64,000 nucleotides of DNA from a bacterium (GTDB lineage: Bacteria > Bacteroidota > Bacteroidia > Bacteroidales > UBA3663). The DNA is taken from the NCBI GenBank assembly GCA_963624265.1, contig CAVFPF010000063.1, positions 17,059 through 81,058 on the forward strand. The letters run 5' to 3'. Shown here in pieces: positions 1 to 64,000 of this stretch. Under the pieces are notes generated by a model. The model saw only the letters and a list, made by a program, of their open reading frames with translations. It was not told the DNA's origin and made no database searches. How positions within the stretch are numbered: position 1 is the first letter of the stretch; each line of letters starts with the position of its first letter. Position numbers and translations under genes: made by a program.

Positions 1-486
1 AAATCGCCCTAACCACAGACAAAGCATAGGATGTCGGGTGGTGTGCGTTTGCAAAAGACGCTTAGCCGTATTGTAATCACACATAGGAACAGACGCAGAG
101 GGCATGTCTTCCCGAGAATGCATCCACACCGTACGGCCGCAGACAATGGGGCACTGCGGATGACGATTGATTGTAGTGACAAAAGTATCAAGGGCTTCTG
201 GCAACAACTCATCGTCCGCATCAAGGAAGACTATCCACTCGCCCTTAGCCGCTCGAATACCGGCATTGCGGGCCGACGACACACCTCCGTTGTCCTTATG
301 GAGACATACGAACCGCGCATCTGTGGCCGCATAAGCATCGGCCAAACTCCCGCTGCCGTCCGTCGAACCGTCATCAATCACAATGCATTGCCACTCTCCC
401 TGCCACGTCTGGGCACAGACAGAGTCAAGGGTGCGCTTCACGCGGTCGGCCTTGTTGTAGAGCGGTATGACGATGGAGAATTTCAT
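1..486 (-). CDS. Glycosyltransferase family 2, partial; the C-terminus lies beyond the left window edge
   Basis: My manual reverse translation from the ATG at 486 gives MKFSIVIPLYNKADRVKRTLDSVCAQTW...VIDDGSTDGS...FLDADD. This is a classic GT2 N-terminus with a DxD motif. The frame stays open to position 1. The ORF is missing from the track, apparently because there is no stop codon in the window. Confidence 0.8.
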   Translation of the reverse strand, partial: MKFSIVIPLYNKADRVKRTLDSVCAQTWQGEWQCIVIDDGSTDGSGSLADAYAATDARFVCLHKDNGGVSSARNAGIRAAKGEWIVFLDADDELLPEALDTFVTTINRHPQCPIVCGRTVWMHSREDMPSASVPMCDYNTAKRLLQTHTTRHPMLCLWLGRF

Positions 487-539
487 AGTCGGATTGGTTC
501 GGAACATTCGGTTACAAAGACACACAAGTATTCCTTCAC

Positions 540-1175
540 TCACTCACCGGAAAGGGGATTGTCTTTTGTCTTAACCACACGACATGGCACGCCGGCAGCA
601 ACGCTCCCTGCAGGAATATCATGGGTCACCACACTACCGGCTCCAATGACACTACCCGCCCCGATGTGTACGCCTTTCAAGACGATACAATGCATGCCAA
701 TGAAAACCCCGTCATCAATACGAACAGGACGACTATCGGTACATAAGCGATCTTGATGTCCATCAGTATCACCAATCAGAGTATCAGTTCCGACCATCAC
801 TCCCTGCCCTATACTGACCTCTGTATCTGCCACGATGCTGACACCCGAGAAACCGCAACAATCGCCGATGGTGATCGAAGCCTGGTCTGTCCTCGTCTGC
901 AGCACGCACGGATGGGAAATGCCCCGCCCGTTGAAGAGAGTAAGCGAGTTGAATATACAGTTGCGGCCAATACGGATTGTGGAGTGCTTGAACCGTTCAA
1001 GTCGCGTATAGCCGTTGAAGCGCACCCCTTGCCCGCAGTCCACTCCATATAGTGAGGCTGTGAGCCGCATACGCGCAGTCCAATAACTGCCGGCCACGGC
1101 TCTCTCTATGGCATGAACCATGGCGGCAAGTTCGGCCCTTATATCAGCCTTGCGAAGTTTGGACAAAGGTCTCAT
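540..1175 (-). CDS. Hexapeptide-repeat (left-handed beta-helix) acetyltransferase, probably a sugar O-acetyltransferase
   Basis: The 211-aa ORF has repeated [LIV]G-x4 hexapeptide turns (IGDCCGFSGVSIVADTEVSIGQGVMVGTDTLIG...VFIGMHCIVLKGVHIGAGSVIGAGSVV). It is packed inside a glycosyltransferase operon. Confidence 0.8.
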   Translation of the reverse strand: MRPLSKLRKADIRAELAAMVHAIERAVAGSYWTARMRLTASLYGVDCGQGVRFNGYTRLERFKHSTIRIGRNCIFNSLTLFNGRGISHPCVLQTRTDQASITIGDCCGFSGVSIVADTEVSIGQGVMVGTDTLIGDTDGHQDRLCTDSRPVRIDDGVFIGMHCIVLKGVHIGAGSVIGAGSVVTHDIPAGSVAAGVPCRVVKTKDNPLSGE

Positions 1176-1187
1176 CGTATATTGTGT

Positions 1188-2009
1188 TTATTGGGCATCA
1201 AGCGAAAGTGAATGGTTGTCGGACGGCTTTCCGTCATCTTCGGGCAGGACCTTTACGACCTCAAGTTCCACCCCTCCTATTGCAGCAGCAGTGTCTGTAA
1301 ACGACGACTGATAACTGCCGATGATTCTGTCGCACCGTGACAATAGCCACAAGTCAGCGAGAGCATCAGCAATAGCCTGCGGATTGTTGCGGTCGAGACT
1401 GTGTTTGGGACGGACGAGGATGCGTCCAGGCAACGACCGGGTAAGGGCACTCTCGTCAGAAGGATTGTCGGTGGCGAGAAAGAAGCGTGTCTGCGGATTT
1501 TGCTCCACTGCTTTTCTCATACGCTGCTCAAAGGCCTCCGTCGGCGAATATTGCCAGGACAGGCTGTGATCGGACCGACGGATATGCACCCCTATGCAAC
1601 CGCTGACATCTAGAGAAGGTATCTGCTTGGGATGAAACATCGAGAAGTCAGGGCTCAACGTAATGTTCTCACAAGTATGCACTAGCAAGTGGCGCTGACT
1701 ACGGAGCATAGACAAACTGTCACCGATATGCTTCTTGCCGTAAGTATTGGCCCAAACATCGCCTATTATGAGACCTGGCCAATGGCGCTCAAGGAAATCT
1801 ATGCCACGCGCCACACGCCTACGTCCTTGCAAGTCGACGACACGGGCCGGAAAGCCTTCGAACAGACTGCGGAAGCTGGCATTCAAGTCAGGCGCGGTCA
1901 CCCAAATGAAGACGGGACGTTGTCCTGTCTTGCGGGCAAGGTCAAGCACTCCGGCCATGGTACGCATGCGGTTGCAAAGACCTCCGTATGTAAGCAGACA
2001 AAGAAGCAT
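1188..2009 (-). CDS. Putative glycosyltransferase of the fucosyltransferase-like (GT11/GT23-type) superfamily
   Basis: The 273-aa ORF has an N-terminal GGLCNRMR (compare GGLGNQ in GT11), GVHIRRSDH (compare HVRRGDY), FLATDN, and a C-terminal LLSRCDRIIGSYQSSF. The family assignment rests on these motifs only. Confidence 0.45.
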   Translation of the reverse strand: MLLCLLTYGGLCNRMRTMAGVLDLARKTGQRPVFIWVTAPDLNASFRSLFEGFPARVVDLQGRRRVARGIDFLERHWPGLIIGDVWANTYGKKHIGDSLSMLRSQRHLLVHTCENITLSPDFSMFHPKQIPSLDVSGCIGVHIRRSDHSLSWQYSPTEAFEQRMRKAVEQNPQTRFFLATDNPSDESALTRSLPGRILVRPKHSLDRNNPQAIADALADLWLLSRCDRIIGSYQSSFTDTAAAIGGVELEVVKVLPEDDGKPSDNHSLSLDAQ

Positions 2010-2019
2010 AGTACAGTTA

Positions 2020-3030
2020 TTACAAATGCTTTCGGATTTGATCCTTCAGTCGGCCGAGACGGATGCGCAACCGGTCGAATGCAGATGGGGAGACACTTGC
2101 GAGCCAAGATTCATAGAACTGACGCCGGAGAGCGATGCGGCTGAAACTGAACTGGGAACGACGTATGGCATCCGGCAACGGTTGGTCGGCGATATGGTCC
2201 GCCCAAGCCACGGCTTTGGCATAGACAACTTCGTAGCTGTCACGCTCCGGACAGACGAGCGGTGAGGCACTCAACATAGCCAAATAAGCGTCACTGTCGG
2301 TGTCAAGACGGCGCACCTCATCTGCCAATTGGGCATACGAGGCAAAGTCTGCTGCACGAACGAATGCGGCGGGGTTGAAGACGCGCGTCACCTCGGGGTC
2401 TCCCCAATAGATAGGCACACAACCGGAAGCAAATGCCTCGACCAGTTTTTCGGTGGTGTAGCCCGGATGAACAGAATTTTCGGCTGCGAGGGCGAACTTA
2501 TATCCGCTCTGGAACTGTATCTTGTCCGGCACAGGACCGCCCACATTGTTGTTCCATCGGCCGCCGCTGTCCACTGTCTTGTATTGGCACAAAGCCCGAT
2601 AGATACGTTGCCGTTCGGTCTCCCGTCCGACAGGCTCTGCACTTATCACCATGGCACAGAAACGTCTCTGCAGTGCTTCTTCCGCCGACAACTGCGGACG
2701 ATGTTCCATACGGAGCGTTGCATTCACCCCGAATGGAGTGCAGTAATAATTGGGAAGGCGGATATAGCGGTCGCCATAGTCAAGGTACTCGAACCCGATG
2801 GCATAGTCAGCCATATTGAAGTCCGGACATATATTCTCGCCCGTGTAGAAGACCTTCACACAGCGGTCAGGCACATACAAGTGGCTTTGCCCAAAGATAG
2901 AGAAAACAACAATGTCGGCTTGTGCTGGGTCGTCGACAATCTCTACCTTATGGTGTTCCCGCAAGGCGCGTGTAAAGATAAAACCTTCACGGTCAAAATG
3001 CTGCCAGAAATCGCAGAAGAAGAGTTTCAT
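2020..3030 (-). CDS. Alpha-1,3/4-fucosyltransferase, GT10 family
   Basis: The 336-aa ORF has YKFALAAENSVHPGYTTEKLVEAFASGCVPIYWGD, which matches the conserved GT10 FucT motifs. It also has the N-terminal FFCDFW and YTGEN segments typical of bacterial FucTs. Confidence 0.8.
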   Translation of the reverse strand: MKLFFCDFWQHFDREGFIFTRALREHHKVEIVDDPAQADIVVFSIFGQSHLYVPDRCVKVFYTGENICPDFNMADYAIGFEYLDYGDRYIRLPNYYCTPFGVNATLRMEHRPQLSAEEALQRRFCAMVISAEPVGRETERQRIYRALCQYKTVDSGGRWNNNVGGPVPDKIQFQSGYKFALAAENSVHPGYTTEKLVEAFASGCVPIYWGDPEVTRVFNPAAFVRAADFASYAQLADEVRRLDTDSDAYLAMLSASPLVCPERDSYEVVYAKAVAWADHIADQPLPDAIRRSQFSFSRIALRRQFYESWLASVSPSAFDRLRIRLGRLKDQIRKHL

Positions 3031-3096
3031 GTATTATACATTGCCGTTCGCTAGCCAAAATATTCTATATAACGTAAACATCCAGGACGTCCGCTC

Positions 3097-3870
3097 CTAT
3101 AGTAGCAGCCGCCACTTCAGGTATTCCTTCCACCAATGGAGCGAGCGGTGCGCGGACTGGATGCGGAGATATTCGCCTCGCACCTTATGGGCATTGCGGG
3201 GGTCGGACGTGAGACTGCCGGACTTGCGGTAGCGGGCTATCGGGAAATCAAGAATCAGGAAAGTCTCCGTTCCGACAGCGTAGTAGATTTCGTAGAGGAC
3301 CTTATAGTCGGCTGCAAAAGTATAAGTCGTATCGAAGGCGAATGTTTCCGGCTTACAGCGCACGAAAGTAGACTGATGGGAAAAGGGCAACCGAAAAGGA
3401 ACGACATGGGCAGGCTCAGCATAATGCTCGACTACATGGCCATCCGCAAATACATTCGTCGTGCCGCCGCCTATGACGCTGATGGCCTGTGGGTTGCCGC
3501 ATGTCAGAAGCGCTCCTCGCGGTCCGAACACACTCTCCAGCACTCCACTCGACGCAAAAGTGTCGCCGGCATTCATGAAGTTGACCCACTCTCCCGTGAC
3601 CCTCTTGAGGCCTTTATTCATGGCATCATAGATACCCTGGTCCGGTGCGCTGACATAAGTCAGGCGGTCGGGATAGCGCTGTGCATAACGCTCCAGCAAA
3701 TCTACAGTACCATCGGTCGAAGCTCCGTCAATGACGATGTATTCAACATCGGCGTACGTCTGGCCGAGCACGGAGAGCATCGTCTCCTCCAGTTGAGGGC
3801 AGGCATTGCGGCACACTGTGACAACACTGACTTTCATACCGGTGCTAGGTTCAATAGGTGCCGAGGTCAT
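3097..3870 (-). CDS. Glycosyltransferase family 2
   Basis: MKVSVVTVCRNACPQLEETMLSVLGQTYADVEYIVIDGASTDGT...YDAMNKG...NAGD. The likely true start is the internal Met at 3837, which would remove the overlap with the upstream gene. Confidence 0.8.
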   Translation of the reverse strand: MTSAPIEPSTGMKVSVVTVCRNACPQLEETMLSVLGQTYADVEYIVIDGASTDGTVDLLERYAQRYPDRLTYVSAPDQGIYDAMNKGLKRVTGEWVNFMNAGDTFASSGVLESVFGPRGALLTCGNPQAISVIGGGTTNVFADGHVVEHYAEPAHVVPFRLPFSHQSTFVRCKPETFAFDTTYTFAADYKVLYEIYYAVGTETFLILDFPIARYRKSGSLTSDPRNAHKVRGEYLRIQSAHRSLHWWKEYLKWRLLL

Positions 3871-4792
3871 AAATGTGCGAATAGTCGAAGCCCTGAGAGA
3901 AGAGCATCACACAAATGCTGCCACTAGTGCGTCCGGCTACGAAGCCATTGCAGCAAGCCAACATGCACATCGAGACAAGATAGGCCATACCATGGTCGAG
4001 CTTGGCCTGTTGCTCGGCAGGCAGCTGGCGGTTTATCCACGAGTGACCGTCGTAGTCAAGAAACGAAGTGTCGGAAGTGAAGAGGAGCGAGCCGAAAGCT
4101 TCCTCAAACTTGCGGTAGGCGGCAGCATCCTCGGTCGCAAGAAAAACCCGGTCATACCGACCCTCGTCAAGCAGATGGCGGGCTTCGGCTATGAGCATCT
4201 CCGGCGAAGGCTGAACGGGATGGTCTGCCAAACGGCGTGCGGTATAGTCAGTACCCCGGCACTGAATGCCGAGCACCCGTTCACCGGGACGGAAGAGAGA
4301 TTCGCGTGCAGCATGTGCGGTCTCCAAAGCCCTGCGGCTAAGGCGCATATAACGGGCGCCATAGGCCCGCCACATGCGGTGAGTGACACTATTCGGATCA
4401 AAGCATTCCCAGTCCCACCATGGCATTTTGAGCTGACCGGCGCGTTGCGGGTCGGTAGTGTCGAACACATGCGGTTGCTCAAGACTGTCGTCGACATCAC
4501 AAAGACTGAGGCCTGCGGGCTGTTCGAAGTAATATTCCCACGCATTGAACTGCCCGAGGCGGGTAGCACTCAGATAGGTGTTGGGGAAAGTCTGGAGGTC
4601 GATGACGGGCGTCAGATGACAACGATGTGTGTAACGCACGAAACCCATCGTCTGTACCACGTAGGAGAAGAGTCCGGGAGCGCCGGCTTTAGGACGGAAG
4701 ATGCAGGGCCGCCCTCCGTCAGGCCATCCGACACGCTGCAGCTCGAGCCACTTGAGGCCGTCTTTGGCCATGTGTTTCAACAGGTTTGTCAT
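3851..4792 (-). CDS. Hypothetical protein, possibly a second fucosyltransferase-like glycosyltransferase
   Basis: The 313-aa ORF sits in the operon. LGIQCRGTDY, RVFLATED and a C-terminal CCNGFVAGRTSGS appear in the same order as the HxRRxD / FLATD / IGxxxSxF blocks of the 1188-2009 product. Coding status is well supported; function is weakly supported. Confidence 0.5.
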   Translation of the reverse strand: MTNLLKHMAKDGLKWLELQRVGWPDGGRPCIFRPKAGAPGLFSYVVQTMGFVRYTHRCHLTPVIDLQTFPNTYLSATRLGQFNAWEYYFEQPAGLSLCDVDDSLEQPHVFDTTDPQRAGQLKMPWWDWECFDPNSVTHRMWRAYGARYMRLSRRALETAHAARESLFRPGERVLGIQCRGTDYTARRLADHPVQPSPEMLIAEARHLLDEGRYDRVFLATEDAAAYRKFEEAFGSLLFTSDTSFLDYDGHSWINRQLPAEQQAKLDHGMAYLVSMCMLACCNGFVAGRTSGSICVMLFSQGFDYSHIYDLGTY

Positions 4793-4798
4793 AAGGAT

Positions 4799-5770
4799 TC
4801 AGCAGAGATAATATTTGTGGAACTTGCAATAAGCCGCAAAACCGATGCAAGCTGGCAATCGGTAGTGAAAAGAGGCTTTCGAACAAGCCGGATGCGGCAC
4901 GACTCGACGTATGATGCCGTAGAGGCGGCGTAACTTCCGGCGGTCTGCCCATTTGGCTGTCATTGTGAAGAAAAGCGCCTTCTGACGTTCCAATTCACCG
5001 ACATAACGGGCTCGTTTCTCCTTAGGCAAGCCCGCAATGATTCGGCCGTATTCGGTCAGAATGCAGCACCAGGCTTCGTAGTGAATGTCATGATTCGGAC
5101 AAGTCTGCAACGAACCGGGACGGACGCGATAGAGGTAAGTAACCTCACCAACGCTGACCACCCGCGGTTCACTGACCATAAGGGCAAAACGCCAGGGATT
5201 GTCCTCATGAATAAGCCCCTCGACAAACCGCAACTTGCGAGCTTCGATAAAATCGCGACGGATGAGTTTGTTCCACGCCATGACATAGGGCTCATTGTGC
5301 ACTTCTACAACGGATGGGGTTTCGTCAGCAAACTGCCCATAACCTCCATAGGCAATGTCTGCACCATTGCTTTCCGCGGCGCGAAAGAGGGCTTCCAGAC
5401 AAGACGGTGCAAGCCTATCATCACTGTCTACAAACAAGACATAGCGGCCACGGGCCGACTGCAGACCGGTATTGCGGGCGGCACTCAAACCCCGGTTATG
5501 GTCGTGCTGCAACAAGCTGCCTTCCATATTGGAGGGCATTTGTGCAAGCAAATGCTGCGCCAAAGTCTCAGAACCGTCAGTCGAGGCGTCGTTGACCACA
5601 AGCACCTCACATGGGCCATCGAAGGTCTGTCGGGCAATGCTGAGCAGACATTCTTCTACGTACGACCTGACATTATAGAGGGGAACAATGATGGAGATGA
5701 GCATGGTATTCTGACCGGACGGCATAAAGGCTCCGCCACGCCTGTCACAGACGGCGCTATAAGGATGCAT
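4799..5770 (-). CDS. Glycosyltransferase family 2; first gene of the minus-strand glycan operon
   Basis: MLISIIVPLYNVRSYVEECLLSIARQTFDGPCEVLVVNDASTDGS...FVDSDD. The probable true start is the Met at 5704; the ORF track extends to 5770. Confidence 0.8.
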   Translation of the reverse strand: MHPYSAVCDRRGGAFMPSGQNTMLISIIVPLYNVRSYVEECLLSIARQTFDGPCEVLVVNDASTDGSETLAQHLLAQMPSNMEGSLLQHDHNRGLSAARNTGLQSARGRYVLFVDSDDRLAPSCLEALFRAAESNGADIAYGGYGQFADETPSVVEVHNEPYVMAWNKLIRRDFIEARKLRFVEGLIHEDNPWRFALMVSEPRVVSVGEVTYLYRVRPGSLQTCPNHDIHYEAWCCILTEYGRIIAGLPKEKRARYVGELERQKALFFTMTAKWADRRKLRRLYGIIRRVVPHPACSKASFHYRLPACIGFAAYCKFHKYYLC

Positions 5771-5854
5771 GCCTCAACGGGCAAAGCGAAGGGACGTGCC
5801 AAAGGGATTCGGTCATGAACAAAAAGCCCGACATTGCGCGTCTGTGTATGGGGA

Positions 5855-5862
5855 CAAAGATA
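5855..5862 (-). promoter_or_regulatory. Candidate Bacteroidetes -7 box (TATCTTTG on the minus strand) for the glycan operon
   Basis: The plus strand reads caaagata, which is TAnnTTTG on the minus strand. It lies about 90-150 nt upstream of the candidate start codons. Confidence 0.4.
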
Positions 5863-6068
5863 CATATTTAAAAGGAATGTATCAAGGTTTTGGACAAAAA
5901 TCTTGGGTTTTCGCAGCGAAATCGGCCTATTTGGGCGGAAAAATCGTCAAAACAGAGGTCTTTTCCGGCCGCTTGGCCTGCCTTACAGGGTCAATGCCGC
6001 GGCAAAAGCGAGACAGATAAAGCCATAGACTGTCCGGATTTGGCCGTATAGTTAAGGAAAAAGTCCTA

Positions 6069-6134
6069 TCCAACTGGCCAGCAAAATTTTTCCAACTGGT
6101 TTTCAAAAAAAATCCAACTGGCGTGCAATAGAGC
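6069..6134. repeat. Three direct copies of TCCAACTGG phased at exactly 22 bp
   Basis: TCCAACTGG occurs at 6069-6077, 6091-6099 and 6113-6121. The first two copies are each followed by an A/T-rich spacer (ccagcaaaatttt, ttttcaaaaaaaa); the third spacer (cgtgcaatagagc) is not A/T-rich. Confidence 0.8.
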
Positions 6135-6373
6135 CTCGCGCGGCTTCGGACAAACGAACATTTCAGCAAATGCAATTTGCGACTTCTTTTTTCGATTCCT
6201 AGATTAAGTTACCCACACGAATCAACACAGACCCACTTCTTTTCCCATCCTATAACACAAGGCAAGGTCAGAATATACAGAACTGAAAAAACAGAAAAGT
6301 TCAATTAAAATATGCAAACACTATAGCTATTTTTGTTAATAATTGTTTAGAAAAAGGCGAAAACGCACAAAAA

Positions 6374-8101
6374 ATGTATAATTTTATTGAAAAACTTTTT
6401 GAGTTATATGAGAATTGTCTACCTTTGCACCGCAAAATTTTAAGAAAATTGAAAAAGAAATCCCTTATTCCTGATTTTTTGTTTGAGGTCAGTTGGGAGG
6501 TGTGTAATAAGGTAGGCGGCATCTATGCCGTCCTGTCGACCAAAGCCGCAACTCTGAAAAATGAAATAGGAGACGGACTCGTATTCATCGGTCCGGACCT
6601 TTGGCACGACACCGAATCCCCTTTCTTTGACCCGCAACCATCGCCCACACTGGCCGAATGGGCAGAATGTGCCCGCACACAGAACCTAAAAGTACGTGCG
6701 GGCCGCTGGAAGGTACCCGGACAACCGCAAGTTGTTCTGGTCGATTTCCGTCCTTTCTATGCCGTCAAGAATGCCGTGTATGGACAAATGTGGGAATGGT
6801 ATGGTGTGAACTCGCTGGCCGCTTATGGCGACTATGATGAGGCTTGTGCGTTTGCCTATGCATCGGCACGGGTCATCGAGAGCCTATACCGGCATCTCTG
6901 CCCTCAGCGCAGCCAAGTCGTGGCGCATTTCAATGAGTGGACGACAGGCATGGGTCTGCTCTATCTGCACCACACGCTGCCTTCTGTTGCAACCGTGTTC
7001 ACTACTCACGCCACATGCGTGGGCCGCAGCATAGCCGGCAACCACAAGCCACTCTACGACCAGTTGCAGAACTACAATGGCGACCAAATGGCAGAAGAAC
7101 TAAATATGGTCAGCAAACACAGTGTGGAGAAACATGCGGCGCAAATGGCCGACTGCTTCACTACCGTGAGCGACATCACTGCAGCCGAATGTAACCGCCT
7201 GTTGGAACGTGACCCTGTGGTTACGCCCAATGGCTTCGAGGAGGACTTTGTTCCCCGCGGAGTTGCATTCGGCCGGACCCGCAGGGAAAGTCGCGCTGCA
7301 TTCAGCCGTCTCGTGGAGTGCCTGACTGGCCATAAGCCGTCTGACGATGCTTTGTTTGTCGGTACAGCCGGACGTTGCGAATTCAAGAACAAAGGCATCG
7401 ACGTATTCCTCGACACGTTGTCCCGGTTGCGCAGTCGTGACTTCAACCGCGAGATTATAGCCTTCATCATGATTCCGGGCTGGGTGCAGGAAGCACGTGC
7501 CGACGTGCGCCAACGCTATCAGAGCAATGCTTCGTTCCCTTCTGCAGTAAGCGACCCCGTGTTCACGCATGCTGTCTACAACTATTTTGACGATGCCATC
7601 CTCTCGCGCATCCACCAACTGCAGTTTGCCAACAATCCATCTGACCGCGTCAAGGTAGTCTACATCCCATGCTATCTGAACGGCAACGACGGGTTGCTCA
7701 ACCGCGACTATTACTCAATGTTGGCAGGACTTGACCTGACGATCTATCCTTCCTACTACGAGCCATGGGGCTACACGCCCATGGAGTCGGTGGCCTTCGG
7801 AGTACCGACAGTGACGACCAGCCTGTCTGGATTCGGCATGTGGTGCCGCAGCATCGGCAAGCAGGAATTGAAGGACGGCGCAGTCGTCGTACACCGCACG
7901 GACTCGAACTACGATGAGGTTGTCAACCGTATTGCCGATGTTATAATCGAATGTACGACAACCGACACGGCCGACATGAAGCAGATACGTCGCGAGGCCC
8001 GCAAACTGGCCGGTCGCGCAGTGTGGACCAACTTCATCCGCTACTACGACGAAGCCTATGATATGGCACTTCGCAAAGTACAGACCCGTATAAAAGGCTA
8101 A
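6374..8101 (+). CDS. Glycogen synthase, GT3 (eukaryote-like) type
   Basis: The FEVSWEVCNKVGGIYAVLSTKA signature is near the N-terminus, and the length and C-terminal PSYYEPWGYTPMES motif fit. The start is uncertain: ATG at 6374 or in-frame TTG at 6449. Confidence 0.85.
   Translation: MYNFIEKLFELYENCLPLHRKILRKLKKKSLIPDFLFEVSWEVCNKVGGIYAVLSTKAATLKNEIGDGLVFIGPDLWHDTESPFFDPQPSPTLAEWAECARTQNLKVRAGRWKVPGQPQVVLVDFRPFYAVKNAVYGQMWEWYGVNSLAAYGDYDEACAFAYASARVIESLYRHLCPQRSQVVAHFNEWTTGMGLLYLHHTLPSVATVFTTHATCVGRSIAGNHKPLYDQLQNYNGDQMAEELNMVSKHSVEKHAAQMADCFTTVSDITAAECNRLLERDPVVTPNGFEEDFVPRGVAFGRTRRESRAAFSRLVECLTGHKPSDDALFVGTAGRCEFKNKGIDVFLDTLSRLRSRDFNREIIAFIMIPGWVQEARADVRQRYQSNASFPSAVSDPVFTHAVYNYFDDAILSRIHQLQFANNPSDRVKVVYIPCYLNGNDGLLNRDYYSMLAGLDLTIYPSYYEPWGYTPMESVAFGVPTVTTSLSGFGMWCRSIGKQELKDGAVVVHRTDSNYDEVVNRIADVIIECTTTDTADMKQIRREARKLAGRAVWTNFIRYYDEAYDMALRKVQTRIKG
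6420..6427 (+). promoter_or_regulatory. Candidate -7 box TACCTTTG for the glycogen synthase gene; an alternative box, TATTTTTG, is at 6328-6335
   Basis: tacctttgcac is a textbook Bacteroidetes -7 context. It lies inside the 5' end of the track ORF, which suggests a later start (TTG at 6449). Confidence 0.4.
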
Positions 8102-8108
8102 CACTATA

Positions 8109-8116
8109 TACCTTTG
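8109..8116 (+). promoter_or_regulatory. Candidate -7 box TACCTTTG upstream of the phosphorylase gene
   Basis: tatatacctttgtat lies immediately after the glycogen synthase stop codon and about 105 nt before the ATG at 8221. Confidence 0.4.
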
Positions 8117-8220
8117 TATTTAAAAGGCTGCATAGGCTGCCTGAAGAGGACAGCCCTTCGAATGAAAATCAGACAAAATCCCTTTAGTAATTCTATTATT
8201 CACCAAATAAACATTTTGAC

Positions 8221-10776
8221 ATGAAAGTACAGGTTTGCAACACCAACGCCCCCGTTTGGCGTACGTTTTCCGTCAAGTCGAAGTTGCCTGCCGAACTGGT
8301 AGACCTCAAGACCGTCGCCCACAACATGTGGTGGTCGTGGGATGCCAACGCCCGCGAACTCTGGCGCCAACTGGACATAGATTTGTGGCGCAGTGTAGGT
8401 CACAACCCCGTCGCTCTACTCGAGACGATGAGCCTCGACAAGCTGAACGCCATCGCAGCCGATGAGCAACTGATGGAACGTGTGAACGACGTTGTCACCC
8501 GCTTCAAGGCTTATATGGCCGAGCCCAAAGACTCCAAGCGGCCTTCAGTAGCCTACTTCTGCATGGAGTACGGCCTCGCCTCTTGCCTGAAGATCTACTC
8601 CGGCGGTCTCGGCATCCTGGCCGGCGACTATGTAAAGGAAGCTTCGGACTCGAACATCGACTTCTGCGCTGTCGGATTCCTCTACCGCTACGGATATTTC
8701 ACACAGACGCTTTCGGCCGACGGTAGTCAAGAGGCCAACTACGAAGCTCAGAACTTCGACCTCCTTCCCATCGAAGCCGTAAAAGAAGCCGACGGTTCGC
8801 AGGTGATTCTGGCCGTTCCTTACCACGACAACCTGACCGTTTACGCCCGTGTATGGCAAGTCAACGTAGGCCGCGTCAAGCTTTACCTGCTCGACACTGA
8901 CTTCGACAAGAACTCCGAGTACGACCGCAGCATCACTCACCGTCTGTATGGCGGCGATTGGGAGAACCGCATCAAGCAGGAATATCTGCTCGGCATCGGC
9001 GGCATCTTGCTGCTCGACAAACTGGGCATCAAGCGCGACATCTACCACTGCAACGAAGGCCATGCCGCTCTGATAGCCGCCCAGCGTATGTGCGACCTCA
9101 TCGAAAAGGAAGGTCTGACCTTCCCGCAAGCTCTTGAAGTGGTGCGCAGCAGCGCCCTTTATACTTGCCACACTCCAGTTCCAGCAGGACACGACTACTT
9201 CGACGAAGGTCTCTTCAGCAAGTATATGCGTCACTTTGCCGACAAGTTGGGCATCAGCTGGGACGACCTCATGAATATGGGCCGCGAAACTCCGGGTGAG
9301 GGCAAGTTCTCTATGTCTGTATTCGCGCTCAACACATGTCAGGAAGCCAATGGCGTGTCTAAGTTGCATGGCGCTGTTAGCCGCAACATGTTCCAACCCG
9401 TTTGGAAAGGCTATGCACCCGAAGAACTCCATGTGGGTTATGTCACCAATGGCGTACACCACCCGACGTGGGCTGCCAGCGAATGGAAGAGCTTCTACAC
9501 AAAACTGTTCGGCGAGAACTACTACGCCAACCAGACTAGCAAGGCTATGTGGGAAAAAGTCTACGAAGCCGACGACGAGGAGATATGGAACATCCGCAAG
9601 ACGCTGAAGAAGAAGCTCTTCGAGTTTATCAAAGACGAAGTGGCCAACAACCTCCGCAAGAAGCAAGAGAACCCAGCCAAGATTCTGCAGGCCGTCAATG
9701 CCCTCAACCCCGACGCTTTGACCATCGGCTTCGCACGCCGTTTCGCCACTTACAAGCGCGCACACTTGCTCTTCACCGATCTGGATCGCCTGGACCGCAT
9801 CGTCAACAATCCCGACCGTCCGGTTCAGTTCATCTTCGCCGGCAAGGCGCATCCAGCTGATGGAGGCGGTCAAGGCTTGATTCGCCGCATCGTCGAAATC
9901 AGCCGCATGCCACAGTTCTTGGGCAAGGTTGTATTTGTCGAGAACTACGACATGGACATTGCCAAGCGTCTTGTATCTGGTGTCGATATCTGGATGAATA
10001 CTCCTACCCGCCCGCTTGAAGCTTCTGGCACATCTGGCGAAAAGGCCATACAGAATGGCGTCCTCAACCTGTCTGTGTTGGACGGCTGGTGGTACGAAGG
10101 CTACAAAGAGGGTGCCGGTTGGGCATTGACCGACAAACGCACCTTCCAGAACCAGTCTCTTCAGGACCAACTCGACGCCGAAACCATCTACACAATGCTC
10201 GAGACAGAGATTGTACCGCTCTACTTCGCACGCAACCGCAAGGGATATTCATCCGACTGGGTAAGGTGCATCAAGGATTGTTTGGCCAAGATTACTCCCG
10301 ACTTCACTATGAAACGCCAACTCGACGACTACTATGACCGCTTCTACAACAAGGAAGCTGCCCGTGCCAAGCGTCTTGTGGCCAACGATTACAAGCTGGC
10401 CAAGGAACTTGCAGCATGGAAGGAGAAAGTGGCCGAGAATTGGGATAAAGTGGAAGTCAAGAGCACTGAAATCTCAAAGAACCTCAACGATATAATGACC
10501 GTAGGCGACGCCAACCAGGCTACCGTAGTCATCGATGGCCACGACATTGCCGACAGCATCGGCGTGGATCTCGTAATGTGCAAGGCTGGTGACGGTGCTA
10601 CACACGACTATACAGCCTACGAAATGGAGGTCACCAAGCGTGAAGGTTCGCTGGTCACTTTCCAGATTTGCAGTCCAATCAAGTGTGCCGGAGCTTACCG
10701 AATCAGTTTCCGTATGTTCCCCAAGAACGAAGAACTGCCCCACCGCATGGACTTCGCCTACACACGCTGGTTCTAA
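8221..10776 (+). CDS. glgP: Alpha-glucan phosphorylase (GT35, GlgP family)
   Basis: The 851-aa ORF has NMWWSWD, GGLGILAGD and TRPLEASGTSGEKA (pyridoxal-phosphate Lys region). It is adjacent to the glycogen synthase gene. Confidence 0.9.
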   Translation: MKVQVCNTNAPVWRTFSVKSKLPAELVDLKTVAHNMWWSWDANARELWRQLDIDLWRSVGHNPVALLETMSLDKLNAIAADEQLMERVNDVVTRFKAYMAEPKDSKRPSVAYFCMEYGLASCLKIYSGGLGILAGDYVKEASDSNIDFCAVGFLYRYGYFTQTLSADGSQEANYEAQNFDLLPIEAVKEADGSQVILAVPYHDNLTVYARVWQVNVGRVKLYLLDTDFDKNSEYDRSITHRLYGGDWENRIKQEYLLGIGGILLLDKLGIKRDIYHCNEGHAALIAAQRMCDLIEKEGLTFPQALEVVRSSALYTCHTPVPAGHDYFDEGLFSKYMRHFADKLGISWDDLMNMGRETPGEGKFSMSVFALNTCQEANGVSKLHGAVSRNMFQPVWKGYAPEELHVGYVTNGVHHPTWAASEWKSFYTKLFGENYYANQTSKAMWEKVYEADDEEIWNIRKTLKKKLFEFIKDEVANNLRKKQENPAKILQAVNALNPDALTIGFARRFATYKRAHLLFTDLDRLDRIVNNPDRPVQFIFAGKAHPADGGGQGLIRRIVEISRMPQFLGKVVFVENYDMDIAKRLVSGVDIWMNTPTRPLEASGTSGEKAIQNGVLNLSVLDGWWYEGYKEGAGWALTDKRTFQNQSLQDQLDAETIYTMLETEIVPLYFARNRKGYSSDWVRCIKDCLAKITPDFTMKRQLDDYYDRFYNKEAARAKRLVANDYKLAKELAAWKEKVAENWDKVEVKSTEISKNLNDIMTVGDANQATVVIDGHDIADSIGVDLVMCKAGDGATHDYTAYEMEVTKREGSLVTFQICSPIKCAGAYRISFRMFPKNEELPHRMDFAYTRWF

Positions 10777-10802
10777 TCCGACAACCATTAAGTAAGTATT
10801 AT

Positions 10803-10839
10803 GAAGACGGCTTTCCCCAAGGAGAGTCGTCTTCTTTTT
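10803..10839 (+). terminator. Rho-independent terminator of glgP
   Basis: gaagacggctttcc / ggagagtcgtcttc forms a 14-bp stem that includes two G-U pairs, with loop ccaa, followed by ttttt. Confidence 0.7.
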
Positions 10840-10870
10840 GTCGATACACTTATCAAGACTATTTCGGACC

Positions 10871-10918
10871 AAAAGAAAAGGATGCCTTGCAGAGGCAAGC
10901 GCCATTCTGCAAGGCATC
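10871..10918 (-). terminator. Rho-independent terminator of mdh
   Basis: A perfect 12-bp stem (gatgccttgcag / ctgcaaggcatc) is followed on the minus strand by cttttctttt. Confidence 0.65.
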
Positions 10919-10978
10919 ATACGACTAAGGCAAGCCGCGAGAAGAGCGAATCTTGCCCCGTCTAAATCAATGAATATG

Positions 10979-11977
10979 TCAGAGATTTGGGTTGACCTTG
11001 CTCCACTCGCTGACAGGAGGAACAATATTCAGGTCAACGAGTTCGTCGCGCATCTTACAGAGATGTGCATACGAAGCGTCAAGGCTTGCCAGCTCCTCAG
11101 GAGTACCGACAGGAACTGTATAAGTACAACCACGCTCATCCATAGTGGTGTTCATAGCCATCATGATATGATTGTACTTTTCATCGTGGCAGTATGTGCC
11201 GGCAGGCCAACGGAATGGTTCTCCGCCCATCACGCTGCGAATCATCTCGACGGAGCAGTAGCTCGGGCTTTGGAACGAGCTACGGCCACGCAGTTCGATA
11301 ATCTTTGCACCGCCCTTGATAACAGCTTCCTTCATGGCATTCCACTCTTCCTTGGGGAACTCAGCAGTGCCGATGATGTCTGACAATACACGTCCGCCTA
11401 TCTTGACCTGGCTACCAAAGACAGCCATCTGTTCACCATGACCGCCGAAGGTACGGCAACCTTCGATGCTTGACTGGAGCACTCCGAACTTCTGAGCCAA
11501 AGCAGACTGCAGACGAGTAGAGTCGAGGGCCGCCAATGTGGTCACTTGGCTTGGCTTCAAACCGGAATACAGCAAGGCAACAAGACCTGTAAGATCTGCA
11601 GGGTTGAAGATGATGACTACATGCTTTACATCAGGGCAATAAGTTTTGATATTCTCACCGAGAGAGCGTGCAATCTCGCAGTTGCCTTTCAACAAGTCCT
11701 CACGCGTCATGCCGGCCTTACGGGGAGCACCGCCTGAAGAAATGATATATTTTGCACCTTCGAAAGCCTCCTTCACATCAGTGGTGGCAATCACGTTGGC
11801 GCCATCGAAACCACAGTGACGGATTTCTTCGGCCACGCCTTCCAGACCGGGAGCATAAACGTCATAAAGACAGATGTTCGGGGTAAGCTTCATGGTCAGA
11901 GCTGTCTGCACCATGTTAGATCCGATCATGCCGGCTGCACCGACAATCACGAGCTTGTCATTTGTCAAATAAGCCAT
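10979..11977 (-). CDS. mdh: Malate dehydrogenase (LDH-like, NAD-dependent)
   Basis: The 332-aa ORF has VGAAGMIGSNM as its Rossmann motif, and its length and sequence are typical of Bacteroidetes Mdh. Confidence 0.9.
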   Translation of the reverse strand: MAYLTNDKLVIVGAAGMIGSNMVQTALTMKLTPNICLYDVYAPGLEGVAEEIRHCGFDGANVIATTDVKEAFEGAKYIISSGGAPRKAGMTREDLLKGNCEIARSLGENIKTYCPDVKHVVIIFNPADLTGLVALLYSGLKPSQVTTLAALDSTRLQSALAQKFGVLQSSIEGCRTFGGHGEQMAVFGSQVKIGGRVLSDIIGTAEFPKEEWNAMKEAVIKGGAKIIELRGRSSFQSPSYCSVEMIRSVMGGEPFRWPAGTYCHDEKYNHIMMAMNTTMDERGCTYTVPVGTPEELASLDASYAHLCKMRDELVDLNIVPPVSEWSKVNPNL

Positions 11978-12111
11978 AATATTTAGGTTTTAAAGTTTTA
12001 TGTACAAGTATGAAAGCATTTCTTCGCAAGGCTTCGGCGTCTGTTCACCAACCGCCCGTATCCTGATAGACAAAGGTCCGCCAGAATGTGATTCCTTCTG
12101 ACCTGTCATGA

Positions 12112-12119
12112 CAAAGGTA
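12112..12119 (-). promoter_or_regulatory. Candidate -7 box TACCTTTG for mdh
   Basis: The plus strand reads caaaggta, about 135 nt upstream of the mdh ATG. Confidence 0.35.
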
Positions 12120-12250
12120 GACAGATTATTTCGATATTTATGCAAAAAGGAAAGAATATTTGACGTTCCCCGCCCAATATACTTTCCTTTTCCATGTGGT
12201 TGACAAATACATTTTGCATTTTTTCCGACCTTAGTCTGACAGCAAACGGC

Positions 12251-13330
12251 TCACTTTGAGGCATTGATATTGATGATGACGCGCGAGTTGCCAGGGTCGT
12301 TGCTGATGAGCATAATATGATGGGACAGCTGACGCAGCGTAGTCGCAGACGGAACAAATGTGATTTTCAAGTCAGCGCTTTGTCCTGCTTTAATGACTGC
12401 ACTCTGCAACTCTACCTTAAAAGTCTCCGGCAAGTCGTTGCTTACCTTGCGAATGGTAAGCTTCTGCTTGCCCGTATTGCGAATCGTGATAACCTTCTCT
12501 ACGGCACTTCCACCAGGAGACGACATCTCGACCTGTGTGGCGCTGAGTTCTATCTCTCCTGCCTGCTCACGCTCCTTATGAGAAAGGCCGGAGAAGTCCT
12601 CCCAAATGTCGGCAGTGATAGTGACAACGTTATTGTGCATCTGCGCTTCCTTACCTTTGACGTATACCTTAAAGGTCTCGTTGTGCAATCCCCAATCCTT
12701 GGCTTTGTTCGTAAGGAACGTAACAAGCACCTTTCCCTCTTCGCCGGGCGGTATGACGCTGGGTTCGGGCTGGAGGGCGATATTCTTCGATACGCCTTGG
12801 AATGTCAGTTCGACGGGCACGTCGCTGTCGTTATAGAATTGTAGTGTACGCGTGCGGTTGTTCTTGTTGGGATAGACATCGAAGAAGTTCATCGTACGGG
12901 TCTTGCTACGCAGTCCGGCTCCCATCTCATTGACGTAAGTATCTTCCGGCTTGGTGTTGTTGACCACCGTACCCATGATAGTGACCTGCGTCCGCACATC
13001 CGTATTGTCGTAAATTTTTACCGTTTTCTGAAATGGACCCGGCCGACCCTTAGCATGATAGGTAACGCTGATGACCCCGCTCTCACCGGGACGTATGGGC
13101 TTCTTGGTGTATTCGGGGACGGTACAACCGCAACTGGATGCAGCGCGTGTGATGAGGAGTGGAGTGTCGCCTGTATTTGTAAACGAGAACTCGGCCGTCA
13201 CATCGCCATCCGACTCCTGGATGATGCCAAAGTCGTGTGTGGTCTTATCGAGTGTAAGCCGGGCTTCGGCCATACAGACATTGACTGGCAACATCAGCAA
13301 GAGAACGGACTGGAAGATACGTTTCATCAT
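12251..13330 (-). CDS. Secreted DUF1573 domain protein
   Basis: There is a signal peptide (MMKRIFQSVLLLMLPVNVCMA), the DUF1573 hallmark AASSCGCTVPEY, and a repeated Ig-like architecture. Confidence 0.75.
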   Translation of the reverse strand: MMKRIFQSVLLLMLPVNVCMAEARLTLDKTTHDFGIIQESDGDVTAEFSFTNTGDTPLLITRAASSCGCTVPEYTKKPIRPGESGVISVTYHAKGRPGPFQKTVKIYDNTDVRTQVTIMGTVVNNTKPEDTYVNEMGAGLRSKTRTMNFFDVYPNKNNRTRTLQFYNDSDVPVELTFQGVSKNIALQPEPSVIPPGEEGKVLVTFLTNKAKDWGLHNETFKVYVKGKEAQMHNNVVTITADIWEDFSGLSHKEREQAGEIELSATQVEMSSPGGSAVEKVITIRNTGKQKLTIRKVSNDLPETFKVELQSAVIKAGQSADLKITFVPSATTLRQLSHHIMLISNDPGNSRVIININASK

Positions 13331-13360
13331 ATGTCGGACCTTTCGATATAAGAATGTTGC

Positions 13361-15976
13361 TTATTTCTTGACAGCATCGAGAATCTGCTGCACAGCGACT
13401 GACAAGCCATCGAGGTTTTTGCCTCCGGCCTGAGCAAAATGCGGTTGGCCACCGCCGCCGCCTTGTATCAATGCAGCAGCCCCTTTCACAAGGTCAGAAG
13501 CGCTATAGCCTGCAGCTTTTGCTTCATCGCCGAGAGCTACAGTGAGCATCGGCCTACCCTGGAATACCGTGCCGCCCACGAAGATGACAGCCGGGTTCTC
13601 CATACGCATCTGGAAGGCTATGGCCTTGACATCACCCGGTTCGGCAGGTCCTTCGTAACGTACGACCTTAAAGCCATTCACATCACTAGCCTTGTCAAGC
13701 AACATCTTCTTGATCTGCTGGGCTTTTTCCTGCTTGAAATCCTCAATCTGCTTCTTGAGCTGGGTGTCCTCATCGACAAGACGATGAATGGACTGAAGCA
13801 AGTTGGGCGTGTTATTGAACAACTCTCTGAGGCTCTTTACAAGATCTTGCTGAGTGTCCAAAATCTCTTCTACAGCCTGGCCCGTGACAGCTTCGATACG
13901 ACGCACACCGGCAGCCACCGAACTTTCGCTCAAGATACGGATCATGCCGATACGGCCCGTATTGGACACATGACAACCGCCGCAGAGTTCGACACTTGGA
14001 CCGAACTTGACTACGCGCACTTCGTCTCCATACTTCTCACCGAAGAGGGCAATGGCGCCCAGTTCACGAGCCTGCTTGATAGGCATGTTGCGGTGTTCCT
14101 CCAACGGAATGGCCTGACGTACCATCTTGTTGGCCAAATGCTCAACTTGACGCAATTCGTCATCAGTCACCTTCTGGAAGTGACTGAAATCGAAACGCAG
14201 CGAACCGGCGGTCACCAACGAGCCTTTCTGCTCGACATGTGTGCCGAGCACAGCACGGAGGCAGTAGTCGAGTATATGCGTGGCCGAGTGGTTGCACTCT
14301 ATCGCATTACGGAGGTCGCTATCCACCTTGGCTACTACAGGCAGAGAGATGTCGTGAGGCAAAGACTCCACGATGTGGACAGCCAAATTGTTCTCGCGCT
14401 TGGTATCAACCACATGGATGGTCTCATCGCCAAAGGTAAGCGTACCCTTATCTCCGACCTGGCCGCCCATCTCGCCATAGAACGGCGTCTTGGCAAGTAC
14501 AATCTGATAGAACGCTTTGTTCTTCTGTTTGATACTGCGATAACGCAGCACCTCTGTTTCGGTCTCCAGGACATCATAGCCCACAAACTCCGTGGTGCCC
14601 GGATGGAGCTCCATCCAGTCTCCGTTCTCTACTGCGGCAGCATTACGTGCACGCTCCTTCTGAGCCTGCATATTGACATTAAACCCTTCTTCGTCTATAG
14701 TCAGGCCATTCTCGCGGGCAATAAGTTCCGTAAGGTCGAGCGGGAAGCCATAGGTGTCAAATAGGGTAAATGCCTCCTTGCCGTCGATGATCGTCTTTCC
14801 TGCGGCTTTGGTCTCGCTCATGATATTACCGAGCAGGCGGATACCGCCGGCAAGAGTGCGAAGGAAGCTGTCTTCCTCTTCTTTGATGACGCGTACGATC
14901 AGTTCGTTCTGAGCCTTGAGTTCCGGATAGGCATTGCCCATTGTCTCGATGAGCACTGGGAGAAGTTTGTAAAGGAAGGCTTCCTTCTGCCCGAGATACG
15001 TGTAGGCATAACGGACAGCACGGCGCAAGATACGGCGAATCACATAGCCTGCTTTGGCATTGCCCGGCAACTGTCCGTCGGTAATAGCGAAGGCAATGGT
15101 ACGGATATGGTCGGCTATGACACGCATGGCGATGTCGGTCTGCTCGTTCTGTCCGTAGATCTTACCGCTCAAGGCACCGATGGTCTGAATGATGGGCTGG
15201 AAGATGTCCGTATCGTAGTTGGAGGTCTTTTGCTGCATTGTGCGCACCAGACGTTCGAAGCCCATACCCGTGTCTATCACATGTGCCGGCAACTTCTCTA
15301 GGCTGCCATTAGCCATACGGTTGTACTGCATAAACACGAGATTCCAGATTTCGATAACCTGCGGATGGTCTCTGTTGACCAAATCGCGGCCCGGAGTCTG
15401 TGCCTTTTCCTCTGCGCTACGGCTATCATAATGTATCTCCGAACAAGGACCGCACGGACCCGTATCACCCATTTCCCAGAAGTTATCGTGCTTATTGCCG
15501 TTCAGGATATGGTCCTTCGGCAAGAATCTCTCCCAAATGGCAGCAGCTTCATTATCGCGGTCGAGGCCTTCTTCTTTGGAGCCCTCGAATACGGTAGCAT
15601 ACATATTGGCAGGGTCAAGATGCAGTTGGTCAACAAGGTATTCCCACGCCCAACTGATGGCCTCTTCCTTGAAGTAGTCTCCAAAAGACCAGTTGCCCAA
15701 CATCTCGAACATAGTGTGATGGTAGGTATCATGTCCGACCTCCTCCAGATCATTGTGTTTGCCAGACACGCGCAGACACTTCTGGCTATCGGCAGCACGG
15801 CTGAATTTCTTCTCCACATTGCCCAAGATGATGTCCTTAAACTGGTTCATGCCGGCATTGGTGAACATCAAAGTCGGGTCTCCCTTCAAGACCATTGGAG
15901 CGGAAGGGACAATCGTACAGCCCTTCGATGCAAAGAACTTCAAGAAGCTCTCGCGGATTTCATTAGCAGTCATCAT
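13361..15976 (-). CDS. alaS: Alanine--tRNA ligase
   Basis: The N-terminus [29 protein letters not shown] begins at the ATGATG at 15976. The extra 95 codons in the track ORF (to 16261) are AT-rich and not AlaS-like. The editing and C-terminal domains are present. Confidence 0.92.
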
Positions 15977-16071
15977 AAGTATTTTTGTCTTTTTGTTTTT
16001 ATTGTCGTTTTTATGTTTTAGCCCGCATATAATCCAGGTTGTGCACACAAAGTATATAAATGTCGTGCGCA

Positions 16072-16079
16072 CAAAGTTA
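16072..16079 (-). promoter_or_regulatory. Candidate -7 box TAACTTTG for alaS, inside a tandemly duplicated 24-bp segment
   Basis: The plus strand reads caaagtta. The near-identical segments gtgcacacaaagtatataaat (from 16041) and gtgcgcacaaagttatataaat (from 16065) are adjacent. Confidence 0.35.
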
Positions 16080-16495
16080 TATAAATAATGTGTACATCGG
16101 CACTTTTTACGAGTAAAAAATGTGCGACCACCCTCGTTTTCCTCTTTCATGCATTGTGCAGTGGTCAAAACATGACTATTGGCAAAACGCGCACACGCAC
16201 TGGAATATATCAAGCAAAACTGCCAAGATGACAGATATTTGTCATTTACACATATCATCATATGGTTTTACTCTATCAAAAGGAGTCTACTCAGCCCCAT
16301 TTTGGTTGCATTCTGGAGCTATTACATATGTTTTGTGTGTTATTTTGCCAATAGATATAGATATAATTGTGATATTTTGTTCGCTGATTGACATATTCTG
16401 TTTTCATATTGATATGTTTTTGACGTTAATTAAAGATTTTTGGTCGTTTTACGAAAAAAGTTGTAAAAATATTTGGTCAGTTCATAAATTGCCCA

Positions 16496-16503
16496 TATAT
16501 TTG
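16496..16503 (+). promoter_or_regulatory. Candidate -7 box TATATTTG for glnA
   Basis: catatatttgcac implies a leader of roughly 145 nt before the ATG at 16654. Confidence 0.4.
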
Positions 16504-16653
16504 CACCGTCAAAAGTAAAAATGCAGACGACAAAGCAAATGGAAAGATAAGAAAACACCTTTCTAGTTTATCAAAATGCCACGTCATCAAACTTTAGACG
16601 AGAAAAAAGATATTAATATAAGAGCTATTTATAAATTCTAAAAGCAAGAACTT

Positions 16654-18840
16654 ATGAGCCAGTTAAGATTTGATGCCATCGAGAAGGCTTTTCAGAAAAA
16701 AGCCGTCGATGTGGAAGTTCCTTCGACAAGACCGTCAGAGTATTTCGGAGAACTTGTGTTCAATCGTGAGAAAATGCAGAAGTACCTGGACGCGAAGACG
16801 CTCCACACTCTGCTTGACTGTATCGACAACGGCAAACATTTGGACCGCAATGTTGCAGACGGTGTTGCTGCCGGCATGAAACAGTGGGCCATGGAGCATG
16901 GTGTAACACACTGCTGCCACTGGTTCCAGCCCTTGACCGAAACCACAGCCGAGAAGCATGACTCGTTTATGGAATACGACTGGAAGGGCGGTATGATTGA
17001 GGAGTTCGAGGGCAAAAGTCTTGTACAGCAGGAACCCGATGCATCTAGTTTCCCGTCAGGAGGCATCCGTGCCACCTTCGAAGCTCGCGGCTACACAGCC
17101 TGGGACCCGACAAGCCCGGTCTTCATCCTCGACGACTGTCTGTGCATCCCTACAGTATTCATCTCTTATACTGGCGAGTCGCTCGACTACAAGGCTCCGC
17201 TCAAAAAATCCTTGAAGGCCGTCAACGATGCTTCCGTACCTGTGTGTCAACTTTTTGACAAGAATGTGACTAAAGTACAGGCCAACCTCGGTTGGGAGCA
17301 GGAGTATTTCCTGGTCGACGACAACCTATACAGTGCCCGACCGGATCTGATTGCTACTGGCCGCACGCTGCTGGGCCACGCTTCGAGCAAGAACCAGCAG
17401 ATGGACGACCACTACTTCGGACAGATTCCTAGCCGCGTACAGGCCTTTATGAAGGACCTCGAGATTATCGGTCTCCGTTTGGGCATCCCGATGAAGACGC
17501 GTCACAACGAGGTCGCTCCTAACCAGTTTGAATTTGCCCCAATCTTCGGCGAGTGCAGTCTGGCCGTCGACCAGAACATGCTCATCATGGGTGTCATGAA
17601 GCGCGTGGCCCGCAAGCACGGATTCCGTGTGCTCCTGCACGAAAAACCATTTGAGGGCATCAACGGTTCCGGCAAGCACAACAACTGGAGCTTGAGCACC
17701 AATACTGGTGTCATCCTCTTCGCCCCAGGCCGCGACCCGATGAGCAACCTGCAGTTTGTCACTTTCTTTGTCAATACGCTCGAAGCACTCCGCCGCCACG
17801 GCGCTCTGCTCAAGGCCTCCATCGCCACAGCCACCAATGCCCACCGTCTGGGCGCCAACGAAGCACCTCCGGCCATTATCTCTGCCTTCCTGGGCAAAAC
17901 GATGACAGACGTACTCCGCAAACTGCTGACAGTATCTGACGACACGGATATCGTCATCGCAGGCAAGCATGCCTATGACCTCGGACTCGTCGAGATACCG
18001 GAAATCTTCATTGACAACACCGACCGCAACCGCACGTCGCCTTTTGCCTTCACCGGCAACCGCTTCGAGTTCCGTGCCGTCGGCTCGAAGGCCAACTGCG
18101 CTTCCGGTATGATTACGCTCAACACGATGGTAGCCGAACAATTGACTGACTTCAAGGCGCAGGTTGACACAGAACTGGCCACAGGCGCCACCGTACAGGT
18201 CGCCGTCATGCGGACACTGAAGCCTATCATTGCTCGCATCATCGACACCGTCTGCTTCGACGGCAACGGTTACGCTGATTCCTGGCCGAAGGAAGCCCAG
18301 AAGCGCGGTCTGGACATCGAACGTTGCGTACCGAAGATGTTCCTGGAGAATGTCAAGCCCGATGCCATTGCTATGTTCGAGAACATGGGCGTGTACACCC
18401 GTTCCGAGCTGCATGCCCGCAACGAGGTGAAGTTTGAAACTTACATCAAGCTCGTACAGATTGAAGCCCGTGTGCTCGGCGACCTGGCCATCAACCACAT
18501 CATCCCTGCAGCCATCACCTATCAGTCCACGCTGCTCAAGAATGTGGCCATGGTAAAGAGCCTCTTCCCGACCGAATGGGAAAACCTCTCTTCGTCAGAA
18601 GTCGCCCTTATCAAAAAGATTGCCGCCTACAATGCAGACATCAAGACGAAAGTCGATGCTATGGTAGACAAGCGCAAGATAGCCAACCGCATCGAAGACA
18701 TCTACGAAAAGGCTATGGCCTACTACGAGATTGCCGAATCGTTTGCCGCCATCCGCCGTCCTATCGACAAACTCGAGGAAATCGTCGACGACAACATTTG
18801 GCCAATGCCGAAATATCGCGAACTCCTCTGGATTCGATAA
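16654..18840 (+). CDS. glnA: Glutamine synthetase, type III
   Basis: The 728-aa length is characteristic of GSIII. The ORF has NEVAPNQFEFAP and KPFEGINGSGKHNNWS catalytic-region motifs. Confidence 0.9.
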   Translation: MSQLRFDAIEKAFQKKAVDVEVPSTRPSEYFGELVFNREKMQKYLDAKTLHTLLDCIDNGKHLDRNVADGVAAGMKQWAMEHGVTHCCHWFQPLTETTAEKHDSFMEYDWKGGMIEEFEGKSLVQQEPDASSFPSGGIRATFEARGYTAWDPTSPVFILDDCLCIPTVFISYTGESLDYKAPLKKSLKAVNDASVPVCQLFDKNVTKVQANLGWEQEYFLVDDNLYSARPDLIATGRTLLGHASSKNQQMDDHYFGQIPSRVQAFMKDLEIIGLRLGIPMKTRHNEVAPNQFEFAPIFGECSLAVDQNMLIMGVMKRVARKHGFRVLLHEKPFEGINGSGKHNNWSLSTNTGVILFAPGRDPMSNLQFVTFFVNTLEALRRHGALLKASIATATNAHRLGANEAPPAIISAFLGKTMTDVLRKLLTVSDDTDIVIAGKHAYDLGLVEIPEIFIDNTDRNRTSPFAFTGNRFEFRAVGSKANCASGMITLNTMVAEQLTDFKAQVDTELATGATVQVAVMRTLKPIIARIIDTVCFDGNGYADSWPKEAQKRGLDIERCVPKMFLENVKPDAIAMFENMGVYTRSELHARNEVKFETYIKLVQIEARVLGDLAINHIIPAAITYQSTLLKNVAMVKSLFPTEWENLSSSEVALIKKIAAYNADIKTKVDAMVDKRKIANRIEDIYEKAMAYYEIAESFAAIRRPIDKLEEIVDDNIWPMPKYRELLWIR

Positions 18841-18900
18841 GCCCGTTCACGCCTTCAACAGGACAAGTCGAGTTCCTGTCTCTCGGACAGGAGATTCATA

Positions 18901-18948
18901 ATAAAGACAAAGCAGGCTCCATTGGGTTGGAGTCTGCTTTGTCTTTAT
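18901..18948 (+). terminator. Long hairpin terminator after glnA
   Basis: ataaagacaaagcaggctcc pairs with ggagtctgctttgtctttat (20 bp, one G-U pair), with loop attgggtt. The right arm is duplicated at 18991-19016. Confidence 0.55.
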
Positions 18949-19042
18949 TGCCTTCGACGTTCCAGAATCGCTGACCATCACTCCAACGATTTGGAGTCTG
19001 CTTTGTCTTTATTGCCTCAATTTTATAACCGAAAGTCCGGAA

Positions 19043-21565
19043 TCAGAAGTCTGAAGTCATATACTTTCGGCCATTGCGGATAGAGATAGGCGCGCCGAAT
19101 GCCGTCTTGCGGCCCATAAGGTCATAGACCGGAAGCATCGGATAAGCAGCGCGGTCTTCGATGCGGTCAATGCTCGAGCCGTCCTGGCCGTCAATGGAGA
19201 GTTTAGGGCTGACATCAGACAACGCTCCGTGTTCGCCGACGCTCTGTATCTGTACTACGTCTCCTGCTTTGGCCTCATACCGGCAGTCGGTCGGGAAGGC
19301 CACGGGCTTGCCATTGACAAAGACAATATAGCAGACCACATATTTGTCGGCAGTCCACGTGACCGTCGTTCCAGACTTCATGACTATTGGAGTCGAAGGC
19401 TTGTCGACGAAGGTCTGAGGACTCCAGTAACCGGCTGCCGTTGTCGTTCCGTCGCCGGCAAAAACATTCGTTATGGTGTACTCTGCCGCCTCCTCATCAC
19501 TCAACTGACTCTTGGCCGTAGCATAAACGCGGTTGCCGGAGCTATCAGTATTATAGTAAGTGGTACGACTGACCGTGCTCAGTGCCTTTCCCTTGGCATT
19601 GTAGAAATCGTAGACCGCCCAGATAGCAGGCAGTCCGCCCATTGTAGCATACCACAGCGAGTCCATCGGGGTGAGGTCCATCTGAGTGTGCAGGAACACG
19701 GTCTTCGGATACTCGTGCCACGGACGGCCCAACCAGATAGAATAGCGCGACGGGTCAGCGACATCGTCGGTCGTGATGTGACAGTTGTTGAAGACATAAC
19801 CCCAGCGTGTCTCCTTCGGATGATTAGGCGCGACAATAAAGCCGCCACTCGAACGGCAGATATTGAGCAGACAGTTTTCAAACCACACATCACTCGAACC
19901 ATAGATGAAGTCGACAGCACCCTCTATCTCACACCCGTTCCAGAATGTGCGGTTGTAAGTACCACCATTGAAGTAAGTGTCTTGGTACGAACGCGCGCGT
20001 ACATTATTTAATATAGCACGGTCACCTTGTATGCAGAAAGACAAAGCTTGCGGGCCAGCCTGCTTCTTGACGGTCCAATTTTCGTTGTCGACAGTCAAAT
20101 TGCCCATATAGAAATCCGTACCGCCAGACATCACCTCGACAGTAGCACCGGCGCTGACATGATACCACGGACGGCTATGGTCATCCATGCTGCCGCACAA
20201 GCGGTCGGTGGCTATAATTACGCTGTCACGACTTTGACCGATAAGATGGATGTTGGGTTTGTTGATATGGATAAGGCGGCAACTGTCCAAATGATTGATG
20301 GCGCCATTCGAAAGTCGGGTTGTCTCTGTACCCGCTGACGTCGAAGGGTCGTTGTAATAGAACCCGTACCCGCCCGTAAAGCTAAAGTTCGGGTCACGAT
20401 AGTAACCGTTCTTGATGTAAATCAAATACGGTTCTGTGCAGTCAGACGGAGCGTCATCGATAGCGGCTTGAATGGAGCGGTACTGCGTGGGCATGTCGTC
20501 TGTGGCTGCGATGCGATAATCCTTGCCGCTTTCTGTTCCCTTGGCAAGCGACAACTGCGTCAACGAACCGTCGACAATGGCATTGAAAGTGCGTGCCGTT
20601 GGCACGGGACGCGACAAGACCGTGAAGCGGAAGTCGAGAGCCGAGGCCTTTTTGTCGCCGACGACAGAGACCACATACCCCTCAGGGATGTCGAGCCGAT
20701 AACTTGCGCCGTAGTCCAATCCCACATAGTTGAGGGTAAGCGCACGGCTACTCCAAACGGGCTGCAGAACGCGCACTGTGCCGTCGTCCGTATTGGTGAG
20801 CGTCACCGAGCCCTCGCCCTGCATGACACGTGCGTTGTAATTGACAATGATTTTGCCACTGCGCGTCAAGTCCTTGACTCCATTTTCCGGCGAGGTGGAA
20901 AGAATCTCAAGGGGCGCTTCGTCTGATGTGCCCATGACGGTGCCTGACACCACGACATTGGCCAAACCATGCGACTTGTCCGTGCCCAATCCATAGATGC
21001 TGAACTTGACTTTCAGCGGAGACTCTGCATCAGCCGCCAGACCGTTGATGTCATAACTGTATTGTGACAGATCGTTTTTCTTACCCGAACGGTTGGGCAC
21101 GAAGTCCCGTCCAAGGACGAGTTCGTCCGAACCGCAGCAGACCGAAACCTGCCACTTGCCGCCATCCGTGCCAAAACGGGCAGCATCGAAGGTCAGCTTT
21201 GTAGGGATAAAGACGCCGCCATTTGTCATACCTGTGGTGAAGGTCAGCGTATTGCCGGCAACGGGCGAAGAACTATTGCTACCGCCTGTTACGTTCTTGA
21301 TACTGGTGAAAGTAGCCGCCCCGGTCGCGCCGCTCCAGCTGGCCGTACCGTTGAAGCCCATCTCTGCCCCCAGCGTGATGGTGTCGCCAATAAAGTAAGC
21401 GTTGGCCTCATAGGGGTCATAGTCGGGCTTCTGTCCGGCAGTACCCTTGCCAAAGGTCCAAGTGACAGAGGCGTCGTTGATGGTCACGTTGTCGGCCAAA
21501 GCCTGCTGGCTCAGAGCGAAGAGACCCAAAAGGGTCGTCAATGTAAGTGTAATTTGACTTTTCAT
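19043..21565 (-). CDS. CE8 pectinesterase-family protein with an N-terminal beta-sandwich/Ig-like region and a T9SS C-terminal sorting tail
   Basis: The 840-aa ORF has a signal peptide. All the CE8 motifs are present: GYYRD, QALSF, YQDTYF, GAVDFIYG and LGRPW. The C-terminus VYDLMGRK...IRNGRKYM resembles a T9SS CTD. Confidence 0.8.
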   Translation of the reverse strand: MKSQITLTLTTLLGLFALSQQALADNVTINDASVTWTFGKGTAGQKPDYDPYEANAYFIGDTITLGAEMGFNGTASWSGATGAATFTSIKNVTGGSNSSSPVAGNTLTFTTGMTNGGVFIPTKLTFDAARFGTDGGKWQVSVCCGSDELVLGRDFVPNRSGKKNDLSQYSYDINGLAADAESPLKVKFSIYGLGTDKSHGLANVVVSGTVMGTSDEAPLEILSTSPENGVKDLTRSGKIIVNYNARVMQGEGSVTLTNTDDGTVRVLQPVWSSRALTLNYVGLDYGASYRLDIPEGYVVSVVGDKKASALDFRFTVLSRPVPTARTFNAIVDGSLTQLSLAKGTESGKDYRIAATDDMPTQYRSIQAAIDDAPSDCTEPYLIYIKNGYYRDPNFSFTGGYGFYYNDPSTSAGTETTRLSNGAINHLDSCRLIHINKPNIHLIGQSRDSVIIATDRLCGSMDDHSRPWYHVSAGATVEVMSGGTDFYMGNLTVDNENWTVKKQAGPQALSFCIQGDRAILNNVRARSYQDTYFNGGTYNRTFWNGCEIEGAVDFIYGSSDVWFENCLLNICRSSGGFIVAPNHPKETRWGYVFNNCHITTDDVADPSRYSIWLGRPWHEYPKTVFLHTQMDLTPMDSLWYATMGGLPAIWAVYDFYNAKGKALSTVSRTTYYNTDSSGNRVYATAKSQLSDEEAAEYTITNVFAGDGTTTAAGYWSPQTFVDKPSTPIVMKSGTTVTWTADKYVVCYIVFVNGKPVAFPTDCRYEAKAGDVVQIQSVGEHGALSDVSPKLSIDGQDGSSIDRIEDRAAYPMLPVYDLMGRKTAFGAPISIRNGRKYMTSDF

Positions 21566-21689
21566 TCAGTTAGTGAATTTAGGTTTATATCAGTCGTTAT
21601 GGTTCTTAAGGTCCTTTACCGCAAACGAGCAGAACGGCAAGTCTGCAACACACGCCCTTGCAAGGCAGCGCGCTTGCCTTCCGGCATCG

Positions 21690-21697
21690 CAAAGATA
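21690..21697 (-). promoter_or_regulatory. Candidate -7 box TATCTTTG for the 19043-21565 gene
   Basis: The plus strand reads caaagata, about 125 nt upstream of the ATG. The hairpin aaggca/tgcctt lies in the predicted leader. Confidence 0.4.
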
Positions 21698-21760
21698 ACC
21701 ATAATATTTATACTATAAGTCATTCGGTCGAAAAAAGGCCACAATTTGCCCCAAAAATTT

Positions 21761-21826
21761 GCCAACTGGAAAATTATTGTCGGTTAACTGGAAAAATTAT
21801 TTTTCTCAACTAACCGGATTATGAAG
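21761..21826. repeat. Three 22-bp phased units carrying an AACTGG core
   Basis: The units are gCCAACTGGaaaatt (core at 21764), gTTAACTGGaaaaatt (core at 21786) and cTCAACTAAcc (core at 21808). The AACT register repeats every 22 bp. Confidence 0.7.
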
Positions 21827-21901
21827 CCGAATTTGCCAGAAATCGAAACCGAATCTGTTGCCTGTTGCAGTATACAAGAACCCTGTCGAAATACGGACAA
21901 T

Positions 21902-21970
21902 GAAAAAAAGAAAAAGAACGGGAAGAAGAGAGGGAGTGGAATCGTCTGTCAAGGCGAGCCCCTCCTTCTT
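21902..21970 (-). terminator. Rho-independent terminator of the 22007-25390 gene
   Basis: On the minus strand, aagaaggagggg...ctccctctcttctt forms an imperfect stem followed by cccgttctttttcttttttt. Confidence 0.5.
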
Positions 21971-22006
21971 GATGTATTTATAATCTTGCCCAGTTAGGCT
22001 GACTTA

Positions 22007-25000
22007 TCATTTGAAAGCCTTGCGGCCATTGACAATCATAAATCCGCGACCGTTGGCGTTAGCCTTACGTCCCAGCAAATCGTAGCAATCGCCGGCTGCG
22101 GCAGAGGCTGCCTTAACCAAGTCGATACCTGAAGCCGAATTGAGGCTGACGGCTACCGTCTTGTTGCTCAGGCCTCCGAATTCGTTGGCAGCACGCACGG
22201 TGTACTTGCTGTCGGCATCGGCAGGCGTAAAGCTCCGCTCAGTCGTGATGGCAGCCACCTCACCGACTTCGTTCTCGACCACATAGCAGATGGCATACGG
22301 TACAGCAGGCCAAACGAGAGCTCCCTCGGAAGCCGACACCTTAGGTGTGGCGCAAGCCGTCGTGATGAGAGCGGGATTCCAGGCATCGCTGCCGGTCAGC
22401 ATGTTCTTGAGTGTGTAGCTGGCGGCTTCGGCGTCTGACAGGCTCACCTGCACATCTTTGACTGTGTCGGTACTGTTGTAGTAGGTGGTCTGACGCTTGG
22501 AAGTGTCGACCAAATTGCCGGCAGCGTCGCGGGTGTTGTAGTCGGCATAGAGGGCCGGCAGACCGCCCATCGTCTCATACCATCCCTCCGGATAGATGTT
22601 GACAGCTGTTGTGGTGTTGATAAACACTACCTGCGGGTTGCTGTGCCAAGGACGGCCGAAGTATACCGATACGCTGGCCGGGTCAAACGTAGTCGAGGTG
22701 ATGTAGTTGTTGACAAAAGCATAGCCCCATGTGGTCGTTGCGCTGTGTTCGGCAGCGGTGATATAACCTCCATCCTTGCGGTTTATGTCGAGCGTGTCGT
22801 TCTCAAAGAGTACATTGCCCTTGCCGTAGATGAAATCTACTGCACCCGTGATGTACGAATCCTTGGCATAGTGGCGGTAGTTGTCGGTCGAAGTGGTGAG
22901 CCAAGTATCTTGGTAAGAATGCAGGCCGACCTTGTTGATGATGAAGCGGTCGCAGTTCGAACGGAGAGCCAAGGCCTGCGGTCCGACCTTGAAGTCACGT
23001 CCCCAGCTGTTGGAGAGACTGACGCCCTCAAACATCACATTGGCAGCGGTCACGAGTACAGAAGCGCCATCCATACCGCTGTTGGGCTTGGCATTGGGCT
23101 CGACAGCCTCCGGATTGTCTGTATCACCAGAGAGTTGGTTGTAGTAGATGTCGACCACATCGCGGCCTTGACCGATGATGTGCATATAAGGCTTGGAGAT
23201 GGCCAGGTGCTCATAGTACTTGCCTGCCTTGACAAAAATCAAGTAGGGTTCAGTGGCCGAAGCAGGAGCGGCATCGACAGCCTCCTGAATAGTCAAATAG
23301 TCGCCCGAACCATCGGCAGCCACAACGGCGTCATAGAGACGCGGAGCCGGCTGGGTGCGCTCTTCGGTTGTAAAGTTGATGTTGATGGCCTCGGCATACT
23401 TGTTGCCGCTGAGGTCCTTGATGGAGTTGGCGGGCACAGTAAACGTATAGTCTGTTGCATAGTCGAGCAATGTGTAGGCAAACAGCATAGAGTTGCCGGC
23501 CACTTTGGCCTTAATCTTCTCGCCATTGAGCGTAGCGTAAGCACCGTTGGCCATCTGTACCTTCTCGTCGAAGGTGAGGATAACAGAACCGGTGATGGCT
23601 GCGCCCGTCCCCTGGTTGGCAGGGATGCTGGCTTCGAGCTTCGGCGCGGCAACATCGCCAGCCGGAACTCCGGAAGCAGAAACATAGAAGGCACGCATGC
23701 AGAACTCCTCATAAGAGTTCTCGGTCAGTGTGGCAGCATCCTCCGGATGGCTTACGCGCACATATACATTCTCCTGGTCGTTGCATTCGGCAGGAAGAGT
23801 TACCTCGTGGTTGGTCCAATGGTTAACACTCATGACGGCATTGTCACCGACCTTCTTCCAGTTCTCGTTGTCAAGGCTGTACTCGAGGAAGTAGAAGTTC
23901 CATGCGCCCCACGAACCGGCGCCAATCGAGGCATAGATGCCGATATTGCTGCAGCCCTTTGTGCTGAAGTGGGCCTGGAAGTAGTGGTTGGAAGCGAAAG
24001 TCTTGTTGACGCGCACACAAGAGGCACCGTTGTAGGTCGTCACACTTGCATCATACCACTTGCCGCTGGCAGTCTTGCCGTCGGTAGTCAACATCAGCGT
24101 GCTCTCCTGATTGTATTCGTTGCCTGCAGCAGCGACATAGTCATTGCCACCGGGCTGCGTGAAATCCCAACCTACGATATAGTTGCCAGACATTCCGAAA
24201 TTGGCAACCACATCAGTAGCTCCCGTGATGTTGACACGGCGCACAAGCGAAGTCGAACCGTTGTCCCAATAGAGGAAGTTCATCAAGTCAGTCGAATTGG
24301 CGGTTAGGGTAACGGTCGTACCATCCTCGTAATAGGTCACGCTGTCCTTCTCGCCGGGGTCTTTGGTCGAAGTCGTTGTGACCATATAGTCCTTGGCGTT
24401 TTTGATAGTCAATGAGAACGGATAGACGGAAGCCTCCTTATAGACGGCGGTGAGGTTGACGTCAGAGGTCATAACCACCTTGCAGGGATTCTCTGTCGAT
24501 ACGGTGTTGCCGGCAGCATCGACCCATTTGTCAAACTTGTAGCCCAAGTTCTCGTTGGCGGTCAAAGACACCTCTGTGCTGTCGATGAATTCCACGCCGT
24601 TGGGAGTATTGGTCACCGAACCGGCTGTTTCTGGCGAAACGGCAATGGTCAGCGTGTGCATCTTGAAGTCTCCGTCAGACTCTATACCCGTGATTTTGCA
24701 CTGATTGAGATAACGGGTCCAAGTCTGCTGCGACTCCGGGAAGTCGATCAGACGGACCTTGACGCTCCACTCGTTGGAAGGCAGTGTAACATCGTAGTTG
24801 GTCCACTGTCCGTTAGTGGCGGCAACTTTCTGCACGAAAGTCCAAGTCTCGCCTTCATCAAGAGAATAAACGACGTGGAAGTAACAGTCGTTCATATTAC
24901 TCTTCACGCTGAAGTTCATGTTGACGGCCACAAATCCGTCGGTCGAGAGATTAAACTCGAAGTAGTTGTTGTAGCTGTCGATGTTGGCCTTCGAGTAGGG

Positions 25001-25390
25001 ATCGGTTGCGGCAAGGTTGTTCATGTTGCCGACATTCCAATAGAGGTGGTTGCTTGCATCAAGAGTCCAGGTGTGGCTGGTCTTGATCTGCAGGTTGCAG
25101 GCATCGGCCGAACCCGTGTAATCGTTGGGGTAGAAAATCGGCTTCAGGTTGTTCCACCAGGTTCCGCCCTGCTTGGTTGAGAATGCCACACCGCTTTGAG
25201 GTGTATAGGTCGAGTAGTTGGGTTTCTCCTCGTCCTCAACGGCCTCGACCGTATACTCTTGCGAGAAGTTCCACTCGGCGATTGTGACGCGCTTCACTTC
25301 TTCGGCAGCATAAAGGCCGAAACCGGAAGTCAACGCCAAAACTCCTGCCACAAGACTTGTGCGCAAAGAGCTAATGTAATGCTTGTTCAT
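22007..25390 (-). CDS. Large CE8 pectinesterase-family protein with two N-terminal beta-sandwich modules, an InlB-B-repeat-like segment, an Ig-like domain and a T9SS C-terminal tail
   Basis: The 1127-aa ORF has a signal peptide. The CE8 motifs are GKYYE, QALAL, YQDTWL, GAVDFIYG and FGRPW. The C-terminus is CYDLLGRKANANGRGFMIVNGRKAFK. An internal segment (LGYKFDKWVDAAGNTV...LTAVYKE) resembles the Listeria-Bacteroides repeat. Confidence 0.8.
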   Translation of the reverse strand: MNKHYISSLRTSLVAGVLALTSGFGLYAAEEVKRVTIAEWNFSQEYTVEAVEDEEKPNYSTYTPQSGVAFSTKQGGTWWNNLKPIFYPNDYTGSADACNLQIKTSHTWTLDASNHLYWNVGNMNNLAATDPYSKANIDSYNNYFEFNLSTDGFVAVNMNFSVKSNMNDCYFHVVYSLDEGETWTFVQKVAATNGQWTNYDVTLPSNEWSVKVRLIDFPESQQTWTRYLNQCKITGIESDGDFKMHTLTIAVSPETAGSVTNTPNGVEFIDSTEVSLTANENLGYKFDKWVDAAGNTVSTENPCKVVMTSDVNLTAVYKEASVYPFSLTIKNAKDYMVTTTSTKDPGEKDSVTYYEDGTTVTLTANSTDLMNFLYWDNGSTSLVRRVNITGATDVVANFGMSGNYIVGWDFTQPGGNDYVAAAGNEYNQESTLMLTTDGKTASGKWYDASVTTYNGASCVRVNKTFASNHYFQAHFSTKGCSNIGIYASIGAGSWGAWNFYFLEYSLDNENWKKVGDNAVMSVNHWTNHEVTLPAECNDQENVYVRVSHPEDAATLTENSYEEFCMRAFYVSASGVPAGDVAAPKLEASIPANQGTGAAITGSVILTFDEKVQMANGAYATLNGEKIKAKVAGNSMLFAYTLLDYATDYTFTVPANSIKDLSGNKYAEAININFTTEERTQPAPRLYDAVVAADGSGDYLTIQEAVDAAPASATEPYLIFVKAGKYYEHLAISKPYMHIIGQGRDVVDIYYNQLSGDTDNPEAVEPNAKPNSGMDGASVLVTAANVMFEGVSLSNSWGRDFKVGPQALALRSNCDRFIINKVGLHSYQDTWLTTSTDNYRHYAKDSYITGAVDFIYGKGNVLFENDTLDINRKDGGYITAAEHSATTTWGYAFVNNYITSTTFDPASVSVYFGRPWHSNPQVVFINTTTAVNIYPEGWYETMGGLPALYADYNTRDAAGNLVDTSKRQTTYYNSTDTVKDVQVSLSDAEAASYTLKNMLTGSDAWNPALITTACATPKVSASEGALVWPAVPYAICYVVENEVGEVAAITTERSFTPADADSKYTVRAANEFGGLSNKTVAVSLNSASGIDLVKAASAAAGDCYDLLGRKANANGRGFMIVNGRKAFK

Positions 25391-25471
25391 TATGAAATGG
25401 ATGTTTTTAAGGTGAATAATATGGTTAGACTAGTTTGTTTGCAATTTTATTTGCAATGCGGATTGCAAGCG

Positions 25472-25479
25472 CAAAGGTA
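25472..25479 (-). promoter_or_regulatory. Candidate -7 box TACCTTTG for the 22007-25390 gene
   Basis: The plus strand reads caaaggta, about 82 nt upstream of the ATG. A second candidate, caaatata, is at about 25513. Confidence 0.4.
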
Positions 25480-25657
25480 TTCTGTTTTTTTTGTGCAGGC
25501 AGGAGAAAAAAGTGCAAATATAGGAGAAGTGTGAGAGGATTTTCGTACGGATATTGGGTGATTTTTGTACGAAACCCGGCTCACAACGCACGCAAAAGAG
25601 GCTTCCGGGTAGTGCTCGTCAGCTCTCAACCCAATACAAGTACGGCAGATTATCATC

Positions 25658-25811
25658 AGTCATCGAGTCAGTACCTTCTGTTGAGGATTCCAGTAGCGAA
25701 CGTTGAGGACTCCAGTACCGAACATTGAGGACTACAGTACCAACTATAGAGGACTCCGGCACCAACTGTTGGTTGCAGAAGAACTTTCTATAGAGTACGG
25801 CAGCACTCACA
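25658..25811. repeat. Tandem array of a 22-bp unit: four good copies plus degenerate flanking copies
   Basis: The good units are 25680 gttgaggattccagtagcgaac, 25702 gttgaggactccagtaccgaac, 25724 attgaggactacagtaccaact and 25746 atagaggactccggcaccaact. Degenerate units follow at 25768 and 25790. The array is flanked by agtacggcag at 25639 and 25795. Confidence 0.85.
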
Positions 25812-25985
25812 AGGGAAGCTCCGGCACAAGAAACATAGGAATGGGATGAAAGAAACGCGACTTTTAGCGAAAAGAAACGTAACTTTGTGTGAAGAGAAAC
25901 GGGGGCTCTTACACAAAGCTACGTAGAGAATCGATGTCGGGAGGAATCCGTAAAGCAGACGATGCGGACAGAATGGACCAATCCG

Positions 25986-28388
25986 TCACACATCCTTAGA
26001 GCCAGAGTCATCGTGGCCTTCGGCATCTTCTTTCTTCGACTGGGCAAGTTGCTCCATATATTTGTTGGGGGTAATGCCCATCTTCTGCTTGAAGATACGC
26101 GTATAGTACTTCGGGTCGTTGTAGCCGCACATAAAGGCCACCTCGTTCACGCGGTGCTGCAGTGTGTCGAGGAGTTGCACAGAACGCTTCAACCTGATAT
26201 CGTTGATAAAGGCCGCCGGAGTGGTGTCGAGCATCTCCCTAAATCGGGAATACAAGATGGTGCGGCTGATGTGCATATAGTCGGCCAGTTTGTCAACATC
26301 CAACTGCGGGTCGCCAATATGCTCTTCTGTCGTCTTTGTGACAAGCGCCAGGAACTGCCGGTCTTTGTCCTCGACTATCGGTTTGCTGGGCTGTATGCCC
26401 GTGATGATGGCCGGGCCTTTGACCTTGATGATTTTAGTCTCGGGCTTGATGCGACGGTTAGCCTTCCATCCCCAATAGGCCAAGAGAACGAATACCAACA
26501 CTAAGAGAACAGCAACCCCCTTCTGCCACCATATCAGACTCACCCGGATGCAAATGTCACGCTGATTGTCCGACCAATAAATGCCTTGTGCATCCGTACT
26601 TCTCACCTCAAAGACGTGAGTGCCGGGCGACAGACGCCCAATAGGCAACTGCCCCAAACCGCCCAGCATCTGCCAAACACTATCAGACTTCTTGCGCCAT
26701 CCGTACTGCACAAGGCGAGGCAGCCGGTAGTCGATGGCTGTGACACGGATGTCGTTGACGGCCGATCCCCATCCGATGTCAATCGTGTCAGGCACGTTGA
26801 GCAACAAATCGGGCGTATAGCCTGTCGGACGATCCAGATGTATTGTCATTCGACCGAATGTCGTACCTAAGACAATCTGCCCATCGAGGACGAGCGGACT
26901 GGCCTCGCCGAAGGTGACGGTCGTACCGAATGCGGTTTGGTCTATACGGCGACTGTAGCCCGTCGTCGGGTCATAATACTGTACAGCATTGTCCGACACG
27001 AACCACAACTGTCCGTTCGAGTCTCGTGCAATGGCCAGAATGATGTCGTCTTCATCAGGAAGGTCGAGTTTTGTAAGCGACACTTCTTGCAGACTATTCT
27101 CACTGACCTGTTCCGGCAACTGGAACGTAAAGACACCTCCTGACAGGGTCGAAGCATAGAAACGTCCATCGGCACCCTGCTGTACGTACGAGAAGTCGGT
27201 ATTTCCGGTTTGGGCCAAAGTGCGCAGCGAACCGTCGACGAAGACCAGTCCACGCGTACTGCACAAAATATAGAGTTCGGGCGTAACGCAGCAGATGCGG
27301 CGCACTTTGCGAATATCTTCGTTCTCGTGCTGAGAGACGGCCGTCCCCTGTCGGTTGATCGAAATGGTCTGCACGCCTCCGTTCCAGGTGGCAACCATAA
27401 CCGTATCGTAGCCTACGACATGGAGGTCAAAGATATTGTTGTTGCTGAGTGCCGGATCGACATAGTGCCTAACCAGAGGACTACGGTCTGCCCGGCTGTC
27501 CAAAGCGCGGCTTTCAACACAATAAAGCCCCTGTCCGCGGCATCCGAGCCAGATGCGTCCGCAGTTATCCTGCTTTATGGCATAGACTATTGCGCCAAAG
27601 GGAGTTTTCTGCCTGACAACGTTGCCGTCGGCCGTCAAATATCCCAGCAACTGCCATTCGGGACTGTACTTATAGACATAGCCATTCTTGCACCCCAGCA
27701 AATAGCCTCCGTCATGCAAGGCAAGCATCGACCGTATCTCGTCACCGTATTTCTCCTCCGGGGCGCTGTCATCGACACAGTCAGTGGCCTCATAGGGTGT
27801 CTGGCCGAAACTGATTTGATAGAGGGCATCGTCAAAGTTAGCCCAGATATTGCCCTGCCGGTCGGACATGGCCATATAGTGGCTGTTTGTCGTCAGGCCG
27901 AGGCCTTCATACGGGATTACGTAACGGACCGAATCGTGGATGATGACGAGCCCGGTGCTATCGGCAAAGTTGGTCTCACGCACCGGACTAGACTGCCGTA
28001 TGTCAACGCTGTTCAGCTCGATGGGATCGAGCAGTCCGGTCTGCTCGTTGAGGATGTATTCGCGTCTGTCGTTTTGACGGACAGTCCAAATGCGATTGTC
28101 GAGGGTAACGCCGACCTGACGCACGCGCCCTATGTACTCGCCGTCGGAAGAGGCTTTGAAGGTAGTGAATGTCTCGCCGTCAAACCGGCAAACACCATTC
28201 CAAGTCCCCATCCAGATGTATCCGATGGAATCTTGTGCAAAGGAACTGATGATACGGTGTGACAGCCCGTCTTGCATAGTGTAGCGCTGATAATGGATCA
28301 TGTCCTTGGCCAAGACGGGCTCAGACAAGGACAAACAACCAGCTAAGAGAGGCAACAACAGACAATATGCAAAAAATAATATACGCAT
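25986..28388 (-). CDS. Membrane-anchored sensor-regulator: periplasmic beta-propeller plus Y_Y_Y domain, one TM helix, and a cytoplasmic AraC-type HTH. No histidine kinase or receiver domain is present
   Basis: Reg_prop-like repeats are present (IWMGTWNGVCRFD, RIWLGCRGQGLYCV, GQLWFVSDNAVQYYD). There is a Y_Y_Y-like segment (YRLPRLVQYGWRKK...LSPGTHVFEVRSTD), a TM helix (GVAVLLVLVFVLLAYWGW) and an AraC HTH (ISRTILYSRFREMLDTTPAAFINDIRLKRS...VAFMCGYNDPKYYTRIFKQKMGITP). The probable start is the ATG at 28388; the track uses the TTG at 28409. Confidence 0.8.
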   Translation of the reverse strand: MRILFFAYCLLLPLLAGCLSLSEPVLAKDMIHYQRYTMQDGLSHRIISSFAQDSIGYIWMGTWNGVCRFDGETFTTFKASSDGEYIGRVRQVGVTLDNRIWTVRQNDRREYILNEQTGLLDPIELNSVDIRQSSPVRETNFADSTGLVIIHDSVRYVIPYEGLGLTTNSHYMAMSDRQGNIWANFDDALYQISFGQTPYEATDCVDDSAPEEKYGDEIRSMLALHDGGYLLGCKNGYVYKYSPEWQLLGYLTADGNVVRQKTPFGAIVYAIKQDNCGRIWLGCRGQGLYCVESRALDSRADRSPLVRHYVDPALSNNNIFDLHVVGYDTVMVATWNGGVQTISINRQGTAVSQHENEDIRKVRRICCVTPELYILCSTRGLVFVDGSLRTLAQTGNTDFSYVQQGADGRFYASTLSGGVFTFQLPEQVSENSLQEVSLTKLDLPDEDDIILAIARDSNGQLWFVSDNAVQYYDPTTGYSRRIDQTAFGTTVTFGEASPLVLDGQIVLGTTFGRMTIHLDRPTGYTPDLLLNVPDTIDIGWGSAVNDIRVTAIDYRLPRLVQYGWRKKSDSVWQMLGGLGQLPIGRLSPGTHVFEVRSTDAQGIYWSDNQRDICIRVSLIWWQKGVAVLLVLVFVLLAYWGWKANRRIKPETKIIKVKGPAIITGIQPSKPIVEDKDRQFLALVTKTTEEHIGDPQLDVDKLADYMHISRTILYSRFREMLDTTPAAFINDIRLKRSVQLLDTLQHRVNEVAFMCGYNDPKYYTRIFKQKMGITPNKYMEQLAQSKKEDAEGHDDSGSKDV

Positions 28389-28406
28389 GACATTCAGATT
28401 TCGTAG

Positions 28407-28414
28407 CAAAGATA
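28407..28414 (-). promoter_or_regulatory. Candidate -7 box TATCTTTG for the regulator gene
   Basis: The plus strand reads caaagata, about 20 nt upstream of the ATG at 28388. This implies a very short leader. Confidence 0.35.
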
Positions 28415-29116
28415 GTGATTTTTTTTGCAGAAATAGAAAAAAACGAAGAGGGAACCGTCGTATTTTCTCTTTTATGAAACGTTTTTACTCTATTTTGAGT
28501 AAATTCACTTACAAAATCGCAAGATAAATGCTTTCTGACAAAAACATATCGTGGAGAAAAACACACGGAAGAATGGCGAATGACAAACCCAGGGAGAACA
28601 TGTAAAGCAGGCTAAGACTAGTCGACCAAAGCCGAAAGTGGACAAAGGGTTTGATGCAACGAAAGCAAAATCTCCGACCCAAACCCGTAGAAACAGGAAG
28701 AACGGCCCGTCCTCCCGACGTGCCGTTCCTTCATTACCTTAAATCTAATACCATGAAAAACACAGTGCAAAAATAGACATTCTTTCAGAAACACAAAGGC
28801 AACCGATTGCACAATCAACGTTTTTTAACTAAAAAATAAGTGTTAGCAACCGAAAATGACAAGTCCAATGGACAAAAACAATACAGCAACCAACAAAAAG
28901 CAGCAACTCCATGGGGCAAAGGATTCTCCATTCCACAAATACGGCACTAAAAAGTCGAGCGTTTAGAAAATACCAACGACTCTGACTTTGGTCCTTATCT
29001 ACACACAAGGCCGTCAACCGACACGCTATAGTTGACTTTTGGCCAAAAAATCGTAACAATAGACCTTGTTTTGACGGAAAAATGAAGTTTTTTTTGGAAA
29101 AATCAATATAAACCTC

Positions 29117-29124
29117 TATATTTG
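29117..29124 (+). promoter_or_regulatory. Candidate -7 box TATATTTG for rpsU
   Basis: ctctatatttgcc lies about 113 nt before the ATG at 29237. The leader contains complementary segments caggcagg...cttgcctg. Confidence 0.45.
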
Positions 29125-29236
29125 CCCCGTTTATCAAAGTGGTAAACAACAGGCAGGCCATCGGCTACACTAAGAACGGAGATGTAAAAGCGAGGGAGCC
29201 AGGTCTTGCCTGCAACTTAACAAACCCGAGTACGAT

Positions 29237-29431
29237 ATGATCATTGTACCCATCAAGGAGGGCGAAAACATCGAACGCAGCCTGAAGAAATTCAAGCGCA
29301 AGTACGAGAAGACGGGTGTCATCAAAGAACTCCGTCGTCGTCAGCAGTTCGACAAGCCGTCAGTCTGCCGCCGCCGCAAAATGGAGCGCGCTATCTACGT
29401 GCAGCAGTTGAAGGAACGCGAGGCTGAATAA
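29237..29431 (+). CDS. rpsU: 30S ribosomal protein S21
   Basis: The 64-aa basic protein reads MIIVPIKEGENIERSLKKFKRKYEKTGVIKELRRRQQFDKPS, a typical S21 sequence. Confidence 0.92.
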   Translation: MIIVPIKEGENIERSLKKFKRKYEKTGVIKELRRRQQFDKPSVCRRRKMERAIYVQQLKEREAE

Positions 29432-29453
29432 TCAGGCAATCGCACTCCACCCC

Positions 29454-29534
29454 CGACAGAGGGCAGTCGCCCAATGAGGCGTCCCTCCAAACGCCATACT
29501 TGGCTTACAAAGGCTGTCCCTCTGTCGATTTTTT
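29454..29534 (+). terminator. Long-range hairpin plus T-tract after rpsU
   Basis: cgacagagggcag pairs with ctgtccctctgtcg (one bulge). The pair encloses an inner hairpin ggcgt/acgcc and is followed by attttttc. Confidence 0.5.
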
Positions 29535-29669
29535 CTCAAATGTCCTAACTACCATAGAGAAAACCACAAGACTAACAGACGCAACACGTCATCAAAACAC
29601 ATGACAATCGGATTTCCCCTAAGGACGACCGACACAAGACAATAATAACATTCAATACATCCTAACGAA

Positions 29670-30491
29670 ATGAATCACCGCTACATCACCCGCGCCCTCG
29701 GACTTTTGGCCACCGTATTGCTGCTTGGCAGTTGTGTGTCCCGCGAACATTACATCCTCTTTCAGGATGCCGATGACTATCAGGACGCGAAACGTATCGC
29801 CACGACATACGACATCCGCATACAAGCGGACGACCAACTGTCCATCTCTATCGCATCCAAGGATCGCGAACTAGTCGAGGTCTTCAACAACCAGACGGTC
29901 ATCGGCAGCAACTCGGGAGGCGGCGGTTCTATGGGCGGCGGTTCTATGGGCGGTGGCAGCGATGTGACCGGATTCCATGTCGACAACGAAGGCTACATTG
30001 AGTTCCCGATTCTCGGCCGCATCTATGTGGAAGGCAAGTCCCGTAAGGAAGTGGCACAAGACATCCAGAACCGCTTGCGCGACGGACAGTACGTCAACGA
30101 TGCCGTCGTCAACGTCGAACTTCTCTCCTTCCACGTTGTGGTGGTGCGCGGCAATTCCGGCACCATCCTCAACATCAGCAAAGACCGCTGCACTATTGTC
30201 GAGGCAGTTATGATGGCCGGCGGATTTGAAAACGGCACAGACCGCGAAGACATCTTGCTGGTACGTGAAGAGAACGGCGAACTTTGGACTTACCGCGTCA
30301 ATTTCACCCAACTCAGCAACCTCATCAACTCGCCCGTCTACTACTTGCAGCAGAACGATATCGTCTACATCGAGCCTTCAAGCACGCAAAGTCTCGACGA
30401 GAGCGCGAGCTACAGATATATGTCGTCTGTCACAAGCATCCTCAGCTTCGTCGTCTCGGTGGGCGCCATCCTGCTCAGTCTGTCAAAGTAA
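29670..30491 (+). CDS. Outer-membrane polysaccharide export lipoprotein (OPX, Wza-like)
   Basis: There is a lipoprotein signal (LLLGSCVS). A Poly_export-like core (DQLSISI...GFHVDNEGYIEFPILGRIYVEGKS) and an SLBB-like C-terminal half are present. A GGGGSMGGGSMGGGS insertion is also present. Confidence 0.8.
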   Translation: MNHRYITRALGLLATVLLLGSCVSREHYILFQDADDYQDAKRIATTYDIRIQADDQLSISIASKDRELVEVFNNQTVIGSNSGGGGSMGGGSMGGGSDVTGFHVDNEGYIEFPILGRIYVEGKSRKEVAQDIQNRLRDGQYVNDAVVNVELLSFHVVVVRGNSGTILNISKDRCTIVEAVMMAGGFENGTDREDILLVREENGELWTYRVNFTQLSNLINSPVYYLQQNDIVYIEPSSTQSLDESASYRYMSSVTSILSFVVSVGAILLSLSK

Positions 30492-30567
30492 CAGACAGGG
30501 GCGGACGACTATTCAGGTCAAAAATCCAACAGCTTAACATTCACACCACAAACATACATCTCCATTC

Positions 30568-33141
30568 ATGGAAAACATGAAGTACTCCCGCTTTGATGCG
30601 GGCATGGCTACCGGCACATACACGCCCCACAACAATAGCGGGCGGAAACCGAAGAGCGCCAGTTCGCAACGCTTCAACATGAAGGACTTCCTCATGATGA
30701 TGTTGGCCAACTGGTTTTGGTTCATCATCAGCGCCATCATCGCTTTCGGCGTTGGCTACCTCTACTTGCAGACCTTGCAACCCGAGTACCAGAGGTCTAC
30801 CGACCTTCAGATTAAGTTCTCGAAAAGCGACGAACTCGACATGCGCACCTACTTGGGCATACACGACCTGGGCGTCACCAACATGAGTAACGAACTCTAT
30901 ATTCTCAACTCTCTCAAACTGGCTTCGCAGGTCAGCCAACGCATGCATTTAGACGTTCGCTATTATCTGCAAGGGCCTTTCCGCCGCCAATATCTCTACG
31001 AAGACCGACCCTTCACCGTCACCTTTCTGAATCCATACGACGGCGACATCAGTCTCAAAATCGAACCGATATCACCACAGCAATTCCGACTTAAAGAAGT
31101 CATTGCCGGCGGCACTATACAAAACCTCGGACTCGATTCGCTCTACTATTTCTCAGCACCGTTCCTGCTGCCGGGCACAACGCAGACCATGCGTCTTGAC
31201 GTGAGCGACAGCCAGTACCCTTCGTTGGTCAAAGACATCGACAAGACGGTCATCGTAGACCGCTACAGCCCTGAAGCTGCCGCCGCCCGTTGCCACGGCA
31301 TGGTCATAGCCAGTACCCGCGCAGCAGCGATGGTCCGCATCACCTGTACCTCACCGTCGGTGGTCGAGTGTGACTCCATTCTTTGCTGTTTTGTCGCCGT
31401 CTACAACGGCCAGACGCTGGAGGAAAAGAATGCTTTGACTATCAGTTCGGCACGCTTTATAGACGAACGCATACAAGAGACCGCCCAAGAACTGGGTGAG
31501 ACGGAAAGCCGCCTCTTCACCATGGCCGGCGAAGCCGACCTGTCACCGACAAGCACTGCCAGCGATTTCTCCCGCCAGATTAGCGAGCGCGACCGTGCAC
31601 AAGAGGAACTAGCACAGTTGCAGACACAATTGGTGGCTGCACGTGACCTGAAGAAACGCCTCTCAGTAGCCATCGGGCAAAAAGATTACATCCCAGCCCT
31701 GGCCGGCGTAACCGAATCGGGTGTGTCGGGACAGATTTCTGCCTACAATACGCAAGTGATGCAACGCAACCGGCTGATATCCAACTCTTCAGCCAGCAAC
31801 CCTGCCGTGCTCCGCATCGATGCTTCGCTCGACAATATGTCCCTCGCCATCACTTCGGGCATCGATGCCTATATCGCATCTCTCAGTCAAAAGTCCCGTT
31901 TGGCCAGCAGCCGCGTACAGCGCTACTCTAACATCGGTGAGTCAACGCACAAAAACCGATACGACAGTACCAATATCGAGGCCAAGTCACTCAGCATCAC
32001 ACGCGACTACAAGGAGTCGTACTTCTCTTTCTTGCTTAAGAAACGTGAAGAACTACGTCTCCAAATAGCTGTTTCCGAAGCCGACACACGTGTCATCGAA
32101 GATCCGATGGGCTCTACCGCCCCGATTTCCCCCGTGCCCAACAGCATTATCTCCAAGTTCGTGATTGCAGGACTGATTCTGCCAGCTGCCATTATGCTCA
32201 TCGTACTGCTGATGCACACTGGGGTGCGCGGACGCAAGGACATCGAGGAGTCTCTCACGATGCCGTATATCGGCGAGGTGCCCGACTACAACAAAGCGCG
32301 CGACTCGCGCTCGCTATGGGACCGCATACGTGGTGTAGACAACCGCATCAAGAGCAACCGCATTGCTATCACCAACGAGAGCAAGAATGCCCTCGCCGAA
32401 GGCATGCACGTGGTGCAGAGCAACCTTTCGTTTATGTCTGACAGCAAAGGCCACCGTCCCCAGGTCATCCTATTCACGTCATTTGCACCGGGTGCAGGCA
32501 AGAGTTTTGTCTCTGTCAACCTCGCCTCTTGTATGGCCAACACGGAGAAGCGTTCCATTTGGATAGATATGGATATTCGCAAGGGACACAAGAACCAATT
32601 GCTCTTCACCAAGGAGGACTGGGCTCGTCAGCGCCGGGGCCATCGCACCGGACTGTCGTCTTACCTCTCCGGAAAAGCAGCTCTCGAGGATTGTATCTTC
32701 CAGTCTGCCTCCAATAGCCAACTCGACATCTTGCCGGCCGGACAGATTCCGCCCAATCCCGTACAGCTGCTGATGAGCGACAAACTGGACCAGCTCATTG
32801 CCGACTTGCGCCAACGCTACGAGTACATCATCCTTGACACAGTTCCGGCTGCGCTCATCGCAGACTCGTACATCTGTTCGCGTCTCTCTGACCTGCAGAT
32901 TTTTGTCGTGCGTGTAGGTGTCACAGACCGTGCTCTCCTACCCGAAATCGAGAAAATCTATCAGTCGCACAAATTCAAGAACCTCACCGTACTCCTCAAC
33001 GGCTCGTCGCTCAACCGCCGCCGCTACGGCTATGGATACGGCTATGGATACGGCTATGGATACGGCTATGGATACGGATATGGCGAAAGCGATGACAACA
33101 AGAAATCAAAAAGCGCATCCGCTGCCGACGATGAAGCTTAA
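30568..33141 (+). CDS. Polysaccharide co-polymerase / BY-kinase (Wzc/GumC-like, PCP-2a type) with a C-terminal Tyr-Gly repeat tail
   Basis: The 857-aa ORF has an N-terminal TM helix and a Wzz-like periplasmic region with coiled coil, then a second TM helix. It has Walker A (FAPGAGKSF), a Walker B-like motif (YIILDTVPA), and a tail of ten YG dipeptides by DNA count. Confidence 0.85.
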   Translation: MENMKYSRFDAGMATGTYTPHNNSGRKPKSASSQRFNMKDFLMMMLANWFWFIISAIIAFGVGYLYLQTLQPEYQRSTDLQIKFSKSDELDMRTYLGIHDLGVTNMSNELYILNSLKLASQVSQRMHLDVRYYLQGPFRRQYLYEDRPFTVTFLNPYDGDISLKIEPISPQQFRLKEVIAGGTIQNLGLDSLYYFSAPFLLPGTTQTMRLDVSDSQYPSLVKDIDKTVIVDRYSPEAAAARCHGMVIASTRAAAMVRITCTSPSVVECDSILCCFVAVYNGQTLEEKNALTISSARFIDERIQETAQELGETESRLFTMAGEADLSPTSTASDFSRQISERDRAQEELAQLQTQLVAARDLKKRLSVAIGQKDYIPALAGVTESGVSGQISAYNTQVMQRNRLISNSSASNPAVLRIDASLDNMSLAITSGIDAYIASLSQKSRLASSRVQRYSNIGESTHKNRYDSTNIEAKSLSITRDYKESYFSFLLKKREELRLQIAVSEADTRVIEDPMGSTAPISPVPNSIISKFVIAGLILPAAIMLIVLLMHTGVRGRKDIEESLTMPYIGEVPDYNKARDSRSLWDRIRGVDNRIKSNRIAITNESKNALAEGMHVVQSNLSFMSDSKGHRPQVILFTSFAPGAGKSFVSVNLASCMANTEKRSIWIDMDIRKGHKNQLLFTKEDWARQRRGHRTGLSSYLSGKAALEDCIFQSASNSQLDILPAGQIPPNPVQLLMSDKLDQLIADLRQRYEYIILDTVPAALIADSYICSRLSDLQIFVVRVGVTDRALLPEIEKIYQSHKFKNLTVLLNGSSLNRRRYGYGYGYGYGYGYGYGYGYGESDDNKKSKSASAADDEA
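33025..33084 (+). repeat. Five tandem copies of a 12-bp unit (tacggctatgga) encoding (YG)10
   Basis: There are four perfect units at 33025-33072 and one variant unit, tacggatatggc, at 33073-33084. The repeat is in frame with the kinase gene. Confidence 0.9.
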
Positions 33142-33202
33142 CCTCTGGCTTCCGCGACTCTGTAATCTATAACAAGTACTCACACAAACCAACGACAAAG
33201 TA

Positions 33203-34057
33203 ATGCAAACCGACAAAGAATGGGACACCATCATAAAGCCTCACACTGGCTGGCTTGACATCGACATAAAAGGCATTTGGCGCTATCGGAATCTGTACTG
33301 GCAGTTCGTGAAGCGAGACATTGTGACCGTCTACAAACAGACCATTTTCGGTCCATTGTGGTTTTTGGTCCAGCCTATCTTCACCACGTTGATGTACATC
33401 TTTGTCTTCGCCAATTTGGCAGGCATCTCGACCGGCAATATGCCGCCAGCTATCTTCTACATGAGCGGCACATTGTTGTGGGGCTATTTCGCCACTTGTT
33501 TCGGTATTGGCCAAGGTGTATTCTCGGGCAATGCAGGCATCTTCTCCAAAGTCTACTTTCCAAGACTTGTTTCGCCCCTGTCGTCTATGACCTCGGCTTT
33601 CATCAAGATTGCCATTCAAAGCATCCCATTGCTCTGCATCTGGATTTATTATTCTACAGACCCTGACATTCACATACAGTTGGTTTGGGAGTTTGTCCTC
33701 TTCCCGTTATTCTTCATCATCCTCGCATTGACGGGTTTGGGATGCGGACTGATTGTCTCGTGTGTTACCATCAAATACCGCGACCTCGGCAACCTCGTCG
33801 GATTCTTTATGCAGGTTTGGATGTACTTGACTCCGGTCATCTACCCCGTCACCGTATCAAAAGACCGTATGCTCACACGTTTCCTGTACTTTAACCCCCT
33901 ACAGGGCATATTCACCGACTTCCGCTACATGCTCACCGGCATTGGCGAGATGGATTGGATGTCGCTGCTCTACAGCGTAGTCTTCATGGCTGTCGTCCTC
34001 CTCTTCGGCGTTATGGTATTCTCGAAACAGGAACGCACTTTTATGGATACAATATAA
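33203..34057 (+). CDS. ABC-2 type polysaccharide/teichoic-acid export permease (Wzm/TagG/KpsM-like)
   Basis: The 284-aa ORF has six predicted TM segments. Its N-terminal YWQFVKRDIVTVYKQTIFGPLWFLVQP is typical of ABC-2 exporters. Confidence 0.85.
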   Translation: MQTDKEWDTIIKPHTGWLDIDIKGIWRYRNLYWQFVKRDIVTVYKQTIFGPLWFLVQPIFTTLMYIFVFANLAGISTGNMPPAIFYMSGTLLWGYFATCFGIGQGVFSGNAGIFSKVYFPRLVSPLSSMTSAFIKIAIQSIPLLCIWIYYSTDPDIHIQLVWEFVLFPLFFIILALTGLGCGLIVSCVTIKYRDLGNLVGFFMQVWMYLTPVIYPVTVSKDRMLTRFLYFNPLQGIFTDFRYMLTGIGEMDWMSLLYSVVFMAVVLLFGVMVFSKQERTFMDTI

Positions 34058-34124
34058 CGAAACTCGCCATATAACATTATAGTAATCATAGTCCGGAACC
34101 CCGGACTTCAGACCTACGACACAC

Positions 34125-35432
34125 ATGCCAACCGCTATATCTTTCGAAAACGTCAGCAAACTCTACCAACTCGGCACCTTCGGCACCGGGACACTCAGCA
34201 ACGACATCAAGCGCTGGTGGGTAACCTCGGTGCTCGGCAAGGAAGACCCCTTCCTCAAGGTCGGCCAAGTCAACAACCGCGCCGCAAAAGCCAAGTCTGA
34301 CTTTGTCTATGCACTCAAGGACATCAGCTTCAACATCGAACAAGGTGACGTAGTCGGTGTCATAGGCAGCAATGGTGCTGGCAAGTCGACCCTCCTCAAA
34401 CTGTTGAGCCGTATCACCGCCCCTACTACGGGAATTATCAAAACCAAAGGTCGTCTGGCTACACTCCTTGAAGTGGGAACTGGATTCCATGGTGAACTGA
34501 CCGGACGTGAGAACATCTACATCAACGGCTCTATCATGGGCATGACGAAACAGGAAATCGACAAACGCCTCGATGAAATCATCGATTTCTCGGGCTGCGA
34601 GATGTACATCGACACACCCGTCAAGCGCTATTCCTCTGGTATGACCATACGTCTCGGCTTTGCCGTAGCCGCGTTTCTTGAGCCCGAGATTCTTGTGGTC
34701 GACGAGGTCCTGGCTGTAGGAGATATTGAGTTCCAACGCAAGGCCATCGGCAAGATGAGCGACATCAGCCACGAGAATGGTCGAACGGTGCTCTTTGTCA
34801 GTCATAACATGGGCTCGGTTCGGCGTCTGTGTAAACACGGCATCGTGCTCAGCAATGGCATGATTGACTTCACGGGCGATATAGACGAGGCCGTCAACTA
34901 CTACACACAAGAAAACATCGACACCTCCGCACGACACATTCGCCTCGCTGACCGCAACTGGGGACGGAATGAAAAATATCGATTGGGTCTGGAAATTTCA
35001 GAAGTCACCATCCTAAACGACCCCGACAACATGGCGACCGACGAACCCATAGAACTGGTGCTCCACATCAAGCGCAACCAAACGGATATACGCGACGGGT
35101 TCTTCGCAATCATAATACGCGATGCAACGGCTGGCACTCGCCTGCTCAACAGCTATACCGACACGGTGCACCTGCCCGAAGGACGGAACGAGTTTGACTT
35201 GCATATCACCATACGCGACCATCGGCTGCTCGACAACAAGTACTCGATACAACTCGAAGCCAGTTCGCTTGTTGACGGAAGAACAATGATACATGATATG
35301 GTATTCGATGTGCTACGCTTCTACGTTCGCTTCAAGTCAATGAAAACCCGGGAACCATATCTCACCGACTGGAGTGACAAGGGCTATATGCAATTCAAAG
35401 GAGAACCTTTCGTATCTGCGGAGACCGACTGA
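34125..35432 (+). CDS. ABC exporter ATP-binding protein (Wzt/TagH-like) with a C-terminal extension of about 185 aa
   Basis: Walker A (GSNGAGKST), signature (YSSGMTIRLGFA) and Walker B (ILVVDE) are present. Residues after about 250 form an extra domain in the position of the Wzt C-terminal glycan-binding domain. Confidence 0.85.
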   Translation: MPTAISFENVSKLYQLGTFGTGTLSNDIKRWWVTSVLGKEDPFLKVGQVNNRAAKAKSDFVYALKDISFNIEQGDVVGVIGSNGAGKSTLLKLLSRITAPTTGIIKTKGRLATLLEVGTGFHGELTGRENIYINGSIMGMTKQEIDKRLDEIIDFSGCEMYIDTPVKRYSSGMTIRLGFAVAAFLEPEILVVDEVLAVGDIEFQRKAIGKMSDISHENGRTVLFVSHNMGSVRRLCKHGIVLSNGMIDFTGDIDEAVNYYTQENIDTSARHIRLADRNWGRNEKYRLGLEISEVTILNDPDNMATDEPIELVLHIKRNQTDIRDGFFAIIIRDATAGTRLLNSYTDTVHLPEGRNEFDLHITIRDHRLLDNKYSIQLEASSLVDGRTMIHDMVFDVLRFYVRFKSMKTREPYLTDWSDKGYMQFKGEPFVSAETD

Positions 35433-35451
35433 TTTTACAATATACAAGTCT

Positions 35452-36630
35452 ATGACGTCTAATAAACATACAAGCACAGAAGGTAATGCCAGTCTAGACA
35501 ACGGCACAACATCGGCGATGGTGAAAGAATCCACCATCACGGTCACTTCGCCTCTTTTGCCGAACTTGCAGGAATTTACGGACATGCTTGAGAAAATCTG
35601 GCAACGTAAATGGATTACCAACAATGGTGATTTTCACCAACAACTCGAAACAGAGTTGGCTGATTACCTCAAGGTGCCCTACGTCAGTCTCTTCACCAAC
35701 GGCACACTGCCACTCATCACGGCACTTCAGGCACTGCACATCACAGGCGAAGTCATCACAACCCCATATAGCTTCGTCGCTACTACCCATGCACTATGGT
35801 GGAACGGCATCAAACCTGTCTTCGTTGATGTAGACCCCGAGACGGGCAATATCGACCCCGAACAAATTGAATCTGCCATCACTCCCCGCACAACCGCAAT
35901 ACTTCCCGTACATGTCTACGGCCAACCCTGCCGCACCGACGACATACGCACCATCGCCGACAAGTACGGATTAAAGGTCATCTACGATGCGGCTCACGCT
36001 TTCGGCGTAGAAGTCGGAGGTGAAAGCATCCTCAACGCCGGTGACCTCTCAACCCTGTCTTTCCACGCCACCAAAGTCTACAACACCATCGAAGGCGGCG
36101 CTATGGTAATGCACGACAAAGCCACCAAACAGCGCATCGACTACCTGAAGAACTTTGGCTTTGCCGATGAGGTGACCGTTGTAGGTCCCGGCATCAATAG
36201 CAAGATGGACGAAATCCGGGCGGCTTACGGCATCCTCAACCTTCGCCAAGTCGATGCGGCTATTGAAGCCCGCAGCCTAGCAGCCGCAGCCTATCGGCAA
36301 GCCTTAACCGACATCGAGGGAATCAGAATGCCAAAACCCGTGCCCGAAATACGCTACAATTATGCCTATTTCCCCATTTTTATCGACAGCGAAGCTTATG
36401 GCATGAGCCGTGACGAACTCTATGCCAAGATGAAGTCTCGCGGCATTTACGGGCGTCGTTATTTCTATCCGCTTATCAGCACCTTCCCCACCTACCGCGG
36501 ACTTGAAAGTGCCGACCCTCGCCATCTGCCTAACGCACAACGTTTAGCAGATAGCGTTATCTGCCTACCTATGCACCATGCTTTAAGTCAAGACGATATC
36601 AAACGTGTCATAGATTGTATCGTGCACTAA
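35452..36630 (+). CDS. DegT/DnrJ/EryC1/StrS-family sugar aminotransferase
   Basis: Motifs include LPNLQEF...KWITNNG, the SFHATKVYNTIEGGAMV PLP-lysine motif, and a C-terminal LPMHHALSQDD. I placed the start at the ATG at 35452; the track ORF starts at 35374 and overlaps the upstream gene. Confidence 0.85.
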   Translation: MTSNKHTSTEGNASLDNGTTSAMVKESTITVTSPLLPNLQEFTDMLEKIWQRKWITNNGDFHQQLETELADYLKVPYVSLFTNGTLPLITALQALHITGEVITTPYSFVATTHALWWNGIKPVFVDVDPETGNIDPEQIESAITPRTTAILPVHVYGQPCRTDDIRTIADKYGLKVIYDAAHAFGVEVGGESILNAGDLSTLSFHATKVYNTIEGGAMVMHDKATKQRIDYLKNFGFADEVTVVGPGINSKMDEIRAAYGILNLRQVDAAIEARSLAAAAYRQALTDIEGIRMPKPVPEIRYNYAYFPIFIDSEAYGMSRDELYAKMKSRGIYGRRYFYPLISTFPTYRGLESADPRHLPNAQRLADSVICLPMHHALSQDDIKRVIDCIVH

Positions 36631-36690
36631 CAGTTTTAACCAATAATGCGAACTCAAACCGAGACCCTATTCATTTGATTTAAGCAGACC

Positions 36691-37734
36691 ATGACTTTCT
36701 ATCCCGTTATTATCCCCACGTTGAACCGCTTCAAGCACCTACAAGCATGCATCAGTTCATTGCAGCAATGTACACATGCTGACAAGACAGAACTGGTAGT
36801 AGGTCTTGACTATCCGCCATCGGAAGATTATCGTGAAGGATATGAGGAAATAAAATCCTATCTGCCCAGCATCAAGGGTTTCGCCAAAGTCACCATTTGG
36901 GAACGTGATTACAATTATGGAGCAGTAAGGAACACACGAACAATGGTAGAATACTGCCTATCGCGTTACGACGCCTTCATTTTTACTGAGGATGACAATG
37001 TGTTCTCTCCTTGTTTCCTCGATTATATGAACAAGGCATTAGATAAATATCGTGATGATGAACGCATCGCGTCTGTGTGCGGATTCTGTTACCCGATTAA
37101 CTGCGGAACAAGTTTAGGAAGCGCCTGTCTAACTTATGAAGACTTGGCTTGGGGTGAGGGATTCTGGCGAGACAAATGGCGTGCAGCGAACGAGGTGATT
37201 AGTCGCAAAACTTTTTTTAAGGAAATAATAACATCGGAAACGATTGTCGAGAAATATCTCTCCATCTATCCTAGAGGTTTTCATATTCTTCTAGACATGA
37301 TAAAACAAAAGGCCTCTTGGGGTGATATTGAGTGTACCGCCTACAATTTTCTAACAGACCATTTTCAGATTCAGCCAAACACATCTTTAGTGCGGAATAT
37401 AGGCCACGATGGTTCTGGGCTGCATAGCGTCATACGACCAGAATTGCTTCAGCAAGAAATATGCAGTGCTGCAACGTACGACCTTCCGAATACATTAGAT
37501 ATGCAACGCACTGACATAGTGGGGCGAGGACTTCGACATCTTTATTTGGAAATGCCTACAGATTCCAAGGCCTACCAAGCAGAAATTAAACAACTCAGAA
37601 AACGAGCACGAGACCTTCGGCTTCTATATCAACATCCTTGGCTACAATGGCTTGTTGACAGACCTGAACGGTTGCAATGGTATGCACATCGCTACTGGTT
37701 AGCAGTTCTACGCCGCTGTGGGAAACCGGTATAA
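36691..37734 (+). CDS. Glycosyltransferase (GT-A fold, GT2-like), paralog A
   Basis: There is a VIIPTLNRFKHL N-terminus and a TEDDNVFSP DxD-like motif. The ORF is strongly similar along its length to the 38938-40002 product. Confidence 0.65.
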   Translation: MTFYPVIIPTLNRFKHLQACISSLQQCTHADKTELVVGLDYPPSEDYREGYEEIKSYLPSIKGFAKVTIWERDYNYGAVRNTRTMVEYCLSRYDAFIFTEDDNVFSPCFLDYMNKALDKYRDDERIASVCGFCYPINCGTSLGSACLTYEDLAWGEGFWRDKWRAANEVISRKTFFKEIITSETIVEKYLSIYPRGFHILLDMIKQKASWGDIECTAYNFLTDHFQIQPNTSLVRNIGHDGSGLHSVIRPELLQQEICSAATYDLPNTLDMQRTDIVGRGLRHLYLEMPTDSKAYQAEIKQLRKRARDLRLLYQHPWLQWLVDRPERLQWYAHRYWLAVLRRCGKPV

Positions 37735-37784
37735 AAGGCATCTGAGATTAACGCAAATATAATCACCTGAAAAACCTTTACAAT

Positions 37785-38921
37785 ATGAGAATCCTTTGGA
37801 ATAGGAAAACTCGCAACTTGTGCATAAAAATCATGCAAACACTGCCCATCCGGCAGGGTCGCGTGATGTGCGTGTGCTGGGGAGGAGAGCAGTACGACTG
37901 CAGCCCCCGAGCCATAGTTGAGAAAATGGCAGATATGGGGCTCGCCCATGGGGCGGGGAAAAAGTTCGAAGTTTCATTCGCCTTCTTTCACCCTGAGAAT
38001 TTTTTGACCGATTTGCCCATTGGCGTTGAGGGTGTCACTATTGGCAGCTATCAATACTTCAAACAACTAAGCACAGCGCAATTTATCATTGCCAACACCC
38101 GCTTTGGTGGGAGTATGTTTTGGCCTATGCCAAAACGCAAAGGGCAATATTATATACAAACTATGCACGGCGGACATGGCATCAAGCACGTGGAATTTGA
38201 TGTGGACCTTCCGGAAGCATATCTAAAGTTGGTAGATGAAGATGCTAAGCGCACCGACATCATGCCAAGCGAATCGGATTATCAGAACCGGCTCTTCCAC
38301 TCCGCCTATCATTACTACGGAGATGTTCTAAACACCGGATTGCCCCGCAACGACATTTTTTTCCGCCCAGCTCCAGACAAACTGCACAAGCAGAAGAGTT
38401 ATGTCATCTACACGCCCACTTTCCGCAGCAATGGACGGCGTGATGTTTTTGGCTTCAATACCGACCGAGTGATCGAAGCTCTCGAACAACGCTTTGGCGG
38501 CGAATGGTATGTAATGATATCTTCCCATCCCAATATGCGTAGCTACTACCACGAGCTCTATGACTTCAGTCATCCACGCTTGATAGATGTAGGTCGGGAA
38601 GATTTGCATCCATTACTGCGCATGAGTGAAGCGCTTATCACTGACTATAGTAGCGCAGAAATGGATTTTTCGCTCATGAATCGTCCTATATTCCAACTCT
38701 GCAAGGACCGGGCAGACTACGACAGAGGGTTCTATATCAAGCCCGAAGAGTTGCCCTTCCCATACGCAGAGACGGATGATCAATTGGTCAACAATATCCT
38801 CTCTTTTGACGCAGAAAAATATGCTGCAGACTTGGAGGCCTTTAACCGCGAAAGAATTGGCCTGCACGAGACGGGTCACGCCTCTGAGGATATGATCCGC
38901 TGGATGCTAGAGAGACGATAA
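37785..38921 (+). CDS. CDP-glycerol glycerophosphotransferase family protein (TagF/TagB-like)
   Basis: Motifs IYTPTFRSNG, ISSHPNM and ALITDYSSAEMDFSL correspond to conserved Glyphos_transf blocks (xPTxR, HP, TDYSS). Confidence 0.75.
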   Translation: MRILWNRKTRNLCIKIMQTLPIRQGRVMCVCWGGEQYDCSPRAIVEKMADMGLAHGAGKKFEVSFAFFHPENFLTDLPIGVEGVTIGSYQYFKQLSTAQFIIANTRFGGSMFWPMPKRKGQYYIQTMHGGHGIKHVEFDVDLPEAYLKLVDEDAKRTDIMPSESDYQNRLFHSAYHYYGDVLNTGLPRNDIFFRPAPDKLHKQKSYVIYTPTFRSNGRRDVFGFNTDRVIEALEQRFGGEWYVMISSHPNMRSYYHELYDFSHPRLIDVGREDLHPLLRMSEALITDYSSAEMDFSLMNRPIFQLCKDRADYDRGFYIKPEELPFPYAETDDQLVNNILSFDAEKYAADLEAFNRERIGLHETGHASEDMIRWMLERR

Positions 38922-38937
38922 AACAAAATACTATTGT

Positions 38938-40002
38938 ATGACATACTATCCCGTCCTTATCCCGACGCTGAACCGCTACGAGCATTTCAAAGCTTGCGTA
39001 GAATCTCTTCAACAATGTACGTATGCGAACAAAACAGAACTTGTAGTAGGGCTCGACTATCCTCCAGCAGACCGATACCGCGATGGCTATGAGAAAATCA
39101 AGGCCTTCTTGCCGACCATCAAAGGGTTCGCCAAAGTAACGGTGTTCGAGCGCGAGCACAACTACGGCGCCATAAAGAATTGGTATGCTTTGGCAGATTA
39201 TTGCTTAGAACGATACGATGCATTCATAGCTACCGAGGACGACAACATATTTTCGCCCTGTTATCTCGACTACATGAATCAGGCGTTCGAGCGATTCCGT
39301 GATGACAGCAGCATTGTATCCGTAAGCGGATACAGCCACCCTGCCAGTTTGGGCACAAGCACAAAAAGCGCATACTTGAGCTATACGCACTCCGCTTGGG
39401 GCGAAGGCTATTGGAAGCACAAATACAGGCAGGTAGAGCGCACCATTGAAGACGATGCTTTCTTCCATAGGATAGTACGGACAAAGGGGCTGGCAATGCG
39501 GGTCGCCAGCATCTATCCACGTGGCTACTGGTCTCTACTAGACATCCTAAAGAGTGGCGGCCGCGACTTTTGGGGTGACCTCAAGTGGGCTCTCTACAAC
39601 ATCACAACAGGGCACTTCCAACTACAACCTGCCGTATCGTTGGTACGCAATATGGGGTGCGATGGTTCCGGACTGCATTGTGATGTAGACCAAACCTTCA
39701 GTCAGCAAACCATCAGCTCTGATACAACATTCAATATGACAACCAATCCCTCCATACAACGCATCGACATCGAGGGCCGCGGGCCGCGTTGGCAAGATAT
39801 GCCAACTGACCCCAAGGAGTATAGTGATGCTATAGAAGCTCTATACCGCCGAGCACAACGTGTCCGGTTGAAATACACGCGGCCGTGGTGGTGGCTATTC
39901 CGGTTGCTCGACCGCTCAAGGAGTGGCTATGGCCTCATCTATAAACTAGGTATAAAAACAGGACTGCTGCACAGCACCGACCTAACCAAGAAGTTGCACT
40001 GA
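38938..40002 (+). CDS. Glycosyltransferase (GT-A fold, GT2-like), paralog B
   Basis: VLIPTLNRYEHF, TELVVGLDYPPADRYRDGYEKIKAFLPTIKGFAKVT and TEDDNIFSP align block by block with paralog A. Confidence 0.65.
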   Translation: MTYYPVLIPTLNRYEHFKACVESLQQCTYANKTELVVGLDYPPADRYRDGYEKIKAFLPTIKGFAKVTVFEREHNYGAIKNWYALADYCLERYDAFIATEDDNIFSPCYLDYMNQAFERFRDDSSIVSVSGYSHPASLGTSTKSAYLSYTHSAWGEGYWKHKYRQVERTIEDDAFFHRIVRTKGLAMRVASIYPRGYWSLLDILKSGGRDFWGDLKWALYNITTGHFQLQPAVSLVRNMGCDGSGLHCDVDQTFSQQTISSDTTFNMTTNPSIQRIDIEGRGPRWQDMPTDPKEYSDAIEALYRRAQRVRLKYTRPWWWLFRLLDRSRSGYGLIYKLGIKTGLLHSTDLTKKLH

Positions 40003-40035
40003 GCAGCAGCCTTATTTATCTCGTTGTTGTTTCTC

Positions 40036-40084
40036 AACTATCGCTGTCGGTTAATGTCAACTGATTTACTGGACAGCGATAGTT
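40036..40084. terminator. Hairpin between convergent genes
   Basis: aactatcgctgtc (40036-40048) pairs with gacagcgatagtt (40072-40084) in a 13-bp perfect stem with a 23-nt loop. Confidence 0.4.
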
Positions 40085-40094
40085 TGTTTACGCC

Positions 40095-41795
40095 TCACTT
40101 CCTTTCCTTAACACGGAGTTCGTCACCGCGTTGGTTGACGATAGCACGGTAGAAGTCTTCAGAATAAGCAGGTTGTTGCGGATACTCAGGCACACCGTAG
40201 AGCGTGCGTAAGAAATGTCCGGGAGCACCCTCTTCCTCACGCTTCACATTGCCATCCAAATATTTAACAAGCAAATACAAGGCTAGTTCGCGGTAACGTG
40301 CTGTCGCTGCATTAGCCTCCTCTGCACTATACGTGTTGAGGAACTTGGAAACCTCAGCCGATGACGATTTGAGCAAATTCACAGCATAGCTATCTATACT
40401 GTCCTGCTGAGCCTCAAAGCGGTCTTCCAGTCCGTCACGCACACGGCGTACATCTTCCATCATTGGCTCGTAACGCGTGTAGACTTGCTGAGCCACCCAG
40501 TTGTTCATCCAAAAAGCCGATGTCCATGAGAAAGTCAACAAATCTCCGTTGCCTGGGCGGAAACAGAGCGGAGACTCTAAGATATTGTTATAGATAGGCG
40601 TAAAGACAGCCGTGTTGGCATCATCGACAGCAAACCATGTCTTGCCACCTACTTCTCGCGGCAACCAGCCACGCATCTCGCTGACAAAGACAAAGCCTGT
40701 CTGCTGCGTAGCCACAGCACGCTCGTGCAGATAGTTGATACTATCGAGTTGCCAATACATAGGGCGCCACCTGTAAGGACAATGGAATGGACCACCGCCT
40801 ACATCTTTAGTCATATCCCATGGTGTACCCTCAAAGTGGTCACGCATAGCATTTTGCACATCGCGATGTGAAAGCTTGCGGTCCGGACGCACATAGAGCG
40901 GCAAAATGGAGTCTGCCGGACAATTGGGACTGCACTCGAAGTCAACAAAGGGGAAATACCGGTCCATACCCGAGGCAAAATGATTGAAGAAAGCCCATAC
41001 ACGGCCGTCACAACCGCGAAAAGCTCCGGCGTCTTGCTCACCAAAGACTCGGGCAAAATCAAAGTCACTGTCCCGTCCTGTATACTTGCCACACTGGCGA
41101 GCGAAGGCAATCAAGTCAGCACTGTAGAGACAACTGTCACCCACCTCATATCTACTCAACCGGCGATTGAGCTTGGCACCTCGCTGTGGGAAGTAATGGA
41201 TGCGGGCCTGATTGGCGTGTGCTGCGATGCAGTCGGACGGTATAAGGCGAGCTACCCATACAGCGCCTTTGTTGCCTGGGCCCTTGCCAATCATATCCAT
41301 CACCCAAATCTCATTAGGATCTCCTATGGAAAATGTCTCTCCCTCACTGGCATAACCATATTCTGACACAAGAGCCGTCATGACGTCGATGGCCTCGCGG
41401 GCCGTACGACTGCGTTCAAGTGCAATGTAAATAAGCGACCCGTAGTCGATGATGGCCGTAGTATCCATCAACGACAAGTCACCTCCCCATGTCGATTCGG
41501 CAATGGTTACCTGGTGCTCGTTGACGTTTCCAACCACCCGCCAAGTGTGCGGTACCTGTGGAATTTGGCCGAGCGGTCGCTGGCTGTCCCAGTCGATGAC
41601 TGACCGCATAGCACCCTCAGCATGGTCAGATGCAGGTGTATAGTAGAGTTCCCCATAAAGTTGGTGACTATCGGCTGCATAACTAATCATCGTCGAACCG
41701 GTCACCGATGCGCCTCGGCCTACTAAAAAATTGGTGCAAGCTACCGAATGAAGGGTTAGGGCTGCACAAATAAGGGTAAAGAAAGTCTGTTTCAT
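40095..41795 (-). CDS. C69-family dipeptidase
   Basis: A signal peptide ends at the nucleophile Cys (SVACTNFLVGRGASVTGSTMISYAADS). The 566-aa length is typical. Confidence 0.85.
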   Translation of the reverse strand: MKQTFFTLICAALTLHSVACTNFLVGRGASVTGSTMISYAADSHQLYGELYYTPASDHAEGAMRSVIDWDSQRPLGQIPQVPHTWRVVGNVNEHQVTIAESTWGGDLSLMDTTAIIDYGSLIYIALERSRTAREAIDVMTALVSEYGYASEGETFSIGDPNEIWVMDMIGKGPGNKGAVWVARLIPSDCIAAHANQARIHYFPQRGAKLNRRLSRYEVGDSCLYSADLIAFARQCGKYTGRDSDFDFARVFGEQDAGAFRGCDGRVWAFFNHFASGMDRYFPFVDFECSPNCPADSILPLYVRPDRKLSHRDVQNAMRDHFEGTPWDMTKDVGGGPFHCPYRWRPMYWQLDSINYLHERAVATQQTGFVFVSEMRGWLPREVGGKTWFAVDDANTAVFTPIYNNILESPLCFRPGNGDLLTFSWTSAFWMNNWVAQQVYTRYEPMMEDVRRVRDGLEDRFEAQQDSIDSYAVNLLKSSSAEVSKFLNTYSAEEANAATARYRELALYLLVKYLDGNVKREEEGAPGHFLRTLYGVPEYPQQPAYSEDFYRAIVNQRGDELRVKERK

Positions 41796-41879
41796 ATTTT
41801 GTTCTTTTGTTGTCTTTGGTATAGTCTGCTAGATAACCAATATCCCAGACCAAGGATGACGATTCTCCTGGCCATGTAA

Positions 41880-43784
41880 TCAGAATAAAACAATGGTCTC
41901 AAGTACGGACTTGTTACCGCAGTTATCCTCTGCGCGTATCACTACCGTATGGCGGCCACGGACGATTCCGTAATCTGAAGGATGCCCCAGCATACGACCG
42001 TAGCGGTTCATCGGGAAAGGCACGAACTGGCCATCGATATAGACCTTGTAACCAGCCAGTCCGCTCCCCTTATCCGTCACTGATATCTGCGCACTTCGCC
42101 ATCCCATACGCACTACAGATATGGACGGTGCGATACTGTCTCTGCAGACTGCAAACCGCCCGAAAGACAAGGTTGTTGCATGCAGCGCTCCGTCCTTATA
42201 TTGACCTCCCACATAACCGCTGTCGAGATTGCGGATATAAAGTTGGCGGGCGAGTGCCGAGTCAGAGGCATAGGCTTCTGACACACGGATAGCTAACGGG
42301 AATGGGGCATGAACTGGGATATCCTTTCTTCCTATCGTATATATAGGAGAGAGATAAGTGTCGGATTGCAATATCTTGGAAGTTGCGGCTGCGGTTGTTG
42401 CACGAGAAGCAGTCGCAGGTGTGGTAGGCGCTGACGTACCTGTAGCGGCTGATGTCTTAGCACTGCAACTGAAAGGCACTAACACGTCGCCATAAAGTTG
42501 TGCGGGATGCAGTTCGAAACGACATCCGGCCGTATCAAGTCGGAAAGGATGCCCGTAGCGCACGAGATAACCGACATCCGTCAGCGTGCCAGACGGCAGG
42601 CTGCTCCATAACGGACCCGTACTGGACAGAGAGGTGCGCTGTCCTTTGACCACAAAGTTGACGGTGCTATAGTTACCATGCCAGTCAAAGAGTTCGTAAC
42701 GCACACGGTATGGTCGCTCCTCATTGATGGTGACGATGCCGTCGCCTTGTTTCGTATGGCCGATGATACAGAGACGATTGCCTGGTTCGACGAAGCTTCG
42801 CATAATCATACCTCTATGGTTGGTCCACTCGGCAAAGTCGGTAAGCGAATTGATATAACGCCGCTCAGTGTATCGGAAACTGTCAATCTGGCAACAATAG
42901 ACAAGCGAGTCGTCAATAAAGAGTCTCACTGCATAGACCCCGAAACGATTGTTTTGCCCATCCATATAGTCGTATGCTTTGATGCCAAAGCCAAGGCGAC
43001 CCCAAGCCGTAAAAGTCCGTGCCGTACACCTATTTTGGCTTGCTTGACCGACCACAGTGACAGCTGCCGAACGACGAAACGCCTTACCATCGACCACACC
43101 GCCTAGAGGATACACATAGACATTTTGTGCACGGGGAGCCTTATGGTCGACAACGCTTTGTCCAAAACAAAGAAGCGGATTGTAGTATGTATCGTCGGCA
43201 TCGTTGCAGTCTCTTAACTCAAAATGGACATGCGGTCCGCCCGAACTGCCTGTATTCCCGCTCTTGGCTATCACATCCCCCATCGACACTGGCAGTTCGT
43301 CAGGCAGGAAAGCAACTTGCGGAGAGTTGTTGGCCTCCATCTGCACCAGTTTGCGACGCACATGGACAGCTATGCTGTCATTGAATGCGCTCAGATGGCC
43401 GTAGACGGAAGTCAATCCATACTGCGGATGACGCACATAGACAACCAGTCCATAGCCATAGGCATTGACACCGACACGGCAGACATAGCCATCCGCAAAG
43501 GCTCGCACAGGATGTCCAGTCGAACCTTGAGTCTTGAAGTCGAGCCCGGCATGGAAATGCCCGGATCGCAGTTCTCCGAAATTACCGGCTAATGCCACAT
43601 CCAAATCAAGCGGCAGACAACAGTGCATCGAATCTGGCATCAGCACCAATCGTTCGTCTTGAGACGGCAGACTACCGGCCGAGGCAGATATACAGAAAAG
43701 TGTCCCGACGACCACAATGGCAGTCAGGACAAACTTGCAAGGTCCAAACATCTGGCAACGGCTTTGCGCAATGGTCTTGTGCAT
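41880..43784 (-). CDS. M23-family metallopeptidase with a long C-terminal extension
   Basis: The HFHAGLDF (HxxxD) and GNTGSSGGPHVHFELR (HxH) motifs are present. The probable start is Met MHKTIAQ at 43784; the track ORF runs to 43829 and would overlap ychF. Confidence 0.8.
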   Translation of the reverse strand: MHKTIAQSRCQMFGPCKFVLTAIVVVGTLFCISASAGSLPSQDERLVLMPDSMHCCLPLDLDVALAGNFGELRSGHFHAGLDFKTQGSTGHPVRAFADGYVCRVGVNAYGYGLVVYVRHPQYGLTSVYGHLSAFNDSIAVHVRRKLVQMEANNSPQVAFLPDELPVSMGDVIAKSGNTGSSGGPHVHFELRDCNDADDTYYNPLLCFGQSVVDHKAPRAQNVYVYPLGGVVDGKAFRRSAAVTVVGQASQNRCTARTFTAWGRLGFGIKAYDYMDGQNNRFGVYAVRLFIDDSLVYCCQIDSFRYTERRYINSLTDFAEWTNHRGMIMRSFVEPGNRLCIIGHTKQGDGIVTINEERPYRVRYELFDWHGNYSTVNFVVKGQRTSLSSTGPLWSSLPSGTLTDVGYLVRYGHPFRLDTAGCRFELHPAQLYGDVLVPFSCSAKTSAATGTSAPTTPATASRATTAAATSKILQSDTYLSPIYTIGRKDIPVHAPFPLAIRVSEAYASDSALARQLYIRNLDSGYVGGQYKDGALHATTLSFGRFAVCRDSIAPSISVVRMGWRSAQISVTDKGSGLAGYKVYIDGQFVPFPMNRYGRMLGHPSDYGIVRGRHTVVIRAEDNCGNKSVLETIVLF

Positions 43785-43794
43785 GATATCTCCG

Positions 43795-44904
43795 TCAGAC
43801 ATTGAAGCGGAAATGCATGATATCTCCATCCTGCACTACATAGTCCTTACCCTCGACTGCCAGTTTGCCGGCATCGCGCACAGCCGCTTCCGACCCATAG
43901 GCGAGGTAGTCTTCATACTTGATAACCTCAGCCCGAATGAAACCTTTCTCAAAATCCCCGTGTATGATACCCGCACACTGCGGCGCCTTCATACCCCGGC
44001 GGAAAGTCCATGCCTTGACCTCCATCGGACCGGCCGTGATATAAGTTTGCAAGCCCAACAAACTGTAAGCCGAATGCACAAGCCGGTTCACACCGCTCTC
44101 TTCCAATCCCAACTCTTCGAGGAACACAGCACGCTCTTCGCTCGACTCGAGTTCTGCTATCTCGCTCTCGATTTTGGCTGAAATGACAAGCACCTCGGCA
44201 TTTTCGCCTCGTACGGCCTCGCGCACTTTATCAACGTAAGCATTACCAGAAGCTGCACTTGCCTCATCAACATTGCAAACATACAAGATGGGCTTGGAAG
44301 TGAGCAAAAACAATTCGCGGGCAGCATGGATCTCAGCAGGAGCCTCCAATTTAGAGGTCACCTCTCGTGCCGACTTGCCGGCCAACAAGGCTTCGCGTAT
44401 AGCAGTCATCAGTTCGTATTGCATCTTGGCATCACGGTCGTTGCCAACCTTAGCCACCTTCTCCACCTTAGACAGTCGGCTCTCAATGGTCTCGAGGTCC
44501 TTGAGCTGCAGTTCTGCATCGATGATTTCCTTATCACGTACCGGGTCCACACTCCCGTCAACATGCACGACATTACCGTCGTCAAAGCACCGCAATACAT
44601 GAATGATGGCATCCGTCTCACGGATATTGGCCAAAAAACGATTCCCGAGGCCCTCTCCCTTTGACGCGCCCTTCACCAGTCCTGCAATGTCTACGATTTC
44701 GACCGTAGCCGGCACAATGCGACCGGGATGGACCAGTTCGGCCAAGCGGTTGAGACGTTCGTCGGGCACGGTAATAACGCCCACATTGGGTTCGATAGTG
44801 CAAAATGGGAAATTAGCTGCCTGCGCCTTGGCGCTCGACAGACAGTTGAAAAGGGTGGACTTGCCAACATTGGGCAATCCGACAATACCACACTGGAGTG
44901 ACAT
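43795..44904 (-). CDS. ychF: Redox-regulated ATPase YchF
   Basis: GIVGLPNVGKSTLFN is the P-loop. The 369-aa length and the C-terminal TGS-like DGDIMHFRFNV fit YchF. Confidence 0.92.
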   Translation of the reverse strand: MSLQCGIVGLPNVGKSTLFNCLSSAKAQAANFPFCTIEPNVGVITVPDERLNRLAELVHPGRIVPATVEIVDIAGLVKGASKGEGLGNRFLANIRETDAIIHVLRCFDDGNVVHVDGSVDPVRDKEIIDAELQLKDLETIESRLSKVEKVAKVGNDRDAKMQYELMTAIREALLAGKSAREVTSKLEAPAEIHAARELFLLTSKPILYVCNVDEASAASGNAYVDKVREAVRGENAEVLVISAKIESEIAELESSEERAVFLEELGLEESGVNRLVHSAYSLLGLQTYITAGPMEVKAWTFRRGMKAPQCAGIIHGDFEKGFIRAEVIKYEDYLAYGSEAAVRDAGKLAVEGKDYVVQDGDIMHFRFNV

Positions 44905-45185
44905 CTGACAAAAAATCTTTGTAATATACGAGTTATATTCGTCGGTCCGGGACCTTTTGGCCTACCGGTCTGATGCTGCTTTCCACCTTTAGGAGACTTC
45001 TTCAAGACCCAACGCAGAAAGCAGTGCGAAGATACTCAATTTACGGCAAACCGCCAAGGAAACATGTAAATATGAGGAGTACAAGATAGAAAAAGACCGC
45101 TTTTTACAAAAAAAGTCACTTGCATGAAACAAGATAAAGCATTTTTCACCATATTTGCAGTCGTACAATATTCTATCCAAGTCCT

Positions 45186-46772
45186 ATGCAAAGGAAATAT
45201 GATTTTCTCGTCATTGGCAGCGGCATAGCCGGTATGAGCTTTGCCCTCAAGGTGGCACATGCCGGTCGTGTGGCACTAATCTGCAAAAGCGAACTGCAAG
45301 AGTCAAACACCGACCTAGCCCAAGGTGGCATTTCGAGCGTTACGAACCTCGAAGTCGACAACTTCGAGAAACATATCCACGACACAATGGTAGCCGGCGA
45401 CTGGCTGAGCGACCCAAAGGCTGTCGAACTGGTGGTAAAAAACGCTCCGGCACAAATAGACGAACTGGTCAAATGGGGTGTAGACTTCGACAAGACACGC
45501 ACCGGCACATACGATCTGCATCGCGAGGGCGGACACTCGGAGTTCCGCATTTTGCACCACGCCGACAACACGGGCCATGCCATACAGTCGGCCTTGATAC
45601 GCGCCGTCAAGGAACACCCGTCCATTGATGTCCTCGAACATCATTTTGCCATAGAAATACTGACGCAGCATCACCTCGGGCAAGAAGTAACACGCCGCAC
45701 CCCGGACATCGAGTGTTATGGAGCATATGTTCTTGACGAGGCCACTGGCGCTATTGATACATTCCTGGCCAAAGTCACGATGATGGCCACTGGCGGCATC
45801 GGACAAGTGTACCAGACAACCACCAACCCACCTATCGCCACCGGCGATGGTATCGCTATGGTATATCGTGCCAAGGGTATGGTGAAGGATATGGAGTTTG
45901 TGCAGTTCCATCCTACAGCCCTCTACCATCCCGGCGACCATCCGAATTTCCTGATTACCGAAGCTATGCGCGGCTATGGCGGCATCTTGAAAACGCTGGA
46001 CGGCAAGGAATTTATGCAAAAGTATGACCCTCGCTTGTCCCTCGCTCCGCGCGACATCACGGCACGCGCCATCTTCAGCGAGATGAAACAAAACAAGTGC
46101 GACCATGTCTTGCTCGACGTGACGCACAAGGATCCGGAAGAAACCAAACATCACTTCCCCAATATCTACCGCAAGTGTCTCAGCATCGGTATCGACATCA
46201 CAAAACAGCCCATCCCAGTTGTTCCTTGCCATCACTACTTGTGCGGCGGCATCAAAGTAGATTATAATGGCCAGTCAAGCATCAATCGTCTCTACGCCGC
46301 CGGTGAATGTTCGTGCACGGGCCTGCACGGAGGCAATCGTTTGGCCAGCAATTCGCTCATCGAAGCCGTCGTCTATGCAGACTTGGCTGCCAAGCATGCC
46401 ATCCCTCGCATCAGCCAACTGCACTACCGCACAGACATTCCGGCATGGATTGACACAGGCACAGTCCCTCACGAGGAGCTCTACCTCATCAGCGATTCGA
46501 AGACAGAAGTGCAGCAAATCATGCAGACTTACGTGGGTATCGTACGTTCCAATCTGCGTCTGAAGCGCGCATGGACTCGCCTCGACAACCTCTATGAGGA
46601 GACCGAGAAGCTCTTTCTGCGCAGTCGTGTGGATAAAGACATCTGCGAATTGCGCAATATGATCAACACCGGCTATCTCATTATGCGGCAGGCCATGGAC
46701 CGCAAGGAGTCTCGCGGTCTGCATTTCTCAATAGATTATCCTCCGGCAGATCGCGGCATTCAAGGATTCTGA
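45186..46772 (+). CDS. nadB: L-aspartate oxidase
   Basis: YDFLVIGSGIAGMSFAL is the FAD-binding motif. HPTAL and RLYAAGECSCTGLHGGNRLASNSLIE motifs are also present. Confidence 0.9.
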   Translation: MQRKYDFLVIGSGIAGMSFALKVAHAGRVALICKSELQESNTDLAQGGISSVTNLEVDNFEKHIHDTMVAGDWLSDPKAVELVVKNAPAQIDELVKWGVDFDKTRTGTYDLHREGGHSEFRILHHADNTGHAIQSALIRAVKEHPSIDVLEHHFAIEILTQHHLGQEVTRRTPDIECYGAYVLDEATGAIDTFLAKVTMMATGGIGQVYQTTTNPPIATGDGIAMVYRAKGMVKDMEFVQFHPTALYHPGDHPNFLITEAMRGYGGILKTLDGKEFMQKYDPRLSLAPRDITARAIFSEMKQNKCDHVLLDVTHKDPEETKHHFPNIYRKCLSIGIDITKQPIPVVPCHHYLCGGIKVDYNGQSSINRLYAAGECSCTGLHGGNRLASNSLIEAVVYADLAAKHAIPRISQLHYRTDIPAWIDTGTVPHEELYLISDSKTEVQQIMQTYVGIVRSNLRLKRAWTRLDNLYEETEKLFLRSRVDKDICELRNMINTGYLIMRQAMDRKESRGLHFSIDYPPADRGIQGF

Positions 46773-46831
46773 TGCTCGAGTGTGATTCAAATGTAAGTGA
46801 AGAGATAACAAAGTTTGAGCCAAGGAGCACC

Positions 46832-47980
46832 TCATTGCCAGGCAATCTCTCCGCTGCCTAAGCAGATTGTTCCGTCAGGTGTATAGATGCAGCAGAACTG
46901 TCCCGGAGCTACGCCGTCAGTCGGTTCGTCCATCTGCAAAAAGCAGCTCCCATCAGTCCGCGTGGAAAGCGTTCCTTTGCGCAAGTCTGCTACATGGCGA
47001 ATCTTAAACAACACCCGAACGGGCTTATCGCCAGACAGTAACGAAAACGGATTGAGCGTAATCCAATTCATATCGTGCATCAATAGGTTGTCTCGCTTCT
47101 GCGACTGCGGATTGTACCCTTTCGAGACATAGACAATATTCTGCTCGATATCCTTACGAACCACGAACCAGGGGCCTCCACTCAAGTAGAGGCCCTTTCT
47201 TTGTCCTATGGTATGGAACCAGAAGCCACGATGTGTACCCAACACCTTACCCGTCTCTACCTCAATAATAGGACCTTCTTTAACCCCTAAAAATCGTTCG
47301 ATAAAACTGTTATAGTCTATCTTACCCAAGAAACATATGCCCTGCGAGTCCTTGCGGTGTGCAGAAGGCAACTTGGCTCGTTCCGCAATGACACGCACTT
47401 CCCCTTTGGCCATATGTCCGACCGGAAACAACGAATGTTGTACTTGAAAACTCTGCAACTGGGCCAAAAAGTCGGTCTGGTCCTTCACAGGGTCGGGTGC
47501 CGTTCCCAAGAAGAGACTCTCATCCACAGGAGCAATAGCAAAAGGATCTTCAACAGCCATTGGTACAAAGCGCCACTCCTCGTCCAAATGTCCGATGCGA
47601 ATGGCCGCATAGTGTCCCGTAGCTGTCTTGTCATATTGATAGCCGACCTTCTTGTGAAAAGCCCCGAACTTAATCAACCGGTTACACATCACATCCGGAT
47701 TGGGCGTAAATCCATGTTTTACTTTATCGATGGTATAGGCTACGACCTCGTCCCAATATTCCTGCTGTAGGTCAAGAACTTCGTAACGCAGCCCATACTT
47801 ATGAGCCATGGCTTGGACAATCTCCAAATCTTCCTCCTGTGGACACGAATAACCCTGACTGGCATCGTCCATGCCAATCTTTATATACCACAAATCTGGT
47901 TTATACCCTTGTTCACATAGGAGATGGACAGCGACACACGAGTCAACGCCGCCCGACAGCAAGGCCGCAATATTCGTCAT
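46832..47980 (-). CDS. mnmA: tRNA 2-thiouridine(34) synthase
   Basis: [11 protein letters not shown] is the PP-loop. The start ATG at 47980 forms an ATGA overlap with the thiL stop codon. The track ORF extends to 48025. Confidence 0.9.
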
Positions 47981-49068
47981 ACGCCACTGGTTGTGGATTG
48001 TGAGTCGGCAGGAAATGCATTCCAACCTTGGGCCTTAAGCGCAACTTCACTGTTTCCGTCACGGGTTATCATCGCGGCACCGAGACGTTCGTCAGTGATA
48101 TGTCCGATGAGGCGGATACCAGAGAGTTGTTGTATCTGCTCACTCTGAGCCAAAGGAACAGTAAACAACAGTTCGTAGTCCTCTCCGCCATTCATGGCAC
48201 AAGTTGTCACATTGAGGCTAAACTCCTCGGCCTGTATGGCGGTCTGATAGTCGATAGGAATCCGTTCCTCATATACGCGGCAGCCCACCTTACTCTGCTT
48301 GCAGATATGCAATAGCTCGCTTGAAAGACCATCGGAGACATCTATCATAGAGGTGGGTTGAATACCGGCTTCTCGCAGCATCTTGACAACATCACGCCGT
48401 GCTTCAGGCTTGAGCTGCCGCTCAAGCAGATACTCTTTGCCTTCAAACTTGGGTTGGAACTGAGGCATTGTCTCCTTCGTGCCACTACGCTTCCAATCGT
48501 CATATTGACTATAGTAGACAGCCTTCTCCCTTTCCAAAAGCTGTAGTCCCATATAAGCAGCGCCCAAATCGCCGGACACACATATCAGGTCATTGACTTT
48601 AGCTCCATTACGATAGACTGGATGAGGGGCTACGCCAATAGCAGTGATGGAAATGGTCAAACCTGTCATCGAAGTGGAAGTATCGCCGCCCACAAGGTCC
48701 ACGCCATAAGTATCACAGGCTAGTTTCATGCCGGCATAGAGTTGTTCCAAGTCCTCAACTTTGAAGCGCTTGCCCACGCCTATCGAAACAGTAATCTGAC
48801 GCGGAGTGCCCATCATGGCATACACATCGCTAAAGTTGACTATACAAGCTTTGTAGCCCAAGTGCGAAAGCGGACAATAGGTCAAATCGAAATGGACACC
48901 CTCCAACAGGAGGTCGGTGGTCACAACCGTCTTGCCTTCGTCGGGAAGGTTGTCAATGACGGCACAATCGTCGCCCACACCGTAGAGCGACGATTTGTTT
49001 TTGAGCGAAATGCTCTCGGTGAGGTGGCGAATCAACCCGAACTCACCGTATTCTTTGATTTCTGCCAT
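47977..49068 (-). CDS. thiL: Thiamine-monophosphate kinase
   Basis: [10 protein letters not shown]...GVGDDCAVI and the AIR-synthase-like GGDT and GGEDYELLF motifs are present. Confidence 0.85.
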
Positions 49069-49158
49069 ATATCACATTCAGACAGGACCATCCGTCCTGT
49101 CAAATATATTGTCTTGTCAGTATATTAAAGTTATTGTCGCAAGAAGCATATTCAGACA

Positions 49159-50043
49159 TCACTGACGGCTCCGACGTATCATCTCAGTCATAATCTCTGT
49201 CATCAGAGGTTGTGCCGCATTGGCGGCCTTCTGTACCTCTTCGTGCGACACTTTCTCGGGAACTCCGAATCCACCCAGGTCTGTAATGACCGAGATGCCG
49301 AACACACGCATACCCGCATGACGGGCAACAATTACCTCAGGTACCGTTGACATACCAACGGCATCTGCCCCTAATGTGCGAAAACAGCGATATTCTGCGC
49401 GCGTCTCGAATGTAGGACCTTGCGTACCGAGATAGACACCTTTCTGCAGATGTATGCCTTTCTCTTTGGCTATCGACTCAGCCTGACGAATGAGTCCGAA
49501 GTCATAAGGCTCTGACATGTCTGGGAAACGGTCTCCTAGTTCGGGATAGTTCTTGCCGCGCAAGGGATGTTCGGGAAAGAAATTAATATGGTCTTCGATA
49601 ATCATAAGGTCTCCTACCCTAAACGACGGATTGGTACCGCCTGCCGCATTGCTGACGAACAACGTGTCGATGCCACAGGCCTTCATTACACGAACGGGGA
49701 AAGTGACCTGCTGCATAGAGTAACCCTCGTAAAAGTGGAAACGGCCTTGCATGGCCATAATCTCGACACCTCCCAGCAAGCCGAAGATGAGTCGTCCTGA
49801 ATGACCCTCAACGGTCGAAACCGGCATATTTGGAATCTCTTCATATGGAATTGCCTCAACCTCTTCTATTTGTCCGGCCAACTGACCGAGACCCGTTCCC
49901 AACACGATGGCTGTCCGTGGCCGTCGGGCAGTACGGCTCATTATATATGCGGAGGTCTGTGCTATCTTCTGCAGCATCGACTCGGAAGCCATTGCAGAAG
50001 GCTGCTGCATAATGCCTTGTTTATCTACGCTCTTTATTGACAT
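49159..50043 (-). CDS. Purine nucleoside phosphorylase (inosine/guanosine type)
   Basis: GTGLGQLA, STVEGHSGRLIFG, RFHFYEGY, SNAAGG and GMSTVPEV motifs are present. An alternative start Met is at 50010. Confidence 0.88.
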   Translation of the reverse strand: MSIKSVDKQGIMQQPSAMASESMLQKIAQTSAYIMSRTARRPRTAIVLGTGLGQLAGQIEEVEAIPYEEIPNMPVSTVEGHSGRLIFGLLGGVEIMAMQGRFHFYEGYSMQQVTFPVRVMKACGIDTLFVSNAAGGTNPSFRVGDLMIIEDHINFFPEHPLRGKNYPELGDRFPDMSEPYDFGLIRQAESIAKEKGIHLQKGVYLGTQGPTFETRAEYRCFRTLGADAVGMSTVPEVIVARHAGMRVFGISVITDLGGFGVPEKVSHEEVQKAANAAQPLMTEIMTEMIRRSRQ

Positions 50044-51160
50044 ATTCTATGATTTTTGCATCAAATGGTTTGTTGTATTTCTTTAGGAAGAACACCTCTG
50101 TCGGAAGGAAATAAATCCTTCGTTTCAAGTCTGTCGAAATGCTCTTGTGGTCATGGAGACGCACGGCGTCCTTTTCTGTAGTGATTATGATGGGTTCAAC
50201 ACCTTTGGCCCGTGTGAGACATCCCCCTTCGCTGATACGATTCAGACGGGATTCCATCTGGCGGATATCTGAGGTTGAGAAACTGTGATGATCTCCAAAA
50301 TGCAGATGGTCGACGAAACGGAAGTGTTTCTCCACATAGACAAGAACCATTGTCGGATCTGCAATACCGGTGACGACAAGCACCTCGCTGCACGGATTGA
50401 CATCTGTCGGTTCTCCTGTCTCCAGATTGACCAACTGACCATAGCGATAGCCGCTATAGTAGATTGGCTGCAACATCGTCGTTGGCAGATGGCCTGCAAT
50501 CTCGTTTACCTCCTCGTCGCGCAACGCATCCGGGCATTTCGATACAATCACCATATCCGCACGCTGCAACCCTATCGGAGCCTCCCTCAAGAAACCCGCC
50601 GGTATCACCTTGTCCGCATAAAGGATGCGGTGGTAACTCGTCAAGCAGATGTTCAAACCTGGCTTGACATACCGGTGTTGAAAACAGTCATCAAGTAAAA
50701 TGACCTTCGGTGGATTCTCTTCCGAAAGCAGTTTTTTGATACCCCGCACACGCTTCTCGTCAACAGCCACAGTGATGCCGGGGAATTTAAGGAAAAGCTG
50801 ATAGCTCTCATCACCCAAACGACGAACTGTAGTTCCTGGTCCTGCCTTTTGGAAACCATGCGATTGCCGTCCATAGCCTCTGCTAAGCACCGCTATAGGG
50901 CCTATATTCTCCCGCTGTAGCAGACGAACCAGATACTCGATGTGCGGTGTCTTTCCGGCTCCTCCTGCCACTAGATTACCTACGCCGATAACGGCCACTC
51001 GGTCTTCGAACGATGTGACAGACAACTTGCCTGTATCGAAGGCCCAATTGCGCAATGCCATTATGCCTCTGTATATCCAGGACAGAGGCAGTAGCAGCGG
51101 CATAGTATGGACTTTAGGTAGAACCATGTGATGTTTGTTGTTGGTGTGATGGATTAGCAT
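50021..51160 (-). CDS. lpxK: Tetraacyldisaccharide 4'-kinase
   Basis: VIGVGNLVAGGAGKTPHIEYL is the P-loop, and LSRGYGR is also present. The start is uncertain: Met codons occur at 51160, 51127 and 51103. The track start at 51292 would overlap sppA. Confidence 0.85.
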   Translation of the reverse strand: MLIHHTNNKHHMVLPKVHTMPLLLPLSWIYRGIMALRNWAFDTGKLSVTSFEDRVAVIGVGNLVAGGAGKTPHIEYLVRLLQRENIGPIAVLSRGYGRQSHGFQKAGPGTTVRRLGDESYQLFLKFPGITVAVDEKRVRGIKKLLSEENPPKVILLDDCFQHRYVKPGLNICLTSYHRILYADKVIPAGFLREAPIGLQRADMVIVSKCPDALRDEEVNEIAGHLPTTMLQPIYYSGYRYGQLVNLETGEPTDVNPCSEVLVVTGIADPTMVLVYVEKHFRFVDHLHFGDHHSFSTSDIRQMESRLNRISEGGCLTRAKGVEPIIITTEKDAVRLHDHKSISTDLKRRIYFLPTEVFFLKKYNKPFDAKIIEYVNKERR

Positions 51161-51212
51161 GAAAGGTCTCCGATAGCGGACGGGCTCAAAGAGTCCGTCC
51201 GGAAGAAAGCAT

Positions 51213-53006
51213 TTAGAACACGACCGACGTAAACGAACGGGCTTGGATGCGGTCCATATCCTGCAGATGCTCCAGGAACTGGAGTGTGGCACGGTCCGCT
51301 GACAGTATGCCCGTCACCTTGTCTGCGATGCGCAGTGTAAGGTCTGACGATGTCATATCCAACAGTTCCAAGAGTTGCTCCAACTCCGTCTTGGGTGTCG
51401 GGTAGCAGACACGAGAATAACTGTCCGCTTCAAGTCCCGCCAACTCGGCAGCCTTGGTTACTGCCTCATCAAGACCGCCCAGCGTATCAACCAGGCCCAG
51501 GCGGAGTGCGTCCGAACCGGTCCACACTCGACCTCCGGCTATCTTGCAGATATCAGATTGCGTCTTGTCCCGACCCTCAGCGCAACGGCTCGTGAAAAGG
51601 TCATAGAACGATTCTATTCCCTGCTGTATCTTGGCCTGTTCTGCCGGAGTAACTTTGCGCATCGTAGACAACATACCGTAACGATGAGTCTTCACCTCCT
51701 CGAAGTTGATGCCCAAACGTCCTGTGGCCAGTTTCCCGAAGTTCGGGATGACACCGAACACACCAATGGAGCCCGTCAATGTATTGGGTTCGGCTACGAT
51801 GTAATCGGCACCGCAACTGATGTAATAGCCACCCGATGCGGCATAGTCGCCCATCGAAACGACAAGGGGTTTCTTAGCCTTAAGGTCGGCTAAAGCCTTC
51901 CAAATCTGCTCGGATGCAAAACCAGAGCCACCGGGTGAATTAACACGGAGTACAACAGCTTTCACGTCGTCATCCTCTGCCAATTCGCGTATTTCCTCAA
52001 TCATATCGGCATAGAAGATGCCTTCGCTACCCTCAGACTCGGCCTCGGATGCAATTTCGCCCACTGCATAGAGAATCGCCACTTGATTCGGCAAATACTG
52101 CGGATAGGCGATATCAAGGCCGCTCTCGACGAGGTCTTCAGCCAAGATTCCTTGCAACTCCGGAGTATTGGTCCAACGCAGGAGCAGTTGTTCTACGTCA
52201 CTCTTATAAACCATGCCATCGACAAGTCCCGTTTTTACCAGTTCCTCGGGCATCATATAGCTGACCGCTTGATTGGCAAGCGAGTCAAGACAGGCAATGG
52301 TCGTTCCGCGGCTTTGTGCAATGTCAGTAGCCATCCGGTTCCAGATATTGCCAAGATAGGTCTCTATCTGCAAGCGGTTGGCCTCGCTCATATGCTCTAT
52401 GAGATAGGGTTCGACTGCGCTCTTGAACTCTCCCACCCTAAAGACCTGCATCTCGACATTCAGTTTGTCGAGCAGAGCTTTCGGATAAACCAATATAGTA
52501 GTCAAGCCGTCAAAGGAGACACTCCCTATAGTATTGACAAAGACGCTATCAGCCACCGAGGATACATAATACTGACCGAGAGAATAATTGTCGTTGTAGG
52601 CGACAATCCACTTGCCCGATGATGCGCGAAAGTCGGCTAACGCATCATGGATAGCTTCATAGGTAGCAGGATTGGCTTGCATACCATCCGTATTGAGATA
52701 GATGCCCACGATATTTGGGTCGTTCTTGGCCACAGTGATGGCATTCAAGCATCCGCGGAGCGACATATTCGTATCCATTGAGAATCCGCTCATTGCGTCA
52801 AACGAAAATGGCATTGTCGGAGGAACCTCTGCGATAAGGCCATTGAGTTTAAGCAGCATTATATCACCAGGCTTACTGACTTGAACCTCTTTCTGTGTGG
52901 ACGACAACGATGCCACCATCGTACACGTAAAGAACATCATACTCAAGATGCCCATAATGAAAAGTCCGACAACGACGGCGAGCACTGTCTTTAGAAACGA
53001 TTTCAT
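51213..53006 (-). CDS. sppA: Signal peptide peptidase SppA, 67K type
   Basis: The 597-aa ORF has an N-terminal TM helix and two ClpP-like halves. GDYAASGGYYISCGAD contains the catalytic Ser region. Confidence 0.88.
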   Translation of the reverse strand: MKSFLKTVLAVVVGLFIMGILSMMFFTCTMVASLSSTQKEVQVSKPGDIMLLKLNGLIAEVPPTMPFSFDAMSGFSMDTNMSLRGCLNAITVAKNDPNIVGIYLNTDGMQANPATYEAIHDALADFRASSGKWIVAYNDNYSLGQYYVSSVADSVFVNTIGSVSFDGLTTILVYPKALLDKLNVEMQVFRVGEFKSAVEPYLIEHMSEANRLQIETYLGNIWNRMATDIAQSRGTTIACLDSLANQAVSYMMPEELVKTGLVDGMVYKSDVEQLLLRWTNTPELQGILAEDLVESGLDIAYPQYLPNQVAILYAVGEIASEAESEGSEGIFYADMIEEIRELAEDDDVKAVVLRVNSPGGSGFASEQIWKALADLKAKKPLVVSMGDYAASGGYYISCGADYIVAEPNTLTGSIGVFGVIPNFGKLATGRLGINFEEVKTHRYGMLSTMRKVTPAEQAKIQQGIESFYDLFTSRCAEGRDKTQSDICKIAGGRVWTGSDALRLGLVDTLGGLDEAVTKAAELAGLEADSYSRVCYPTPKTELEQLLELLDMTSSDLTLRIADKVTGILSADRATLQFLEHLQDMDRIQARSFTSVVF

Positions 53007-53082
53007 AACATTTGCAAATTTGTTGTTTATAGTCTTATCTTTTGTTTTGCCACACTATATTATATGTCACTATTTGTCCAAG

Positions 53083-53550
53083 TCAGCCAAGAGGGCGCTG
53101 CTTGTTGCTCGAGACGAGTCTCGTCTGACATTCTTGCAATGGCCCAATCACAAAGTCCCGTTCACGAATCAAAGGGTGTGGCAACTGCAGTCTCTCGATT
53201 TGTACCCGTATGCCTTCCGGCTGTTCCGGCGTAACATCAAACCACAATATATCGATGTCGATAATCCGGTCTTTGTAGCTTTCGCCCGAGAGGCGCTTCT
53301 CTGTTCGGCCCATCTGTCGCTCGATGCCTTGCGTACATTCCAGCAGTTCAATAGGCCCTAATGTTGTCTCAATGGCACAAACGGCATTGGTAAACCGGTG
53401 TTCGCTAATAAAGCCCCAAGGTTCACTCTCCCTATAGGTCGAGACAACTTGGACAGTTCCGGCCTCTTTGTTCAAAAGGGCCAAGGCACAATCCAAATTG
53501 GATTTTCCGTCGCCTAGGTTACTACCGAGACCTAGATATACCAGCGCCAT
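53083..53550 (-). CDS. folK: 2-amino-4-hydroxy-6-hydroxymethyldihydropteridine diphosphokinase
   Basis: YLGLGSNLGD, IDIDILWF and LPHPLIRERDFVIGPL are HPPK hallmarks. Confidence 0.88.
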   Translation of the reverse strand: MALVYLGLGSNLGDGKSNLDCALALLNKEAGTVQVVSTYRESEPWGFISEHRFTNAVCAIETTLGPIELLECTQGIERQMGRTEKRLSGESYKDRIIDIDILWFDVTPEQPEGIRVQIERLQLPHPLIRERDFVIGPLQECQTRLVSSNKQRPLG

Positions 53551-53556
53551 AGTGCA

Positions 53557-54642
53557 TCAGTCTGGCAGAATCAGCATGGCATCGCCATAACAGCCGAACT
53601 TGTAGTCCAACTTCATGGCCTGTTTATAAGCCTCCATAACTAATTCGTAGCCGCCAAAGGCACAAGTCATCATCAGCAGCGAACTGAACGGCTCATAGAA
53701 GTTGGCCACCATACAGTCTGCTATCGAAAACTCATAGGGAGGGAAGATAAACCTGTTCGTCCACCCCTCAAAGGCCTTGAGTGTGCCCGTTGTCGAAACA
53801 CTACTCTCAATGGCCCGCATCACAGAAGTATCGACAGCACACACATGATGTCCGATACTCTTCACGCGATTCACCTGATCGGCCACTTCCTGTGTGATGA
53901 AGACCTGCTCACTGTCCATCTTGTGCTTCGAAAGGTCCTCCACATCAATATTGCGGTAGTTCCCGTGATTGCTATGGACGGTGACGAACGAAAAGTCAAT
54001 GCCCTTGATTTCCATCCGTTTCAGTAGTTCGCGGCTGAAGTGAAGAGCTGCAGCTGGCGCAACAACCCCGCCTTCGTTTTTGGCGAAGATGGTTTGATAC
54101 CGTTCGCGGTCCGTAAACGGATCGTCACCGACCGGAGAGTCTACCACATCACGCAATTCTTTGAGTTGAGGTGGAATCGGGGTCTCGCCAAAGCCATAAA
54201 GGGTCTCTATAAACTCCTCGTGCGTACCATCGTACAGGAAACGGAGCGTACGGCCGCGGGAAGTCGTATTGTCTATTACCTCGGCTACAAGACTCTCGTC
54301 CTCGCCGAAATACAGTTTGTTGCCAATGCGAATTTTGCGCGCCGGGTCGACCAACACATCCCATAGGCGGATAGCCGGATTGAGTTCGCGGAGCAAAAAA
54401 ACCTCGATACGGGCTCCGGTCTTCTCTTTGTTGCCGTACAGACGTGCAGGAAAAATCTTGGTGTCATTGAACAACACCAAATCCTTCTCGTCGAAGTATT
54501 CGATAAAATCCTTGAACACCCTGTGTTCGATTTTCTTGCTCTTCTTGTGCAGCACCATCATTTTGCACTCGTCTCTATGGTAGGACGGTCGCAAGGCGAT
54601 GTGCTCGTCTGTCAGCTTGAACTTGAACTGTGAAAGTTTCAT
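53557..54642 (-). CDS. queA: S-adenosylmethionine:tRNA ribosyltransferase-isomerase
   Basis: [19 protein letters not shown], a typical QueA N-terminus, and a VHSNHGNY-region match at the expected length support the call. Confidence 0.9.
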
Positions 54643-54671
54643 TTCTCTATTTTATCTTTTTCGCTTGTCGT

Positions 54672-55412
54672 TTATTTGGTGACAATAGGCACCTCCTTGG
54701 CCCATCTCTCGATATCAGCGACATCTACATGGCAATCGTCCAGACTGTAATCGCCGATACGTGTACGCCGCAGCGCTGTAAGGAAGGCTCCGCTTCCCAA
54801 AGCCTGTCCGATATCGCGGGCCAATGCGCGGATATAAGTTCCTTTCGAACACACCACGCGAATGGTGAGTTCCGGGTTTCGGTCGGTCTGCAACGCCTCT
54901 TGCGGGCAGACAAACGAGAGAAGTTCTATCTCGTCTATGACCAATTCCTTGGCCTTCAGTTCGACGGCCTCGCCGCTGCGGGCATAGTCGAAAGCTCTGC
55001 GTCCGGCCACTTTGCAGGCGCTGTAGGCAGGAGGAACTTGCATAATAGAGCCTACAAAGCGGGGCAACGTCTCTTCGACCAACTGGCGGGTAATATGCAT
55101 CACCGGACAAGTGTCATCCACCGAATGTTCGGCATCGAACGAAGGGGTCGTACACCCCAACTGCATGGTAGCGATATATTCTTTTGTACCCGTCTGCAGA
55201 CGGCTGATGTCTTTGGTGGCACGACCCGTGCATATAATCATCACCCCAGAGGCCAACGGGTCGAGTGTCCCGGCATGGCCGACCCTCAGCCGTTTGATGC
55301 CCATTCGGCGGGAGAGGGTATTGCGCACTTGTTTGACCAAATTGAAGGAAGTCCAGTGCAGCGGTTTGTCAAAGACCAAAACCTCTCCGGCTTCAAAGTC
55401 GTACTCCCTCAT
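54672..55412 (-). CDS. truB: tRNA pseudouridine(55) synthase
   Basis: GHAGTLDPLASGV contains the catalytic Asp motif. Confidence 0.9.
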   Translation of the reverse strand: MREYDFEAGEVLVFDKPLHWTSFNLVKQVRNTLSRRMGIKRLRVGHAGTLDPLASGVMIICTGRATKDISRLQTGTKEYIATMQLGCTTPSFDAEHSVDDTCPVMHITRQLVEETLPRFVGSIMQVPPAYSACKVAGRRAFDYARSGEAVELKAKELVIDEIELLSFVCPQEALQTDRNPELTIRVVCSKGTYIRALARDIGQALGSGAFLTALRRTRIGDYSLDDCHVDVADIERWAKEVPIVTK

Positions 55413-55427
55413 CCGTATGTACTGTCG

Positions 55428-56276
55428 TTAAAGCAGGATGAGCGATACAATGCCGACGATAGCGCAATAGACGGCAAACCAAATGAGCTGACACTTCTTG
55501 ACCAATGTAATCATCACCCTACATGCCAAGCAGCCACTCACGAAGGCAGCCAAGAATCCCACTAGCATAACCATCGGATCAATCGGGTCGACAGCAGGAT
55601 GCTCCGCCAAATATTCGGCCGAAGGGAAGAAGATGTGACCAAAGTCTATCAATGCCTCTCCCAAAATGGGCGGAATAACCATCAAGAACGAGAACTGCGC
55701 CAAATCGGCTTTCTTGACGCCCAACAACAAACCCGTAGCAATAGTAGTGCCCGAACGTGACAGACCGGGCAGCACAGCTAGAGCCTGTGAAAGACCGATA
55801 ATGAAAGCATCTGTCATTGTAAGTGCACTCTTCTCCTTCGGACGGATATAGAACGAAAGTGTCAGCAGCAAAGCGGTAATGAGCAGACAAATCGGGACGA
55901 CATGAACGCCATTGAAAGCAGCTTCGACCCAGTCTTTCATCAGCAAGCCAACGATACCGATTGGAATCATCGATACCAGGATTTTGAGCGCATACCGCTG
56001 TTCTTCATTGAAACGGCTTAATGCACGGTCTACAGGAGGAGTCCCCTGAGGATGAAGCGGCTTGAAGAGACCCTTGAAAATCCAAGTCACCTCTTTGTGC
56101 AAGACAATGAGTGTAGAAAGTACTGTGGCCACGTGTACCACGATGCTGAAGGACAAACCGCCTCCGTCGATACCCAGCAGCCGTTGGCCCAACTGCAGAT
56201 GTCCACTACTGCTGACCGGAAGATATTCTGTCAAACCCTGAACGAGGCCCAATATGAGCGCTTGCGTGTAGTCCAT
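55428..56276 (-). CDS. uppP: Undecaprenyl-diphosphate phosphatase
   Basis: [18 protein letters not shown] and [10 protein letters not shown] are BacA/UppP motifs. Confidence 0.9.
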
Positions 56277-56338
56277 AATAACTTAACTTATTGACTTTGT
56301 GTTTGTTGTTCGTATTCTCTTTGTGTCTGGTAAAAGCA

Positions 56339-56593
56339 TCACGCCTCCACCTGTGATTCAGTATTGGCAGTGGCCTTCTTTCCCGGGCGTTTTACACAGA
56401 TGCCCACAGCCATCAGCAGATACCCGAAAAAGCAGATGTTAGGAGCATAGACGACCCGCATGTCGCTGAAGACATCGGGATTGAAATTCTCGGGAGTACT
56501 TGGTTCGCCTCCCATCAAGAAGAACCCAATCAAAATCATAAGGGCAGCAATGCCCATAATGATGAAATTCAGTTTGTCAAGACACAGTCGCAT
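56339..56593 (-). CDS. Small membrane protein, DUF3098-like
   Basis: The 84-aa ORF has two TM helices. It sits in the conserved Bacteroidetes position between ftsX and uppP. Confidence 0.6.
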   Translation of the reverse strand: MRLCLDKLNFIIMGIAALMILIGFFLMGGEPSTPENFNPDVFSDMRVVYAPNICFFGYLLMAVGICVKRPGKKATANTESQVEA

Positions 56594-56613
56594 ATTATGT
56601 TGTTTTTATTTGT

Positions 56614-57516
56614 TTACATCAAATAGAGTTCGTCGGTCGTGCAGTACAGATATCGGTTGGCGGCCATCCACGCGGCCAAGCCCGGGATAAGCATCCCAAT
56701 GGCCACCATCCCACCAGCTACAGCGGCCACATGAACCGGATTGAGGATAAGTTGGGCAAAAGCCTTGACGGCGCTACCCGTCGAGTCAAGCCCAAAATAG
56801 AGCAACACCGCTATGGCGACCATCGCGGCAAATGCAGCTATCAGCCCCTGCCGCACCTGACACATGACAAAAGGTCGGCGTATAAACCAGTTGGTAGCAC
56901 CCACCAGGCGCATCGTGCCAATCAGGAAGCGGTCAGCATGGAGAGCCAAATGAACCGTATTGCTAACCAGCGTCATACTAATCAGCATCAATACGGCGGC
57001 AAGAATGAGCAAGAAGATGCCAAACCTATTCATATTGGCATTGACGGCATCGAGCAAATCCGGATTGTAGTCAAAGGCATCAATCTTTCCCCCTGCCTCC
57101 TTCGATAGTCTGCCGACGATGCTCTCTACACTGTCACGGCGTGCATAGTCGGCCTTGAGTCTGAACTCCACACTGGCCTGCAGCGGATTATAGCCCAAAA
57201 ACTCCTCCGGGCTCTCCCCCAGTTCACGCGTGACAATATGCAAAGCGCTGTCTGCACTGATAAAGACCGCATCCGAGGTATAATCGGCCGTTTTCAACTT
57301 GGCCAGCAATTGTTGTGCATAGCGGTCGCCGGCAGACTCGTTGAGCGTGATGGTAACCGTAAACTGTTCGCGCATCACTTTCGATAGACCTGCCACAGCG
57401 AGAGCTCCCAACGCACCGATACCCAAAACAAAAAGCACCAAAGCAACAGATAGGGTCGATGTGAAACGCGCCCCTAATTTCTTCTTTTTTGGCTTATACT
57501 GACTAGATGCCGACAT
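56614..57516 (-). CDS. ftsX: Cell division protein FtsX-like permease
   Basis: The 300-aa ORF has an N-terminal TM helix, a periplasmic loop and three C-terminal TM helices, with the MRLVGATNWFIRRPF motif. Confidence 0.8.
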   Translation of the reverse strand: MSASSQYKPKKKKLGARFTSTLSVALVLFVLGIGALGALAVAGLSKVMREQFTVTITLNESAGDRYAQQLLAKLKTADYTSDAVFISADSALHIVTRELGESPEEFLGYNPLQASVEFRLKADYARRDSVESIVGRLSKEAGGKIDAFDYNPDLLDAVNANMNRFGIFLLILAAVLMLISMTLVSNTVHLALHADRFLIGTMRLVGATNWFIRRPFVMCQVRQGLIAAFAAMVAIAVLLYFGLDSTGSAVKAFAQLILNPVHVAAVAGGMVAIGMLIPGLAAWMAANRYLYCTTDELYLM

Positions 57517-57701
57517 GCTGGTCTATGTGAGAAATATAACTTTGTGATTGGGCTTTCGCGTGTGGCGTGCGCACGGATGCTCACGAGGGCAGAGTACCCA
57601 AAAACGGTGCAAATTTAAGTACAAAAAGAGCAGAATGCAACTTTTCTATCATAAAAAACAAAAAATCAGGGCTTTTTGGAACCATTTTGAAAAATTTAGC
57701 C

Positions 57702-57709
57702 TATTTTTG
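57702..57709 (+). promoter_or_regulatory. Candidate -7 box TATTTTTG for the rhomboid pair
   Basis: gcctatttttgcagcc lies about 80 nt before the ATG at 57785. Confidence 0.4.
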
Positions 57710-57784
57710 CAGCCATATTTCTGCAAACGATTGAATTTGCAGAAAGAAAAACAATTAGAAATACAGCCATTTGACCCTTCACAC

Positions 57785-58507
57785 ATGATTAATTTGTCCG
57801 GACGTTCGGTGACCAGTGTCACCCTCCATCTGCTCATCATCAACACACTTCTACTGGCAGCCTCGTCTATCTTCGCCAATAGGGGCATTGACCTGAACGA
57901 CCTGCTCGGCCTGCACTATTACGCTTCCGACCGTTTCCACTGGTGGCAATTCGTCACCTATATGTTCATGCATGGCAACTTCAGCCACCTCTTCAACAAC
58001 ATGTTTACACTCTATATGTTCGGGCGTTTGCTTGAGATGGTATGGGGCGAGCGGAGGTACATTATCTACTACCTCGTCACGGGCATCGGAGCCGGCATCG
58101 TGCAGCAACTGGCTTGGCGCTACGATATGGGCGAGATGGTAAGCGAGGTGCTGCAGCAGAACCCCGACAGTACATTTACTTACGGCGAACTTATTAGGGA
58201 GGGCCTCAGCATCGTTGGCTACGGCCGATTCACGGTCGACCATTTAGTCACCGTCGGAGCATCGGGCTCTGTATTCGGCATCCTGTTGGCTTTCGGTATG
58301 ATGTTTCCGGACGCACGCATCCTGTTGCTCATCCCTCCTATCCCTATGAAAGCCAAGTGGCTGGTCATTCTCTATGGTCTCTTCGAACTCTTTGCCGGCA
58401 TACACGGCATCCAGACGGGTGTGGCTCATTTCGCTCACCTGGGCGGCATGCTATTCGGCTTCTTCCTCATCCAACTATGGAAGAAGGACAAACGTTGGCA
58501 GTTCTAA
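57785..58507 (+). CDS. Rhomboid-family intramembrane serine protease
   Basis: GASGSVFG holds the catalytic Ser and HFAHLGGMLFG the catalytic His. The start is set at the ATG at 57785. The track ORF starts at the TTG at 57548, inside the promoter region. Confidence 0.85.
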   Translation: MINLSGRSVTSVTLHLLIINTLLLAASSIFANRGIDLNDLLGLHYYASDRFHWWQFVTYMFMHGNFSHLFNNMFTLYMFGRLLEMVWGERRYIIYYLVTGIGAGIVQQLAWRYDMGEMVSEVLQQNPDSTFTYGELIREGLSIVGYGRFTVDHLVTVGASGSVFGILLAFGMMFPDARILLLIPPIPMKAKWLVILYGLFELFAGIHGIQTGVAHFAHLGGMLFGFFLIQLWKKDKRWQF

Positions 58508-58528
58508 TCCTTCCGCACCTATGACGTT

Positions 58529-59470
58529 ATGGGTATGAATGCATACATACAGAAATACAAGCAACTTGACCTGCCGGGACGACTGATTGCCATCAACGTG
58601 TGTGTGTGGGTCGTCGTGCAGTTGCTGCGCCTGGTTGTCTTCCTCTTCTCGGGTTCGGATTTCCATTGGCAAGGTGCTTTGGCCTTACACGCCAACCCAA
58701 ACGAATTCCTCTACACTCCGTGGACGATTGTCACCTACTTCTTCGTCCATGCCAATTTTGGGGACAACGTCTTTCACATCGTCTTCAACATGCTCTGGCT
58801 TTGGTGGTTCGGCAAATTTTTCTTGCGCTACCATACTGGGCGTCAGCTACTGGGCGTCTACCTGATGGGAGGACTCGTAGCGGGTGCTTTCTATCTGTTG
58901 TGCTTCAACACTTTCCCTTACCTTCACTCGCTTGCCACAACCCCGTTTGAAATGGGTCCGTGCGTAGTGGGGGCTTCGGGCGCCATCTTCGCACTCGTAG
59001 CAGCCGTAGCCATGCGCCAACCCGACGAAGCCATCTATCTCAACTTCTTCGTGCGTGTCGTACCCATCCGGATGAAATGGTTCGCCCTGGCGGCATTGGT
59101 CATCAATCTGATGAATCTGGCAGGAGGCGAGAATACGGGCGGCATCCTCTGCCATTTGGGCGGTATGGGCTTCGGTTGCGCTTTCGGCTATATGGAGCGA
59201 AAGGGCGTCGATTTGACACGCCATTTCAACTTGATGTGCGACAGTGTGGTCAATCTCTTTCGCAAGAAACCCAAGCTAAAGGCCTCACCAGGAGGCAAAC
59301 CACACGTGTACCACGACCGGCAGGCCGACCATGACTACAATCACCGGCAGAAGGAGCGTCAAGACCGCATCGATGCAATTCTCGACAAGATAAGCAAAGA
59401 GGGCTACGAGGGGCTGACCGCCGAGGAGAAAGCCCTGTTGTTCGACTCGTCGAACCGCCGGAATCGGTGA
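58529..59470 (+). CDS. Rhomboid-family protein with a charged C-terminal extension
   Basis: GASGAIFA and CHLGGMGFG are the catalytic motifs. The C-terminal tail reads IDAILDKISKEGYEGLTAEEKALLF. Confidence 0.8.
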   Translation: MGMNAYIQKYKQLDLPGRLIAINVCVWVVVQLLRLVVFLFSGSDFHWQGALALHANPNEFLYTPWTIVTYFFVHANFGDNVFHIVFNMLWLWWFGKFFLRYHTGRQLLGVYLMGGLVAGAFYLLCFNTFPYLHSLATTPFEMGPCVVGASGAIFALVAAVAMRQPDEAIYLNFFVRVVPIRMKWFALAALVINLMNLAGGENTGGILCHLGGMGFGCAFGYMERKGVDLTRHFNLMCDSVVNLFRKKPKLKASPGGKPHVYHDRQADHDYNHRQKERQDRIDAILDKISKEGYEGLTAEEKALLFDSSNRRNR

Positions 59471-59528
59471 TATTGCTAAAAAACGACAAATAATCGGCTA
59501 AAAATTTCGGTATATGGATTATTTGCTG

Positions 59529-59536
59529 TAACTTTG
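59529..59536 (+). promoter_or_regulatory. Candidate -7 box TAACTTTG for glyQS
   Basis: ctgtaactttgcgtgc implies a leader of about 125 nt. Confidence 0.4.
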
Positions 59537-59668
59537 CGTGCATAAATGCGCCCTCGGCCACCGGCTCGGCTATGGCCTTACGTGTGCAACGGAAGTAAGA
59601 GGTTCGGCATTAAGCCGTACAAAAGCCAAACTGCCGTACAAATTGCAACTAAATAAAAAATAGATATT

Positions 59669-61231
59669 ATGGCAACTCAAGAAGAAGTATTCAAGAAGCT
59701 CGTCTCGCATTGTAAGGAGTACGGCTTTGTGTTCCCCTCAAGTGAAATCTACGATGGTCTCGGAGCCGTCTATGATTATGGACAGAACGGCGTCGAGCTC
59801 AAGAACAACATCAAGCGCTATTGGTGGGAGGCTATGACCAAACTCCATGAGAACATCGTGGGCATTGATGCCGCCATCTTTATGCACCCCACAACCTGGA
59901 AGGCTTCCGGCCACGTCGATGCATTCAACGACCCTCTGATTGACAACCGCGATTCAAAGAAGCGCTACCGCGCAGACGTGCTCATCGAGGAGCAACTCGC
60001 CAAGTATGAGGATAAAATCAATAAGGAAGTCGAGAAGGCCGCCAAGAAATTCGGTGACAGTTTCGACGAGGCCAAGTTCCGTGCCACCAACCCACGCGTA
60101 CTGGAGCACACTGCCAAATACGAGAACTTGCACAAGCGCTATCAAGAGGTGATGAACGCTCCTGGCGGCATCGACCTTGAGGGCATGAAGCAAATCATCC
60201 TCGACGAGCAGATTACCGACCCTATCAGCGGCACGCGCAATTGGACAGACGTCCGTCAGTTCAACCTCATGTTCTCGACTGAGATGGGTTCGACCGCCGA
60301 CAGTTCTCTCAAGATCTACCTCCGTCCGGAGACGGCACAAGGCATCTTCGTCAATTACCTGAATGTGCAGAAGACGGGACGCATGAAGCTTCCTTTCGGT
60401 ATCGCCCAGATTGGCAAGGCATTCCGCAACGAGATTGTAGCGCGCCAGTTCATCTTCCGTATGCGCGAATTTGAGCAGATGGAGATGCAGTTCTTTATCA
60501 AGCCCGGCACCGAACTCGACTGGTTCGCCAAGTGGAAGAAGACCCGTTTGGCCTGGCATTTGGCTTTGGGCTTTGGCGATGACATGTACCGCTTCCACGA
60601 CCATGACAAGTTGGCACACTACGCCAATGCCGCTACCGATATTGAGTTCAAGATGCCTTTCGGCTTCAAGGAGGTAGAGGGTATTCACTCCCGCACCAAC
60701 TTCGACCTCAGCCAACACGCCAAATACAGCGGCAAGAAAATTGAGTACTTCGACCCCGAAAAGAACGAAAGCTACACACCCTACGTCATCGAGACTTCTA
60801 TCGGCGTAGACCGTATGTTCCTATCGGTGATGGCAGCCTGCTACAAAGAGGAGACCGTCGGCGATACCGGCGAAACCCGCATCGTGTTGGCTTTGCCTCC
60901 GGCTTTGGCTCCTGTCAAGGTCGCTATCCTGCCGCTCGTCAACAAAGACGGACTGCCGGAGAAGGCCGAAGAAATCCTCAAGTTGCTGCGCTACGACTAC
61001 ACTTGTCAAGTGGAAGTTAAAGATTCTATCGGCAAGCGTTACCGCCGTCAGGATGCCATCGGCACGCCTTATTGCATCACGGTCGATGGACAGACCCTCA
61101 CCGACAATACGGTGACTCTCCGCTATCGCGACAGTATGCAGCAAGAACGTGTAGCTATCTGCGATTTGCACCGCATCATCGGTGACAGCGTCAACATCTC
61201 ATCTCTACTCCGCAAGATTGAAAACGACTGA
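59669..61231 (+). CDS. glyQS: Glycine--tRNA ligase (dimeric class II type)
   Basis: SSEIYDGLGAVYDYGQNGVELKNNIK, the class II motifs (FRNEI, RMREFEQMEMQFF) and a C-terminal anticodon-binding domain are present. Confidence 0.92.
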   Translation: MATQEEVFKKLVSHCKEYGFVFPSSEIYDGLGAVYDYGQNGVELKNNIKRYWWEAMTKLHENIVGIDAAIFMHPTTWKASGHVDAFNDPLIDNRDSKKRYRADVLIEEQLAKYEDKINKEVEKAAKKFGDSFDEAKFRATNPRVLEHTAKYENLHKRYQEVMNAPGGIDLEGMKQIILDEQITDPISGTRNWTDVRQFNLMFSTEMGSTADSSLKIYLRPETAQGIFVNYLNVQKTGRMKLPFGIAQIGKAFRNEIVARQFIFRMREFEQMEMQFFIKPGTELDWFAKWKKTRLAWHLALGFGDDMYRFHDHDKLAHYANAATDIEFKMPFGFKEVEGIHSRTNFDLSQHAKYSGKKIEYFDPEKNESYTPYVIETSIGVDRMFLSVMAACYKEETVGDTGETRIVLALPPALAPVKVAILPLVNKDGLPEKAEEILKLLRYDYTCQVEVKDSIGKRYRRQDAIGTPYCITVDGQTLTDNTVTLRYRDSMQQERVAICDLHRIIGDSVNISSLLRKIEND

Positions 61232-61277
61232 TTTCTGCGGACGCAGACTCACACTTCCGTGTAAAAGAAACCGCGTA

Positions 61278-62018
61278 ATGGCCAATCCTATGCTGTCACT
61301 ACCGAAAAGAAGACTTTTCACATCGCTGCTCACACTGGCCGCCAGCCTTGGCGGATTCTCGGCATGTAATGACGATAATACGGTCGACTACACACAGTAC
61401 TACGACCGCCGCGACCGCTTTAACCAGTTGTCGCGCAACCTACTGTCAGACATCATCGAGCTAGGCGAATCTGCCTACTTTACCGATAGCCTACCGTGCA
61501 TCACAGAGCCGTATGCCTACAGCTCTGTGCGCCGGGTTCTGCAGACCGCCAACGAAGACAGTCTGCGTGCCATTGGCAAGTGGTACTGTCCCTACTACAC
61601 CAGTACAGTCTCTGTCCATTATACCCTCTTCGACCCGGACAGCGTTTGCGCCCGCTTTGAGGAGTATGATGTCTTCAATGACCAGGCCCAACGCAATGAT
61701 GCCGACATCATGAACCGGATATTCGGCATAGGTTATATCGCCACCGACCCGGAGTATGCCGTCAAGGCCGATACGCTCGAATCCTATCAAGTGCAGCGCT
61801 ATGAGGGCATCACCTGCAGCAGTGTCATCAAGGGATGGGCCGACTGCTTGCAGCACATGCATATCGGCGACCGCTGGTTGGTACACATTCCCTGGTATCT
61901 GGCATACGGCCAGGCCGGAGGCTCGAGCGTCAAACCATATTCCAATCTCTTTTTCATCATCGAACTCTGCGATATCACCTATTGGGGCGGTACCGTCAAG
62001 CGAAACGAACAGCAATAA
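61278..62018 (+). CDS. FKBP-type peptidyl-prolyl isomerase lipoprotein
   Basis: There is a lipoprotein signal (LAASLGGFSAC). The C-terminal VIKGWADCLQHMHIGDRWLVHIPWYLAYG...NLFFIIEL matches the FKBP core pattern. The start is set at the ATG at 61278. Confidence 0.6.
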   Translation: MANPMLSLPKRRLFTSLLTLAASLGGFSACNDDNTVDYTQYYDRRDRFNQLSRNLLSDIIELGESAYFTDSLPCITEPYAYSSVRRVLQTANEDSLRAIGKWYCPYYTSTVSVHYTLFDPDSVCARFEEYDVFNDQAQRNDADIMNRIFGIGYIATDPEYAVKADTLESYQVQRYEGITCSSVIKGWADCLQHMHIGDRWLVHIPWYLAYGQAGGSSVKPYSNLFFIIELCDITYWGGTVKRNEQQ

Positions 62019-62060
62019 GGTTAAAGGCGGTTTTTTGAGAATAGTACTCATTTGCCCATG

Positions 62061-62114
62061 ACTATAATGTCAAAGCCCCGAGAGAACAATGTCTCGGGGC
62101 TTTGACATTATAGT
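62061..62114. terminator. Bidirectional terminator hairpin between convergent genes
   Basis: A perfect 23-bp inverted repeat (actataatgtcaaagccccgaga / tctcggggctttgacattatagt) has an 8-nt loop and is followed by cgtttttg. Confidence 0.75.
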
Positions 62115-62163
62115 CGTTTTTGTATGCATTTGAAGGGCGCTGGGCAGCTCTCCCTAATTCCTG

Positions 62164-63612
62164 TCAAACGGTCGTATTCGAACAACTGCGGCATTGCCGC
62201 TCCAGTTCGCCGCGGAAGCGTTTCTCGACCAGCGATTTCAAGCGCACCTTGAGGGGTTCGATACGGATGCCTTCGATAACATCGGCCATGAAGGCGAACT
62301 TGAGGAGCATACGGGCTTCCTCCTCGGGGATACCGCGCGTACACATATAAAAGAGTGCCTGACGGTCGAGCTGCCCCACGGTAGCTCCATGACTGCACTT
62401 CACATCATCGGCATAGATTTCGAGTTCTGGACGTGCTATCATACGTGCTTCAGGCGAGAGACACAGATTGCGGCTTGTCTGGCTTGCATCAGTCCGGTCG
62501 CTTCCCTTGCGCACCAATATACGGCCCAAGAAGGAGCCTTTAGCCAGTCCGTCGAGTGTATATCTGAAGAGTTCGCTGCTTTGGCAGTCCGGCACACGAT
62601 GGTCGACAAAGGTGATATTGTCCAAACGCTGCGCAGCATCAAGCGTGGCCATACCATATAGTCTCACCTGTGCTCCGGGACCGTCGAGTGCAACTTGTAC
62701 ACGATTGCGTGTCTGACCGACATTGAGGGCATACTGGCCAAGGTCGACCTCCGAACCACGTTGCTGATACAAATAAATCTGACCCAATCGATGGGCGTGA
62801 GCATGATGATCCTGAAGGCTGTAGAACTGCAGCGAGGCATCCTCCCCCACAAAGATTTCCGTAGTCTGCAAGCTGAGCAAATCCGGATAGACATAAGCGG
62901 CACGTCCGTCTGTCTCGGTCTGCACCAAGGGCTGGCCATCCTCTGCCGTCTTGGGCAGAAGGCTGGCATGCTCGCAGACCAGGAGATTGGCCGATGCACG
63001 GTTTCCTATGATGACCAAAAGACGCTGTACGGCCATAAAATCCTCGACAGAACGCAACAGACTAATCAACTGTAGCGGACGCTTGACCTGTACCCCATCA
63101 GGCACATAGAGTACAAAACCGTCTTGACATAGCATGGTGTTGAGAGCACTCTCACCCAGCGAACAGGCCGTATAGCCTGCCGAACGGGGGTCTCCCGTGT
63201 CGAGTCGGCTACCGGCCAGCCGATTGTAATACTGCTGTATCACCTCCGGGTGCGACACGGCGAACTCCCGCAGACTACCGGCATAGTAACTGTCATCAGC
63301 CACCTTGTCCGTAGTACCCGTATACTGCTCGTTGGTCAAGAAGTGGACATTGGTACTCAACTCAGGGACCGTACAAGTGAAAGGTCCTTCCTGGCCTAAC
63401 GGCACCGTATGGCGAGCCAGATTGAGCGAATAGTCGGCTGCCAGAAGTTGCTCCGGGTCGACGTGTGAGAAGTCGTGCGGACGATGCAGTCCGATGCAGC
63501 CGAGCTGTCGGGCGGCCTCTTCCCGCAAGGCATTCAAAGCCGGTGCCGAATGGGCATTGATGAGGTCCTTCTGGCTGCGGTATAAATCGATGTATTGCTT
63601 TTCGGCAGACAT
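62164..63612 (-). CDS. sufD: Fe-S cluster assembly protein SufD
   Basis: The C-terminal SHGATVGQLDRQALFYMCTRGIPEEEARMLL motif is present. The probable start is Met MSAEKQYIDLY at 63612; the track ORF extends to 63678. Confidence 0.85.
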   Translation of the reverse strand: MSAEKQYIDLYRSQKDLINAHSAPALNALREEAARQLGCIGLHRPHDFSHVDPEQLLAADYSLNLARHTVPLGQEGPFTCTVPELSTNVHFLTNEQYTGTTDKVADDSYYAGSLREFAVSHPEVIQQYYNRLAGSRLDTGDPRSAGYTACSLGESALNTMLCQDGFVLYVPDGVQVKRPLQLISLLRSVEDFMAVQRLLVIIGNRASANLLVCEHASLLPKTAEDGQPLVQTETDGRAAYVYPDLLSLQTTEIFVGEDASLQFYSLQDHHAHAHRLGQIYLYQQRGSEVDLGQYALNVGQTRNRVQVALDGPGAQVRLYGMATLDAAQRLDNITFVDHRVPDCQSSELFRYTLDGLAKGSFLGRILVRKGSDRTDASQTSRNLCLSPEARMIARPELEIYADDVKCSHGATVGQLDRQALFYMCTRGIPEEEARMLLKFAFMADVIEGIRIEPLKVRLKSLVEKRFRGELERQCRSCSNTTV

Positions 63613-63634
63613 ATCGCGTTGGCTTTCTGAGTTA

Positions 63635-64000
63635 TTATTCTCCGACCTCCTGTCTGATCCAGTCAAAACCTTCGGCAAAGATGCGGTCGGCCAGTTCGGG
63701 CCCGCCGTCTTTCACGATGCGACCTTTGTAGACGATGTGCACGAACTGCGGACCTACATATTCAAGCAGCTTCTGGTAGTGTGTGATGACAATAGAAGAG
63801 CGGTCTGCTGATTTGAGACGATTGACACCGTCGCTCACAACGCGTAGGGCATCGACATCGAGTCCGGAGTCGGTCTCGTCGAGGATGCTTAAAGTTGGCT
63901 CGAGCATGGCCATCTGAAAGATTTCATTGCGTTTCTTCTCTCCACCCGAGAATCCTTCGTTGACGGAACGGTTGGCCAATTTGTTGTCCAACTGCACCAC
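63635..64000 (-). CDS. sufC: Fe-S cluster assembly ATPase SufC, partial; the N-terminus lies beyond the right window edge
   Basis: FSGGEKKRNEIFQMAMLEPTLSILDETDSGLD carries the ABC signature and Walker B, followed by ITHYQKLL. Confidence 0.88.
   Translation of the reverse strand: MVQLDNKLANRSVNEGFSGGEKKRNEIFQMAMLEPTLSILDETDSGLDVDALRVVSDGVNRLKSADRSSIVITHYQKLLEYVGPQFVHIVYKGRIVKDGGPELADRIFAEGFDWIRQEVGE

Follow-up and report, generated by a model that had tools for sequence, protein, structure and literature searches.

Intergenic VNTRs of bacteria (in Mycobacterium tuberculosis, the MIRU-VNTR loci) are used for MLVA typing. They are non-coding, have units of tens of bp, occupy one fixed locus, differ between strains by whole units and carry units that are homogenised within a lineage, and in all these respects they resemble the 22-bp tandem repeat described here (array 1), which was found in a 64-kb stretch of bacterial DNA (the window, i.e., the whole stretch that was analysed). 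Array 1 differs from them in that its unit is as long as the distance between half-sites of the DNA-binding domain that the neighbouring gene encodes, and in that a second array of the same period lies 60–90 bp away. Its host is an uncultured member of the Bacteroidota, a phylum for which a literature search returned no described example.

In connection with the neighbouring AraC-type regulator, the closest characterised proteins are those of the HTCS type, for which the predicted motifs are direct repeats approximately 21 bp apart (PMC3878776). Footprints of BT4124 revealed tandem half-sites 21–22 bp apart, with four half-sites in one promoter, and the footprinted HTCS sites lay at −126 to −34 from the start codon (PMC13292587). 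The premise of the first-pass annotation of this DNA, namely that AraC-type proteins bind direct repeats spaced 21–22 bp apart, is thus valid for HTCS (PMC3878776, PMC13292587). Like array 1, the BT4124 operators of bt4114 and bt4108 are built of direct repeats, with a period of 21–22 bp, and the AraC-type domain of BT4124, which uses up to four half-sites per promoter, belongs to the same subfamily as that of the regulator studied here. The BT4124 sites, however, occur as fixed pairs no more than about 130 bp from the start codon, whereas array 1 consists of 2–13 near-identical units at a distance of 290–380 bp, and the regulator in the window, unlike HTCS of the BT4124 type, is without kinase and receiver domains.

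A regulator of comparable layout, XynR of Prevotella bryantii B14, was reportedly described by Miyazaki and co-workers in 2003 as a membrane protein of roughly 800 aa whose C-terminal domain is of the AraC type. It is said to be encoded beside a xylanase cluster with symporter, GH10, GH43 and GH67 genes, and its reported binding site lies upstream of the symporter gene rather than downstream of the gene that encodes it. Distant orthologues of the window regulator share this setting, in that they adjoin a xylanase-type cluster with a symporter and GH10, GH43 and GH67 genes.

Lastly, tandem repeats of variable copy number are found upstream of ctxAB in Vibrio cholerae, where TTTTGAT heptads were originally reported to be a site for ToxR, a membrane-anchored regulator. 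The copy number of these heptads differs between strains, and they recruit ToxT, a member of the AraC family (bioRxiv 10.1101/2021.05.14.444153). They share with array 1 the position upstream of a promoter and the strain-variable copy number, but the ctxAB unit is 7 bp long, abuts the core promoter and has experimentally established binding and promoter effects, while array 1 has a 22-bp unit.

The regulator–CE8 spacer and its repeats

Array 1 lies in an intergenic region of 595 bp between two minus-strand genes, which Pfam searches identified as the AraC-type sensor gene and the large CE8 gene that the first-pass annotation had described. The regulator protein was found on many contigs; the gene order is the same in assemblies that encode the identical protein (the window lineage) and in others with a protein of approximately 92% identity (a sister lineage). 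The genes and the main elements of the spacer are as follows.

25986–28388, minus strand: regulator gene, 800 aa (Pfam Reg_prop and HTH_AraC, hydropathy, PDB matches)
25877–25924, minus strand: terminator-like hairpin of the regulator gene (RNA fold −24 kcal/mol, z = −7.0, 0/200 shuffles as stable)
25829–25901, minus strand: array 2, a second 22-bp repeat, unrelated in sequence to array 1 (Tandem Repeats Finder, unit counts, alignment)
25768–25826, minus strand: older degenerate units of 22–23 bp on the regulator side of array 1 (lineage alignments, sequence reading)
25654–25767, minus strand: array 1, a 22-bp variable-number tandem repeat (Tandem Repeats Finder, repeat search, lag-22 identity, allele counts)
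25639–25648, plus strand: 10-bp direct repeat AGTACGGCAG, copy 1, with copy 2 at 25794–25803 (repeat search)
25515–25522, minus strand: second TAnnTTTG match, TATATTTG (motif scan)
25472–25479, minus strand: −7 box of the CE8 gene, TACCTTTG, Bacteroidota-type (motif scan; conserved in all orthologous loci)
22007–25390, minus strand: CE8 gene, 1127 aa (Pfam Big_5/Flg_new_2/Pectinesterase; NCBIfam)

The regulator has a signal peptide, a periplasmic sensor of the HTCS type (Reg_prop), one transmembrane helix at approximately residues 620–642 and an AraC-type HTH at 708–786, and Pfam detected no histidine kinase or receiver domain. The best match of its DNA-binding domain is the solved HTCS fragment 12aw_A (E 4e-28); 4a2l and 3v9f are also among its PDB matches, and the sensor part resembles HTCS sensor structures. 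Given these matches and the lack of kinase and receiver domains, we take the protein to be an HTCS-derived one-component membrane regulator. The 1127-aa CE8 protein, encoded downstream of array 1, contains Ig-like domains and is probably secreted, judging by an N-terminal sequence that reads as a hydrophobic, signal-peptide-like stretch. A second CE8 gene follows at 19043–21565.

On the minus strand, the order of elements is terminator, array 2, degenerate units (25826–25768), array 1, about 80 bp of unique sequence and a promoter-proximal direct repeat; then, on the CE8 side, TATATTTG, the −7 box and a presumed 5′ UTR of about 75 nt leading to the ATG at 25390. The −7 box, here a putative promoter element, was present where the first-pass annotation had placed it, at 25472 on the minus strand, and the array, which had been put at roughly 200–330 bp upstream of it, lies 201–295 bp upstream. 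The hairpin begins 61 nt past the regulator stop codon and is followed by UUUCUUUUC (25876–25868), and the two can be read, from the predicted fold, as the intrinsic terminator of the regulator gene. Between the lineages, its stem is kept apart from a single G-U to G-C replacement, and its loop is variable. Array 2 overlaps the 3′ arm and the U-tract of this terminator. Its AGAAAC(G/A) cores start at 25829, 25851, 25873 and 25895 on the plus strand (sense strand CGTTTCTTT) and appear in minus-strand reading as phased CGTTTCT cores. One fuzzy-match count of array 2 gave 2 units for the window lineage, 1 for most alleles of the sister lineage and 6 for L001, and since this array also varies (1, 2 or 6 units) the spacer itself appears prone to 22-bp duplication.

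Array 1 comprises four to five units of 22 bp. Tandem Repeats Finder called it at 25680–25757 (period 22, 3.5 copies, 85% matches, score 98) and, more widely, at 25669–25767 (4.5 copies, 78% matches); a repeat search found four in-register copies at exact 22-bp spacing; and in a lag-22 scan identity was 16–19/22 over 25670–25746 and at background level beyond. These three analyses bear out the tandem array that had been proposed between the two genes. The consensus 22-mer had no further match in the window, and two or more matches arose in 0/100 shuffles. The units, all on the minus strand in sense register, are:

25763–25742, minus strand: unit GGTGCCGGAGTCCTCTATAGTT
25741–25720, minus strand: unit GGTACTGTAGTCCTCAATGTTC
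25719–25698, minus strand: unit GGTACTGGAGTCCTCAACGTTC
25697–25676, minus strand: unit GCTACTGGAATCCTCAACAGAA
25675–25654, minus strand: decayed unit GGTACTGACTCGATGACTGATG

The degenerate copies that the first-pass annotation saw on either side of the array are real, and one of them is a 22-bp presence/absence difference between the lineages: the degenerate unit at approximately 25780–25801, which contains the second AGTACGGCAG, corresponds to an exact 22-bp gap in the sister lineage. The 10-mer itself had been placed at 25639 and 25795; the first position is correct, while the second copy starts at 25794, one base earlier. Both copies of AGTACGGCAG sit in decayed units with a CCGTAC core. 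As the sister lineage has a single copy only, the pair does not represent a conserved target-site duplication, and by an arithmetic estimate about 0.17 such 10-bp direct-repeat pairs are expected by chance per 600 bp. The palindrome noted at 25761–25773 is also present, as ACCAACTGTTGGT (6+1+6), and is imperfect in the sister lineage.

Copy number and distribution of array 1

Copy-number variation between strains, which the first-pass annotation had proposed to look for, proved to be pronounced, with 2–13 core units between close strains. We counted the core unit GGTACTG in a set of 16 assemblies from the two sister lineages, and found 2 units in L006 and L008, 3 in the window, L003–5, L007, L031, L001 and L032, and 4 in L012 and L033. 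In L029 the count was 13, an approximate figure that may be imprecise if the assembly rests on short reads. The expansion in L029 is recent, because 12/13 units are identical. A short contig, L030, ends inside array 1. In alignments, all length differences between alleles were multiples of 22 bp, including one in the degenerate flank. The first-pass annotation had judged that the array does not look like coding sequence, and indeed a coding sequence can be rejected, as the 22-bp period is not divisible by 3 and is the exact length by which natural alleles differ.

Despite this fast turnover, array 1 is kept in 16/16 alleles of both lineages. A diagnostic base separates the two, with GTCCT in 14/14 units of the window lineage and GTACT in 27/27 units of the sister lineage, and this lineage-wide difference indicates concerted evolution. 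Array 1 thus has the head-to-tail units, the whole-unit differences between strains and the homogeneity within lineages that define a VNTR. The unit consensus differs at 1/22 positions between the lineages, as compared to 33/143 (23%) in the surrounding spacer (Fisher one-sided p = 0.033). Four-fold degenerate sites of the flanking genes show 20–26% divergence, and because the value for the spacer outside array 1 resembles this range, that sequence is near neutral. The low divergence of the unit hints at constraint on its sequence. Positions 8, 15 and 18 of the unit vary repeatedly in both lineages.

Outside the two lineages, we scanned one genome for each of 185,579 species with the degenerate 22-mer GGTACTGNAGTMCTYAAYRTTS, and obtained, apart from one solitary chance match, a single true locus, namely this intergenic region in the sister lineage. 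A scan of JGI metagenomes returned 12 lone matches, all on unrelated contigs and none of them in tandem. Viral contigs, plasmids and phages contained no match to the unit. Isolated copies of the unit were also absent from other promoters in the window and in the representative genome, and a blastn comparison of the intergenic region with the window and all loci returned chance 12–14-mers only. We can therefore reject a dispersed repeat, given one true genomic locus, chance matches and no tandem copy in metagenomes. According to the first-pass annotation, scattering of the repeat through the genome would have spoken against an operator; instead, array 1 is confined to one locus in one small clade of uncultured gut-type Bacteroidota.

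Five distant orthologues of the regulator (L009, L010, L011, L026 and L034; 41–59% identity) were examined, while L027/L028, which carry a 52% orthologue, were uninformative because of their different downstream context. Array 1 was absent from 5/5 of these distant loci and was thus found in the two sister lineages only. In 4/5 of them the regulator is followed, after an intergenic region of 135–170 bp, by a single CE8 gene of 1780 aa; in the closest, L034 (56% identity), a 212-bp region precedes a different esterase gene, probably GDSL-type by our reading of its sequence. Since the orthologous spacers are short and array-free, approximately 430 bp of the window's spacer, both arrays included, is a clade-specific addition. 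The distant loci have in common the −7 box and an upstream TTTCGTAC box with an inverted repeat, except that L010 is without the TTTCGTAC box. The outgroup intergenic regions held no significant direct repeat of 21–22 bp, the best being one in L034 (lag 24, 10/12, p = 0.08). Array 1 is, in short, a clade-specific, single-locus, hypervariable 22-bp minisatellite.

The promoter-proximal repeat and the operator question

A lag scan of the spacer revealed a further direct repeat with the same period, close to the CE8 promoter.

25538–25571, minus strand: proximal direct repeat, CGTACAAAAATC (25571–25560) and CGTACGAAAATC (25549–25538) (lag scan)

The two half-sites are 22 bp apart from start to start, lie 59–92 bp upstream of the CE8 −7 box and match at 11/12 positions at lag 22, with 0/300 shuffles as good. 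In the sister lineage, the repeat consists of CGTACGAAATTC twice (12/12), with the same base change in both half-sites. The proximal repeat overlaps an inverted repeat at 25530–25548/25567–25585 (fold z = −4.0). At lag 22, repeats of at least 11/12 occur at only three places in the 64-kb window, against an expectation of about 0.14 per lag. These are array 1, the proximal repeat (25538) and, upstream of the second CE8 gene, a TTTTCCAGTT pair (21764). All three fall in the two CE8 promoter regions.

Judged against what is described for HTCS operators, array 1 has the period of a half-site operator (22 bp), but it is not conserved among orthologues and, at 290–380 bp from the CE8 start codon, it is not close to the promoter. 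The proximal repeat has both the position and the conservation expected of such an operator and array 1 has neither, so that the repeat at 25538–25571 is the better candidate for a two-half-site operator of the HTCS type. Compared in phase with the proximal half-sites, the unit of array 1 matched at 24/44 positions in the window lineage (p = 0.017) and at 20/44 in the sister lineage (p = 0.47); in the window lineage, it shares GTAC-N5-TCCTC with proximal half-site 2. Comparison with the TTTTCCAGTT-pair repeat upstream of the second CE8 gene gave p = 0.10, and there was no significant local similarity to the regulator-promoter repeat or to array 2 (p > 0.6). An operator role of array 1 is a possibility, against which more of the results speak than in its favour.

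Candidate explanations and their implications

With modest confidence, we lean towards array 1 being a slippage product that has no essential regulatory role, the core operator being located at 25538–25571. On this view it is a young minisatellite in the probably untranscribed spacer between the regulator terminator and the CE8 promoter. Under this explanation, slipped-strand mispairing or unequal recombination would add and remove whole 22-bp units, and the same turnover would keep the units alike within a lineage by concerted evolution. The role of core operator would fall to the proximal repeat and not to array 1; the array would be dispensable for control of the CE8 gene by the regulator, and its copy number would at most modulate CE8 expression. 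We infer both that array 1 is not transcribed and that it lacks an essential function.

The main competing explanation, which we regard as possible but doubtful, is that the units are auxiliary half-sites for the adjacent HTCS-type regulator, forming a slippage-amplified structure upstream of the core operator that would serve as a copy-number-tunable binding platform, a reservoir or a decoy. An operator made of tandem half-sites is in itself a direct repeat and can therefore be amplified by slippage. The period equals the half-site spacing of HTCS (PMC3878776, PMC13292587), the neighbouring regulator has a DNA-binding domain of that type, array 1 is found only beside this regulator gene, and lag-22 repeats cluster at this locus. 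The unit consensus is moreover conserved above the spacer background (p = 0.033), with variation recurring at the same three positions (8, 15, 18), and the GTAC-N5-TCCTC shared with proximal half-site 2 in the window lineage (p = 0.017) points the same way. This explanation is weakened, however, by the absence of array 1 from 5/5 distant orthologous loci, by a copy number that varies between 2 and 13 without favouring any one architecture, and by the distance of the array, which is 200–300 bp upstream of the −7 box and reaches up to about 500 bp in L029. The unit is no closer to the proximal half-sites than chance predicts in the sister lineage (p = 0.47) and bears no resemblance to the repeat that precedes the second CE8 gene (p = 0.10), and there is no isolated unit at other promoters of the window or the representative genome. 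If the units were half-sites, CE8 expression level or inducibility would be predicted to differ between strains. The fuller proposal, that array 1 consists of slippage-amplified half-sites providing gut Bacteroidota with an evolvable setting of 2–13 sites for the strength of the CE8 response to a glycan signal, is more speculative still and we consider it rather improbable.

Array 1 might also be a contingency-type locus that acts independently of the neighbouring regulator, if unit number altered the geometry upstream of the promoter or affected how another factor binds, for instance a nucleoid protein or a methyltransferase specific for GTAC, so that strains would differ heritably in how much of the secreted CE8 protein they express. 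A hypervariable copy number in front of a gene whose product is a large enzyme, secreted or at the surface, would fit such a role, as would the conservation of the unit and the enrichment of GTAC, which reaches 7 per 300 bp around array 1, the maximum of the window, against a window mean of 0.9. We nevertheless discounted the enrichment as a signal, since the duplication itself largely accounts for it. We identified neither a methyltransferase nor another candidate factor, and steps of 22 bp preserve helical phase, so any geometric effect would be small. Phase variation in Bacteroidota, furthermore, as far as is known usually proceeds by invertible promoters, and altogether we regard a contingency function as unlikely. 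Still less probable, in our view, is that array 1 is part of a transcribed RNA, be it an extended 5′ leader on the CE8 mRNA or a small RNA from either strand. TAnnTTTG-like boxes in the terminator arms (TAGCTTTG at 25914 on the minus strand, TAACTTTG at 25880 on the plus strand) could be taken as promoters for one, but a strong terminator stands just upstream of array 1 and gain or loss of units would break any fixed structure. A structured RNA can be rejected for array 1, as Rfam gave no match (E ≤ 1 over the intergenic region, gathering scores over the window) and the array folds like shuffled controls on both strands (z = −0.39 and +0.23). The idea with the least credit is a mobile-element remnant or an iteron-type replication origin, although tandem 22-bp direct repeats flanked by a 10-bp direct repeat do recall the tandem 22-bp iterons of plasmid R6K. 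The hallmarks are absent: no rep, transposase or integrase gene lies nearby, chromosomal synteny is conserved, there are no terminal inverted repeats, AGTACGGCAG is single-copy in the sister lineage, and the unit occurs at a single genomic locus with no plasmid, phage or viral-contig match. The GC content of array 1 is 0.45–0.50. We have therefore rejected this idea as close to excluded.

If array 1 is only a minisatellite, its value is practical, as a strain marker with a single, highly polymorphic locus for a clade of uncultured gut/rumen-type Bacteroidota, and it would caution that direct repeats of 21–22 bp beside AraC-type genes are not automatically operators. If, on the other hand, the regulator binds the units, array 1 would be, to our knowledge, the first natural copy-number-variable operator of the HTCS type, and its alleles would provide a natural series of 2, 3, 4 and 13 sites for the use of tandem half-sites by a membrane-tethered regulator. 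Were the array a tunable operator, it would constitute the counterpart, with a 22-bp unit, of the ctxAB heptads. The locus further offers a concrete candidate for the core operator, CGTACRAAAWTC twice, 22 bp apart, which may serve as a starting point for the poorly studied HTCS-like regulators without kinase and receiver domains.

Candidate operators at the two CE8 genes

Two direct repeats lie upstream of the CE8 genes that follow the regulator gene (25986-28388, minus strand), which encodes an HTCS-type sensor with an AraC-type HTH:

25538-25571, minus strand: tandem direct repeat CGTACAAAAATC / CGTACGAAAATC, with a half-site spacing of exactly 22 bp
21764-21797, minus strand: direct repeat TTTTCCAGTT-N12-TTTTCCAGTT, 5' of the second CE8 gene (19043-21565)

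The strongest candidate for an HTCS-type operator at the CE8 promoter is the repeat at 25538-25571, which precedes the CE8 -7 box by 59-92 bp. In the sister lineage (close relatives with a ~92% identical regulator), its counterpart consists of two copies of CGTACGAAATTC with 12/12 matches, and its two half-sites share the same base change relative to the window.

The repeat at 21764-21797 has its CCAGTT cores spaced by 22 bp, and is located ~67-95 nt upstream of a -7 box, TATCTTTG (21690-21697). Compared with the sister lineage, the cores are kept while the intervening spacer has changed. This repeat looks like a second, putative two-half-site operator, distinct from that at 25538-25571.

Repeats flanking the regulator gene

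All tandem repeats in the 64-kb window with a period of at least 16 fall within the two intergenic regions that flank the regulator gene. Three further features were found here:

28459-28498: period-21 direct repeat upstream of the regulator gene (1.9 copies, 78%)
25829-25901 (8501-8633 in L001, one of 16 close alleles): array 2, a second 22-bp variable repeat
25877-25924, minus strand: strong terminator-like hairpin 3' of the regulator gene (-24 kcal/mol, z = -7.0)

Just downstream of the period-21 repeat, whose best 12-mer has 10/12 matches (p = 0.08), comes the -7 box of the regulator itself, TATCTTTG (~28411-28418).

At the other end of the gene, array 2 is made of regulator-terminator sequence (the 3' arm plus the U-tract), and its unit count is 1, 2 or 6 depending on the strain. 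Most units of the L001 array contain ACGTAGCTTTG (on the window's plus strand), which is similar to a TAnnTTTG -7 box oriented back into the regulator gene. Between lineages, the 25877-25924 hairpin has a variable loop and a conserved stem, one pair of which changes from G-U to G-C.

Gene order at the distant loci

We compared the gene order of window 19043-28388 with that of four distant orthologous loci (L009, L010, L011 and L026) and found three differences. The distant loci have a single CE8 gene (1780 aa) after the regulator, whereas the window clade has two (1127 and 840 aa). Where the distant loci have a xylan cluster, the window clade instead carries genes for ribosomal protein S21 and capsule export. 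Separately, the Wzz/AAA_31 (Wzc-like) gene (30568-33141) carries a 12-bp repeat, TACGGCTATGGA (33025-33083; 4.9 copies, 97% matches), at its 3' end; as translated, the repeat would give the predicted product a tyrosine-rich YGYG... tail, fitting a capsule tyrosine kinase.

Variable-looking repeats were also seen at two distant loci, namely the heptad AACTCAA (x9.6), separating GH10 fragments from the GH43 gene at L011 2886-2952, and, at L009 13956-14015, a period-23 repeat (2.6 copies) 3' of the giant CE8 gene.

The third difference in gene order is that the xylan cluster of the distant loci (GH115, MFS symporter, GH10, GH43, GH67) lies directly upstream of the regulator; together they resemble the xyn cluster and xynR of Prevotella bryantii.

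What the first reader, a model, noticed from the sequence alone, without database searches (positions are those of the whole stretch)
29670..40002. Hybrid surface-polymer locus: Wza/Wzc-type export proteins plus a Wzm/Wzt ABC exporter plus a TagF-type glycerophosphotransferase, with no Wzx or Wzy
Seen in sequence: eight co-oriented, tightly spaced genes.
- An OPX lipoprotein.
- A PCP-2a-like BY-kinase.
- An ABC-2 permease.
- A Wzt/TagH-like ATPase with an extra C-terminal domain.
- A DegT aminotransferase.
- A GT-A glycosyltransferase.
- A TagF-like enzyme (PTFR, SSHP and TDYSS blocks).
- A second copy of the glycosyltransferase.

No flippase, polymerase, initiating phosphoglycosyltransferase or glycerol-3-phosphate cytidylyltransferase ORF is visible in the window. 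I also found no TAnnTTTG box between the rpsU terminator and the first gene.

Established knowledge: BY-kinase PCP-2a and OPX pairs normally serve Wzx/Wzy-dependent capsules. ABC-dependent capsules normally use a kinase-less PCP-3. TagF-like polymerases are known from Gram-positive wall teichoic acids and from a few proteobacterial group-2 capsules.

Inference: this locus may make a glycerol-phosphate-containing, teichoic-acid-like polymer. The polymer would be built in the cytoplasm, exported by the ABC pump and passed to a tyrosine-kinase-controlled OPX channel. I do not know this pathway combination as a described system in Bacteroidales.
Basis: partly seen in the sequence, partly recalled or inferred. 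Interest (0 to 1): 0.65.

Follow-up and report, generated by a model that had tools for sequence, protein, structure and literature searches.

The report
Hybrid Bacteroidales surface-glycan export locus
An uncultured gut Bacteroidales bacterium has one tight operon joining a capsule-type outer-membrane channel and tyrosine-kinase co-polymerase to an O-antigen/teichoic-acid-type ABC exporter and a glycerol-phosphate transferase; this pairing recurs in relatives but is not in the textbook pathways, and it is shown here only by gene order.

Summary
Window 29670-40002 (+) holds eight tightly spaced genes:
- a short Wza-like OPX lipoprotein
- a PCP-2a BY-kinase with intact Walker A/A'/B motifs and a (YG)10 tail
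- Wzm
- Wzt with a Wzt_C-type C-terminal domain
- a DegT aminotransferase
- two paralogous GT-A enzymes
- a 378-aa TagF-fold enzyme with both catalytic histidines

No wzx, wzy, initiating transferase or tagD is found in the window.

Related loci change the interpretation. The conserved core is Wzm-Wzt-TagF-like, surrounded by completely different glycosyltransferase sets. The TagF-like enzyme is evenly conserved on both its acceptor and donor sides, while the Wzt C-terminal domain diverges fast. This favours a TagB/TarF/CpsA-type priming ("transition") glycerophosphotransferase over a teichoic-acid polymerase.

The OPX-PCP pair belongs to a distinct subfamily anchored next to rpsU. It lies directly upstream of wzm in about nine lineages, once with a stop/start overlap. 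Both modules also occur alone.

Functional coupling of a kinase-bearing PCP-2a/OPX to an ABC exporter is therefore plausible (about 0.4-0.5) but unproven. The rival is an independent OPX-Wzc pair sitting beside an ABC-dependent O-antigen-like locus.

Verdict: a new variant of known kinds, of moderate interest.

The parts
29117..29124 (+). Bacteroidetes-type -7 box (TATATTTG) upstream of rpsU; the only + strand TAnnTTTG between 26064 and 44042
29237..29431 (+). rpsU (ribosomal protein S21). Its position directly upstream of the OPX gene is conserved in relatives.
29454..29535 (+). Long hairpin followed by a U-run (rpsU terminator-like). An equivalent hairpin plus U-run is present in every related lineage, with different sequence.
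29670..30491 (+). Short Wza-like OPX lipoprotein (273 aa): Poly_export, one SLBB domain and a C-terminal hydrophobic helix. Contains a Gly/Ser-rich insert.
   Evidence: class described in PMC9601211
30568..33141 (+). PCP-2a with BY-kinase (857 aa): TM1 49-67, divergent periplasmic domain, TM2 531-550, Walker A/A'/B. Member of a distinct subfamily.
33025..33084 (+). (YG)10 tyrosine cluster, encoded by a 12-nt tandem DNA repeat. Copy number differs among relatives (5 to 13).
33203..34057 (+). Wzm ABC-2 permease (284 aa)
34125..35432 (+). Wzt ATPase (435 aa): NBD about residues 55-262; C-terminal Wzt_C-type carbohydrate-binding domain about residues 261-435 (nt 34905-35432)
35452..36630 (+). DegT/DesI-like PLP sugar 4-aminotransferase. 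Start is uncertain: the ORF opens at GTG 35374, with ATGs at 35452 and 35518.
36691..37734 (+). GT-A (GT2-like) glycosyltransferase, paralog 1 (347 aa)
37785..38921 (+). Short TagF-fold CDP-polyol phosphotransferase (378 aa). Catalytic H128 and H248; PTFR, SSHP and TDYSS blocks present.
38938..40002 (+). GT-A glycosyltransferase, paralog 2 (354 aa), 53% identical to paralog 1

Best explanation
This is one strain-specific version of a variable surface-glycan locus found in a clade of uncultured gut and rumen Bacteroidales.

Conserved and variable parts. The conserved core is Wzm, a Wzt ATPase carrying a Wzt_C-type carbohydrate-binding domain, and a short TagB/TarF/CpsA-like glycerophosphotransferase. 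The variable cassette here is a DegT 4-aminotransferase plus two paralogous GT-A enzymes.

Proposed mechanism.
1. The glycan is built at the cytoplasmic face on a lipid carrier. It is started by an unlinked initiating transferase, as in other ABC-dependent O-polysaccharide loci (inferred).
2. The TagF-like enzyme transfers one or a few polyol-phosphate units at an invariant step. Most likely it transfers glycerol-phosphate from CDP-glycerol made elsewhere. Most likely it primes or bridges the conserved lipid-linked primer to the variable chain (inferred from conservation pattern, size and precedent).
3. The GT-A paralogs extend a chain that contains a 4-amino-dideoxy sugar (inferred).
4. The fast-evolving Wzt C-terminal domain reads the strain-specific chain terminus, and Wzm/Wzt exports the finished polymer (family membership shown; ligand inferred).
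5. In this lineage, the co-operonic and diverged PCP-2a BY-kinase and short Wza-like OPX then probably take the lipid-linked polymer from the periplasmic face across the outer membrane as a capsule-like layer. Export would be gated by autophosphorylation of the (YG)n tail (inferred from gene order only).
For: Gene identities.

Conserved core with variable glycosyltransferases:
- Wzm-Wzt-TagF-like recurs in L001, L007-L011, L013-L017, L021 and L029 with unrelated GT, acyltransferase and GtrA sets.

Invariant step for the TagF-like enzyme:
- Its N (acceptor-side) and C (CDP-side) halves are about equally conserved, at 55% and 63% mean pairwise identity.
- In contrast, the Wzt NBD is 82% identical while its CBD is 34%.
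- Its best curated match is TarF, a short oligomer-adding enzyme, at 94.8 bits, against TarL polymerase at 21.5 bits.
- It is a single domain of 378 aa.
- Precedent: the PF04464 enzymes TagB and CpsA prime ABC-dependent polymers (PMC11666461).

Coupling to OPX-PCP:
- All eight genes are co-oriented with 16-76 nt gaps, apart from the Wzt-DegT junction, whose spacing depends on the uncertain DegT start. There is no internal + strand promoter box, and no terminator-like site lies in any of the gaps between the genes.
- PCP-wzm adjacency holds in window/L006, L013, L018, L019/L020, L021, L001 (4-nt stop/start overlap), L028 and L029, and in L025 with a 1.6 kb gap. PCP identities across these range from 35 to 65%.
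- The PCP is a separate subfamily. Identity drops from 46% or more to 30% or less for ordinary Bacteroidales Wzc, and its Wzz/GNVR matches are sub-threshold.
- L020 and L029 also carry a second, ordinary Wzc.
Against: - Both modules are separable. rpsU-OPX-PCP stands alone in L022/L026 and L030. Wzm-Wzt-TagF-like occurs without OPX-PCP within 10 kb in L014-L017.
- The adjacency could simply be inherited within one family-level clade.
- A CBD-bearing Wzt is typical of O-antigen or S-layer glycan export, which is followed by ligation rather than by OPX export. One relative (L003) has a Wzy_C/ligase-family gene in its cluster.
- No cytidylyltransferase is linked here or in 483 kb of related loci, except an IspD-like gene in L017. 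The donor is therefore unverified.
- No cognate phosphatase is adjacent.
- The priming role is not distinguished experimentally from polymerase or terminator roles. L029 has almost no other intact transferase next to the TagF-like gene, which would fit a polymerase.
Confidence: 0.4

Rival explanations
1. There are two independent units that merely sit side by side. The first is a stand-alone rpsU-linked OPX-Wzc pair that serves Wzx/Wzy-dependent capsule loci elsewhere in the genome. The second is an ABC-dependent, CBD-gated O-antigen-like locus: its Und-PP-linked product is ligated by an unlinked WaaL-type ligase to lipid A-core or another acceptor, and reaches the surface by Lpt, not through the OPX.
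For: - Stand-alone OPX-PCP of this same subfamily occurs next to rpsU without any ABC genes (L022/L026, L030).
- Ordinary Bacteroidales Wzc occurs as a stand-alone OPX-Wzc-CpsB unit in a housekeeping context (L031). P. gingivalis PGN_1523-1525 is the same (PMC3684754).
- The Wzm-Wzt-TagF trio occurs without OPX-PCP.
- The Wzt is of the Wzt/TagH type with a Wzt_C domain.
- A Wzy_C-family gene lies in the L003 cluster.
Against: - There are no terminators or promoter boxes between PCP and wzm, and the two genes overlap stop/start in L001.
- The adjacency is kept across 35-65% PCP identity, even where mobile or defence genes have inserted between wzm and wzt.
- The periplasmic domain is diverged, and a second ordinary Wzc coexists in L020 and L029.
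- No wzx or wzy is found in 64 kb.
Confidence: 0.35
2. One reading: the TagF-like enzyme is a polymerase component. Together with the two GT-A enzymes it builds a teichoic-acid-like poly(glycosyl-glycerol-phosphate) chain, as in Actinobacillus pleuropneumoniae and Campylobacter jejuni HS:1 capsules. The chain is then exported by the ABC pump and the OPX.
For: - The enzyme has the TagF fold and catalytic histidines.
- Only three transferases are present in this locus, enough for a -sugar-sugar-GroP- repeat.
- Separate TagF-like and GT enzymes are known to polymerise such capsules (PMC11666461; the title and abstract of PMC11924219).
- L029 has little besides the TagF-like enzyme.
Against: - Orthologues at 50-63% identity sit in loci with 5-20 unrelated glycosyltransferases, yet keep the acceptor-side domain conserved.
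- The characterised polymerases for which lengths were seen here are all larger and multidomain: TagF 729 aa, TarL 583 aa and Cps3D 1149 aa. The enzymes this one resembles in size (my own knowledge) and in score are primases or oligomerases.
- There is no linked tagD.
Confidence: 0.25
3. The TagF-like enzyme is the chain terminator. It caps the non-reducing end with glycerol-phosphate, and the Wzt C-terminal domain must bind that cap before export. This would be analogous to the methyl-phosphate cap of E. coli O9a or the Kdo cap of Klebsiella O12.
For: - The Wzt carries a Wzt_C-type domain, which in model systems reads a terminal cap (PMC9445017 abstract).
- No other terminator candidate (methyltransferase, kinase or Kdo transferase) is present in the operon.
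- wzt and the TagF-like gene are immediately adjacent in L015, L017 and L029.
Against: - If the cap were always the same, the CBD should be conserved. Instead it is the fastest-evolving part (22-31% identity to the window).
- A terminator would face different acceptor sugars in each locus, yet its acceptor-side domain is conserved.
Confidence: 0.12

Closest known systems
ABC transporter-dependent O-polysaccharide pathway with a CBD-bearing Wzt (E. coli O9a, Klebsiella O12, Aquifex aeolicus Wzm/Wzt)
   Same: - Wzm ABC-2 permease.
- Wzt NBD most similar to Aquifex Wzt (197 bits).
- A C-terminal Wzt_C-type domain that diverges with the glycan.
- Initiating transferase not encoded in the locus.
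- Few soluble or peripheral GTs.
   Different: - It is co-operonic with an OPX and a PCP-2a BY-kinase.
- There is no WaaL, Wzz or recognisable terminator.
- A conserved TagF-like enzyme is part of the core.
Group 2 capsule systems with TagF-like enzymes and transition transferases (A. pleuropneumoniae CpsA/CpsC/CpsD; KpsMT-KpsE-KpsD)
   Same: - An ABC exporter plus OPX plus PCP in a Gram-negative.
- A PF04464 enzyme acting in an ABC-dependent pathway.
- CpsA is a short priming GroP transferase that links a conserved anchor to a variable polymer (PMC11666461).
   Different: - The exporter is of the Wzt/TagH type, not KpsMT (KpsT 103 bits, KpsM 23 bits).
- The PCP is a kinase-bearing PCP-2a, not PCP-3/KpsE.
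- There are no KpsC/KpsS Kdo-linker enzymes.
- The Wzt has a CBD.
Gram-positive wall teichoic acid pathway (TagO/A/B/D/F, TagGH or TarGH)
   Same: - TagH/TarH-like ATPase (203 and 171 bits).
- ABC-2 permease.
- TagB/TarF-like short glycerophosphotransferase with the TagF fold and catalytic histidines.
   Different: - It is a Gram-negative host with an outer-membrane export pair.
- There is no TagD, TagO/TagA or LCP ligase in the window.
- Variable heteroglycan GT cassettes replace a poly(GroP/RboP) main chain.
Group 1/4 capsule export (E. coli Wza-Wzc) and the short Bacteroidetes OPX class
   Same: - OPX with Poly_export/SLBB and a C-terminal helix.
- PCP-2a aligning to Wzc from the distal periplasmic region through TM2 and the kinase.
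- Walker A/A'/B motifs and a Tyr cluster.
- Short OPX of 280 aa or less with a C-terminal helix is typical of Bacteroidetes (PMC9601211).
   Different: - There is no Wzx, Wzy or Wzb here.
- The periplasmic N-terminal ~450 aa is diverged.
- The genes directly downstream are an ABC exporter.

Membership tests
TagF-like CDP-polyol phosphotransferases (PF04464) | Full-length match to the family profile above the curated cutoff | tested here: met
   Glyphos_transf 165.1 bits against a cutoff of 22.1, profile positions 5-363 of 367
TagF-like CDP-polyol phosphotransferases (PF04464) | Two catalytic histidines (S. epidermidis TagF H444 and H584) | tested here: met
   H128 (TMHGG) and H248 (SSHP) align to H444 and H584. 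Both are invariant in 21 homologues.
TagF-like CDP-polyol phosphotransferases (PF04464) | TagF GT-B-like fold | tested here: met
   AF2 pLDDT 90.4. Foldseek top hits are TagF 3L7I-M, TM 0.79-0.80, E 7e-23, followed by Cps3D and TarL.
TagF-like CDP-polyol phosphotransferases (PF04464) | CDP-glycerol (or CDP-ribitol) donor available | tested here: inconclusive
   No TagD/IspD-type gene in the window or in most related loci.
TagF-like CDP-polyol phosphotransferases (PF04464) | Role as primer versus polymerase versus terminator | not testable with these tools
   Only indirect evidence: size, best match to TarF and the conservation pattern
BY-kinase PCP-2a (Wzc type) | Two TM segments flanking a periplasmic domain, fused to a cytoplasmic P-loop kinase | tested here: met
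   TM segments 49-67 and 531-550. Aligns to E. coli Wzc residues 357-717. TIGR01007 scores 118 bits against a cutoff of 108.
BY-kinase PCP-2a (Wzc type) | Walker A, A' and B motifs and a C-terminal tyrosine cluster | tested here: met
   GAGKS 642-646, IWIDMDIRK 664-672, YIILDTVP 753-760 and (YG)10 820-839. All are conserved in the subfamily.
BY-kinase PCP-2a (Wzc type) | Works with Wzx/Wzy and a cognate phosphatase | tested here: not met
   No Wzx, Wzy, Wzb or CpsB in the 64 kb window. The genome outside the window was not examined.
OPX (Wza-like) | Poly_export (PES) and SLBB domains, lipoprotein signal, C-terminal OM helix | tested here: met
   Poly_export scores 60.7 bits against a cutoff of 28; SLBB_2 is sub-threshold at 22.8 bits. 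Matches Wza 2J58. Lipobox and terminal hydrophobic segment 250-273.
O-antigen type Wzm/Wzt exporter with CBD | ABC-2 permease plus Wzt/TagH-clade NBD | tested here: met
   Aquifex Wzt 197 bits, TarH 171 bits, KpsT only 103 bits
O-antigen type Wzm/Wzt exporter with CBD | C-terminal Wzt_C carbohydrate-binding domain | tested here: met
   No direct Pfam hit. However, the domain scores 109.7 bits against an HMM of orthologous domains, against a best of 6.9 bits among 200 shuffles. The L013 and L025 orthologues hit Wzt_C at 31.5 and 25.4 bits. 15 of 29 relatives hit Wzt_C, best E 2.6e-12.
O-antigen type Wzm/Wzt exporter with CBD | Dedicated chain terminator and WaaL ligation | tested here: inconclusive
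   No methyltransferase, kinase, Kdo transferase or Wzy_C gene in the window. The TagF-like enzyme is the only candidate, and the data lean against it.
Group 2/3 capsule (KpsMT-KpsE-KpsD, KpsC/S) | KpsM/KpsT-type exporter, kinase-less PCP-3, beta-Kdo linker enzymes | tested here: not met
   KpsM 23 bits against a cutoff of 300. The PCP carries a BY-kinase. No Capsule_synth genes in the window.

The most novel reading that the evidence does not exclude
A fourth, hybrid route of capsule assembly in Bacteroidales. The glycans would be Und-PP-linked, polyol-phosphate-primed and fully polymerised in the cytoplasm. A CBD-gated Wzm/Wzt pump would export them, and they would then be handed to a dedicated, diverged PCP-2a/OPX conduit. 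Opening of that conduit would be controlled by tyrosine autophosphorylation of a length-variable (YG)n tail. In other words, a BY-kinase would regulate an ABC-dependent pathway rather than a Wzy-dependent one.
Probability: 0.35. Interest if true: 0.7.

Novelty: new variant of a known kind. Interest (0 to 1): 0.5.

Why it matters
Current schemes tie kinase-bearing PCP-2a/OPX pairs to Wzx/Wzy polymerisation, and kinase-less PCP-3 to ABC exporters (reviewed in PMC12220298). A natural, recurrent operon joining PCP-2a/OPX to a Wzt/TagH-type exporter would matter in three ways.

- It would show that the periplasm-to-surface conduit is independent of how the polymer crosses the inner membrane.
- It would give a system for asking what BY-kinase cycling controls when no Wzy is present.
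- It points to a conserved TagB/CpsA-like priming step in Gram-negative commensals. That extends the recently described "transition transferase" logic beyond group 2 capsules of pathogens.

It also defines a hypervariable glycan locus in abundant, uncultured gut and rumen Bacteroidales. Such a locus is likely to matter for phage and host interactions.

Tried and rejected
- A profile of six C-terminal domains found no PDB sequence. Homology to Wzt_C had to be shown transitively instead.
- The GT-A paralogs have no PDB sequence relative and no NCBIfam hit. The AF2 model from the two-sequence alignment was too poor to use (pLDDT 49), so no fold search was run and the sugar specificity remains unknown.
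- Rfam gave no hit anywhere in the window.
- The sigma-70 promoter and terminator scans were at chance level.
- Motif scans for TagD (HxGH, RTxGISTT), IspD and WecA in the window and in 483 kb of related loci gave only spurious hits. These regexes are crude: they missed the IspD-like gene that Pfam marks in L017.
- The idea that a universal GroP cap is read by a conserved CBD was rejected because the CBD is the least conserved part.
- The group 2 (Kps) capsule assignment was rejected on the exporter and PCP types.
- The genome-contig scan returned only 9 loci and the metagenome scan only 11. The synteny statistics therefore rest on roughly 12-15 independent lineages.
Full report
**1. What is in the sequence**

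Window 29670-40002 carries eight + strand ORFs. The gaps between them are 16 to 76 nt, apart from the Wzt-DegT junction, whose spacing depends on the uncertain DegT start.

- **OPX (273 aa).** It has Poly_export (60.7 bits) and an SLBB domain, and it aligns to domains 1-2 of E. coli Wza. It begins with a lipobox (LLLGSC) and ends in a hydrophobic helix. Short OPX proteins of 280 aa or less with a C-terminal helix are typical of Bacteroidetes and are thought to work like Wza (PMC9601211).
- **PCP (857 aa).** This is a complete PCP-2a.
  - It has two TM segments.
  - It passes the curated cutoff of the tyrosine-autokinase model TIGR01007 (118 bits).
  - It aligns to E. coli Wzc from the distal periplasmic region through the kinase.
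  - It carries Walker A (642-646), A' (664-672) and B (753-760), and ten consecutive YG dipeptides.
- **ABC permease.** An ABC-2 protein.
- **ATPase.** It is closest to Aquifex Wzt (197 bits), then TarH/TagH. It is far from KpsT (103 bits).
- **ATPase C-terminal domain (175 aa).**
  - It has no direct Pfam hit.
  - It scores 109.7 bits against an HMM built only from the orthologous domains of related loci; the best of 200 shuffles scored 6.9 bits.
  - Two of those orthologues hit Pfam Wzt_C (31.5 and 25.4 bits).
  - 15 of 29 relatives found in the 1.84-billion-protein library hit Wzt_C.
- **DegT protein.** It is DesI/PseC-like but scores below every equivalog cutoff.
- **GT-A proteins.** The two are 53% identical.
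- **TagF-like protein (378 aa).**
  - It matches PF04464 end to end (165 bits).
  - It keeps both catalytic histidines.
  - It models with pLDDT 90 onto TagF at TM 0.8.

**2. Surroundings**

Upstream lie an AraC/Reg_prop regulator (-) and rpsU (+). Downstream are peptidase C69, an M23 peptidase and ychF (-).

Pfam on essentially all sizeable ORFs of the 64 kb window, plus motif scans, found none of the following: Wzx, Wzy/Wzy_C, phosphoglycosyltransferase, WecA, TagD/IspD, KpsC/S or a tyrosine phosphatase.

The only + strand TAnnTTTG box near the locus lies upstream of rpsU (29117-29124). rpsU is followed by a strong hairpin and U-run (z = -4.5). No terminator-like site lies in any of the gaps between the eight genes.

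- The DegT start is probably 35452 or 35518.
- A second glycosyltransferase cluster sits at the left edge of the window (540-5770, minus strand).
- The organism is an uncultured Bacteroidales, so Prevotellaceae is not established. A 96%-identical locus occurs in MAG CAVGQN01. The GlnA-III cluster, at 90% identity or more, includes Candidatus Liminaster caballi.

**3. Related loci change the picture**

The TagF-like protein has more than 1000 relatives, many at 50-63% identity, almost all from gut or rumen metagenomes. Loci around them and around PCP relatives show three things.

*(a) The conserved core is Wzm, Wzt (about 430 aa) and the TagF-like gene.*
- The trio is contiguous in L015 and L017.
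- wzt and the TagF-like gene are adjacent in L029, close together in L021, and separated by one or two genes in L001, L013 and L016.
- Around this core, the glycosyltransferase, acyltransferase, GtrA, MBOAT and hexapeptide genes are completely different from locus to locus. They range from almost none (L029) to more than 20 (L004).
- The window's DegT and GT-A genes are shared only with L011.

*(b) rpsU-OPX-PCP is a conserved triad in this clade.*
- wzm follows the PCP directly in window/L006, L013, L018, L019/L020, L021, L028 and L029.
- In L001 the stop and start overlap by 4 nt.
- In L025 wzm follows after 1.6 kb.
- PCP identities across these loci range from 35 to 65%.
- The adjacency survives even where mobile or defence genes have inserted between wzm and wzt (L001, L020, L029).

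*(c) Both modules also occur alone.*
- OPX-PCP next to rpsU is followed by housekeeping genes in L022/L026 and L030.
- The Wzm-Wzt-TagF trio has no OPX-PCP within 10 kb in L014-L017.
- Ordinary Bacteroidales Wzc (30% identity or less) occurs as a stand-alone OPX-Wzc-CpsB unit (L031). P. gingivalis PGN_1523-1525 is arranged the same way (PMC3684754).
- L020 and L029 carry such an ordinary Wzc in addition to the rpsU-linked one.

**4. Role of the TagF-like enzyme**

Across 21 homologues from loci with different glycosyltransferase sets, the acceptor-side half (55% mean pairwise identity) is nearly as conserved as the CDP-side half (63%). In the same loci the Wzt NBD is about 82% identical, while its C-terminal domain is only about 34% identical overall and 22-31% identical to the window.

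The simplest reading is as follows. The TagF-like enzyme sees the same acceptor and donor everywhere, so it acts at an invariant step. The Wzt C-terminal domain tracks the variable part of the glycan, as Wzt CBDs do in model O-antigen systems (PMC9445017 abstract).

Several other facts point the same way:
- Its best curated match is TarF (94.8 bits), against TarB at 35 bits and TarL at 21.5 bits.
- It is a single domain. The characterised polymerases whose lengths were seen here are larger: TagF 729 aa, TarL 583 aa and Cps3D 1149 aa.
- Precedent: the PF04464 enzymes TagB and CpsA prime ABC-dependent polymers by adding GroP to a conserved anchor (PMC11666461).

I therefore favour a priming or "transition" glycerophosphotransferase at about 0.45. 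The alternatives are:
- A GroP-capping terminator (about 0.12). This is disfavoured because the CBD is not conserved.

The donor is unverified. No cytidylyltransferase is linked here or in 483 kb of related loci, apart from an IspD-like gene (with LicD and a second PF04464 gene) in L017.

**5. Is the OPX/PCP-2a pair the outer half of this pathway?**

Evidence for:
- A single apparent transcription unit.
- Conserved adjacency, including the stop/start overlap in L001.
- A PCP subfamily whose Wzz/GNVR matches are sub-threshold, with a gap in identity to ordinary Wzc.
- Coexistence with an ordinary Wzc in L020 and L029.
- Chemical plausibility, which is inference only. A Wzt/TagH-type pump delivers a finished lipid-linked polymer to the periplasmic face. 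That is the same kind of substrate that Wzc/Wza handle after Wzy.

Evidence against:
- The modules are separable.
- The adjacency might only be inherited within one clade.
- CBD-bearing Wzt proteins classically feed ligation to lipid A-core. L003 has a Wzy_C-family gene in its cluster.

I put functional coupling at roughly 0.4-0.5.

**6. Comparison with known systems**

The exporter and its CBD belong to the O-antigen/WTA type of ABC pathway. The PF04464 enzyme belongs with TagB, TarF and CpsA. The OPX and PCP belong with Wza and Wzc.

The locus is not a group 2 (Kps) capsule system. It lacks a KpsMT-type exporter, PCP-3 and Kdo-linker enzymes. It is not a Wzx/Wzy locus either.

Current reviews assign PCP-2a to Wzy-dependent pathways and PCP-3 to ABC-dependent pathways (PMC12220298). 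My literature searches found no description of this combination in Bacteroidales. That is an absence in a limited library, not proof that it has never been described.

**7. Verdict**

The arrangement is non-canonical and recurrent. I classify the locus as a new variant of known kinds, with interest 0.5. The most novel reading not excluded by the evidence is a BY-kinase-gated PCP-2a/OPX conduit serving an ABC-dependent pathway, at a probability of about 0.35.

Noticed in passing
window 540-5770 (minus strand, running off the left edge): A second glycan gene cluster: hexapeptide acyltransferase (540-1175), a GT11/O-FucT-like protein with an HxRRxD motif (1188-2009), a GT10 alpha-1,3-fucosyltransferase (2020-3030), GT2 (3097-3870), an unknown 313-aa protein (3851-4792) and GT2 (4799-5770). 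No transporter is visible. Similar FucT/GT2 sets surround TagF-like homologues in L004/L005.
   Followed up: partly
window 33025-33084; L006, L013, L018, L019/L020, L029: The BY-kinase tyrosine cluster is a pure (YG)n tract encoded by a 12-nt tandem DNA repeat. Its length differs between close relatives: 10 in the window, 11 in the 96%-identical L006, and 9 in L013 against 5 in L029, which share the same tail. It reaches 13 in L019. In-frame repeat slippage may tune kinase regulation.
   Followed up: partly
window 29432-29669 and the rpsU-OPX intergenic regions of L006, L013, L018-L021, L024, L029, L030: rpsU lies directly upstream of the OPX gene in every lineage of this clade. It is always followed by a strong hairpin plus U-run of unrelated sequence. 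L021 and L024 have a TAnnTTTG box after it, but the window does not. How the OPX operon is transcribed here is therefore unclear; read-through or an unrecognised promoter are the options.
   Followed up: partly
window 28410-29236: An ~830-nt stretch between the AraC-type regulator gene and rpsU has no convincing ORF and no Rfam hit.
   Followed up: no
L001 3797-5437; L020 14763-21332; L029 13477-16443; L013 5138-8715: The wzm-wzt gap is an insertion hot spot in relatives. L001 has GtrA, DUF3791 and DUF3990. L020 has Bro-N, a 995-aa DNA methylase and a TIR protein. L029 has an unknown 455-aa protein plus Rce1-like and UbiA genes. In the window the same gap is only 67 nt.
   Followed up: partly
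L016 11112-12746; L029 19495-20883: The same kind of Schlafen AlbA_2 / HATPase_c_4 / HTH gene sits immediately after the TagF-like gene in two separate lineages.
   Followed up: no
window 29900-29970 (OPX residues ~78-98): A Gly/Ser-rich low-complexity insert (GSNSGGGGSMGGGSMGGGSD) lies inside the OPX. It produces spurious PDB matches to scFv linkers.
   Followed up: no
P0192, P0197, P0205, P0206, P0216: A ~45-residue stretch of the window's Wzt C-terminal domain (about residues 73-126 of the domain) matches 4-9 times within giant repetitive proteins of 1147-4446 aa. This suggests a shared beta-sandwich repeat.
   Followed up: no
L020 17-949; L029 1-1928: Relatives carry a second, ordinary Wzc (with Wzz and GNVR hits) next to ychF-M23-C69. 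In the window the ychF-M23-C69 block is inverted and lies downstream of the operon, and no second Wzc is next to it.
   Followed up: partly
L017 1946-3523 and 12662-13885: One relative adds an IspD-like cytidylyltransferase, a LicD-family protein and a second PF04464 gene. This resembles the CpsA/CpsC (PF04464 + LicD) pair of A. pleuropneumoniae.
   Followed up: no
window 19043-28409: Two very large pectinesterase-domain proteins (840 and 1127 aa, with Big_5 domains) lie next to a Reg_prop/AraC hybrid regulator, just upstream of the locus.
   Followed up: no
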